Source of the DNA: an uncultured Hyphomonadaceae bacterium | Lineage (GTDB): Bacteria > Pseudomonadota > Alphaproteobacteria > Caulobacterales > Hyphomonadaceae | Assembly (NCBI GenBank): GCA_964472435.1 | Contig: CAYYNG010000001.1 | Coordinates: forward strand, 1 to 25,402 | Direction: 5' to 3' | DNA length: 25,402 nt | Shown: piece after piece, positions 1 through 25,402 of the stretch | Position numbering within the stretch: the stretch's first letter is position 1 | Layout of the letters: each line of letters begins with the position of its first letter | Notes under the pieces: model-generated | Database searches by the model: none | What the model was told of the DNA's origin: nothing | The model's input: only the letters and a program-made list of their open reading frames with translations | Made by a program: the position numbers and the translations under genes

Positions 1-541
1 CAATCAAGAAGAAATCAACAAACGGGGCCATTGCGGCGGCCTGTTCATAGTAAGCCTTCCGCACCTCGTCGAAGGCGACCTCGCGAAAGCCCGGATCGTT
101 GACGTTGGGCGAGAGCGACAGGGTCTTGTTGGTCGGGCCGATCGCGCCGAGCACCCCGATCGGTCGGCCGAGCTCGGCTTCCGCGGCGTCGGCGACTTCG
201 CGTGCAAGGCGGGCTCCGGCCGCGGCGATCTCCGAGGCGAGCGGCTCCATTTCGTAATCCGCCATGGCGATGGTGGTGGCGCTGAACGTATTGGTCTCGA
301 AGAGATCGGCGCCGGCGTCGATGTATCGCCGGTGGATGGCTTTGACGACATCCGGTCGTGTTAGGTTCAAAAGGTCGTTGTTCCCCTTGAGGGGTATGCG
401 CCAACCGGCGAACCGGCCGCCCTCGAAGTCCGCCTCGTCAAGCTCGAAGCTTTGGATCTGCGTGCCCATGGCGCCGTCGAGCACGAGTATGCGCTTGGCG
501 GCGGCCGCTTCCAGCGCGGCGAGGCGGTCGTCTCTTCTCAT
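1..541 (-). CDS. metH: Methionine synthase, N-terminal homocysteine-binding domain (partial; runs off the left edge)
   Basis: Manual translation from ATG at 541: MRRDDRLAALEAAAAKRILVLDGAMGTQIQ...KGNNDLLNLTRPDVVKAIHRRYIDAGADLFETNTF...GAIGPTNKTLSLSPNVNDPGFREVAFDEVRKAY. These are MetH motifs. The ORF is absent from the track because there is no stop in the window. Confidence 0.96.
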   Translation of the reverse strand, partial: MRRDDRLAALEAAAAKRILVLDGAMGTQIQSFELDEADFEGGRFAGWRIPLKGNNDLLNLTRPDVVKAIHRRYIDAGADLFETNTFSATTIAMADYEMEPLASEIAAAGARLAREVADAAEAELGRPIGVLGAIGPTNKTLSLSPNVNDPGFREVAFDEVRKAYYEQAAAMAPFVDFFLI

Positions 542-551
542 GTCGATTCCC

Positions 552-1466
552 TTAGGCGGCTTTCGCAGCGGACCGCGCCTTTAGGCCCAGAAGGCGGCAG
601 GTCGAAAGCGCAAGCGCCGCGCGGTTCAGCGTGTAGAAGTGAAAATCGGTGACGCCCTCGTCCGAAAGCTTCCGGCAAAGCTCTGCAGCGACGTTCGCCG
701 TCACGAGATCGCGCTGCTCGGGATCGTCGTCGAGCCCGTCATAGAGCGCGTGCAGCCAGTCTGGCAGCTTCGCGCCGCAAAGCCGGGCGATGCGTTTGAG
801 GCCCTTGAAGTTCGGTTGCAGCATGATCCCCGGCACGATGGGCATTGTCACGCCGGCTTCGGCCGCGCGGTCGAGCAGGCGAAAATAATCGTCGGCGTCG
901 AAGAAAAACTGCGTGATCGCCCTATCCGCGCCTGCGTCCTCTTTCGCCTTCAGAAGCGCCATGTCCTCGTCCCAGCCGCGGCTCTCGGGGTGACGTTCGG
1001 GATAGGCGGAGACCGAAACCTCGAAACATTTGCCGAGGTCCGGGCGATGGGCGCGAAGGCCGGCGACGAGTTCCGTTGAACTGCGATAACCTTCGGGATG
1101 AGGGGTGAAAGCCGCGCCCATGCCTTCGGGCGCATCGCCGCGCAGGGCCACGATGTGTTTCACCCCCGCCTGCCAGTAGTCTTCCGCAACGGCATGGACC
1201 TCGTCCTTTGACGCGCCCACGCAGGTCAAGTGGGCGGCGGGGGTGAGGCCGGTCTCGTCGACCATGCGCTTGACCGTGCGGTGCGTGCGGTCCCGCGTCG
1301 ATCCGCCGGCGCCGTAGGTGACCGAAACAAATAGGGGATCGATCGGCTCAAGCCGGCTGACCGCATCCCACAGCTTTGTCTCGGCCGCGTCGGTTTTGGG
1401 GGGGAAGAACTCAAAGGAGACCCGGCGCGTCTCTGCGCCTTCCTCGAATTGGCTGAGCGGGCTCAT
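552..1466 (-). CDS. metF: 5,10-methylenetetrahydrofolate reductase
   Basis: Motifs VSFEFFPPK, FVSVTYGAGGSTR, AAHLTCV, ALRGD, AITQFFF and FHFYTLN. The start overlaps the upstream gene's stop (ATGA). Confidence 0.97.
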   Translation of the reverse strand: MSPLSQFEEGAETRRVSFEFFPPKTDAAETKLWDAVSRLEPIDPLFVSVTYGAGGSTRDRTHRTVKRMVDETGLTPAAHLTCVGASKDEVHAVAEDYWQAGVKHIVALRGDAPEGMGAAFTPHPEGYRSSTELVAGLRAHRPDLGKCFEVSVSAYPERHPESRGWDEDMALLKAKEDAGADRAITQFFFDADDYFRLLDRAAEAGVTMPIVPGIMLQPNFKGLKRIARLCGAKLPDWLHALYDGLDDDPEQRDLVTANVAAELCRKLSDEGVTDFHFYTLNRAALALSTCRLLGLKARSAAKAA

Positions 1467-2440
1467 GCCGCTTTCTCCTTGGCTTTCATTGGTTTTCGCG
1501 CGGTCCAGAGGAGGACCGAAAGCCCCGCCCCGCGCTTATCTTTCGGCGGGTCGAACCGCTTCGGCGCGTCAAGCGACACGCCATAGGCCGCCGTCCAGCC
1601 GGCAAGCGCGTCGTGGCGCAATCCGAGCCGTCTGTGGCCGTGCTCGGTTCTCAGGAATTCAAGGTCATGCGGCGCGAAATCGACCAGCAGCATCCGGCCC
1701 CCCGGGGCCAGGATCCGGCTCGCCTCTTCGATCACCCGTTCGGGATCATCCACATAGTGAAGCACTTGGTGGATCACGACGAGATCGGCGAAATCGTCCG
1801 GGTAAGGCGTCGCCGCGACATCGCCGTGGCGGACGCTTGCGTTTCGAACACCCTCGCGCTCCAAATTGGTCCGCGCAACCGTCAGCATTTGGTGGCTGAA
1901 GTCCACCCCTTCGGCCGCGTCGACGCGCGCAGAGAAGAGCGTCAGCATCCGGCCTGTGCCGGTGCCGAGATCGACAAGCTGCGCGAAGCGGTTTGGCCCG
2001 GCTGCGTCGAGCAGGGCCGCTTCGATGCGCTCCTCCGGATAGTGAAGCGATCTGATTTTGTCCCAATCGGTGGCGACGTTGCTGAAATAGGCCTCGGCCG
2101 TTCGGGCGCGCTCGCGCCGGATGCGCTTCAACTGTTCGGCGTCCCGGCCGACGTCCGAATCGTCCCCGAGATGGCGGAAGACGTCGTCCAAGAACGTCCG
2201 AGCGCCGGTGTCGGACGCCCAGCGGTAAAACACCCAGGCGCCCTCCGGCAGCCGGTCGACAAGGCCCGCGCCGGCGAGGGTTTTGAGATGGTGCGACAGG
2301 CGCGGCTGGCTTTGACCAAGCGCCACGCTGAGTTCGCCGACCGAGAGTTCGCCATTGCGCAGCAAGGTTAGGATCCGCAGCCGCGTTTGTTCGCCGGCCG
2401 CGCGCATCCAAGCGATAAGGGTGTCTGCTGGAGCACTCAT
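1463..2440 (-). CDS. sahR: ArsR-family HTH fused to a SAM-binding methyltransferase-like domain; SahR-type methionine/SAM-cycle regulator
   Basis: N-terminal ArsR HTH (RLRILTLL..GELSVGEL..LGQSQPRLSHHLKTL..AGLV) and a C-terminal class I MTase motif (LVDLGTGTG). It heads the metF-metH operon. Start placed at ATG 2440 (MSAPADT) because the upstream in-frame extension covers the promoter/operator. Confidence 0.85.
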   Translation of the reverse strand: MSAPADTLIAWMRAAGEQTRLRILTLLRNGELSVGELSVALGQSQPRLSHHLKTLAGAGLVDRLPEGAWVFYRWASDTGARTFLDDVFRHLGDDSDVGRDAEQLKRIRRERARTAEAYFSNVATDWDKIRSLHYPEERIEAALLDAAGPNRFAQLVDLGTGTGRMLTLFSARVDAAEGVDFSHQMLTVARTNLEREGVRNASVRHGDVAATPYPDDFADLVVIHQVLHYVDDPERVIEEASRILAPGGRMLLVDFAPHDLEFLRTEHGHRRLGLRHDALAGWTAAYGVSLDAPKRFDPPKDKRGAGLSVLLWTARKPMKAKEKAA

Positions 2441-2446
2441 ATCATG

Positions 2447-2466
2447 ATATAAACATGCCTTTATAT
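2447..2466. promoter_or_regulatory. 20-bp palindromic operator, probable SahR autoregulatory site
   Basis: ATATAAACATGCCTTTATAT has 7-bp perfect arms (ATATAAA/TTTATAT). It is an AT-rich island 6 bp upstream of the sahR start. Confidence 0.7.
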
Positions 2467-2598
2467 GTTTGCGCAAGCGGCGAGGCTTGTTGCGATGTGA
2501 TCACACCCCATCAAGGCCGTGTCAGCGCTGAAAGCTCGTGAGTTGAAGGGCTTCGCCCTCCGATCCATATAGCGCTGGGACGCGCCAGGAGAGATCAT

Positions 2599-3360
2599 AT
2601 GCGCAAACTTCTCGCCATTGGCGCCGCGGCTTTCGCGCTCGCCGGCTGCGCCTCCAGGCAGGCCGCCCAAGTCGGGGAAGTCTATGACCCCTACGAGGGG
2701 CTCAATCGCCGCAGCTACGCCATCAACGAGGCCGTCGATCAGGCGGTGGTCGGCCCCGTCGCTCGGGGGTACGCGCGGATCACGCCGAAAGCGTTTCGGA
2801 TCGGCTTGGACAACGCCTTCGACAACCTCAATTCGCCTGCGATCTTTGTGAACGATTGGTTGCAGCTTGAGCCCGATCGGGCTGGCGACACTTTGATCAG
2901 GTTCGTGTTGAACACCACGATCGGCATTGGCGGCTTCTGGGACGCCGGAGAATATTTCGGCATTGAGAAGCATAGCGAGGATTTCGGCCAAACCTTAGGC
3001 AAGTGGGGCGTCGGCGAAGGGCCCTATCTCGTGGTCCCGCTGCTCGGGCCCAGCAATACCCGGGACGCGTTCGGCAGCATCGTCGATATCGCCTTCAATC
3101 CGCTCCTTTACATCGAATTCGCCGCCTCCGAGATCTTGGATGACATTTTGCAGCCGAGCCTGGTGTTGGGAAATACGATCAATACGAGAGCCCTTTTAGA
3201 CGAGCAGTTGGAGACGCTCCGCGATCAGCCAGAGCCCTACGTGGCGCTGCGGCGGGCCTACACGTCTCAACGCCGCGCGGCGATCCGGAACGGCGTTGAA
3301 GACCCAGACCCGTTCTCAGATCTGCCCGATTTCGATGATTTCGAGGACGAGGACTTCTAA
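2599..3360 (+). CDS. mlaA: MlaA/VacJ family outer-membrane lipoprotein (lipid asymmetry)
   Basis: Lipobox LAGC; motifs YDPYEGLNR, RFVLNTTIGIGG, EDFGQTLGKWGVGEGPYLVVPLLGPSN.RD; SD AGGAG. Confidence 0.95.
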   Translation: MRKLLAIGAAAFALAGCASRQAAQVGEVYDPYEGLNRRSYAINEAVDQAVVGPVARGYARITPKAFRIGLDNAFDNLNSPAIFVNDWLQLEPDRAGDTLIRFVLNTTIGIGGFWDAGEYFGIEKHSEDFGQTLGKWGVGEGPYLVVPLLGPSNTRDAFGSIVDIAFNPLLYIEFAASEILDDILQPSLVLGNTINTRALLDEQLETLRDQPEPYVALRRAYTSQRRAAIRNGVEDPDPFSDLPDFDDFEDEDF

Positions 3361-3372
3361 GGGGAGGCCTGG

Positions 3373-4011
3373 ATGGTGCGAGTTTTGAGGTTTGCGGCGC
3401 CGTGGATCGCCGCGGCGGCTATTGCCGCATCGGCCGCCGCAGATGAGCGCAGCGAAGCCTTTGTCGAAGATAACGCCAACGCCGTCCTCAAGGCGTTGAA
3501 CGATCCCGAGCTCGACGCCGTCGCCCGGTCGGAGGCGTTCGTGGGCTATATGGACGAATTCGCCAACATCCCGCGCATTTCGAGCTTCGTACTGGGGCGG
3601 TACGCGCGGCGTTTTTCAGACGAAGACAAGGCCCGGTTTCAAGAAGCCTTCCGCGACTTTTCTCTCGCCGCCTATCGCGCGCAGTTCGATGACCTGCGCG
3701 GCGGAGCGCTCGTGGTCGATGGGTCGCGCGACCGGAACGATCGCGACTCCGTCGTTGAGAGCCGGGTGATCGCTCCCGACGGGGAAGAGACGGAGGTCTA
3801 TTGGCGCGTCCTCGATCGCAATGGCGGCTTCAAGATCTACGATGTCGCCCTCAATCTCGACGGCAACGTGCTCTGGCTTGCGATCGAACAGCGGGCGCAG
3901 TTCGTCGCCCTTCTCGACCGGACCAACGGATCCATGGATGCGCTCATCGAAACCCTCGAGGAACGCCGCGCCGAACTTGAGGCGGGCGCAGCGGACGCGC
4001 AGGCAGGCTGA
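3373..4011 (+). CDS. mlaC: MlaC/Ttg2D family periplasmic phospholipid-binding protein
   Basis: Signal peptide; motifs FVLGRYAR, VYWRV and FKIYDV; directly downstream of mlaA with SD GGGGAGG. Confidence 0.85.
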   Translation: MVRVLRFAAPWIAAAAIAASAAADERSEAFVEDNANAVLKALNDPELDAVARSEAFVGYMDEFANIPRISSFVLGRYARRFSDEDKARFQEAFRDFSLAAYRAQFDDLRGGALVVDGSRDRNDRDSVVESRVIAPDGEETEVYWRVLDRNGGFKIYDVALNLDGNVLWLAIEQRAQFVALLDRTNGSMDALIETLEERRAELEAGAADAQAG

Positions 4012-4033
4012 CGCCTGCGCGCCCGGCCGTGGC

Positions 4034-5431
4034 TTAAACGAACGGCGGCGGCCCCGACGGGAAGTTTTGAAGCCCCGGCAGGATCTGCATCAGCTCCGTA
4101 TCGTTGAGGCCGAACCAGCGACCCAAGCTGGCGGCGTATTGTTCGACCGACGTCGTAGGAATGAGCCGGCCATTGCCTGCGTCTTGGGCGTGGTCGAAAT
4201 CCGAGACCGGCAGATCGCCGAAGATGGTCTGCCCGTCTACGGCCCCGCCGACCACGAAGTGATGCGCGCCCCAGCCATGGTCGGTGCCATCGCCGTTGAT
4301 GTTCAATGTCCGCCCAAAGTCGGACGCCGTGAAGGTGGTGACGCTATCGCGCACTCCGAGCTCGATTGTCGCGTTGTAAAAGGCCGCGATCGCTTCGGCG
4401 ATCTGGATCTGCAGCCCGGGCAACCGGCCGGCCTGCCCCGAATGGGTGTCGAAGCCGCCGATGGTGACGAAGAAAACCTGACGGCTGATGCCGAGCTGCG
4501 ATCTTAGGGCGATCGTCTCGGCCACCGCCGCGAGCTGGCGTCCGAGGCGGGTGTCGGGGAAGGTCGTGGCGACGGGCGCTGTGGTTTCGAGCGCGCTCAC
4601 ATACTGCTCATTGACGTCGACAGAACGCTGGCTGATGGCCGCGATGTCCTGTTCGAAGAGGTTCGAGCGCGCCCCGCTTTGGGCGCGGAAGTGCTCGCGC
4701 AGCAGATCTGGCGCGATCTCGGATCGGCGGCCCTCGCCGAGAAGGCGGGACTGTTCAAGCTCGCGAAACGAAGCAGGCCCGCCCAATTGATTGCGATATT
4801 GTTGGGCGATCTCGCCTGCTAGGAACACGTCTGTGCTGCCGGTGGCGACCGCAGTAAAGGCTGGCGTTGCATTTGCGTTCGCTAAAATCGCGCGATCGGC
4901 GAACTGTCCGCCCCAGCCGATCCGTGCGCCTTCGGGCGACAAAGCCATCCATGTCGATTGCTGGTCGTTATGCGAGAAGAGGCGCGGCGGAAGGGAAACC
5001 GACCGCTCGCGGAATTGGGTCTGCGTCGTCGGCTCCACAAGCGGTCCGACATTTCCCACGATCGCGGCCGCGCCGCTTTCAAAGAGCGCGTGGAGCTGGC
5101 CAAGCTCTGGCGGTAGGGCGAACCGGCGTGAGCCGAACGCCGCGCCGTTCACCGGGTTCAATTCGAGGAGCAGGTTTCGCTCGCGCGTCGGCGTGTCGTC
5201 GACGAGATCCTCCCGGATTTCCGCATAGCGATTATAGGATGCGGTATCGAAGGGAATGATCGTGTCGTGATTGTCGAGGCCGCCTTTGAGAAAGACGCAG
5301 ACCAACGCTTTGTAGCCGGTCACGTCGATCGCGTGCGCGGCGAAGTTAGAGAGCGTCGCGGCGATGCCGCCGCTGGCGAGCAGTGGAAGAGCGCCGGCGC
5401 CTCTGAGGAAGTTTCTGCGGGACGTGGTCAT
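4034..5431 (-). CDS. DUF1501 family protein with Tat signal
   Basis: Twin-arginine signal SRRNFL; family-type motifs YKALVCVFLKGGLD, LFSHNDQQ, GGFDTH, TFTASDFGRT, GDGTDHGWG, GRLIPTTSVEQY. Start at ATG 5431 has SD AGAGGA. Confidence 0.85.
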   Translation of the reverse strand: MTTSRRNFLRGAGALPLLASGGIAATLSNFAAHAIDVTGYKALVCVFLKGGLDNHDTIIPFDTASYNRYAEIREDLVDDTPTRERNLLLELNPVNGAAFGSRRFALPPELGQLHALFESGAAAIVGNVGPLVEPTTQTQFRERSVSLPPRLFSHNDQQSTWMALSPEGARIGWGGQFADRAILANANATPAFTAVATGSTDVFLAGEIAQQYRNQLGGPASFRELEQSRLLGEGRRSEIAPDLLREHFRAQSGARSNLFEQDIAAISQRSVDVNEQYVSALETTAPVATTFPDTRLGRQLAAVAETIALRSQLGISRQVFFVTIGGFDTHSGQAGRLPGLQIQIAEAIAAFYNATIELGVRDSVTTFTASDFGRTLNINGDGTDHGWGAHHFVVGGAVDGQTIFGDLPVSDFDHAQDAGNGRLIPTTSVEQYAASLGRWFGLNDTELMQILPGLQNFPSGPPPFV

Positions 5432-5451
5432 GGTGCGAAATCCTCTTCTGC

Positions 5452-7215
5452 TCAACGCTGTACTAAGTATTCGGGCGCCGTCATCACCATAAGGATGGCG
5501 ATGTGGACGCGATCTTCGAGCGCATCCGCCGCCTCCTCTTCGTCGTCGGCGGAGATCGGAATCTCGTTGAGAACGGCGATGATGCGGTCCTGGGTTTCGG
5601 TGTGGAGCCGACCGGCCGCAAGCAGCAGGTTGAGGCGGTCGACGAGCGACGCTGGATCGCCGGCGAGTGCAAGCTCCTCCCGATAATCGGGTTCGTAGCT
5701 GTCGCGCGGCCCGTCATTGTCCGGGGTGTCGTCGCGAATAAACCGGCTCATGAAGTTCGAGTAGCTGATCGCTGCGGTTTCGTTGCTGATTTGCAGCTCG
5801 GGCGCGACCAAATTCGCCTCCCCCGTCGCCGTGCCGGGCGCGACATAGCCAGGTCGATAGAAGTTGAACACCGACGGCGAACGGTAAGGATGTTGGCTCA
5901 GCCGGTCGAGGCGTGAGGCGTCGCGGAGGAAAACCTGCGGCTCCGCATCCGCCTCCTCGACGCCGAACGCCCGCGCCCAGTGCGTCAGCCGCAAGACCGG
6001 TTCCCGGACTTTGCCGAAGCTTGGATCGTCGGGCATGTCCCCGATGACGTTCTCATCCAGGAGGATCGCGGCGACCGTCGCCTCCAAGTCTCCGCGCTGG
6101 CCGGTCCCGAACGTCGTCCCTCCCGGGCCGGTGAAAACGCCGCGCTCGAAGGCGAGCGCGACCCGTTCGATGTAATCCGGGTCCGGATTGCTGGTCACCA
6201 AGCGCTGGATCAGCTGCCGGCTGATGAAGGGTGCGACGTTCGGATGGGAGAAGATTTCGTCAAGCGCCATGTCGATGCTGGCTTCGGCCGGCGTGAGGGC
6301 GGGGATCGTCACCCCCAAAAAGGATTTCTCGAGTTCGGAATGATGCTCCGGGAAAACGGCCAGGGGCGAGAAGCGCGCATCGCCGTCGGCGTCGTTCAAG
6401 CGAAAGAACTCAGAGCCCTTGAGGCTCAGCCCCGTAAAGACCCGGGCCAGACCCGTGATATCGGTATTGTCATAGGTTTCGATCGCGCCTCCGTCGGGGC
6501 CGACGCGCAGCGTGCCGTCCATATTGAGCTCGACGAGCCCAATTGTGAAAAGCTGGAGCAGTTCCCGCGCGTAGTTTTCGTCCGGAACGCGGCCGCGTTC
6601 CATATCGCCTTTCCGATTCCGCATATAGGTCAGGTATGTCGCCATCGCCGGCGAATAGGTGACCTCCTCGAGCAGCGTGCGGTAATTGCCGAAAGCATTC
6701 CGGATCAGAACGTCCATGTAATAAGCCAGCATCCGCTGGTCGTTGATGTCTGAACCGGCTCCGTCTGAAACGACAAGAATTTGAGAAAGCGCAAAGGCGA
6801 CGCGCTGGCGGAGCTGATCGTCGGCGGTGATCGCCGCTTCCCAGAACGCCGCAGAGGCGCGGTTTCGGTCGCCGTCTCCGCCGATGCCGGAGAGGAGAAA
6901 GGTCGGATCCTCGGCGAATTGATCTTCGAGCCAGCGTTCAGCATCCATGCTTTCAAGCCGGTCGATCTCCTCCATCGTGGCGCCGAACGTCGACATCCCA
7001 AGAAATTCGGCCGCTTCGACCGACGATCCGATGGCGGACCCTGCTGGCGGAGGCGGCGCCGGCGCCGGCGCAGGCGGAGCGCCCGGCGCGGCCGGGGCCG
7101 GAACGCCTGGCGCGGGTCCGGCGTCGCCACCCCCCGAACAACTTGCTAGAACAAGCGCTGCCATCGCTGTAGTACAACGAAGAACACGCCGCGACAAATA
7201 CTTCGCACGGACCAT
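5452..7215 (-). CDS. DUF1800 family protein, predicted lipoprotein with a Pro/Ala-rich tether
   Basis: Lipobox-like VLASC; PAPAAPGAPPAPAPAPPPP linker; motifs DQLRQRVAFALSQILVVS, PAMATYL, PDENYARELLQLFTIGL, SPSVFNFYRP; SD GGGGAG. Adjacent to DUF1501, the usual pairing. Confidence 0.85.
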   Translation of the reverse strand: MVRAKYLSRRVLRCTTAMAALVLASCSGGGDAGPAPGVPAPAAPGAPPAPAPAPPPPAGSAIGSSVEAAEFLGMSTFGATMEEIDRLESMDAERWLEDQFAEDPTFLLSGIGGDGDRNRASAAFWEAAITADDQLRQRVAFALSQILVVSDGAGSDINDQRMLAYYMDVLIRNAFGNYRTLLEEVTYSPAMATYLTYMRNRKGDMERGRVPDENYARELLQLFTIGLVELNMDGTLRVGPDGGAIETYDNTDITGLARVFTGLSLKGSEFFRLNDADGDARFSPLAVFPEHHSELEKSFLGVTIPALTPAEASIDMALDEIFSHPNVAPFISRQLIQRLVTSNPDPDYIERVALAFERGVFTGPGGTTFGTGQRGDLEATVAAILLDENVIGDMPDDPSFGKVREPVLRLTHWARAFGVEEADAEPQVFLRDASRLDRLSQHPYRSPSVFNFYRPGYVAPGTATGEANLVAPELQISNETAAISYSNFMSRFIRDDTPDNDGPRDSYEPDYREELALAGDPASLVDRLNLLLAAGRLHTETQDRIIAVLNEIPISADDEEEAADALEDRVHIAILMVMTAPEYLVQR

Positions 7216-7396
7216 GCCGGGCTCCCCTAATACGCGGACTCTGGCGTTGTGAGTGAAATATCCCCGAAAGATGTGTAAATCGTCACTGAATCCGGGGCGG
7301 AATTGTGACGAATTTCGTGCGAAAAGATGGATGTCGTTAAATGTTTACTGACGAATTGAGCGCGTTTCGCCCCCCTGTTAGGGGACGGGGTCGGCC

Positions 7397-8332
7397 TTAT
7401 TGCGTCGTCAGGGCGACGAACACGTCTTCTAGGTGCGGTTCTTCCGTTCGGAGGTCGGCGATCGACAGGCCGCCTTGCCGGACGCTTTCGAGGAGCCGGC
7501 CGATGCCGGTTTCGCTGGCGCGGTAAGTAATCGCGAGGGTGCCGTCGGCTCGGATCTCGGCGTCGACGCCGGACAACTCACCCGGAACCGAGGTCAGCGG
7601 GGACTTCGGCGTCACGACCAGCGTCTTGTGGTCCAGCCGCCGAAGCAAGGACGCTGTCGGTTCGCAGGCGATGATCTCGCCGTGATTGACGATCGCGATC
7701 GTGTCGCAGAGCTCTTCGGCCTCCTCGAGATAGTGGGTTGTTAGAATGATCGTCGTGCCGAGGGCGTGCAGCTCCCGCACATAGGACCAGAGGGATCGGC
7801 GGAGCTCGACATCCACCCCCGCGGTCGGCTCGTCCAAAATCAAGACGGGCGGATTGTGAACGAGCGCTTTGGCCACCATCAGCCGACGCTTCATGCCTCC
7901 CGACAGTTGGCGCACATAGGCGTCTTTCTTGTCATCGAGGCCGACCGCCGCCAAAATCTCCATAGAGCGCCGCTCGGATTTCGGCACGCCGTAGAAGCCG
8001 GCCTGGAGTTCAAGCGCTTCAAGGGGGGTAAAGAACGGATCCATCGTGATCTCTTGCGGTACGACGCCCAGGGCGGCGCGCGCCTCGCGCGGGGCGCTGT
8101 CGATGTCTCGATTCCATATGCGGGCGACGCCGCTTGTCTTGACGACAAGACCCGCCAAAATATTGATGAACGTTGATTTCCCCGCGCCGTTCGGGCCGAG
8201 CAGGCCGAAAATCGATCCGCGGGGGATTTTCAGATCGATGCCTTTCAAGGCCCGCTTCTCCGGCATCTTGCCCGAGGCGCGGTAGGTTTTGTCGAGGCCG
8301 ATCACCTCGATGGCGAACTCTGGCGGTGTCAT
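7397..8332 (-). CDS. ABC transporter ATP-binding protein (ABC-2/multidrug type)
   Basis: Walker A GPNGAGKST, signature LSGGMKRR, Walker B ILDEPT, H-loop TTHYLEEAE. No permease gene is adjacent. Confidence 0.93.
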   Translation of the reverse strand: MTPPEFAIEVIGLDKTYRASGKMPEKRALKGIDLKIPRGSIFGLLGPNGAGKSTFINILAGLVVKTSGVARIWNRDIDSAPREARAALGVVPQEITMDPFFTPLEALELQAGFYGVPKSERRSMEILAAVGLDDKKDAYVRQLSGGMKRRLMVAKALVHNPPVLILDEPTAGVDVELRRSLWSYVRELHALGTTIILTTHYLEEAEELCDTIAIVNHGEIIACEPTASLLRRLDHKTLVVTPKSPLTSVPGELSGVDAEIRADGTLAITYRASETGIGRLLESVRQGGLSIADLRTEEPHLEDVFVALTTQ

Positions 8333-8517
8333 GAGAGCCCCTATGGAATCAGGCGGTCACTCGTAAAGATGCGGCCGCTCCAGGCAGTTATATGCGCTCT
8401 CGACGGCGCGTTTCAAAGATCCGGCGACGGGCGGGCGCGGTTTGCCGATTGACGAACCCGTCCGGCGCTTCGTAGGTGCGAGCGGCTGATCGAACCGCCT
8501 GGACAAGGATGACCGCC

Positions 8518-8724
8518 ATGGCCGCCGCCCCGACGCCCCCCGCTTCCGATGCGCCGGAGATCGTCTATGTGGACGATCACCAGGTTTCCTGCGACGGAGG
8601 CGGCGGAGCCCTCGGCCATCCGATCGTTTATTACGAGGTCGGTGCGAACGGGTTCGTCGAGTGCGGTTATTGCGACCGTCGCTTCATTCTTCGCGGCGGC
8701 CCGGCCGACGGCTCTAATCGCTAA
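8518..8724 (+). CDS. Small CHCC-type zinc-finger protein (NDUFS6/13-kDa-like family)
   Basis: Motif V.CDGGGGALGHP.VY...CGYC; SD AAGGA 8 nt upstream of ATG 8518 (alternative start 8509). Confidence 0.85.
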   Translation: MAAAPTPPASDAPEIVYVDDHQVSCDGGGGALGHPIVYYEVGANGFVECGYCDRRFILRGGPADGSNR

Positions 8725-10271
8725 TCGGCCACCAAGCCGCTCGCCCGCCCCATGACGTGGAAGATTTCGTTCTGCTCCATCACGCCGCTGACGAGTTCGG
8801 CGCCCGGGCCGCGGGCGAAGACCGGGACGTCCTCGCCGGCATGGGTCTCAGAGGGCGCCGGGATGAGGACTTGCTGCTGGAAGTCCCGCGCTGTCGTGTC
8901 GACGTCCGAGAGGTCGGCGCGCCGGCAATCGGCGGTCTCGTCGGTCGCCCCGAGACACGGCGCGCTTGCCCCGTTCGCGTAGGAAAGGGTGGTGTAGGGG
9001 AGGCCGTCCGCCGCCGTCGCCACGGCGCCTGTCGGGTAAAGCACCTTGCCCAGGATGGGGTTGTTGCGGCCCGGATAGCCCTGGATGGTCAGCGTGTGGG
9101 AATGGTCGGCCGTCACGATGACGAGGGTTTCGTCCGGGTCCGTCAGCTCTAACGCCGTCGCCACCGCGCGGTCGAACGCCGCGGCGTCGGCCAGCGCCCG
9201 CGCCGCATTCGTGCCGTGGTGAGCGTGGTCGATGCGTCCTCCTTCGACGAGAAGAACGTAGCCGTCCTCATCACGTGACAGTCGCGTGATCGCGGCGGCG
9301 GTCATGTCTGCGATCGAAGGCTCCCCGTTCGCGTCGCCCGGGCGATCCAGTTCGTACCGCATATGGGAGGGTTCGAAGAGACCCAGGATCCGTGCATCGC
9401 TGGCAAAATCGGCGGCGTCGAAGCCTGCTTGATCGAACACAACGGCGTGGTCGGGGCTCTTTGCAGTCCACTCGTCGATGAGGTTGCGGCCATCGCCCCG
9501 CGAGCCGTTAAGCGCGTTATTTTCAGGGTCGGCTGCGTCCGAGGGCAGGAAGTGGCGCCGGCCGCCGGCGAGCGCCACCTCGAAACCGTCGCCGCTTGGC
9601 CAATCGATGAATTGCACGGCGATGTCCGGGCAATCGCCCTGTACTTCGGTGTCGTCCTCCCAATCGCGGGAGGCGCTTTCAGCGAACGTGGCCGCCGGGG
9701 TGGCGTGGGTCAGCCGGGTCGTGCTGACAAAGCCGGTCGCGAGGCCGGCGTTCTCGGCGAGTTCGAACAACGTATCCGTGCCGGCGCCCGCCTGGCTCGG
9801 ACAATTGCCGAAGCTGGCGGCGGTGGTGAGGCCGAGGGTGCGCGAGCGCGACTTGATCCCCGTCAGCATCGCGGTGGCTGTCGAGGCGCTGTCGGAGACC
9901 TGCGCGTCGTGGGAATAGGTTTTGGAGAGCGCCACGTGCGGAAGGGTCTCCATCGCCAAGCGATAGGACTCGCCGTCGACCCCTTGGGACTGGCCGGCGT
10001 AGATGCGTGCAGCGGTGACAGTGGAGACGCCCATCCCGTCGCCGACGAACAAGATGATGTTCCGCGCCCGGCTCGGCGCCCGCCCTTCGGCCCGGCGATC
10101 GACCGCCGCTTTCGCCGAGCGGTAATACGCGTCTGCGGCCTGTTTCGGGGTCACGGCCACGCGGGCCGGGGGCGCTACCGATTGCGCATCGGCGCGGTTC
10201 GGCCGCGTGCTGGCCGAACAGGCCGTGATCACAATGAGCGCAAGGGCGGCGAAAAAGGCGTGGTACCGCAT
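8721..10271 (-). CDS. phoA: Alkaline phosphatase (PhoA family), predicted lipoprotein
   Basis: Motifs IILFVGDGMG, DSASTAT (phosphoserine), THATPAA, VEGGRIDHAHH, VTADHSH, ETHAGEDV. N-terminus MRYHAFFAALALIVITAC is lipoprotein-like. Confidence 0.92.
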   Translation of the reverse strand: MRYHAFFAALALIVITACSASTRPNRADAQSVAPPARVAVTPKQAADAYYRSAKAAVDRRAEGRAPSRARNIILFVGDGMGVSTVTAARIYAGQSQGVDGESYRLAMETLPHVALSKTYSHDAQVSDSASTATAMLTGIKSRSRTLGLTTAASFGNCPSQAGAGTDTLFELAENAGLATGFVSTTRLTHATPAATFAESASRDWEDDTEVQGDCPDIAVQFIDWPSGDGFEVALAGGRRHFLPSDAADPENNALNGSRGDGRNLIDEWTAKSPDHAVVFDQAGFDAADFASDARILGLFEPSHMRYELDRPGDANGEPSIADMTAAAITRLSRDEDGYVLLVEGGRIDHAHHGTNAARALADAAAFDRAVATALELTDPDETLVIVTADHSHTLTIQGYPGRNNPILGKVLYPTGAVATAADGLPYTTLSYANGASAPCLGATDETADCRRADLSDVDTTARDFQQQVLIPAPSETHAGEDVPVFARGPGAELVSGVMEQNEIFHVMGRASGLVAD

Positions 10272-10317
10272 GGTTCGAGATCCTGTCGGACGGTTCGAGG
10301 TCGTCGCTAGCATGGCA

Positions 10318-11220
10318 CTATGACACTTTCACAGCGGCCCCCGCAGGCCGTCTTTGAGATATTGCAACGCCGGCCAGAACCAAGCCCGCGCCGACGATCT
10401 GCGGGCCCGTCAGGGCTTCGCCGAACAATCGCCAGGAGACGGCGGCGGCCGCGACCGGCTGGACAAGAACGACAAGCCCCGCAACGGCCGCCGACGTGCG
10501 CCCCAGTCCGGCGATGATCAGGCCCTGGCCGAGCGCTTGGACGGCGAGCGCAAGGTAGAGCGGCATTGCAAGATCCGAGAGCTGCTGCGGCAGGAGGCGC
10601 TCGCCCGAAACCGCGACTAGCCCGCCGGCGACGACCACCTCCACAGCCGTCGCCCAAAAAATGACGTCGAAAGCGCCCATCGAACGCCGGGCGATGGCCG
10701 CGCAGAGCATGTAGCCCGCCACCAACATCGCGGCCCCCGCCGCCAGCGCATCCCCGCGGGGATCCGTTATGCCGCCGGCGCCGCCGCCCAGGGACAAAAG
10801 CGACGCTCCGCCGAGCGCGACGACCACGGCGAGCAACCAAGTCGAGGTCAGTCGTTCGCGCAGAAACAGCCATGCGGCGAGGCCGACGCCGATGTTTCCA
10901 AGGTTCACGAGAAACGTCGCGTTCGCAACAGACGTCAGCGTCAGCGCCCAGTGCCACAGGCCGATATCAAGGGCGAAGAACGCCCCCGCCATCAAGGCGA
11001 ACCGATTGGGTCGGACCGGCGGGCGGCCCTCCACCGCGCGCACGAGGAGAAAAAGAACCGGCAGCGCCATCAAGTATCGCCAAAAAGCGGTCGATTGAGG
11101 CCCCATGTCCGACAGCCGAAGCCCGATCGGCGCGAAGCCGATGCAGATACCGCCGGCGAGGACCAGCGCCGGGCCGATCCAGGGAGTCGGCCGGACGGGG
11201 GCCGTTGCGATGTCCGTCAC
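10318..11220 (-). CDS. DMT/EamA family transporter
   Basis: About 10 hydrophobic segments in two EamA-like repeats. The GTG start overlaps the gluQ stop (GTGA). Confidence 0.88.
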   Translation of the reverse strand: MTDIATAPVRPTPWIGPALVLAGGICIGFAPIGLRLSDMGPQSTAFWRYLMALPVLFLLVRAVEGRPPVRPNRFALMAGAFFALDIGLWHWALTLTSVANATFLVNLGNIGVGLAAWLFLRERLTSTWLLAVVVALGGASLLSLGGGAGGITDPRGDALAAGAAMLVAGYMLCAAIARRSMGAFDVIFWATAVEVVVAGGLVAVSGERLLPQQLSDLAMPLYLALAVQALGQGLIIAGLGRTSAAVAGLVVLVQPVAAAAVSWRLFGEALTGPQIVGAGLVLAGVAISQRRPAGAAVKVS

Positions 11221-12062
11221 GCGACCCCCGCCGCCCAGAGAATATCGGCCGCCGTCATGCCTTCGTTCCGCATCGCCTCAACCGTTTTCGATCGGTCGCT
11301 TTTAGACAGTCGTTTCCCGTCTGGCCCAGTCAGAAGCGCGTGATGACGGTATATCGGCGTCGGCCAACCCATAAGCGCCTGTAATAGAACCTGAATATGC
11401 GGCGCGTCGATCAGGTCTTCGCCACGGATCACGTGGGTGACGTCCTGCAGCGCGTCGTCATGGCAGGCCGCCAGGTGATAGGCGGCCGGGGCGTCCTTCC
11501 GGGTCAAGGCCACGTCGCCGAACCGATCCGGCCGGGCCTTTTGCGTTTCCGGCGCGCCGCCACGGCTGGGTTCGATATCGAAACTGAGGCTTTCGTATCG
11601 GGCTCCCCCGAGCGCCTCTTTCGCGCGCTCGAGCGACAGCCGCCAGGCGAAAGGGGCGCCCTGGGTCAGCTTTTCGGACTCCTGATCAGCCGGCAGCGGA
11701 CCGGAAACAAACGCGGTTCCGTCATCGGCGCCGGTCGCCTCCGCGATCTCGCTGCGCGAGGCGAAACAGCGGTAAAGAAGACCGCGGGCGCGAAGTGTCT
11801 CAATGGCGTCAGCGTAGTCGCCGAGATGGTCGGATTGGCGGCGGACATCCCCGTCCCATTCCAATCCCAGCCACTTGAGATCCTGATAGATCCCCGTTTC
11901 GTACTCGGGCCGGCAGCGGGTCTGGTCGACATCTTCAATGCGCAAGAGCGCGACCCCGCCCGCCGCGTCCGCCGCACGGCGCACCAAGACCGCCGAGAAG
12001 ACATGGCCCAAATGCAGCCGGCCCGTGGGCGAGGGTGCGAAGCGGGTGACGAAACCGGTCAA
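11217..12062 (-). CDS. gluQ: tRNA glutamyl-Q(34) synthetase GluQRS
   Basis: TRFAPSPTGRLHLGH (HIGH-like), LRIEDVDQTR, DDALQDVTHVIRGEDL, KRLSKS. It is about 280 aa with no anticodon-binding domain. The start is uncertain (TTG 12062 chosen; GTG 12110 possible). Confidence 0.88.
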   Translation of the reverse strand: MTGFVTRFAPSPTGRLHLGHVFSAVLVRRAADAAGGVALLRIEDVDQTRCRPEYETGIYQDLKWLGLEWDGDVRRQSDHLGDYADAIETLRARGLLYRCFASRSEIAEATGADDGTAFVSGPLPADQESEKLTQGAPFAWRLSLERAKEALGGARYESLSFDIEPSRGGAPETQKARPDRFGDVALTRKDAPAAYHLAACHDDALQDVTHVIRGEDLIDAPHIQVLLQALMGWPTPIYRHHALLTGPDGKRLSKSDRSKTVEAMRNEGMTAADILWAAGVA

Positions 12063-12243
12063 AGGGGGTCGGGCTCCTCGAGGGATGGCGGGCGGCCGCC
12101 CCCCCGCCACTGGGTGTTCCGTCGCAGCTGCGGTGGCGATTGCGAAAATGCAAGTGAAAAGACGTTCTGCGGAACGGCGCTTGCTTGTTGCTCCGGGGCC
12201 GCGCCGACATTAAGGCGCTTGGATCATCGGGATTGTCCTTATC

Positions 12244-13302
12244 ATGTCGATCGCTGAACGCTTCGGTGCGCTGATCGCGCCGCTAAACGCGCCCATCGAC
12301 GCCGCCGATACGCTGGCGGTGGTGGGCGGCGCTGTGTTGGCCGGGCTCGCCGCCTCCCTCATGGCGCACGCCCTTCGCTGGACGGTCGCGGCCGTCCAGA
12401 CGATCGACGCGTTCGTTCGAGACCGCTCGGCGCGGCGCCGCAGCGATGTCGGCCTGCACGTGCGGATTGCCGCGGGACGCGGGCGCCGCGCCCGGCGGGC
12501 GGCGCGGTTTCTGGAAGGCGCGCTGCGCGCGGACTTGCCGTCCTTCTGCCTTGCCGCGGAGACGTCGGTGCGCCGGGCCGGCGGCGCGCCGATCCGGAGC
12601 GCCGTGGCGTTGCGGCGGCGCTTGATTCGGTCGGGCGCGACGGCGGTTTTGTCGGCTGAGGTCGAAGGCCGCGGCGAAGGCGCATTGACGATCAGGGGGC
12701 TTCTGTGCCGCGCTGCGCCCAACGGCCCGGATCTCAAGACGATCGACGCCACCTTTTCCGCCGATCCAGCGGAATGGACCGCGAACTATGGCCGCGCGGC
12801 GGCCTATCTCGTCGCCAAACGGCTTCAGCCCCTGCTTGCGACGCCGGCGAACTTCCGCGAGGCGCGGATCCGAGCGCTCGGCGACACGCTGTACTCAGCG
12901 CTCGCGGCGGCGCCTGATCTTCCCCCGGCGGTGCGCGCAGAAGTGGAGGCCGACTATTGCGCCTATGCCCTGCAGCTTGCGGCGCTGACCCGGGAGACCG
13001 CGAGCCTTGACCAGATCATCTCGCTGCGCGGCGAGACCTTAGCCGACGACGCCTTTCTCTCGGCTGCGCCCGCCGCCGCGCCAATCGCACGGATCGATAT
13101 CGGATGCGCCCTCCTCGCCAAGGCGGAGATCCGATACGACCCCCGCCTCGTGCAAGCTGCGATCGACCATCTGAAATCCGCCATCGAGACGCTGTCGACC
13201 GAGCCGCGCGTCCAACGCTTGCGCGCTGCATCGGACGCAATCGTCAAAGCGCAGGAGCTGCTCGCCTCCCGAAAGCGGTTCTCGATCATGGGCGGTCTTT
13301 AG
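12244..13302 (+). CDS. Hypothetical protein with N-terminal transmembrane segment and Ala/Leu-rich helical C-terminus
   Basis: A 352-aa ORF fills the gap between gluQ and msrA and has a hydrophobic stretch [21 protein letters not shown]. No family was recognised. Confidence 0.7.
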
Positions 13303-13952
13303 GCGGAGACAGGTCCCGCGGGGCAGGAAACGCCTGTGCCGCCCAGCCCGCAATATCCGTGCGGGTTCTTCGCAAGATACTGCTGGTGCTCCGGTTCGGC
13401 GTAGTAGAACGGCTGGTCCGCCCGGATCTCGGTTGTGATCGCAGCGGGCCGGCCGGCGTCTTTCAGCGCGTCGGCATAGCGGCGAAGCGAGGCTTCGGCC
13501 GCTGCGGTCTGGGCGTCCGTCGTCGTATAGATGGTGGAGCGGTATTGCGTGCCAACGTCGTTGCCCTGGCGCATGCCTTGGGTCGGGTCGTGGGATTCCC
13601 AGAAGACTTTGAGAAGCGTGTCGAAGTCGACCGTCTTCGGATCGTAGACCACCTCAACCACTTCCGCATGCCCCGTTTTTCCCGAGCAAACCTCGCGATA
13701 AGTCGGGTTCGGGGTGCGGCCGCCCGCGTATCCCGCCGCCGTCATCCAAACCCCGCGCGTCTCCCAAAACTTGCGCTCTGCGCCCCAGAAGCAGCCGAGG
13801 CCGAAGAGCGCGGTTTCGAACCCTTCCGGGGGCGTCGCTTTCAGCGGCCGGTCGTAGACGAAATGCGTCTCCGCCGTCGCGATCGGGTCGGACCGTCCGG
13901 ACAAGGCGGCCGTCTCGGCGGGGAGGGTGGCGGGTTTTCTCTGAAACAGCAT
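13299..13952 (-). CDS. msrA: Peptide methionine sulfoxide reductase A
   Basis: GCFWG active site, [44 protein letters not shown]. Start ATG 13952 has SD AGAGGAG. Confidence 0.96.
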
Positions 13953-14054
13953 GGCGGTCGCTCCTCTAGCCTCCTCCAGGTAGGGGCGGGGAGGGGCGGC
14001 GGCAATCCGCGGCTTGCGGGCGAGGCGCGCATGCGTATAGTCCCGCGGCCTTAA

Positions 14055-14144
14055 GGTGAGGTGGCCGAGTGGTCGAAGGCGCACGCCTGGAACGCGTGTA
14101 GGCAGGCAACTGTCTCCAGGGTTCGAATCCCTGTCTCACCGCCA
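14055..14144 (+). tRNA. tRNA-Ser(GGA)
   Basis: 90 nt. Acceptor stem GGTGAGG/TCTCACC plus GCCA; anticodon arm CACGC-CTGGAAC-GCGTG (GGA at 14089-14091); long variable arm; T-loop GGTTCGAATCC. Confidence 0.97.
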
Positions 14145-14212
14145 GCTCCGTTTAGGCGGTGTTAACCGGCCCGTTTCATCGTCCGGGGAAAATTCCCCCA
14201 GGAGATATAGCC

Positions 14213-14704
14213 ATGTCCCGACTGACCGCCGTTCGTTTTCTGCTCGCCGGCGCCGCCGCTGCGGGCCTCGCCACGGCCGCCGCAGCCCAAGGATTGGAAA
14301 CGCGCCAGACCGTGTCCCGCATCGAATTCTCCGAAGGGCCGAACGGCGAGACGGTTCGCAGCGAAGTTTCGGCCGAGACCGTCGCGCCGGGCGATCGGGT
14401 CCGTTATCAGCTTTCGTTTTCCAACGCCGGCGCCGAACCGGCGTCAGCGATCGCCCTAGTGATGCCGATCCCGGCTGAAACTGTCCTGATCGAAGGCACC
14501 CCGGAAGCGACGCTGTCAGCGACCACCACCTATTCTGTCGATCAAGGCGTCACGTTCGCTCCGTTGGATGTGTTGGAAGTCGCCAGCGGCGAGTTGGTCC
14601 GCCCAGCCCGGGCCGGCGATGTCACCCATGTCCGCTGGGCCGTGCTCGACGATGTCGCGCCGTCTGCTACGGGATCCGTAGCGTTCGAAGCGCAAGTCCG
14701 TTAA
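14213..14704 (+). CDS. Cluster gene A: secreted single truncated DUF11-like domain protein (putative chaperone or cap)
   Basis: SD AGGAG; Sec signal ending AAAA|Q; DUF11-like PGDRVRYQLSFSNAG...PIP; C-terminus ...GSVAFEAQVR*. Confidence 0.85.
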   Translation: MSRLTAVRFLLAGAAAAGLATAAAAQGLETRQTVSRIEFSEGPNGETVRSEVSAETVAPGDRVRYQLSFSNAGAEPASAIALVMPIPAETVLIEGTPEATLSATTTYSVDQGVTFAPLDVLEVASGELVRPARAGDVTHVRWAVLDDVAPSATGSVAFEAQVR

Positions 14705-14723
14705 CCCTGTTAATTTGTAAAAC

Positions 14724-14767
14724 CAGGTGGGCTTTCAAGTTTTGTTGAAGGCTCGCCTGCCTTTTTT
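14724..14767 (+). terminator. Probable Rho-independent terminator after gene A
   Basis: 15-bp stem CAGGTGGGCTTTCAA/TTGAAGGCTCGCCTG (three G-U pairs), 6-nt loop, followed by CC and TTTTTT. Confidence 0.7.
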
Positions 14768-14887
14768 GCCCCATTTCAGCCTTGTTTTTGCAGCGGCGGC
14801 GAAAATTCCCAAGAACCGCTTAGGTTCGCTTTAATCAATTTCAGAGATTTCGTGGTTCATCAGACCCTAACCGTGGCGGATTGAACC

Positions 14888-16228
14888 ATGACGAAACGTG
14901 ATTTCCCGGCGGCTCGCTCCGCCAAACTGAGTTCAGCGGCGGTCGCCGCGCTGCTCTTCGCTGCTGGCGCGCACGCGCAGGCGACGCCTCCAGCAGACAA
15001 TAACTTCACCGACGCCGGTACGGCCGTCGAAAACACCTTCACCCTGGACTACTCGGTCGCGGGCGCCGCCCAAGACACGATCACCAATGACGACAGCCAG
15101 GCCGGTGTGGCCGGCGTGATCGTCCAAGGCACGCCGACCCAGTTCCTCGTCGACCGGATCGTCGACCTCGACCTGATCTCGATCGACCCCTCCTCGACCT
15201 TGGTCGTCGCCCCGGGCGCGCCGGCGGCGGCGGGCCGCGTCGGCCCGGCCGGCCCGGAATTGTCCTTCCTCCTCACCAACACGGGCAACGACAACCAAGC
15301 CTACTCGCTCGCCCTGACCGATGGCGCGGACAGCAACGGCGCCGATCTAAACTTCGACGCCACCCCTTACGTGATCCGCGTCGTCGTCGACGATAATGGC
15401 ACGCCGGGGTTCCAGACAACCGGCGCGACCCCGGATACGATCACCACGATCACGGAGCTTGCATCGACCAACAACGCCAACGCCGCAGCCGGCGAGTTCA
15501 CCGCCGACGTGGCGCCGGACGATACGATCCTGATCCTTGTCGAGGGCGACATTCCTGAGATCGGCGACGACCTCGACTCTGACACGAACCCGGACGATCT
15601 CGACAACACGACCGATGATCTTGTTCTGACGGCGCGGGCGCGGGATCCGAACGCGTTTGCGATCGGCGGCGCGCCGACCACGCCGGGCGCGGTGACCACG
15701 GCGTCGGCGACCAACGACCTCGCCACCGCCGACAATGTGCTGATCGATGGAACCGGCGCGACCGACGGAGCGGCCGACGGCCTCTTCTCCGCCGCCTCGC
15801 GCTTCCTGATCGCATCGCCTGACCTTGATGCGGTCAAGACGGTTCGCGCGCTTCAGGATGTCGACGGCGTTCTCGCCACCTGCGACGGGATCGCGGCCAC
15901 GGCGGATCCGGTTCCGGCCCAGGATCCGAACGTCTTCGCCACTCCGGGGACGTGCGTTGAATACATCATCCGCGTCGTGAACCAGGGCGACGCCGGCGAC
16001 ACGGCGTCGGATGCGACGGACCTCGACGTCCTCGACGTTCTGCCGGACAATCTCACCTTCGTCTCGGCCAGCACCGACGGGTTCACCGGCGGCGCCTTCT
16101 CGGGCACCCTTCCGTCCCAGGGCGATGCCTGCGACGGCACGGCCGGCACCTGCGAAGTCGACTTCGAGAACGCCACCCTGGCGAGCGGCGCGATCGGCCG
16201 CGTGATCATTCGGGCGGTTATCGGATAA
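14888..16228 (+). CDS. Cluster gene B: secreted acidic DUF11-domain protein (putative major fibre subunit)
   Basis: Signal peptide ending AHA|Q; N-terminal AGTAVENTFTLDY strand; central FLLTNTGND motif; C-terminal PDLDAVKTV...PGTCVEYIIRVVNQG...DVLP...GRVIIRAVIG*. Confidence 0.88.
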   Translation: MTKRDFPAARSAKLSSAAVAALLFAAGAHAQATPPADNNFTDAGTAVENTFTLDYSVAGAAQDTITNDDSQAGVAGVIVQGTPTQFLVDRIVDLDLISIDPSSTLVVAPGAPAAAGRVGPAGPELSFLLTNTGNDNQAYSLALTDGADSNGADLNFDATPYVIRVVVDDNGTPGFQTTGATPDTITTITELASTNNANAAAGEFTADVAPDDTILILVEGDIPEIGDDLDSDTNPDDLDNTTDDLVLTARARDPNAFAIGGAPTTPGAVTTASATNDLATADNVLIDGTGATDGAADGLFSAASRFLIASPDLDAVKTVRALQDVDGVLATCDGIAATADPVPAQDPNVFATPGTCVEYIIRVVNQGDAGDTASDATDLDVLDVLPDNLTFVSASTDGFTGGAFSGTLPSQGDACDGTAGTCEVDFENATLASGAIGRVIIRAVIG

Positions 16229-16253
16229 TCTTCGCGAGACGAGCAAAATCAAG

Positions 16254-16285
16254 AAAGCCCCGCGCCCAAGGCGCGGGGCTTTTTT
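16254..16285 (+). terminator. Rho-independent terminator after gene B
   Basis: AAAGCCCCGCGCC-CAA-GGCGCGGGGCTTT followed by a T-run. Confidence 0.9.
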
Positions 16286-16449
16286 CTTTTCAAACCCCGT
16301 GAAATTTCACTGAAATCCAAACTCAGTCATCAGGAAAATATTTCTCCGTAAATGCGATAGTAATCATGGGCCGGCAAAATAGGCCATAAAGAAACGCAAA
16401 TATAAGCGCCAAACAAGGTTAACCCGCGGCGCAATGATGGTGGTTGCAG

Positions 16450-19400
16450 ATGGGTGTTTCCGTTTGGAAACAATTGCGCGGTATGGCCGCGGCTACGCTG
16501 TTTGTAGCCGCCGGCGCCGCCATGCCCGCCGCCGCCGAATTGGGCGAAACGGTCACCAATGTTGCGCAGCTCGCCTATGATCAAAGCGGCGTCAGCTTCG
16601 AGGTCGAGACCAACCCGGCGACCTTCATAATCGAGGCGGCGCGGACGCCGTCGACCATCGAGTTTTTCCGCCTGGCGCCGGCCGACCCTAATGCGTTTGT
16701 CACTCAACTCAACGGGTCGCAGTTCAGCGTGTCGGGATCGATCACGGGGGACGATTTCGAGAACATCGACCCTTCGAGTGCGATCATGGCGCGGGAGATT
16801 GCCGGCGAGGCCGACATGATCGCGCCGGCGGAGACCTATCTCGCCGGCGAGCTGATCGTTGTTCGTGTCACCGACCTTGGGCAAAACGGCGACCCCGCCC
16901 TCATTGAAACCGTGACGGTCACGCTCACCTCCGATGCGGGCGACACGATCGCGCTCCGACTTTTCGAAAGCGGCCCGGACACGGGACAGTTCCTCGCTTT
17001 CGTGCCGAGCACGGTTGAACAGACGCCCGCCAACGATGGCCGGCTGACGACGCCGAACGGCGCCGCATTGACCGCGACCTATATCGACATCTTTGATTCG
17101 ACTGAGATTTCCCTCGACACGGCCCTGGTCGACCCGTTCGGCCGCCTGTTCAACAGCCTCACTGGCGAGCTGATCGACGGCGCCCAAGTTTCAATTGTCG
17201 ACGCGGTTACAGGCGCGCCAGCGCCGGTCTTCGGCGTCGACGCGGTTTCGCCCTATCCCTCGACCCTCGTCACCGGGTCGGTGGTGACGGATGCGAGCGG
17301 GCTTGAGTATCCGCTCGGGCCCGGCGAGTTCCTCTTCCCCCTTATGCCGCCTGGGGACTACCGGCTGGAGATCAGCCCGCCCGAGGGCTTCACCGCGCCC
17401 TCGAACCGCGCGCCGGAGACATTTACCGACCTCGACAACGCGCCCTTTGAGATCATCGACGCCTCGTTCGGGGGCTCGTTTAGTTTGGATCTGACGGGAC
17501 CCCTGAATTTCGATGTCCCGCTCGACCCGGCGGGCGAACTTGTGGTGACCAAAACGGCCGGAACAGAGGTCGCCGCCGTGGGCGACTTCGTCCGATTCGA
17601 GATCGAAGTCGAAAACCGCGGCGAACGGGGCGCGATTTTCGACCTCGTCGACGTGCTGCCCGCCGGCTTCCGGTTCCGTGCGGGGTCGGTCCGCCTCGAT
17701 GGCGTGCGCGCCGCCGACCCGGTCGTCGCGCCCGACGGCGTCACGCTGCAGTTCAAGCAGCAGGCGGTGCTCGCCGGCGAACGGCTGCGGGTCAGCTATG
17801 TCACCGAGTTCGGCGCGGGCGCGGGGCTCGGCGAGGCCGTCAACGTCGCTTTCGCCGTCAGCCCCACGGGCGAGGTGATCTCGAACCGCGGCGAAGCCGC
17901 TGTCATCCTGCAGGAGGCGCTTCTGCGGTCGGCGCTCACCATTGTCGGACGCGTCGCTGAGAACGCCTGCGATCCGGATGATCCTTGGGTTCGCGAGCGG
18001 CAAGACGGGATCGGCGTGCCAGGGGTCCGGCTCTATCTCGAAACGGGGGAGTTCACCGTCACAGACGATGACGGCCTCTACCATTTCGAAGCGATCGTTC
18101 CCGGCACCCATGTTGTTCAGGTCGACCAAGAGACGCTTCCCGAAGGTTACGAAGTCGTGGTTTGCGAGGAGAACACGCAGTATGCCGGCCGGGCGTTCTC
18201 GCGTTTCGTCGAGGGCGTCGGCGGCTCGATCCAGCGGGCGAATTTCTATCTTGAATATACGGGCGAAGGCGCGGCCGAGCCTGCGGTCGAAGAGGCCGCT
18301 GCGACGGCAGCGGATGACGAGCCGCAATACGATCGGGCGTGGCTCGACGCCCAGCCCCCAGGCGCTGTCGCATGGGCTTATCCCGACCCCGACAAGACCC
18401 CTGCGAGCCCCAGCGTCGATTTCGGCGTCTCCCATCCCGCCCAGGGCGCGCTGGCGGTGACGTTGAACGGCGAGCCGGTTCCCGCGGCGAACTATGAGGG
18501 GCGGATCCAGTCGACCGACCAGTCCATGGCGCTGAGCCGTTGGCGCGGTGTCGATATCCAGCGAGGCCGCAATGAGTTCGTCGTCGCAATCGACGGCGTC
18601 GATGTGCTGACGCGCGAGATCTGGTTCGTCGACCGCGCCGTCCGCGCCGCCCAAGTGGCGGACCAATCCATTCTCGTCGCCGACGGGCGCACGAACCCCT
18701 CCATCGCCGTGCGGCTCGAGGATGCAGGCGGCCGCCCCGTCCATGCCGGCCGCCTGGTCGAGGTGAACATCGAAGCGCCCTACCGCTTGAGGGATGCGGG
18801 CGATTTCGAGACCGCCGATCCCGTGACGGCCGCCCGCTCGGCGCGCACCAGCGTCGCGGTCGGCGAGAACGGCATCGCGCGGATCGAGCTTGAGCCGACG
18901 CTGCAAACCGGCCGCGTGCGCCTGCGCGTCACCCTGGATAGCGGCGAGGAGGAGATCACCGCCTTCCTCGAACCAGAAAAGCGGGACTGGATCCTGGTCG
19001 GTCTCGCCGAGGGCACGCTGGGCGTCACCGATCTCGGCGGCGCGGCGATTGAGGACCCTGAGACCATCCTCGACGAAGACGGCCGGATCGCCTTCTTCGC
19101 CAAGGGCGTCGTGCGCGGCGATTGGCTCTTAACCATCGCCGTCGACACGGCGGTCGGTCGCGGCGACGCCGATGGCGACATTTTTGAAGATATCGACCCG
19201 AACGCTTTCTACACGCTCTACGGCGACCGATCGTTCCAAGATCATGACGCCGAAAGCCGGTTCCCGGTCTTTGTGAGGATCGAACGCCGCACCTTCCAAG
19301 CGCTCTTCGGCGACTATGACACAGACCTCACCGACACGACGCTCGGCCGCTACTCGCGCCGTCTGTCGGGTGTGAAGACGGTCTACGAGACCGACCGGGT

Positions 19401-21501
19401 GTCGGTAAACGCGTTCGCCGCCGAGACCAATCAGGGTTTCCAGAAAGACGAGTTCGCGGCCGACGGCACGTCGGGTCCGTTCGAGCTCACGGTGGCGCCG
19501 CTCCTGCGCAATTCCGAAGAGATCTTCGTCGAAACCCGCGACCGGTTCCGCCCCGACGTGATCGTGGCGACCCAGCCGCTCGCTCGGTTCGTCGACTATG
19601 ATATCGACTTCGACACCGGCGAGGTGATCTTCCGCCAACCGATCCCGGCGACGGACGCCTCGTTCAATCCCAACGTCATCGTCGCCGACTACGAGACCTC
19701 CGAAACCGTCGATCGCGACATCGTCGCCGGCGGCCGGGCGGCGGCGCGCTTTGCGGACGGCCGCGTCGAGATTGGCGCCACCTACATCCGGCAAGAGGGC
19801 GATGAGACCGAGGAAGACACGGTCAGCGACCTCGCCGGCGTCGATCTCACCATTCAAATCGATCGCAACACCGAGCTTCATGCGGAATACGCGACGAGCC
19901 GGACCGAGACGGAGGAGGTCGGCGACGACGAACGCTCCGAGGCGATCTTGGTCGAAGTGGTCCGGCGGACCGAGCGGGTGCAGGCGAGCGCTTACTTCCG
20001 CGAAGATGAAGACGGGTTCGGCCTCGGTCAACAGACCTCGGCGACGCTCGGCGCGCGCCGCTATGGCGCTGCAACGACGGTGCAGCTCGGCGATGTCTCC
20101 GGCATCGCCGCCGAGGGGCGCAGCCGGGCCTTCGTCGACAGCGAGATCTATCGCGAAGAGAACCTCAACACCGGCGACACGCGGACCGTCGCCGAAGCGT
20201 CCGTTGGCCAAGACGGCCAACTGTTTGGGATCAGCGCCGGGGTGCGGAACGTCGTTGAGGATTTCAACGCCACCGGCGACCAGCGAACCTCGCTGGCCGC
20301 CATCGCATCCGTCCGCGGCACGATCCCGCGGTTCGGCCTCAACGTCACCGCCAGCCACGAACAGCCGCTTGGCGCGCGCGACGAATCCTCGCTTTTCCCC
20401 CAGCGCACGGTGATTGGCGTGGACAAGACCCTGACCCGGTTCGCCACCCTGAACGTGCGCCACGAGATCCTCGACGGCGCGGACGCGTCTGGCCGCAATA
20501 CGATCGCCGGCGTCACGGTTCGTCCCTGGACCGGCGCTGAGGTGCGCGCGGCGACCGACTTCGCAACCACCGATTCAGGCCGTCGGATCGGGGCGACGGT
20601 CGGCGTCGACCAAAACATCCGGATCAATGAGAACTGGTCGGCTGGCTTCGGCGTCGCCCGGCGCATTGGGATTGATAATGACGATGCGCCGCTGGACGTC
20701 GCGCCTGACGCCGCGCTTTCGCCGCTCGAGACGGCGCCGCAAAGCCCGCTGACCTTGGATGACGGCTTTACGTCTTTGACCACTGGCCTCGGCTACCAAA
20801 CGAGAGGCACGTCCACCTCGGCTCGCTTCGAGTTCCGGGACTCGGCCCTTGGTCAACGCTTCACAGGCGTTTTAGGAGGCGCACGCCAAGCCTCGGAGAC
20901 GTTGTCCTTCGCAGCCGCCGCCCGCCTGCAGCGCGAAACCTTCACTATCGAGGGCGCAGAAGCGCGACGGGATATCGATGCGCGCCTCGGCCTCGCCTAT
21001 CGGCCCCGCGGCGAGGGCGTGATCATTTTCAACCGATTGGATGTGAAGGCCGAGGAGGTCTTCAACACGACCCAGCAGTATCGGATCGTGAACAATTTCA
21101 GCGCCAACATCCTGCCGACGGATAAGATCGAGCTTGCAGTCTTCTACGGCGCGAAGTTCACCGACGCGACGTTCGATGGCGACCAATTCCAAAGCTTCGC
21201 GCAGCTTTTCGGCGGCGAGTTCCGCCACGATGTGCGCCCTTGGCTGGATGTCGGCGTCCAAGGCTCGGTGCTGCACTCGGCGACCACCGACACCTTGGAT
21301 TACTCATATGGTCCGTCGTTGGGCGCGACGCCGGCGACCAATTTTTATGTCAGATTAGGCTGGAACTTAGAAGGCTTCGTGGATCGCGACTTCGAAGCCG
21401 CCGAATTCACCCGCGAGGGCCCCTTCGTTAAGCTTCGGATAAAATTTGACCAAGATACTGTTGGCGAGCTTTTGAGGCGGGTCACGCCCAACGGGCCGTA
21501 G
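16450..21501 (+). CDS. Cluster gene C: about 1680-aa protein with N-terminal Ig-like/DUF11/SdrD-B-like domains and a predicted C-terminal outer-membrane beta-barrel
   Basis: Signal peptide ending PAAA|E; complete DUF11 domain at about 17533-17910; SdrD/Cna-B-like GVPGVRLYLETG..TVTDDDGLYHF..IVPGTHVVQVD. From about 18985 the sequence shows alternating amphipathic strands ending FVKLRIKFD. The start may be TTG 16444 or ATG 16450. Confidence 0.85.
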   Translation: MGVSVWKQLRGMAAATLFVAAGAAMPAAAELGETVTNVAQLAYDQSGVSFEVETNPATFIIEAARTPSTIEFFRLAPADPNAFVTQLNGSQFSVSGSITGDDFENIDPSSAIMAREIAGEADMIAPAETYLAGELIVVRVTDLGQNGDPALIETVTVTLTSDAGDTIALRLFESGPDTGQFLAFVPSTVEQTPANDGRLTTPNGAALTATYIDIFDSTEISLDTALVDPFGRLFNSLTGELIDGAQVSIVDAVTGAPAPVFGVDAVSPYPSTLVTGSVVTDASGLEYPLGPGEFLFPLMPPGDYRLEISPPEGFTAPSNRAPETFTDLDNAPFEIIDASFGGSFSLDLTGPLNFDVPLDPAGELVVTKTAGTEVAAVGDFVRFEIEVENRGERGAIFDLVDVLPAGFRFRAGSVRLDGVRAADPVVAPDGVTLQFKQQAVLAGERLRVSYVTEFGAGAGLGEAVNVAFAVSPTGEVISNRGEAAVILQEALLRSALTIVGRVAENACDPDDPWVRERQDGIGVPGVRLYLETGEFTVTDDDGLYHFEAIVPGTHVVQVDQETLPEGYEVVVCEENTQYAGRAFSRFVEGVGGSIQRANFYLEYTGEGAAEPAVEEAAATAADDEPQYDRAWLDAQPPGAVAWAYPDPDKTPASPSVDFGVSHPAQGALAVTLNGEPVPAANYEGRIQSTDQSMALSRWRGVDIQRGRNEFVVAIDGVDVLTREIWFVDRAVRAAQVADQSILVADGRTNPSIAVRLEDAGGRPVHAGRLVEVNIEAPYRLRDAGDFETADPVTAARSARTSVAVGENGIARIELEPTLQTGRVRLRVTLDSGEEEITAFLEPEKRDWILVGLAEGTLGVTDLGGAAIEDPETILDEDGRIAFFAKGVVRGDWLLTIAVDTAVGRGDADGDIFEDIDPNAFYTLYGDRSFQDHDAESRFPVFVRIERRTFQALFGDYDTDLTDTTLGRYSRRLSGVKTVYETDRVSVNAFAAETNQGFQKDEFAADGTSGPFELTVAPLLRNSEEIFVETRDRFRPDVIVATQPLARFVDYDIDFDTGEVIFRQPIPATDASFNPNVIVADYETSETVDRDIVAGGRAAARFADGRVEIGATYIRQEGDETEEDTVSDLAGVDLTIQIDRNTELHAEYATSRTETEEVGDDERSEAILVEVVRRTERVQASAYFREDEDGFGLGQQTSATLGARRYGAATTVQLGDVSGIAAEGRSRAFVDSEIYREENLNTGDTRTVAEASVGQDGQLFGISAGVRNVVEDFNATGDQRTSLAAIASVRGTIPRFGLNVTASHEQPLGARDESSLFPQRTVIGVDKTLTRFATLNVRHEILDGADASGRNTIAGVTVRPWTGAEVRAATDFATTDSGRRIGATVGVDQNIRINENWSAGFGVARRIGIDNDDAPLDVAPDAALSPLETAPQSPLTLDDGFTSLTTGLGYQTRGTSTSARFEFRDSALGQRFTGVLGGARQASETLSFAAAARLQRETFTIEGAEARRDIDARLGLAYRPRGEGVIIFNRLDVKAEEVFNTTQQYRIVNNFSANILPTDKIELAVFYGAKFTDATFDGDQFQSFAQLFGGEFRHDVRPWLDVGVQGSVLHSATTDTLDYSYGPSLGATPATNFYVRLGWNLEGFVDRDFEAAEFTREGPFVKLRIKFDQDTVGELLRRVTPNGP

Positions 21502-21505
21502 GCGC

Positions 21506-23716
21506 ATGCGGGACATCCTCTTAAACATTCGATCGGCGGCCGGCGCGCTGATCGTGGCGGCGGCGGGTCTCGCGGCCACGAATCCCGCCGCCGCCCAGGC
21601 GGTCGGGACACTGGATTGGTCGAGCCAGGGACTGACGAGCGCCGCGCCCCTGCCCAATCCGTTCATCGTCAGCTCGGGCGGTCGAACGCTAACCATAACC
21701 ACCTCGACCCAAGGCGCGGGGCCCGGGATCGCCACTGTCTACGCCGACTTCGTAACCTTCAATACCGGCGCGCTCTCCGGGCCCGGCGGCATCGGCGTCC
21801 TGGCGTTCAACAATAATAATGTGGACAATAATGAACGCATCATCTTCGAGATGACGTTCGACGAACCGGTCGCCAACCTCGCCTTCGACGTCCAGGACAT
21901 CGACCAGACCGGCGCGGGCGACGATGCGGTGGTTGTGAGCTTCGACGACGGCACGGGCTTTCAGACGCTGCGGGGCACGCCATTTGTCTCGCTGTCGGGA
22001 GCCTCGATCATCGAAGACAACGCGCCGGGTTTCGACGGCTGGGAAGGGAACGGCGCCTCCGGCGTCGCCGACAGCGCCGCCGATCTGCAGATCGATTTCG
22101 GCGCGCAGGAAGTGATCGCCGTGCGCATCGAGTTGTTCAACGCAGACGACTCGCCCGCCGACCCCGGCAACCAATTCGCAGGCATCTCCGATATCAGCTG
22201 GACGACCCCGCCCGGCGCCGACCTGTCGCTTTCGCTTGTCGCCAGCGACGCCGATGCGACGCTAGGCGACCCCACGGCGCTGACGCTGACGGTGATGAAC
22301 GACGGCGCGCTGGCGACCAGCGGCGTCGCCGTGTCGCTGCCGCTCGCACCGAACCTGCGGTACGCCTCCGCCAATGGCGGCGGCGCTTATGATCCGGTCG
22401 CCGAAATTTGGTCCGTGCCCGGCGCGCTCGCCGCCGGCGAGAGCCAGACCCTGATTGTGAACACGACGGTGAATTCGACGGCCTCGAGTTTCACTATTCG
22501 CGGCGAGGTGACGGCGAGCGCCGTCGCCGACCCGGACTCAGTCCCGGGCAACGCGGCCGCGGCGCCCTTTGAAGACGACACCGCGAGCGTCGTCTTTACG
22601 CCAGGCTTCGGCGGCGGCGGCACGACGCCTCCGCCCCTTGGCTGCGGCGCGGCGTCTCAATTCTTTGAGTGGGAGAGCAATCCTTATCCGCCGGGATCCC
22701 TCTCCCAGACCTACACCGTCAATGGATTGGGCTTCGATTTCGCCTTCACCGGCGCGACCGACGATTTCGTTCCCATTGGAGCGCTCGCCAATTCGCCTGG
22801 GACCGACGACGCCTTCACGGGCGGCATCACGGCGGACAATTCGCTGCTGTTTGCGGCCGACTACGACACCCTGGGCGAGACCATCACGCTGACGATCGAT
22901 ATCGGCGCGAGCGGGGTGGGCGTCAGCGAGCTTCAGTTTGTGATCTTCGACGTCGATTTCGGCGCCGGCACGTTCCAAGACGAGATCACGATCACCGGCT
23001 CGCTGGGCGGAGGCGCGACCATTGTTCCGCTGCTTACGCCGAGCGCGTCTAACGTCGCAAGCGGATCCGTCGCCCAGGGCGGTTCGGTCGCAGTGGGCTC
23101 CACAAGCGGCGACGCTAACGTAACGGCCACTTTCTCCCAGGCCGTCGACCAAGTTCGGATCATCTACGACAATGGCCCCGACGCGCCTGCGCTCCCGGGT
23201 CTCCAGGCGATCGCCCTCCACGATCTGGAATATTGCGAGGCGCTGCCGCCGCCGGACCTCTCCGCGGTGAAGACGACGGCGGTCTTCAATCCGGACAATC
23301 CGTCGAATCCGGGAAACAGCGTATTCGCCGTGCCCGGCAACGATGTGACCTACACGATCACCGTCACGAACAGCGGGGACGGGGTGACGGATCCAAGCTC
23401 GATCCTGCTCATCGACGAGCTTCCGGCCGAGGTCGAGTTCTTCAATGGCGATGTCGACGGCCCCTTGGGGGCTGAAACCGCAGCCGTCGCCTTCAACGAC
23501 CAGTCCTCGGGTCTGACATTCGACGCCGTAACCGACGTGCGGTTTTCGAACACGACGAGCCGGCCCCCGAGCTTCCTCGCCTGCAGCTATTCTCCTCTGC
23601 CGGCGCCGGCCTACGACCCCGCCGTTCGATTCATCTGCCTTAACCCGAAAGGGGTGATGGCCGCGGGCGACCCCGATCCGAGCTTTTCCCTCACCTTCCG
23701 CGCCCGGATTAAGTGA
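21506..23716 (+). CDS. Cluster gene D: secreted adhesin-like protein with two related beta-rich domains, one full and one truncated DUF11 domain (putative tip adhesin)
   Basis: Signal peptide ending PAAA|Q; 4 bp after the gene C stop; full DUF11 at about 22214-22600; C-terminal PDLSAVKTT...PGNDVTYTITVTNSG...DELP...SFSLTFRARIK*. Confidence 0.87.
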   Translation: MRDILLNIRSAAGALIVAAAGLAATNPAAAQAVGTLDWSSQGLTSAAPLPNPFIVSSGGRTLTITTSTQGAGPGIATVYADFVTFNTGALSGPGGIGVLAFNNNNVDNNERIIFEMTFDEPVANLAFDVQDIDQTGAGDDAVVVSFDDGTGFQTLRGTPFVSLSGASIIEDNAPGFDGWEGNGASGVADSAADLQIDFGAQEVIAVRIELFNADDSPADPGNQFAGISDISWTTPPGADLSLSLVASDADATLGDPTALTLTVMNDGALATSGVAVSLPLAPNLRYASANGGGAYDPVAEIWSVPGALAAGESQTLIVNTTVNSTASSFTIRGEVTASAVADPDSVPGNAAAAPFEDDTASVVFTPGFGGGGTTPPPLGCGAASQFFEWESNPYPPGSLSQTYTVNGLGFDFAFTGATDDFVPIGALANSPGTDDAFTGGITADNSLLFAADYDTLGETITLTIDIGASGVGVSELQFVIFDVDFGAGTFQDEITITGSLGGGATIVPLLTPSASNVASGSVAQGGSVAVGSTSGDANVTATFSQAVDQVRIIYDNGPDAPALPGLQAIALHDLEYCEALPPPDLSAVKTTAVFNPDNPSNPGNSVFAVPGNDVTYTITVTNSGDGVTDPSSILLIDELPAEVEFFNGDVDGPLGAETAAVAFNDQSSGLTFDAVTDVRFSNTTSRPPSFLACSYSPLPAPAYDPAVRFICLNPKGVMAAGDPDPSFSLTFRARIK

Positions 23717-23757
23717 CGGGCCTTGGCGCCGCTCGCTGATCCGCCTACGTCTCGGCG

Positions 23758-24387
23758 ATGGCGAAGGTGAAGATTTGCGGGGTGGTCTCGATCGCCCAGA
23801 CCAAGTTCTTGTCAAACGCAGGCGCGGACTGGATCGGGCTGAATCTCGTTTTAAACAGCCCGCGCCAGATCTCCGAGCGAGATCTCGAGCTGTTTTCGCG
23901 ACTGGCGGATCCGACGCCGACGGTCGCCATCGTGGCCGACCCTTGCGACGGACTGATCCATGTGATCTCCGACACGGGGATCGCGGCGATCCAACTTCAC
24001 GGCGCCGAAACGCCGGACCGGGTCGCGGAGGTCAAAGCGCTTTCGGGGCTGGAGGTCTGGAAGGCGATCGGCGTCTCCGAAGCGGCGGATCTTGAGGCCG
24101 CGGCCGAATATTCCGCCGCCGACCGCTTGTTGATTGATGCGAAGCCGCCGAAGGGTGCGACGCGGTCCGGCGGGCACGGCGCCCCATTCGATTGGACGGT
24201 CCTCGAGGGCTGGACATCGCCGAAGCCTTGGATTCTCGCCGGCGGCCTGACACCAGACAACGTCGCCGAAGCGATTCGCCTGACGCGGGCTGACGCTGTC
24301 GATGTCGCCTCTGGCGTCGAAGGCGCGCTGGGCCTAAAGGACAAGGCCCTGGTCGAAGCGTTTATCGCTGCGGCGAAGGCGGCTTGA
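23758..24387 (+). CDS. trpF: Phosphoribosylanthranilate isomerase
   Basis: [38 protein letters not shown]......VDVASGVE. Confidence 0.95.
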
Positions 24388-24452
24388 CGACCCCGCGATT
24401 AAGCGGGTCACAGGCCTTGATTCGACCCATCGCGGCGCGGAGCGGAAACCAT

Positions 24453-25402
24453 ATGAACAAGCCCAACACTTGGGATCAGTGGCCGGATGAGAGCGGCCGG
24501 TTCGGCGCGTTCGGCGGCCGCTATGTCGCCGAAACGCTGATGCCGTTGATCCTCGAGCTCGAAGAGGAATACCGGCGCGCGAAGGCCGATCCCGCATTTC
24601 AGGCCGAGTTCGACGAGCTGCTGCAAAACTATGTCGGCCGGCCGAGCCCGCTTTATTTCGCCGAACGGCTGACCGAATATTACGGCGGGGCGAAGATCTA
24701 TTTCAAACGCGACGAATTGAACCATACCGGCGCGCACAAGATCAATAATTGCTTGGGCCAAGTGCTGCTCGCCCGGCGGATGGGCAAGACCCGGATCATT
24801 GCTGAGACGGGGGCCGGACAGCACGGCGTCGCCACGGCCACCGTCTGCGCCCGCTTCGGCCTTCCGTGCATCGTCTTCATGGGGGCGACCGATGTCGAGC
24901 GGCAAAAACCCAACGTGTTTCGAATGAAGCTGCTCGGCGCCCATATCGTGCCCGTCTCATCGGGCACGGGGACCCTCAAAGACGCAATGAACGAAGCGCT
25001 GAGGGACTGGGTTACGAACGTGGACGATACGTTTTATGTGATCGGCACCGCTGCGGGCCCTCACCCTTATCCCGGGCTGGTGCGGGACTTTCAGTCGGTG
25101 ATCGGGCGGGAGGCGAGGGCCCAGATTCTCGAGCGCGAGGGCCGGCTGCCCGATGCGCTGATGGCCTGCATCGGCGGCGGGTCGAACGCGATCGGCCTCT
25201 TCCATCCGTTTTTGGAGGACGATGGCGTGCGCCTTATCGGCGTTGAAGCCTCTGGCCACGGGCTTGGGAGCGGTGAACACGCCGCCGCCCTGAACGGCGG
25301 CGAACCGGGCGTCTTGCATGGGAACCGCACCTATCTTCTGCAGGACGACGACGGCCAGATCCTCGACGCCCACTCGATTTCAGCTGGGCTTGATTATCCC
25401 GG
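24453..25402 (+). CDS. trpB: Tryptophan synthase beta chain (partial; runs off the right edge)
   Basis: Manual translation: [31 protein letters not shown]...[15 protein letters not shown] (PLP lysine)...[14 protein letters not shown]...[11 protein letters not shown]. Confidence 0.97.

What the first reader, a model, noticed from the sequence alone, without database searches (positions are those of the whole stretch)
14213..23716. Four-gene cluster that looks like a sortase-independent, donor-strand, covalently linked pilus or fibre with its own outer-membrane barrel
Seen: four co-oriented Sec-signal proteins that all carry DUF11-like modules in complementary form. A is acceptor only. B has an N-terminal donor strand and a C-terminal acceptor. 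C has a donor strand, Ig-like stalk domains and a large beta-barrel. D has adhesin-like domains and an acceptor only. No sortase, LPXTG motif, PapD chaperone, FimD usher, pilin peptidase or ATPase is present in the cluster. Known: donor-strand complementation builds chaperone-usher pili; Lys-Asn isopeptides with a catalytic Asp/Glu stabilise Cna-type Ig domains; the archaeal thread filament combines both. Inference: C anchors and/or secretes a head-to-tail polymer C-(B)n-D, with A as chaperone or cap. I know of such genes only as 'DUF11/conserved repeat domain' annotations, not as a characterised Gram-negative pilus class. Novelty needs a literature check.
Basis: partly seen in the sequence, partly recalled or inferred. 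Interest (0 to 1): 0.92.

Follow-up and report, generated by a model that had tools for sequence, protein, structure and literature searches.

The report
Split-domain click-together surface fibre operon
Four neighbouring genes of a marine-mat alphaproteobacterium look like one adhesin stalk cut inside a self-crosslinking domain, so the proteins probably plug head to tail, perhaps covalently, into a fibre tied to a giant outer-membrane barrel; I found no description of such a pilus.

Summary
A (14213-14704), B (14888-16228), C (16444-21501) and D (21506-23716) are co-oriented Sec-signal proteins with DUF11/CLIPPER modules in complementary form. A, B and D end just before the Asn-bearing strand. 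Mature B and C begin with a G-x-x-V-x-N motif.

In homologues the split triad is invariant:
- B: N49, K317 and D383 in 72 of 72.
- D C-terminal domain: Lys and Asp in 41 of 41.
- C: a complete internal triad in 117 of 117, plus an orphan N-terminal Asn in 116 of 117.
- A-type proteins never carry the Lys in the surveyed loci.

C residues 848-1685 model as a beta-barrel of about 36-40 strands, unlike any solved barrel.

A, B and C co-occur in every genome checked. D-type proteins are modular, with variable heads, and are often unlinked. A strong terminator follows B in nearly all loci. No usher, PapD chaperone or sortase was found in the genome.

Between-chain complementation remains inferred. 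The one complex job gave no usable verdict, and self-complementation within B is not excluded.

I found no paper on this system. The nearest in print are CLIPPER (the domain) and BsaA (the mechanism). This scan flagged the same kind of operon before in at least 12 other genomes.

The parts
14055..14144 (+). tRNA-Ser(GGA) directly upstream of gene A; marks the left edge of the locus.
   Evidence: ARAGORN.
14213..14704 (+). Gene A, 163 aa. Sec signal, then one DUF11-like domain that ends before the Asn strand. It has Gln at the Lys site (codon 14306) and Met at the Asp site (codon 14462), and no Lys at all in the mature protein. Read as a non-covalent acceptor: a candidate donor-strand chaperone or cap.
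   Evidence: A-type proteins lack Lys at this site wherever it aligned in the roughly 30 A-type proteins of the 40-locus survey. A is present in all 17 genomes with a close C homologue: 13 adjacent, 4 elsewhere or just outside the fetched stretch.
14724..14759 (+). Terminator-like hairpin with a T run, after gene A.
14888..16228 (+). Gene B, 446 aa; the candidate main fibre subunit. Signal peptide 1-30; N-terminal donor stretch about residues 40-66; middle beta-sandwich region; C-terminal acceptor domain about 305-446.
   Evidence: AF2 model pLDDT 84.8, all-beta. B lies directly upstream of C in 16 of the 20 loci of the first set, which include all 16 with a full-length C match to the window's C.
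15005..15085 (+). B donor stretch FTDAGTAVENTFTLDYSVAGAAQDTITN. Asn49 codon at 15032-15034.
   Evidence: N49 is invariant in 72 sequences, with T41, A43 and Q62. The motif sits right after the signal peptide in all loci.
15800..16225 (+). B acceptor domain: DUF11 lacking the Asn strand. Lys317 codon 15836-15838 is the only Lys of mature B. Asp383 codon 16034-16036.
   Evidence: K317 and D383 are invariant. Single Lys confirmed. The chain ends after ...RVIIRAVIG.
16254..16293 (+). Intrinsic terminator or attenuator between B and C: a 13-bp G+C-rich stem followed by TTTTTTCTTTT.
   Evidence: A comparable strong hairpin follows the B stop in nearly all of the 16 other loci folded. In L027 B and C overlap, so that one lies inside coding sequence.
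16444..21501 (+). Gene C, 1685 aa. Signal peptide 1-31, N-terminal donor stretch, stalk of Ig-like domains including one complete DUF11, then a giant C-terminal barrel. Read as anchor and probable export pore.
16537..16629 (+). C donor stretch ELGETVTNVAQLAYDQSG... Asn39 codon at 16558-16560.
   Evidence: G34 in 115, V/I37 in 116 and N39 in 116 of 117 homologues. The same motif occurs in C homologues about 25% identical.
17539..17883 (+). Complete internal DUF11/CLIPPER domain of C, with its own triad K370, D403, N467.
   Evidence: All three residues are invariant in 117 of 117. The spacing K to D of 33 residues equals that in PDB 9IFR (K715, D748, N806; PMC12617251).
18985..21498 (+). C residues 848-1685: predicted outer-membrane beta-barrel of about 36-40 strands, with a small inserted beta domain around residues 1020-1075. 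No Pfam family.
   Evidence: AF2 model. Foldseek against PDB finds only outer-membrane barrels, TM<0.3. AFDB clusters reach TM 0.60. 4975 representative proteins at E<=0.001.
21506..23716 (+). Gene D, 736 aa, starting 4 nt after the C stop. Two head regions without a Pfam match, one internal DUF11, and a C-terminal acceptor domain. No donor motif. Candidate tip protein.
23228..23713 (+). D acceptor domain, residues 575-736. Lys589 codon 23270-23272; Asp637 codon 23414-23416; a conserved Cys pair.
   Evidence: Lys and Asp are invariant in 41 sequences. At least 293 proteins share this domain behind different heads: GEVED, P-domain, discoidin, beta-helix.

Best explanation
The locus encodes a surface-fibre system built from a CLIPPER (DUF11) isopeptide domain that is split between proteins.

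The parts:
- B and D end in a CLIPPER domain that keeps the Lys and the catalytic Asp but lacks the last strand or strands carrying the Asn.
- B and C start, right after signal-peptide cleavage, with that missing stretch.

Proposed assembly:
- The N-terminal stretch of one protein inserts into the open C-terminal domain of the next (donor-strand complementation).
- This rebuilds the triad across two chains, so a spontaneous Lys-Asn isopeptide bond can lock them.
- The chain would read, from tip to base: D-type head protein (acceptor only), one or more B, then C.
- C's N-terminal strand ends the chain. Its barrel of about 36-40 strands holds the fibre in the outer membrane and probably lets the folded subunits through.
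- A is an acceptor without Lys, so it can bind donor strands only reversibly. I read it as a periplasmic holder of donor strands, or less likely a non-covalent cap.
- The terminator after B would make B more abundant than C, as for major pilins.

Shown: the sequence anatomy, its conservation, the barrel prediction, the gene linkage and the absence of known machinery.
Inferred: pairing between chains, bond formation, polymer length, the export route and A's role.
For: 1. Split triad. N49, K317 and D383 are invariant in 72 B sequences. Lys and Asp are invariant in 41 D-type C-terminal domains.

2. Unequal bookkeeping that self-complementation cannot satisfy.
- C has a complete internal triad in 117 of 117, plus an extra N-terminal Asn in 116 of 117 with no Lys partner in its own chain.
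- D-family proteins keep Lys and Asp, but only 1 of 120 has a donor motif near the N-terminus.

3. A-type acceptors lack the Lys wherever the site aligned, across about 30 examples from divergent lineages. B- and D-type acceptors have Lys plus Asp or Glu wherever the sites aligned, except two paralogues in L034.

4. A natural variant, locus L034 (gene order A-B1-B2-B3-C).
- Only C's donor has Asn, and only the adjacent B3 has Lys.
- B3's own donor has Ser. B1 and B2 have neither Asn nor Lys.
- This fits the between-chain register and not the within-chain one.

5. Conservation. B lies next to C in all 16 loci with a full-length C match to the window's C. A-B'-C order is kept in systems about 25% identical. 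The barrel is found in 49 of 401 sampled genomes of the phylum and has 4975 representatives.

6. D-type acceptor proteins with adhesin-type heads exist in all 5 complete genomes checked and elsewhere in the window's own genome.

7. Barrel prediction.

8. A conserved hairpin or terminator follows B.

9. No usher, PapD or sortase in the genome.

10. Precedent for 'donor-strand exchange and lock' with an Asn-Glu-Lys triad, tested by mutation: BsaA (PMC11580942).
Against: - No structural or experimental evidence for pairing between chains. The complex job gave no usable verdict.
- The AF2 monomer of B places residues 41-80 with pLDDT 92-97. This probably means the strand is packed within its own chain in the model.
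- Homology of the N-terminal stretch to the last DUF11 strands rests on a short motif. BLASTP and hhalign do not detect it. A profile test is clear for C (77 of 119 against 6-9 of 119 shuffled) but not for B (22 of 75 against 7-17 of 75).
- The register argument rests on a single variant locus.
- Nothing shows that C's stalk faces outward or that subunits cross through the barrel.
- In one locus (L057) C's donor has Ser while the adjacent B keeps Lys, so the base link need not always be covalent.
Confidence: 0.55

Rival explanations
1. A fixed short stalk, not a polymer. C is an outer-membrane anchor whose N-terminal tag captures one B adaptor, which in turn captures one D-type protein (C-B-D, 1:1:1). 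This would be a sortase-free, isopeptide-based way of displaying various head proteins on a diderm surface.
For: - D-type proteins with one conserved C-terminal domain and many different heads are scattered through the genomes, like clients of a display system.
- In this window B's donor (NTFTLDY) and C's donor (NVAQLAY) differ, which could mean different target grooves.
- Other lineages carry two or three distinct B paralogues in fixed gene order, which suggests an ordered chain rather than a homopolymer.
Against: - A terminator directly after B in nearly all loci suggests B is made in excess over C.
- B has both a donor and a Lys/Asp acceptor, which is all that self-polymerisation needs.
- In lineages with three B paralogues, C's donor closely resembles that of the adjacent B. 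That is expected if both enter the same groove, as a polymerising subunit and its terminator would.
Confidence: 0.2
2. Self-complementation. B's N-terminal strand completes B's own C-terminal DUF11 domain (a discontinuous or circularly permuted domain, stapled by an intramolecular Lys-Asn bond). B would then be a closed monomeric envelope protein. A and D would simply be shortened Ig-like domains, and no fibre forms.
For: - Discontinuous isopeptide domains exist, for example GBS104-like_Ig built from residues 137-211 plus 587-717 (PMC12617251).
- The AF2 monomer is very confident about B residues 41-80.
- An invariant N49/K317/D383 fits a within-chain bond as well as a between-chain one.
Against: - It leaves C's invariant N-terminal Asn stretch without a Lys partner.
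- It leaves the invariant Lys and Asp of donor-less D-type domains without an Asn.
- In L034, B3 keeps Lys while its own donor has Ser.
- It does not explain a conserved Lys-less A in every genome.
- AF2 commonly folds donor strands back onto their own chain in monomer jobs, so the confident monomer is weak evidence.
Confidence: 0.12
3. An envelope tether or structural outer-membrane complex rather than a surface appendage. C's Ig stalk and the A, B and D proteins stay in the periplasm and link the giant barrel to other envelope layers.
For: - Known outer-membrane barrels have both ends in the periplasm, so the stalk leaves the barrel on the periplasmic side unless it threads through the lumen (general knowledge).
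- The best PDB match is Deinococcus SlpA, a barrel that ties the outer membrane to the wall, but at TM 0.27 only.
Against: - D-family heads are GEVED, discoidin, P-domain and beta-helix types, which are typical of extracellular binding proteins (PMC10952558 for GEVED, seen only in the listing).
- No peptidoglycan-binding domain (OmpA, SLH) was found in A-D here.
- DUF11/CLIPPER domains are characteristic of surface adhesin stalks (PMC12617251).
Confidence: 0.06

Closest known systems
Chaperone-usher pili (Fim, Pap, archaic Csu/CupE)
   Same: - Subunits are Ig-like domains that lack a final strand, supplied by the N-terminal extension of the next subunit.
- The tip protein is acceptor-only, with a variable binding head and a conserved 'pilin' domain.
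- A large outer-membrane barrel is encoded in the operon.
- A terminator follows the major-subunit gene.
- No ATP source in the periplasm.
   Different: - No PapD-like chaperone and no Usher-family barrel.
- The barrel has about 36-40 strands, not 24, and is fused to an Ig stalk that itself carries a donor strand.
- The subunit domain is CLIPPER/DUF11 with a Lys/Asp/Asn triad, so the links could be covalent.
- The small helper, A, is an acceptor and not a strand donor.
Clostridium perfringens BsaA (TasA family), 'donor-strand exchange and lock' (PMC11580942)
   Same: An N-terminal stretch with Asn inserts into the neighbour's sheet. A Lys-Asn isopeptide catalysed by an acidic residue then locks the subunits, without sortase. 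For BsaA this was tested by mutation.
   Different: BsaA has a different fold and family (TasA/camelysin-like), lives in a monoderm host, has no outer-membrane barrel and has a SipW-dependent pathway. No sequence relation was seen here.
CLIPPER / DUF11 (PF01345) domains of fibrillar adhesins; crystal structure 9IFR (PMC12617251)
   Same: Same domain family. C's internal copy has the full Lys-Asp-Asn triad with the same Lys-to-Asp spacing of 33 residues.
   Different: In the described proteins the bond lies within one domain of one long chain. Here the domain is cut before the Asn strand, and the pieces sit on different proteins.
Archaeal thread filament, Saci_0406 (PMC9715654)
   Same: Sec-exported subunits joined head to tail by N-terminal donor strands, with proposed extra covalent isopeptide links, and a putative cap gene next door.
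   Different: The thread has an unrelated subunit fold and a bond between Asn57 and the N-terminal amine of subunit n+2. There is no Lys/acid triad and no outer membrane or barrel.
Sortase-assembled Gram-positive pili (SpaA, RrgB, Spy0128)
   Same: Covalently linked chains of Ig-like (CnaA/CnaB) domains with Lys-Asn isopeptides and adhesin tips.
   Different: Those links between subunits are made by sortase at LPXTG. No sortase and no LPXTG occur here.
Predicted superfamily of 38- and 40-strand outer-membrane barrels (PMC8346858)
   Same: A single-chain barrel predicted to be larger than any solved one.
   Different: Membership was not tested here. That paper describes no link to DUF11 subunits (no 'DUF11' in its main text).

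Membership tests
Chaperone-usher pili | PapD-like periplasmic chaperone (PF00345/PF02753) | tested here: not met
   No hit in A-D or the flanking ORFs scanned. PF00345 finds nothing in the 88%-complete genome, and the control genomes ring.
Chaperone-usher pili | Usher-family outer-membrane protein (PF00577), 24-strand barrel with plug | tested here: not met
   No PF00577 hit in C or in the genome. FimD and PapC match the barrel model only at TM 0.18-0.23.
Chaperone-usher pili | Subunits joined by an N-terminal donor strand filling the neighbour's incomplete Ig fold | tested here: inconclusive
   Sequence bookkeeping fits. The complex job gave no usable verdict.
Sortase-dependent pili | Sortase enzyme and LPXTG sorting signal | tested here: not met
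   PF04203 is absent from the genome. No LPXTG-like motif in the C-termini of A-D.
CLIPPER / DUF11 (PF01345, TIGR01451) | Profile match above the curated cut-off | tested here: met
   TIGR01451 is above its cut-off in A, B, C and D. PF01345 scores 67 bits in D and 24.0-24.5 bits (cut-off 24.6) in A, B and C.
CLIPPER / DUF11 (PF01345, TIGR01451) | Lys, Asp and Asn triad within one domain of one chain | tested here: not met
   Met only by C's internal copy (K370/D403/N467, 117 of 117). The terminal domains of A, B and D lack the Asn strand, and A also lacks Lys and Asp.
BsaA / TasA family | TasA/camelysin-type fold and SipW-linked operon | tested here: not met
   No such Pfam or NCBIfam hit in A-D. 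Only the proposed mechanism is alike.
Type V secretion (autotransporters, intimin/invasin) | 12- or 16-strand autotransporter or inverse-autotransporter barrel domain | tested here: not met
   No autotransporter or intimin barrel family in C. The model has about 36-40 strands. Only a sub-threshold Invasin_D3 Ig hit was seen.
Giant 38/40-strand barrel superfamily (Solan et al. 2021) | Sequence membership in their families 002 or 003 | not tested
Only the size class agrees.

The most novel reading that the evidence does not exclude
This is a further class of Gram-negative pilus, independent of chaperone-usher, sortase and type IV machinery.
- A CLIPPER isopeptide domain is split across subunits, so each donor-strand insertion is sealed by a self-catalysed Lys-Asn bond.
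- That irreversible bond, not ATP, would drive ordered assembly.
- A Lys-less decoy acceptor (A) would hold donor strands reversibly in the periplasm.
- One protein (C) would be at once the export pore (a barrel of about 36-40 strands, larger than any solved), the chain terminator and the anchor.
- A family of interchangeable head proteins sharing one C-terminal 'catcher' domain would serve as tips.
Probability: 0.4. Interest if true: 0.92.

Novelty: categorically new. Interest (0 to 1): 0.82.

Why it matters
If right, this adds a widespread, unstudied way for diderm bacteria to build surface fibres. The barrel family alone has about 5000 representatives at the 50%-identity level, and it was found in 49 of 401 sampled Pseudomonadota genomes.

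It would be the first natural Gram-negative case of subunits joined by a split, self-ligating domain, a natural counterpart of SpyTag/SpyCatcher. It would also give a function to the largest predicted single-chain outer-membrane barrels.

It offers testable answers to how folded, covalently linked fibres cross an outer membrane without ATP. It could also supply new orthogonal protein-ligation pairs. Cultivable relatives such as Hyphomonas and Hirschia appear among the homologue names, so tests are feasible.

Tried and rejected
1. Complex prediction with three chains: D C-terminal domain, C residues 32-362, and mature B as the partner. The verdict was 'no support'. My design made one control uninformative, because replacing chain 2 left B with chain 1. 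I do not use this job as evidence either way.

2. Reading within-chain versus between-chain packing from the AF2 monomer of B. Coordinates are not provided, so only pLDDT and secondary structure are known.

3. BLASTP of C's and B's N-terminal 42 residues against the tail of C's internal DUF11 found no alignment. hhalign of the two profiles gave only a spurious match, probability 13%.

4. My own profile test was clear for C but not for B.

5. PDB sequence searches for B, C and D found nothing useful.

6. Foldseek of the B model against PDB gave only generic multi-Ig matches such as integrin legs, TM<0.25.

7. A search for RNA sequencing runs listed none. The DNA holders are stromatolite and microbial-mat metagenomes. 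Read-through at the B-C terminator could therefore not be measured.

8. SusC-like or TonB-dependent transporter reading of C, prompted by a CarboxypepD_reg hit. Rejected: the hit is sub-threshold and no plug or TonB-dependent receptor family matched.

9. Genomic-island reading, prompted by the flanking tRNA-Ser. G+C content is like the flanks. The trpF neighbour recurs in four relatives' loci and the upstream msrA-region match in two. Not pursued further.
Full report
**What is there**

The window is one whole contig of a metagenome-assembled genome (2.59 Mb, 579 contigs, 88% complete). Its closest protein relatives are named Hyphomonadaceae, Henriciella and Hyphomonas. The DNA occurs in stromatolite and microbial-mat metagenomes.

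Four co-oriented ORFs lie between tRNA-Ser(GGA) at 14055-14144, with msrA on the opposite strand, and trpF-trpB:
- A, 14213-14704
- B, 14888-16228
- C, 16444-21501
- D, 21506-23716

All four have Sec-type N-termini ending A-x-A, read by eye. TIGR01451 (the DUF11-type repeat) is above its cut-off in all four. Pfam DUF11 is clear in D and within 0.6 bit of the cut-off in A, B and C. None of the four has a useful relative among solved structures by sequence.

**The complementary cut**

DUF11, renamed CLIPPER, is a CnaA-like Ig domain. It carries a Lys in the first strand, a catalytic Asp about 33 residues later, and an Asn in a late strand (K715/D748/N806 in PDB 9IFR; PMC12617251).

C contains one complete copy, K370/D403/N467. 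All three residues are invariant in 117 of 117 homologues.

A, B and D instead end directly after the strand that precedes the Asn strand. This holds in the window and in every homologue inspected.

Mature B and C begin with the motif G-x-x-V/I-x-N-x-(A/F)-x-(L/V)-x-(Y/F), directly after the signal peptide.

Conservation in homologues:
- B (72 sequences): the invariant residues include N49, K317 and D383.
- D-type C-terminal domain (41 sequences): Lys and Asp are invariant.
- Donor motif in the first 90 residues: 74 of 76 B homologues, 114 of 120 C homologues, but 1 of 120 D-family proteins.
- C's N-terminal Asn39 is kept in 116 of 117 homologues.

Lys is rare in these proteins. Mature A has none, mature B has only K317, and D's first Lys is K589. 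Part of this is the general Lys-to-Arg bias of a high-G+C genome. Even so, the Lys residues that remain sit at the triad positions.

**Survey of 40 loci**

I fetched 40 loci from genomes of the same order, class and phylum.
- A-type proteins lack Lys at the triad site wherever it aligned (about 30 examples). They carry Gln, Val, Ile, Asn, Ser or Gly there, and the Asp site also varies.
- B- and D-type acceptors have Lys plus Asp or Glu wherever the sites aligned, except two paralogues in L034.
- Detected donors all have Asn. Those of L034 fell below the donor profile and were read by alignment.

In L034 the gene order is A-B1-B2-B3-C.
- Only C's donor has Asn, and only B3, next to C, has Lys.
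- B3's own donor has Ser. B1 and B2 have neither Asn nor Lys.
- Every pair is consistent if each donor enters the acceptor of the protein encoded just upstream. The pairs are not consistent if each protein completes itself.

This is a single case, but it is the only observation here that separates the two registers.

**Gene linkage**

B lies directly upstream of C in all 16 loci with a full-length C match to the window's C. A is adjacent in 13 of the 17 genomes including the window. In the other four it is found elsewhere in the genome or just outside the fetched stretch.

D lies next to C in only three of the first 20 loci. D-type C-terminal domains are nevertheless found in all five complete genomes checked that lack an adjacent D, often in several copies. 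One more lies on another contig of the window's own genome.

The D family holds at least 293 proteins. It joins one conserved C-terminal domain to different heads: GEVED, proprotein-convertase P-domain, discoidin and beta-helix. So the conserved core is A-B-C, and D-type proteins are interchangeable partners.

Systems with C only about 25% identical keep the order A, long B-like protein, C, and keep the N-terminal motif. Another class of the phylum carries A plus three B paralogues plus C. There, C's donor closely resembles that of the adjacent B.

The barrel profile finds matches in 49 of 401 sampled genomes of the phylum. It finds 4975 representative proteins at E<=0.001 (2586 at 1e-30), almost always as the C-terminal part of proteins of 1600-3000 residues.

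**The barrel**

An AF2 model of C residues 848-1685, built on 50 sequences, has mean pLDDT 76.8. It consists of about 36-40 long antiparallel strands with a small inserted beta domain.

Foldseek against PDB finds only outer-membrane barrels, all at TM below 0.3: SlpA, FimD/PapC, LptD, TonB-dependent receptors and SprA. Against AFDB clusters the best matches are unnamed or automatically named large barrels, at TM 0.60 and 0.55.

A superfamily of 38- and 40-strand barrels was predicted by Solan et al. (PMC8346858). I could not test membership in it.

**Expression signal**

A canonical intrinsic terminator sits just after the B stop: a 13-bp G+C-rich stem at 16254-16282 followed by a T run. A comparable strong hairpin follows B in nearly all of the 16 other loci folded. 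This is the arrangement seen after major-pilin genes (my own knowledge). It suggests B is made in excess of C. No RNA data were listed to test this.

**What is absent**

- No usher, PapD chaperone, sortase, autotransporter barrel, prepilin peptidase or secretion ATPase was seen among the window ORFs scanned.
- Usher, PapD_N and Sortase profiles find nothing in the genome, which is 88% complete.
- No LPXTG-like motif occurs in the C-termini of A-D.

**Mechanism proposed**

The donor stretch of B or C enters the open terminal domain of another protein and rebuilds the triad. A Lys-Asn bond then forms spontaneously. This mechanism was shown by mutation for the unrelated Gram-positive protein BsaA (PMC11580942).

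The chain would run from a D-type tip through one or more B to C. C would terminate and anchor the chain, and probably export it. A, lacking Lys, can bind donors only reversibly. That suits a periplasmic holder that prevents premature locking; a cap is the alternative.

**What weakens it**

- The one complex job returned 'no support' because of my three-chain design, and it counts for nothing either way.
- The B monomer model is very confident about the N-terminal stretch, which probably reflects packing within its own chain in the model.
- BLASTP and hhalign do not link the N-terminal stretches to the DUF11 tail. My profile test is clear only for C.
- The topology of C's stalk, the passage of subunits through the barrel and the length of the polymer are all untested.

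**Literature and earlier notes**

Six full-text searches found no description of such an operon. The nearest papers are:
- CLIPPER, for the domain (PMC12617251)
- BsaA, for the mechanism (PMC11580942)
- the archaeal thread (PMC9715654)
- the giant-barrel survey (PMC8346858)

This scan has flagged the same kind of operon in at least 12 other genomes, including cyanobacterial, Thermus, sphingomonad and gammaproteobacterial ones. One later check gave odds of 90/100 for the observation and 60/100 for the bold reading. I re-derived the points above on this window and its relatives independently of those notes.

**Verdict**

The best explanation is a split-CLIPPER donor-strand fibre anchored by a giant barrel, at confidence 0.55. 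Self-complementation and a fixed short stalk are the main rivals.

Noticed in passing
L034 (G470:C12:8000-22600), ORFs 136-1650, 1640-2932, 3408-4706, 4951-10128; A at G470:C12:6629-7087: A variant system with three B paralogues. All three B donors lack the Asn. Only the B next to C keeps the Lys, and only C's donor keeps Asn, so this fibre would have a single covalent joint at its base.
   Followed up: partly
L056-L059 and L069 (another class of the phylum; small genomes of 1.4-2.7 Mb): The operon form is A, B1, B2, B3, C. C's donor (for example QLITNTASMGY) is nearly the same as the adjacent B3's donor (ALITNTASMTY). In L057, which lacks B3, C's donor has Ser in place of Asn.
   Followed up: partly
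G305, G410 and G400 (same family; genus g256): In this genus gene A is not next to B-C. It lies about 200-390 kb away on the same replicon, and trpF follows C directly with no D.
   Followed up: partly
window 14055-14144: tRNA-Ser(GGA) lies 68 nt upstream of gene A and overlaps the listed start of the msrA ORF (13299-14084, minus strand). The true msrA start must therefore lie further in. G+C content shows no sign of a recent island.
   Followed up: no
window 12210-13302: Two long overlapping ORFs on opposite strands (12210-12752 minus; 12244-13302 plus) have no Pfam match, in the most G+C-rich kilobase of the window (0.705). Which one is real, if either, is unknown.
   Followed up: no
window 4034-7215, minus strand: A DUF1501/DUF1800 gene pair, a common pair of unknown function, sits beside an alkaline phosphatase gene (8721-10313).
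   Followed up: no
G000:C82:432-893 (locus L076): A second D-type acceptor-domain protein (ORF of about 496 aa) lies on another contig of the same genome. It would be a further candidate partner for the B-C system.
   Followed up: no

What the first reader, a model, noticed from the sequence alone, without database searches (positions are those of the whole stretch)
14213..14704. Gene A is a catalytically dead acceptor domain, a candidate chaperone or chain cap
Seen: A aligns with the C-terminal acceptor domains but has Gln at the Lys position (L-E-T-R-Q32-T-V versus L-D-A-V-K-T-V in B, L-S-A-V-K-T-T in D and L-V-V-T-K-T-A in C; codon 14306). It has Met at the Asp position (LV-M84-PIP versus L-D-VLP and I-D-ELP; codon 14462). 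It contains no lysine at all and no donor strand. Inference: it could bind donor strands reversibly without cross-linking, preventing premature periplasmic polymerisation or controlling length.
Basis: partly seen in the sequence, partly recalled or inferred. Interest (0 to 1): 0.72.

Follow-up and report, generated by a model that had tools for sequence, protein, structure and literature searches.

The report
Bond-dead socket protein of fibre operon
Gene A encodes a small exported protein that copies the "socket" half-domain its neighbours seem to use to lock onto each other covalently, but it lacks the bond-forming residues, so it probably grips a partner's end only reversibly, as an assembly helper or removable cap.

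Summary
Gene A (14213-14704, 163 aa, about 138 aa mature) is a stand-alone, truncated CLIPPER/DUF11 "catcher". It aligns end to end with the C-terminal catcher of D (hhalign 97%). It has Met84 where B, C and D have the catalytic Asp. It has no Lys and no tag, meaning no donor strand.

One caveat: flanking-motif scoring puts the Lys position at Gln32, but two profile aligners put it at Arg36. Neither residue is Lys.

In 90 family members, position 32 is Lys in 0 and position 84 is Asp in 2. Every B and D orthologue I looked at keeps both Lys and Asp.

- A is a core part of the cassette: all 18 of 61 related genomes with the C barrel also have A.
- The A lineage is older than the split between two cassette types.
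- "No lysine at all" is real but not conserved, and only weakly unusual.

The function is inferred, not shown. A is probably a natural "pseudo-catcher" that docks non-covalently on the B or C tag. The scan noted the same kind of protein on other DNA (e1-5492929). I found no published description.

The parts
14055..14144 (+). tRNA-Ser(GGA), 68 nt upstream of gene A. This is context and possibly a shared transcript. The same tRNA lies upstream of A in 5 of 21 other loci scanned.
   Evidence: ARAGORN
14200..14204 (+). Shine-Dalgarno-like AGGAG, 8 nt before the ATG of gene A
   Evidence: sequence read
14213..14704 (+). Gene A: 163 aa, with a stand-alone truncated CLIPPER/DUF11 catcher. The mature part is about 138 aa, pI 4.4, 14.4 kDa.
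14213..14287 (+). Sec-type signal peptide, residues 1-25. I read the cleavage site as AAA|QG by eye, using the AxA rule; no predictor was run. The mature chain starts 2-6 residues before the first strand, so there is no N-terminal extension.
   Evidence: sequence; orthologue N-termini
14306..14308 (+). Gln32: the Lys-equivalent in the motif register (L-x-A-x-Q-T-V against L-T-A-A-K-T-V). Gln in 52 of 90 family members, Lys in 0 of 90.
14318..14320 (+). Arg36: the Lys-equivalent in the alternative register chosen by hhalign and HMMER. In the family it is Lys in 40 of 90 and Arg in 18 of 90.
14462..14464 (+). Met84, at the catalytic Asp position (LVMPIP against LVDVLP). In the family: Met 44, Asn 21, Asp 2 of 90.
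14624..14638 (+). T-H-V-R-W motif, a family signature: T 63, H 57, R 60, W 70 of 70. Its role is unknown.
14724..14769 (+). Terminator-like hairpin (15-bp stem, -23 kcal/mol) followed by a T-run, 20 nt after the stop codon of A
15008..15112 (+). N-terminal two-strand tag of B (residues 41-75, conserved AGT.V.NTFTL.Y), a candidate partner of A
15818..16228 (+). B catcher with Lys317 (15836-15838) and Asp383 (16034-16036). Both are kept in the orthologues where the strand was located.
16537..16659 (+). N-terminal two-strand tag of C (residues 32-72, LG..V.N.A...Y ... TN.A.F), a candidate partner of A
17551..17844 (+). Intact CLIPPER domain of C with the full triad Lys370, Asp403 and Asn467. This is the reference that shows what A lacks.
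   Evidence: triad spacing compared with 9IFR in PMC12617251
23252..23716 (+). D catcher with Lys589 (23270-23272) and Asp637 (23414-23416), the closest paralogue of A

Best explanation
Gene A encodes a Sec-exported, acidic protein of about 14 kDa. It is a free-standing copy of the "catcher" half of a split CLIPPER/DUF11 domain. It ends where the catchers of B and D end, just before the Asn-bearing strands that an intact domain has and that B and C carry at their N-termini as a two-strand tag. A has no tag of its own, no bond-forming Lys and no catalytic Asp, so it cannot make the Lys-Asn isopeptide.

I infer that it still accepts a tag (B's, perhaps C's) in its open groove and holds it non-covalently, as a natural "pseudo-catcher". 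The most likely use is as an assembly helper. An abundant periplasmic holdase could grip the tag, which is the first part of B to leave the Sec channel. That would keep the tag from reacting with B's own catcher or another B's catcher. A would then give the tag up to a live catcher, and bond formation would make the hand-over irreversible.

Shown: the sequence anatomy, the conserved loss of Lys and Asp, the co-occurrence with the cassette, and the age of the lineage. Inferred: the binding, its reversibility, the compartment and the role.
For: A is a D-type catcher.
- hhalign to the D catcher: 97%, E 1.2e-10, end to end. To the B catcher: 92.7%, to its C-terminus.
- The first strand (L.A.Q.V against L.A.K.V) and the last strand (F.A.[LI][KR]-end) are shared with the live catchers. 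By analogy with an intact domain, these should flank the missing tag strands.
- In the intact C domain the Asn strand follows directly after the point where A stops: K370, D403, N467. The K-to-D spacing of 33 is the same as in 9IFR.

A has no tag.

The dead state is conserved. Among 90 members, Lys at position 32 occurs in 0 and Asp at position 84 in 2. The usual replacements are Gln (52) and Met (44) or Asn (21). Gln for Lys and Asn for Asp are near-isosteric replacements of the kind used to inactivate a site.

B and D keep Lys and Asp in every orthologue I looked at, including those of a distant cassette type.

A is a core component.
- All 18 of 61 related genomes with the C barrel have A, and none of the 40 without A has C.
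- A-B-C occurs without D in 5 loci.
- The A lineage predates the split of two cassette types. An HMM of close A orthologues scores the distant A' at 47-75 bits, against 11-20 bits for their live catchers.

The only two close orthologues that lost Gln32 and Met84 are the orphans in genomes without C.

A strong terminator-like hairpin with a T-run follows A in 7 of 12 loci.

Engineered precedent: mutating SpyCatcher's catalytic acid gives a non-reactive pseudo-SpyCatcher that binds SpyTag reversibly (PMC6465384, passages read).
Against:
- The Atlas holds a fairly confident single-chain model of a 41%-identical orthologue (pTM 0.76, pLDDT 0.80). The domain may therefore be stable alone and need no tag.
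- A survives as an orphan in two genomes without C (G022, G005). In G003 it lies 357 kb from B-C.
- A evolves fast (33-40% identity between genera, like B), while the tags are highly conserved.
- The Lys register is ambiguous. In the alternative register 40 of 90 members do have Lys, and 2 of 90 have Lys36 together with Asp84.
- The survey of CLIPPER domains says that some ordinary DUF11 domains simply lack the isopeptide residues.
- I cannot say how a tag-less A would cross the outer membrane, or whether it does.
Confidence: 0.45

Rival explanations
1. A is a structural end piece of the finished fibre. It would be a non-adhesive cap or first subunit that sits on the free tag of the outermost B, in the topological place D takes, and stays there.
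For: A and D are the only tag-less catchers, and A is closest to the D catcher. Five loci have A-B-C but no D, so there A is the only possible tag-less end piece. A diverges as fast as the presumed shaft protein B, as exposed subunits often do.
Against: A permanent cap would gain from the covalent lock that D keeps. Yet the loss of Lys and Asp is maintained across the family. A cap is needed once per fibre, but A is the first gene and is often followed by a terminator-like hairpin, a layout I recall as typical of abundant products. I saw no export route for a tag-less protein.
Confidence: 0.25
2. A does not bind tags at all. It is a self-sufficient Ig-like CLIPPER-type domain without an isopeptide, serving another job in the cassette. 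Examples would be docking to the C barrel, chaperoning another part of B or D, or acting as a secreted matrix or coat protein.
For: Some DUF11 domains lack the isopeptide residues in ordinary adhesins (PMC12617251). A confident single-chain Atlas model exists for an orthologue. Orphan and unlinked copies exist. Family-specific conserved residues (T-H-x-R-W, S-x-D-G-G-x-T-F) point to constraints of its own.
Against: A stops exactly where the split catchers stop and lacks the Asn strands. The strands next to the gap are the ones shared with the live catchers. A co-occurs strictly with a tag-bearing barrel protein.
Confidence: 0.2
3. A is a decaying relic of a duplicated catcher with no function.
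For: It has lost both reactive residues. Orphan copies exist.
Against: Open frames with a signal peptide and conserved motifs occur in 20 of 60 other related genomes (one hit weak and partial), and in 70 small (210 aa or less) representatives among the best 150 hits. The lineage is older than the cassette split. One copy goes with each cassette.
Confidence: 0.03

Closest known systems
CLIPPER / DUF11 domain (PF01345, TIGR01451; crystal structure 9IFR; PMC12617251, passages read)
   Same: Same domain family by sequence. It has the same PGD..Y...N.G core and the x-L-P strand that normally carries the catalytic Asp.
   Different: CLIPPER is a complete sandwich, locked inside one chain by Lys-Asp-Asn. 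A has none of the three residues, stops before the Asn strand, and is a single free domain rather than a repeat in a long stalk.
Pseudo-SpyCatcher / SpyDock (engineered CnaB2 catcher with the catalytic Glu77 mutated; PMC6465384, passages read)
   Same: Both are catchers whose catalytic acid is replaced. SpyDock then binds its tag reversibly instead of covalently, and this is what I propose for A.
   Different: SpyDock is man-made, has a CnaB fold and keeps its Lys. A is natural, CnaA-like (CLIPPER), lacks the Lys as well, and its binding is not shown.
Chaperone-usher pilus chaperones (PapD/FimC). Knowledge recalled, plus abstract starts seen (for example PMC1868955).
   Same: Both are small periplasmic Ig-like proteins encoded next to a subunit and a large outer-membrane barrel. 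The proposed job is also the same: keep subunits from polymerising too early through strand complementation that is later exchanged.
   Different: The CU chaperone has two domains and donates a strand to the subunit's groove. A has one domain and would accept the subunit's strand. There is no sequence relation (no Pfam hit).
"Exchange and lock" fibres: C. perfringens BsaA (PMC11580942) and archaeal threads (PMC9715654). Only listings and abstract starts were seen.
   Same: In these fibres the subunits are joined by a donated strand plus an intermolecular isopeptide. This is the presumed chemistry of the B, C and D partners of A.
   Different: They have different folds and hosts. I saw no bond-dead accessory paralogue in what I read of them.
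Lys-less tip pilins of sortase-built Gram-positive pili
   Same: A subunit that lacks the linking Lys can only occupy a chain end.
   Different: Those pilins are joined covalently by sortase through their C-terminal sorting signal. A has no sorting signal and would be held non-covalently.

Membership tests
CLIPPER / DUF11 (PF01345, TIGR01451) | Profile match above the curated cut-off | tested here: inconclusive
   TIGR01451 scores 29.4 bits against a cut-off of 24, so it is met. Pfam PF01345 scores 24.5 against 24.6, just short, and covers only residues 48-113 (profile positions 4-64 of 114). phmmer finds many multi-repeat DUF11 giants.
CLIPPER / DUF11 (PF01345, TIGR01451) | Intramolecular isopeptide triad Lys-Asp-Asn (9IFR: K715, D748, N806) | tested here: not met
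   A has Gln32 (or Arg36) for the Lys and Met84 for the Asp. There is no conserved Asn after W142, and the chain ends before the Asn strand. The survey says that some DUF11 domains lack the triad.
CLIPPER / DUF11 (PF01345, TIGR01451) | Complete 7-9-strand Ig-like sandwich | not testable with these tools
I saw only the Atlas scores for an orthologue's single-chain model, not its coordinates.
Split-CLIPPER catcher of the A-B-C(-D) barrel cassette (undescribed in print as far as I searched) | Domain truncated at the same point as the B and D catchers, at the protein's C-terminus | tested here: met
   hhalign runs to the last residue of both the B and the D catcher. The intact C domain continues with G..AVN.A.
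Split-CLIPPER catcher of the A-B-C(-D) barrel cassette (undescribed in print as far as I searched) | Reactive Lys and catalytic Asp | tested here: not met
   Lys at position 32 in 0 of 90 members and Asp at position 84 in 2 of 90. B and D keep both residues.
Split-CLIPPER catcher of the A-B-C(-D) barrel cassette (undescribed in print as far as I searched) | Encoded with tag-bearing partners and the giant barrel protein | tested here: met
   Of 24 fetched loci, 16 have A beside B or C, or within about 6 kb of it. All 18 genomes with C have A.
Chaperone-usher periplasmic chaperone (PapD/FimC type) | Two Ig-like domains of about 200-230 aa with a PapD-type Pfam match and a donated G1 strand | tested here: not met
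   A has one domain of about 138 aa. No chaperone family appears among the Pfam or NCBIfam hits at E<=0.1. No donor-like tag was found. The family features listed here are recalled.
Pseudo-catcher (functional class, engineered SpyDock) | Binds the cognate tag reversibly without forming a bond | not testable with these tools
   This needs a complex model or a binding assay. Only the loss of the catalytic residues is shown.

The most novel reading that the evidence does not exclude
A is the founding member of a new kind of pilus chaperone. It would be a bond-dead mimic of the subunit's own acceptor domain. It seizes the reactive N-terminal tag as that tag leaves the Sec channel and keeps the self-locking subunits apart in the periplasm. 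It then surrenders the tag at the giant barrel to a live catcher, and spontaneous isopeptide formation acts as the irreversible ratchet. This would be strand exchange with a covalent end point and no ATP, sortase or classical chaperone.
Probability: 0.3. Interest if true: 0.8.

Novelty: new variant of a known kind. Interest (0 to 1): 0.58.

Why it matters
Self-locking tag and catcher pairs react on contact. A cell that exports both halves needs a way to stop them reacting in the wrong place. A conserved, bond-dead catcher encoded with every cassette is the obvious candidate for that control.

If it works this way, it would show how an apparently widespread, undescribed fibre of double-membraned bacteria is kept in order. 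It would also give protein engineers a natural, evolved counterpart of the reversible SpyDock reagent, with Gln and Met or Asn as nature's own inactivating substitutions.

The claim is directly testable with two peptides and three small domains.

Tried and rejected
So there was no fold, no fold search and no complex model.
- The search for related loci on genome contigs rejected alignments A1 and A2 because they have no conserved 7-10-column stretch. I therefore got no organism names for the relatives.
- The Atlas could not read the window protein. I used the stored orthologue P0027 instead.

Searches that found little.
- The word-indexed protein search with A found only A itself.
- A PDB sequence search with A found nothing.
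- With profile A1 it gave only weak sialidase hits through the Asp-box-like S-x-D-G-G-x-T-F hairpin, which I take as a motif coincidence.
- The intact C domain gave one chance hit and did not reach 9IFR. A query at 22200-22560 was out of frame, and I did not repeat it.
- Sequencing runs: no RNA holder was listed. There were four DNA runs from one stromatolite and microbial-mat study.

Literature. Searches found no paper on this cassette or on a natural bond-dead catcher. (a cyanobacterial signal-peptide paper) concerned an unidentified DUF11 protein and was not used. Supplements were closed and not consulted.

Ideas rejected.
- A as a major subunit that polymerises by its own N-terminal strand. 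That strand matches the catchers' Lys strand, not a tag.
- A making a reversed Gln-Lys bond. The B and C tags hold no Lys.
- Lys-freeness as a family feature.

Slips. One search exceeded the id limit, so I read the stored files in a script instead. One search contained a bad search term and was corrected.

Full report
What is there.

Gene A runs from the ATG at 14213, which follows an AGGAG at 14200-14204, to 14704. It encodes 163 residues. I read the first 25 by eye as a Sec signal peptide with cleavage at AAA|QG. The mature chain has about 138 residues, pI 4.4 and a mass of 14.4 kDa. It has no Lys.

A is the first of four co-oriented genes:
- A;
- B, 14888-16228;
- C, 16444-21501;
- D, 21506-23716.
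A tRNA-Ser lies upstream and trpF and trpB lie downstream. All four proteins match the DUF11-type repeat. For A, TIGR01451 scores 29.4 bits (cut-off 24) and Pfam PF01345 scores 24.5 bits (cut-off 24.6).

The reference domain.

DUF11 has been renamed CLIPPER and shown to carry an intramolecular isopeptide made by Lys, a catalytic Asp and Asn (9IFR: K715, D748, N806). The same paper notes that some DUF11 domains lack these residues (PMC12617251, passages).

Protein C has one complete domain of this kind, with K370, D403 and N467. The Lys-to-Asp spacing is 33, as in 9IFR, and all three residues are kept in 11 orthologues.

A, B and D each end a few residues before the place where this intact domain goes on with its Asn strand. 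B and C each begin, right after their signal peptides, with a conserved two-strand Asn-bearing segment. I checked only the parts that bear on A.

Is A a catcher?

I built a profile from 90 A-family sequences and compared it by hhalign with three domains:
- D catcher: 97% probability, E 1.2e-10. A33-163 covers the last 151 residues and runs to the final residue.
- B catcher: 92.7%, also to the final residue.
- Intact C domain: 92%.
Met84 falls on the catalytic Asp in all three.

HMMs of the B tags and the C tags recover every B and C N-terminus, including two loci not used to build them. They find nothing in window A or D at E<=10, and nothing better than E 0.47 in the 90 A-family members. A is therefore a catcher-only protein.

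The Lys position is less certain. I scored each register of the A N-terminus against 30 Lys-strands of B, C and D, leaving the centre column out. Gln32 wins, with a mean of +1.32, against -2.59 for position 36 and -5 or lower for the others. It is the best register in 44 of 90 members, against 14 for position 36 and 10 for position 34. However, hhalign against D, and HMMER against one B orthologue, put the Lys on position 36. That position is Arg in the window.

Do relatives keep the dead state?

A search of 61 related genomes found A homologues in 21, including the window's own genome; one of the 21 is a weak partial hit. A search of 1.84 billion representative proteins gave 1995 hits at E<=0.001. 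Of the best 150, 70 are small single-domain proteins of 210 residues or fewer.

I pooled the non-identical sequences longer than 140 residues. This dropped one 108-aa fragment and the duplicates, leaving 90:
- Position 32: Gln 52, Thr 8, Ser 7, Ala 6, Leu 5, Val 4, Asn 3, His 2, others 3. Lys 0.
- Position 84: Met 44, Asn 21, Leu 8, Ile 4, Val 4, Asp 2, others 7.
- Position 36: Lys 40, Arg 18, others 32.
- The two members with Asp84 also have Lys36.
- No Asn is conserved in the last 21 positions.

Among the 20 close orthologues, 18 have Gln32 and 16 have Met84. By contrast, every B and D orthologue in which I located the strand keeps Lys and Asp. That is nine B and nine D proteins, window included, plus the B-like proteins of four distant cassettes.

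"No lysine at all" is not a family trait. The 70 small family members, the window protein included, carry 0 to 20 Lys. The window's other ORFs are only 2.2% Lys, which gives a chance of about 0.05 for a Lys-free 138-residue chain.

Is A part of the system?

The loci I fetched show these arrangements:
- A-B-C-D in 6 loci, followed by trpF in 5 of them.
- A-B-C without D in 5 loci, one of them from another family of the class.
- D followed by A in two loci, with the end of C seen before D in one of them.
- One genome (G003) with B-C-trpF and A lying 357 kb away.
- One locus (G022) with A alone next to trpF.

Four diverged cassettes show A', then a protein of about 1000 residues with a tag and a live catcher, then a protein of about 2000 residues with a tag and a barrel.

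Across the 61 relatives, all 18 genomes with the C barrel have A, and none of the 40 without A has C. A alone occurs in G005, G022 and one doubtful case, G058. These genomes are kin, so this is a pattern and not a statistic. Twelve genera show both genes.

The two orphan copies are exactly the two close orthologues that lost Gln32 and Met84. This is a single lineage, so the hint is weak.

An HMM of the 20 close A orthologues scores the distant A' proteins at 47-75 bits, and the live catchers of those same cassettes at 11-20 bits. The D and B catcher HMMs prefer D' and B'. The dead catcher is thus an old lineage of its own.

In an even sample of the class, only 3 of 300 other genomes have A at E<=1e-8. 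A related cassette of "hypothetical proteins" lies on a cyanobacterial plasmid.

Expression hints.

A 15-bp hairpin with a T-run starts 20 nt after the stop codon of A. In 7 of 12 loci, window included, a strong hairpin with a T-run lies within 100 nt of the A stop. Three loci have only weak or distant candidates and two have none. I recall a first gene followed by an attenuating hairpin as typical of abundant pilus components. This would fit a stoichiometric partner better than a once-per-fibre cap. It is weak evidence, and no RNA run was available.

How it most likely works.

A cannot form the bond. If the groove left by the missing strands is intact, A should take a tag and hold it without locking it. 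The shared first and last strands suggest the groove is intact.

The engineered precedent is the pseudo-SpyCatcher, which binds SpyTag reversibly once the catalytic acid is mutated (PMC6465384, passages).

Because A is closest to the D catcher, I guess that it competes with D for the B tag. The tag is the first part of B to enter the periplasm. A holdase that covers it before B's own catcher emerges would prevent self-reaction and premature chains. I rate this reading at 0.45.

The rivals are a permanent end cap (0.25), a tag-independent accessory domain (0.2) and a relic (0.03).

Several points count against my reading:
- There is no structural or binding evidence.
- A confident single-chain Atlas model exists for an orthologue.
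- Orphan and unlinked copies exist.
- A diverges fast while the tags are well conserved.
- The Lys register is unresolved.

Comparison and novelty.

By sequence, A belongs to the CLIPPER/DUF11 superfamily, but it fails that family's chemical hallmark. By proposed function it resembles a chaperone-usher chaperone turned inside out, because it accepts a strand instead of donating one. It also resembles the engineered SpyDock.

I found no paper on the cassette or on a natural dead catcher. Supplements were closed.

The scan has noted the cassette in several other genomes, and a bond-dead socket protein once before on other DNA. Those notes are leads and not support.

I class A as a new variant of a known kind, of moderate to good interest, with a cheap decisive experiment.

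Noticed in passing
window 14055-14144; L032, L033, L034, L035, L042: tRNA-Ser(GGA) lies directly upstream of A on the same strand in the window and in 5 of 21 other loci scanned. In several genera the cassette therefore sits between tRNA-Ser and trpF. This could be an old insertion site or a shared transcript.
   Followed up: partly
window 14534-14557 (A residues 108-115): An Asp-box-like hairpin motif, S-x-D-G-G-x-T-F, is nearly invariant in the A family (S 69, D 68 of 70). The D catcher shares it as V.F.D..G.TF. It produced weak sialidase (BNR) hits in the PDB profile search.
   Followed up: partly
window 16254-16282: A strong 13-bp GC-rich palindromic hairpin lies just after the stop codon of B, so both A and B are followed by hairpins. 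The T-run reported by the scan is on the minus strand.
   Followed up: no
L036 (G022) and L010 (G005): Two genomes of one genus keep an intact orphan A next to trpF, but no C homologue was found with my query. These two copies have Ala for Gln32 and Ile for Met84.
   Followed up: partly
L054 (AP017960.1, [Synechococcus] sp. NIES-970 plasmid, locus 10898-26768): This is a related five-gene cassette, all annotated as hypothetical proteins (910, 187, 509, 1543 and 2018 aa). The 910-aa protein has a tag-like N-terminus and a catcher-like end. The small 187-aa A-like protein keeps Asp (LTDDLP) but has no Lys outside its signal peptide.
   Followed up: partly
window 14888-23716: All four cassette proteins are Lys-poor compared with 14 other ORFs of the window. 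Observed against expected Lys counts: A 0 against 3.6, B 3 against 9.7, C 14 against 36.8, D 3 against 16.1.
   Followed up: partly
L045 15985-18855 (minus strand): A further 956-aa ORF lies upstream of the distant A' and has a weak tag-like hit near its N-terminus (E 0.83). It may be another subunit of that cassette.
   Followed up: no

What the first reader, a model, noticed from the sequence alone, without database searches (positions are those of the whole stretch)
15014..16578. Split DUF11 domain: the Asn-bearing strand missing from A, B and D is at the N-termini of B and C
Seen: the complete DUF11 inside C runs K370 (17551), D403 (17650), then 'YVTEF-GAGAG-LGEAVN467VAFAV' (17842); numbering is from the 16444 track start. 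The C-terminal domains of A, B and D stop right after the strand equivalent to YVTEF (AFEAQVR*, VIIRAVIG*, LTFRARIK*). The absent segment appears at the mature N-termini of C (LGETVTN39VAQLAY, 16537-16578) and B (AGTAVEN49TFTLDY, 15014-15052). The acceptors of B (K317/D383) and D (K589/D637) keep Lys and Asp. Inference: the K-D-N triad can be completed only in trans, giving an autocatalytic intermolecular isopeptide bond, like a natural SpyTag/SpyCatcher pair with possible biotechnological use. The triad assignment is by analogy and has not been shown structurally.
Basis: partly seen in the sequence, partly recalled or inferred. Interest (0 to 1): 0.85.

Follow-up and report, generated by a model that had tools for sequence, protein, structure and literature searches.

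The report
Split self-locking adhesin domain, tag and catcher
Four neighbouring surface-protein genes of a marine mat bacterium carry a known self-crosslinking adhesin domain cut into a "catcher" (at protein ends) and a two-strand "tag" (at protein starts), so the proteins probably click together, perhaps covalently and without any enzyme, onto a giant outer-membrane anchor; this is not yet shown by structure or experiment.

Summary
The C-terminal CLIPPER (DUF11) domains of A, B and D end at the strand before the Asn strand. The missing two-strand element sits at the mature N-termini of B and C.

Family alignments support this. B keeps N49, K317 and D383 in 39/39 sequences. C keeps N39 and a complete internal triad in 60/60, with no spare lysine. 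D's end domain keeps K589 and D637 in 120/120 with no invariant Asn after them. A never has the Lys.

New here:
- D's end domain is a modular C-terminal module on at least 120 proteins with unrelated front parts.
- B, C's N-terminus and the D-type module occur in the same 3 of 401 sampled genomes.

Completion in trans is therefore the best reading for C to D or B. It remains unproven: the complex prediction gave no verdict and no Lys-Asn geometry could be measured. AlphaFold2 packs B's N-terminal element on B's own middle domain, not on its end domain. That argues against self-completion, but B's start may not be a free tag.

This scan has reported the same kind of cluster in more than ten other genomes. 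I found no paper describing it.

The parts
14213..14704 (+). Gene A (163 aa, Sec signal): a single CLIPPER-like domain without the last two strands and without the triad (Q32 at the Lys position, M84 at the Asp position, no Lys in the mature protein). Candidate non-covalent cap or holder for the N-terminal elements.
   Evidence: In the family alignment of 50, the Lys position is never K (Q in 34/50) and the Asp position is D in 1/50. hhalign to C's complete domain stops at the F strand.
14724..14768 (+). Terminator-like hairpin plus T-run after gene A.
14888..16228 (+). Gene B (446 aa, P0001). Order: signal peptide, N-terminal Asn element, Ig-like middle domain, truncated CLIPPER end domain.
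   Evidence: AF2 model: pLDDT 84.5, pTM 0.75. Domain limits 52-273 and 274-409 of the mature chain come from structure alignments.
15008..15157 (+). B residues 41-90: donor ('tag') element. It comprises the Asn strand TDAGTAVENTFTLDY (N49 codon 15032-15034), a loop, and the final-strand equivalent TQFLVDR. It starts a few residues after the signal-peptide cleavage site.
   Evidence: T41, A43, G44, N49, F86, V88, D89 and R90 are invariant in 39/39. It matches the post-F-strand stretch of canonical repeats. An N-terminal motif is present in 74/75 B homologues.
15818..16225 (+). B residues 311-446: acceptor ('catcher'), a seven-strand CLIPPER-like end domain with K317 (15836-15838) and D383 (16034-16036) and no Asn strand. 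K317 is the only Lys of mature B.
   Evidence: DSSP shows seven strands in the AF2 model.
16254..16290 (+). Strong intrinsic terminator after B (GCCCCGCGCC / GGCGCGGGGC followed by a T-run).
   Evidence: A similar site follows B in L001.
16444..21501 (+). Gene C (1685 aa from the TTG at 16444; the database protein starts at the ATG at 16450). Order: signal peptide, N-terminal Asn element, Ig-like stalk with one complete CLIPPER domain, and about 830 aa of putative outer-membrane barrel.
16537..16638 (+). C residues 32-65: donor ('tag') element ELGETVTNVAQLAY-DQSG-VSFEVETNPATFIIEA, with the N39 codon at 16558-16560.
Evidence: The N-terminal motif is present in 109/117 C homologues.
17539..17928 (+). 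C residues 366-495: complete CLIPPER domain with its own triad, K370 (17551), D403 (17650), N467 (17842). This is the internal reference for what the truncated domains lack.
18991..21498 (+). C residues about 850-1685: putative outer-membrane beta-barrel anchor, ending in ...GPFVKLRIKF plus a 17-residue tail.
   Evidence: Language-model neighbours are about 850-aa 'outer membrane protein' clusters (score 0.97-0.98). There is no Pfam or PDB sequence match. The region was not folded here.
21506..23716 (+). Gene D (736 aa): signal peptide, two unassigned domains around one triad-less DUF11 (239-346), and a C-terminal acceptor. It starts 4 nt after C's stop.
23228..23713 (+). D residues 575-736: acceptor ('catcher') module with K589 (23270) and D637 (23414), ending FRARIK. 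It is a modular C-terminal module found on many unrelated front parts.
   Evidence: 299 hits, of which 120 were aligned, all at the extreme C-terminus. K589, D637, N622 and D677 are 120/120, and there is no invariant Asn after D637. NCBIfam TIGR01451 scores 27.7 against a cut-off of 24.

Best explanation
The cluster encodes a CLIPPER (DUF11) isopeptide domain that is naturally split between proteins.

The pieces.
- The 'catcher' is a seven-strand domain at the extreme C-terminus. It keeps the bond-forming Lys on its first strand and the catalytic Asp. B and D-type cargo proteins carry it. A carries a dead version without Lys or Asp.
- The 'tag' is the missing penultimate strand (with the Asn) plus the last strand. 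It sits directly behind the signal-peptide cleavage site of C and B.

Proposed mechanism (inferred, not shown).
1. After Sec export, a tag inserts into a catcher of another chain and completes the beta-sandwich.
2. This brings Asn next to Lys and Asp, and a Lys-Asn isopeptide bond forms on its own.
3. C, a giant outer-membrane barrel protein, is the anchor and carries a tag only.
4. D-type proteins are cargo or tips and carry a catcher only, behind diverse binding domains.
5. B carries both, so it can act as an adaptor or as the repeating shaft, giving C-(B)n-D.
6. A can hold or cap a tag reversibly.

What is shown: the truncation, the conserved residues, the modularity of the catcher and the co-occurrence.
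What is inferred: binding in trans, the covalent bond, the order of subunits, whether B polymerises, and on which side of the outer membrane this happens.
For: 1. Truncation. Profile alignments of C's complete domain end at the F strand of B and A, and 42 columns are left over. All 39 B, 50 A and 120 D-type sequences stop there.
2. Triad split. B keeps N49, K317 and D383 in 39/39. D keeps K589 and D637 in 120/120 with no invariant Asn downstream. C keeps N39 in 60/60 and has no unpaired invariant Lys. A never has Lys.
3. Tag identity. The tag matches the sequence that follows the F strand in unselected canonical repeats. A profile of canonical two-strand segments ranks B's N-terminus first (E 0.016) and C's third among 17,715 ORFs of the genome. 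Those segments were chosen with a motif, so the test is partly circular.
4. Class separation. The N-terminal motif occurs in B 74/75, C 109/117, D-type 3/117 and A 3/69.
5. Modularity. The D-type catcher sits on proteins with P-domain, GEVED, CARDB, discoidin, Big or beta-helix front parts, and always at the C-terminus.
6. Distribution. B, C's N-terminus and the D-type catcher occur in exactly the same 3 of 401 genomes sampled from the class. In G235 the cargo gene is on another contig. A second unlinked cargo lies in the window's own genome.
7. AF2 does not self-complete B. The N-terminal 40 residues have the same pLDDT (86/96/97/96) and the same DSSP pattern with and without the end domain.
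8. Known chemistry. In CLIPPER 9IFR a Lys on the first strand and an Asn on the penultimate strand bond with Asp help (PMC12617251).
9. Precedents for strand donation plus inter-chain isopeptide bonds: BsaA (10.1101/2024.11.04.621531) and archaeal threads (PMC9715654).
10. No sortase and no usher were found in the 88%-complete genome.
Against: - There is no structural or experimental evidence that tag and catcher meet. The complex job gave no verdict, and no coordinates were available to measure Lys-Asn distances.
- AF2 packs B's N-terminal element with very high confidence on B's own middle domain. It may be an integral part of that domain rather than a free tag.
- Homology of the tag to the Asn strand is not statistically demonstrable with short profiles.
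- Co-occurrence rests on only two independent lineages.
- The route of B and D across the outer membrane, and the side on which C's N-terminus lies, are unknown.
- The seven-strand domains fold confidently alone in AF2 (CTD pLDDT about 92-95).
Confidence: 0.55

Rival explanations
1. Sorting-signal reading. The truncated end domains are complete, stable C-terminal export or sorting domains, in the manner of type IX secretion CTDs. C's barrel or another machine recognises them. The N-terminal motifs of B and C are simply the first strands of their own N-terminal domains, and nothing is completed between chains.
For: - The module is always at the extreme C-terminus of diverse cargo.
- AF2 folds B's end domain confidently without extra strands and packs B's N-terminal element on its own middle domain.
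- The tag-to-strand homology is not statistically significant.
Against: - It does not explain why exactly the isopeptide Lys and Asp are invariant (39/39, 120/120) while the Asn strand is gone.
- It does not explain why an invariant Asn in a canonical post-F-strand motif sits at the mature N-terminus of the two co-occurring families.
- It does not explain why A, which has the same truncated fold, has lost both residues.
Confidence: 0.17
2. Self-completion reading for B. B is a circularly permuted CLIPPER domain with a large insert. Its own N-terminal strands complete its own end domain, and N49-K317 is an intramolecular staple, as in the two-piece D2 domain of RrgA/GBS104-type adhesins. Only C's tag and D-type catchers would act between chains, if at all.
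For: - Discontinuous isopeptide domains with inserted domains are known (Table 1 of PMC12617251: GBS104-like Ig, residues 137-211 and 587-717).
- Tag and catcher are in one chain and both are invariant.
Against: - In AF2, the confidence and strand pattern of the N-terminal element do not change when the end domain is removed, so the model does not join them.
- Linkers on both sides of the middle domain are short.
- B is followed by its own strong terminator in two of four loci, which suggests excess over C, as for a repeating subunit.
Confidence: 0.13
3. Non-covalent strand complementation only. Tags do complete catchers between chains, as in chaperone-usher or type V pili, but no isopeptide bond forms. 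Lys, Asp and Asn are kept for packing or hydrogen bonding.
For: - A, which lacks Lys and Asp, still keeps the truncated fold. Complementation without a bond is therefore evidently useful in this system.
- Many CLIPPER domains lack the bond (PMC12617251).
Against: Where CLIPPER domains lack the bond, all three positions drift (D's internal DUF11 and A). Here Lys, Asp and Asn are invariant across families at 30-50% identity.
Confidence: 0.1

Closest known systems
CLIPPER / DUF11 (PF01345) intramolecular isopeptide domain of fibrillar adhesins, PDB 9IFR (PMC12617251)
   Same: Same domain family (Pfam and NCBIfam hits). Same Lys on the first strand and Asp, and same Asn motif on the penultimate strand. 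C carries one complete copy.
   Different: In 9IFR all nine strands and the triad are in one domain and the bond is intramolecular. Here the last two strands with the Asn are on other polypeptide ends, so the bond would be between chains.
Engineered split isopeptide pairs: SpyTag/SpyCatcher, SnoopTag/SnoopCatcher, DogTag/DogCatcher (PMC8878318)
   Same: A catcher with Lys and a catalytic acid, plus a tag with the partner residue. The reaction is spontaneous. The two-strand tag resembles the hairpin-like DogTag.
   Different: Those pairs were made in the laboratory from CnaB-type domains of Gram-positive adhesins. This one would be natural, CnaA-like (CLIPPER), in a Gram-negative bacterium, with the catcher at C-termini and the tag at N-termini.
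BsaA (TasA family) 'exchange and lock' fibres of Clostridium perfringens (10.1101/2024.11.04.621531) and Sulfolobus thread filaments (PMC9715654)
   Same: An N-terminal strand of one subunit inserts into the next subunit, and an isopeptide bond between chains then locks it, without sortase.
   Different: The folds differ (TasA-like and thread subunit), as do the bonded residues (threads use the N-terminal amine to Asn). Neither has an outer-membrane barrel anchor or a modular catcher on diverse cargo.
Chaperone-usher pili (Fim, Pap, Csu)
   Same: Similar gene content by role: a small Ig-like protein, a major subunit with an N-terminal donor and an incomplete Ig domain, a large outer-membrane protein, and a tip adhesin with an acceptor only. 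The principle of donor-strand complementation is shared.
   Different: There is no PapD-like chaperone or usher family hit. Two strands are donated instead of one. The anchor itself carries a donor. A covalent lock is likely.
Sortase-assembled pili of Gram-positive bacteria
   Same: Covalent isopeptide links between Ig-like subunits that also contain CnaA/CnaB isopeptide domains.
   Different: Those links are made by sortase at LPXTG motifs. No sortase was found here and no such motif is present.
Type IX secretion C-terminal domains
   Same: A conserved Ig-like module at the extreme C-terminus of many unrelated surface proteins, unlinked in the genome.
   Different: There is no sequence relation. 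T9SS CTDs are cleaved and replaced by a lipopolysaccharide anchor. Here the module keeps isopeptide residues and has a matching tag.

Membership tests
CLIPPER / DUF11 (PF01345, TIGR01451) | Sequence match to the family model above the curated cut-off | tested here: met
   NCBIfam TIGR01451 (cut-off 24): A 29.4, B 24.7, C 28.9, D 27.7 at 604-650. Pfam DUF11 (cut-off 24.6): D 67.3 from its internal domain, while A 24.1, B 24.4 and C 24.0 fall just under.
CLIPPER / DUF11 (PF01345, TIGR01451) | Complete beta-sandwich of the family (nine strands in 9IFR), including the penultimate and last strands | tested here: not met
   The end domains of A and B stop at the F strand in profile alignments, and D's does so in the alignment of 120 C-termini. 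The AF2 model of B's end domain has seven strands. C's internal copy is complete.
CLIPPER / DUF11 (PF01345, TIGR01451) | Lys-Asp-Asn triad within one domain (intramolecular isopeptide) | tested here: not met
   B and D end domains keep Lys and Asp but have no conserved Asn. A has none of the three. Only C 366-495 has all three.
Natural tag/catcher (intermolecular autocatalytic isopeptide) | Tag and catcher bind, with Lys, Asn and Asp within bonding distance | tested here: inconclusive
   The complex job gave no verdict, and no coordinates are returned by the structure tools.
Natural tag/catcher (intermolecular autocatalytic isopeptide) | SDS-stable adduct with loss of NH3, dependent on the three residues | not testable with these tools
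   Needs protein chemistry and mass spectrometry.
Chaperone-usher pili | PapD-like periplasmic chaperone (PF00345) and usher (PF00577) | tested here: not met
   Pfam scans of A and C give no such hit. No usher was found in the 88%-complete genome.
Chaperone-usher pili | Subunits with an incomplete Ig fold completed by an N-terminal extension of the next subunit | tested here: inconclusive
   The sequence logic fits. B's middle domain gives only middling structural matches to CU pilins (Z 6.3-7.2 in the wide search). Completion between chains is not shown.
Sortase-dependent pili | Sortase enzyme and LPXTG-type sorting signal | tested here: not met
   No PF04203 match in the genome. The proteins end ...RAVIG...RARIK and ...EAQVR.

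The most novel reading that the evidence does not exclude
A general, enzyme-free covalent display and fibre system of Gram-negative bacteria.
- A C-terminal 'catcher' module serves as a portable ligation tag on hundreds of different surface proteins.
- It is captured by the N-terminal 'tag' of a giant outer-membrane anchor.
- It is extended by B subunits that polymerise head to tail through the same reaction.
- A catalytically dead catcher (A) acts as a reversible tag-holder.

This would be a new class of pilus or adhesin assembly, and a natural source of orthogonal tag/catcher pairs.
Probability: 0.4. Interest if true: 0.9.

Novelty: new variant of a known kind. Interest (0 to 1): 0.72.

Why it matters
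If the tag and catcher do react, this would be the first natural split CnaA-type isopeptide domain. It would also be a sortase-free way for Gram-negative bacteria to tie adhesins covalently to an outer-membrane anchor. That would add a further pilus or adhesin assembly principle beside chaperone-usher, type IV, type V and sortase pili.

The modular catcher found here on at least 120 unrelated cargo proteins makes the idea directly testable with short recombinant pieces. It could also yield new, mutually orthogonal protein-ligation pairs.

The carriers are mat- and biofilm-forming marine Alphaproteobacteria, where such fibres could matter for attachment.

Tried and rejected
- Complex prediction. 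Verdict: 'no answer'. The score was 0.61, but a control with B replaced scored 0.71. This is not used as evidence either way.
- Where B's N-terminal element docks could only be probed indirectly. The tools return no coordinates, so no Lys-Asn distance was measured.
- hhalign of C's internal two-strand segment against B's and C's N-termini gave E 0.24 and 0.012, not significant.
- Pfam scans of the isolated N-terminal pieces found nothing. They also found nothing for the positive control (C 440-500), so the test has no power.
- A motif-free profile of inter-repeat segments from giant CLIPPER proteins aligned poorly and did not retrieve B or C. Only its consensus is used.
- The motif-selected profile is partly circular.
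- Mutual-information analysis of 73 B sequences (Neff about 40) was dominated by phylogeny and is uninformative.
- The search for related loci with the B alignment failed for lack of a conserved stretch.
- Only DNA runs from stromatolite or mat metagenomes hold the locus (one search, kind 'any', which is not a dedicated RNA search), so expression could not be read.
- Structure searches gave only generic Ig-like matches (Z about 8 or less), which do not identify B's middle domain.
- The terminator after B is seen in 2 of 4 loci only, so the expression argument is weak.

Full report
**What is in the window.** Four co-oriented genes encode Sec-signal proteins.
- A: 14213-14704, 163 aa.
- B: 14888-16228, 446 aa.
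- C: 16444-21501, 1685 aa.
- D: 21506-23716, 736 aa.

A tRNA-Ser gene lies just upstream, and trpF and trpB follow D. A and B are each followed by a terminator-like hairpin with a T-run. D starts 4 nt after C's stop. All four proteins hit the DUF11/TIGR01451 models. DUF11 was recently renamed CLIPPER. Its crystal structure, 9IFR, has nine strands. A Lys on the first strand bonds to an Asn on the penultimate strand, helped by an Asp (PMC12617251).

Truncation:
- A profile of C's complete internal domain aligns to B up to its next-to-last residue.
- It aligns to A up to five residues before the end.
- In both cases 42 columns, the Asn strand and the last strand, are left over.
- For D the profile reaches only the middle of the end domain. 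There the truncation rests on the alignment of 120 C-termini, which all end FRARIK-like.

Conservation:
- B homologues (39 aligned, 36% mean column identity) have N49, K317 and D383 invariant. None continues beyond the F strand.
- C homologues (60 full-length) have N39, K370, D403 and N467 invariant. The only other invariant lysines are in the barrel part.
- D-type end domains (120) keep K589 and D637 in all, with no invariant Asn after D637.
- A homologues (50) never have Lys at the Lys position and have Asp once at the Asp position.
- Mature B has a single lysine, K317.

**Is the N-terminal stretch really the missing piece?** Short profiles cannot prove it. The motif evidence is good, though. 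In giant tandem CLIPPER proteins, the closest multi-repeat relatives of A, the unselected consensus around repeat junctions reads ...GTVTFTVRVD-SPLPA-DGTVITNTATLD.... B's mature N-terminus reads TDAGTAVENTFTLDY.

A single canonical repeat junction and a short B homologue line up piece by piece:

| | Asn strand | loop | last strand | next domain's first strand |
|---|---|---|---|---|
| Canonical junction | GTLLRNTVTLSY | ADANGNSLPDETDYA | DVTVTAP | VMTVSK |
| Short B homologue | GTSVSNSFTLDY | DVGGVAQTQIDTSGTPT | TFTVDRK | VDVTVS |

So the donated element is two strands, B residues 41-90 and C residues 32-65. The cut lies in the loop after the F strand.

A profile of canonical two-strand segments ranks B's N-terminus first (E 0.016) and C's third among 17,715 ORFs of the genome. 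Those segments were picked with a motif, so this is only partly independent.

**New findings on the surroundings.**
- *Modular catcher.* D's end domain is a modular C-terminal module. It gave 299 database hits. In all 120 examined it is at the very C-terminus, behind front parts as different as P-domains, GEVED, CARDB, discoidin, Big and beta-helix domains.
- *Other cargo genes.* The window's own genome has a second, unlinked cargo with the module on contig C82, with K and D kept. It also has a fragment on C85.
- *Co-occurrence.* In a sample of 401 genomes of the class, B, C's N-terminal part and the D-type module occur in exactly the same three genomes, which represent two genera. In the complete genome G235 the cargo gene is on another contig than A-B-C.
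- *Locus make-up.* A-B-C is the conserved core in the related loci L001, L003, L004 and L015, and D is optional next to it.
- *Four protein classes.* The N-terminal motif separates them cleanly:

| Class | Example | Proteins with the N-terminal motif |
|---|---|---|
| Tag only | C | 109/117 |
| Tag plus catcher | B | 74/75 |
| Catcher only, with Lys and Asp | D-type cargo | 3/117 |
| Dead catcher | A | 3/69 |

  Two of the three D-type exceptions have a B-like start.
- *No known assembly enzymes.* No sortase and no usher were found in the 88%-complete genome.

**Cis or trans.** For C's tag and D-type catchers there is no partner in the same chain. If the triad is ever completed, it is completed between chains.

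For B both are conceivable.
- AlphaFold2 of mature B gave pLDDT 84.5 and pTM 0.75, with the N-terminal 40 residues at 86-96.
- Folding B without its end domain (residues 38-310) left those values (86/96/97/96) and the DSSP pattern unchanged.
- So in the model the N-terminal element packs on B's middle domain (mature residues 52-273, a generic Ig-like sandwich) and not on B's end domain.

This argues against self-completion. It also means the model does not show a free tag. Because a CnaA-type bond joins opposing sheets, one face of the two-strand element could pack on its own chain while the other covers a catcher's core. That is my inference.

**How it most likely works.** Tags insert into catchers of other chains and lock by a spontaneous Lys-Asn bond.
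- C anchors the assembly in the outer membrane.
- D-type proteins are the cargo or tip.
- B is an adaptor or repeating shaft.
- A is a reversible holder or cap.

I put this at 0.55. The rivals are a pure sorting domain (0.17), self-stapling of B (0.13) and non-covalent complementation only (0.10).

**Comparison with what is known.**
- The domain is CLIPPER, but the truncated copies fail two defining features: the full strand set and the triad in one domain.
- The mechanism resembles engineered tag/catcher pairs, most closely the hairpin-like DogTag (PMC8878318).
- Natural parallels are the 'exchange and lock' fibres of BsaA and archaeal threads.
- The gene content recalls chaperone-usher pili, without their families.
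- I found no paper describing a natural split CLIPPER system.
- This scan has already reported the same kind of cluster in more than ten other genomes. Those are unchecked AI notes and are not used as support.

**Verdict.** This is a new variant of a known kind, and it awaits a simple biochemical test.

Noticed in passing
window 14055-14144 (+): A tRNA-Ser (anticodon GGA) gene lies about 70 nt upstream of gene A. The cluster sits between this tRNA and trpF/trpB (23758 onward), and the same trpF-trpB neighbourhood follows C in L001.
   Followed up: partly
window 14724-14768 and 16254-16290 (+); 21501/21506: Terminator-like hairpins with T-runs follow A and B, while D starts 4 nt after C's stop. 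The likely transcription units are A | B | C-D. This would give excess A and B over C and D, and coupled C:D. A similar terminator follows B in L001 but was not seen in L003 or L015.
   Followed up: partly
own genome G000: contig C82 (ORF of 496 aa on the minus strand; L011) and contig C85 2724-2825 (L014): C82 carries a second, unlinked secreted protein with a D-type C-terminal catcher (Lys and Asp kept, ends ...FSVAFDTIVD). C85 carries a 105-aa ORF with only the last third of such a module (ends FRARIQ), possibly a broken gene or an assembly artefact.
   Followed up: partly
window 23444-23458 (D residues 647-651) and homologues: The D-type catcher carries a nearly invariant FFNGDIDG motif (N647 116/120, D649 117/120, D651 113/120) and an invariant D677. 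It looks like a calcium-binding loop and is absent from B's catcher.
   Followed up: no
proteins P0424 and P0435 (other genomes): Two proteins of about 730 aa combine a B-like N-terminal tag (…AAGTEITNNVTVNYKVG…FTVDRKI…) with a D-type catcher. Tag and catcher types are therefore shuffled between families.
   Followed up: no
window 14981-16225 (mature B): Mature B is extremely acidic (64 Asp+Glu, 10 Arg, one Lys). Its end domain has four conserved cysteines (C332, C356, C415, C422), which suggests two disulfides.
   Followed up: no
window 18991-21498 (C residues about 850-1685): The C-terminal about 830 aa have no Pfam or PDB sequence match. Their language-model features are nearest to stand-alone proteins of about 850 aa labelled outer-membrane proteins. 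The last strand, ...GPFVKLRIKF, is followed by a conserved 17-residue tail instead of ending the protein.
   Followed up: partly
locus L004 7187-11996: In this metagenome contig the C homologue is split into three ORFs, with X residues in the translation. This is probably an assembly or sequencing defect rather than a real split. A second B-like gene (324 aa) precedes A there.
   Followed up: no
window 14000-21000: The only public runs holding this stretch (58-73% of sampled words) are DNA runs of stromatolite and microbial-mat metagenomes from one study. This fits a biofilm lifestyle of the carrier.
   Followed up: no
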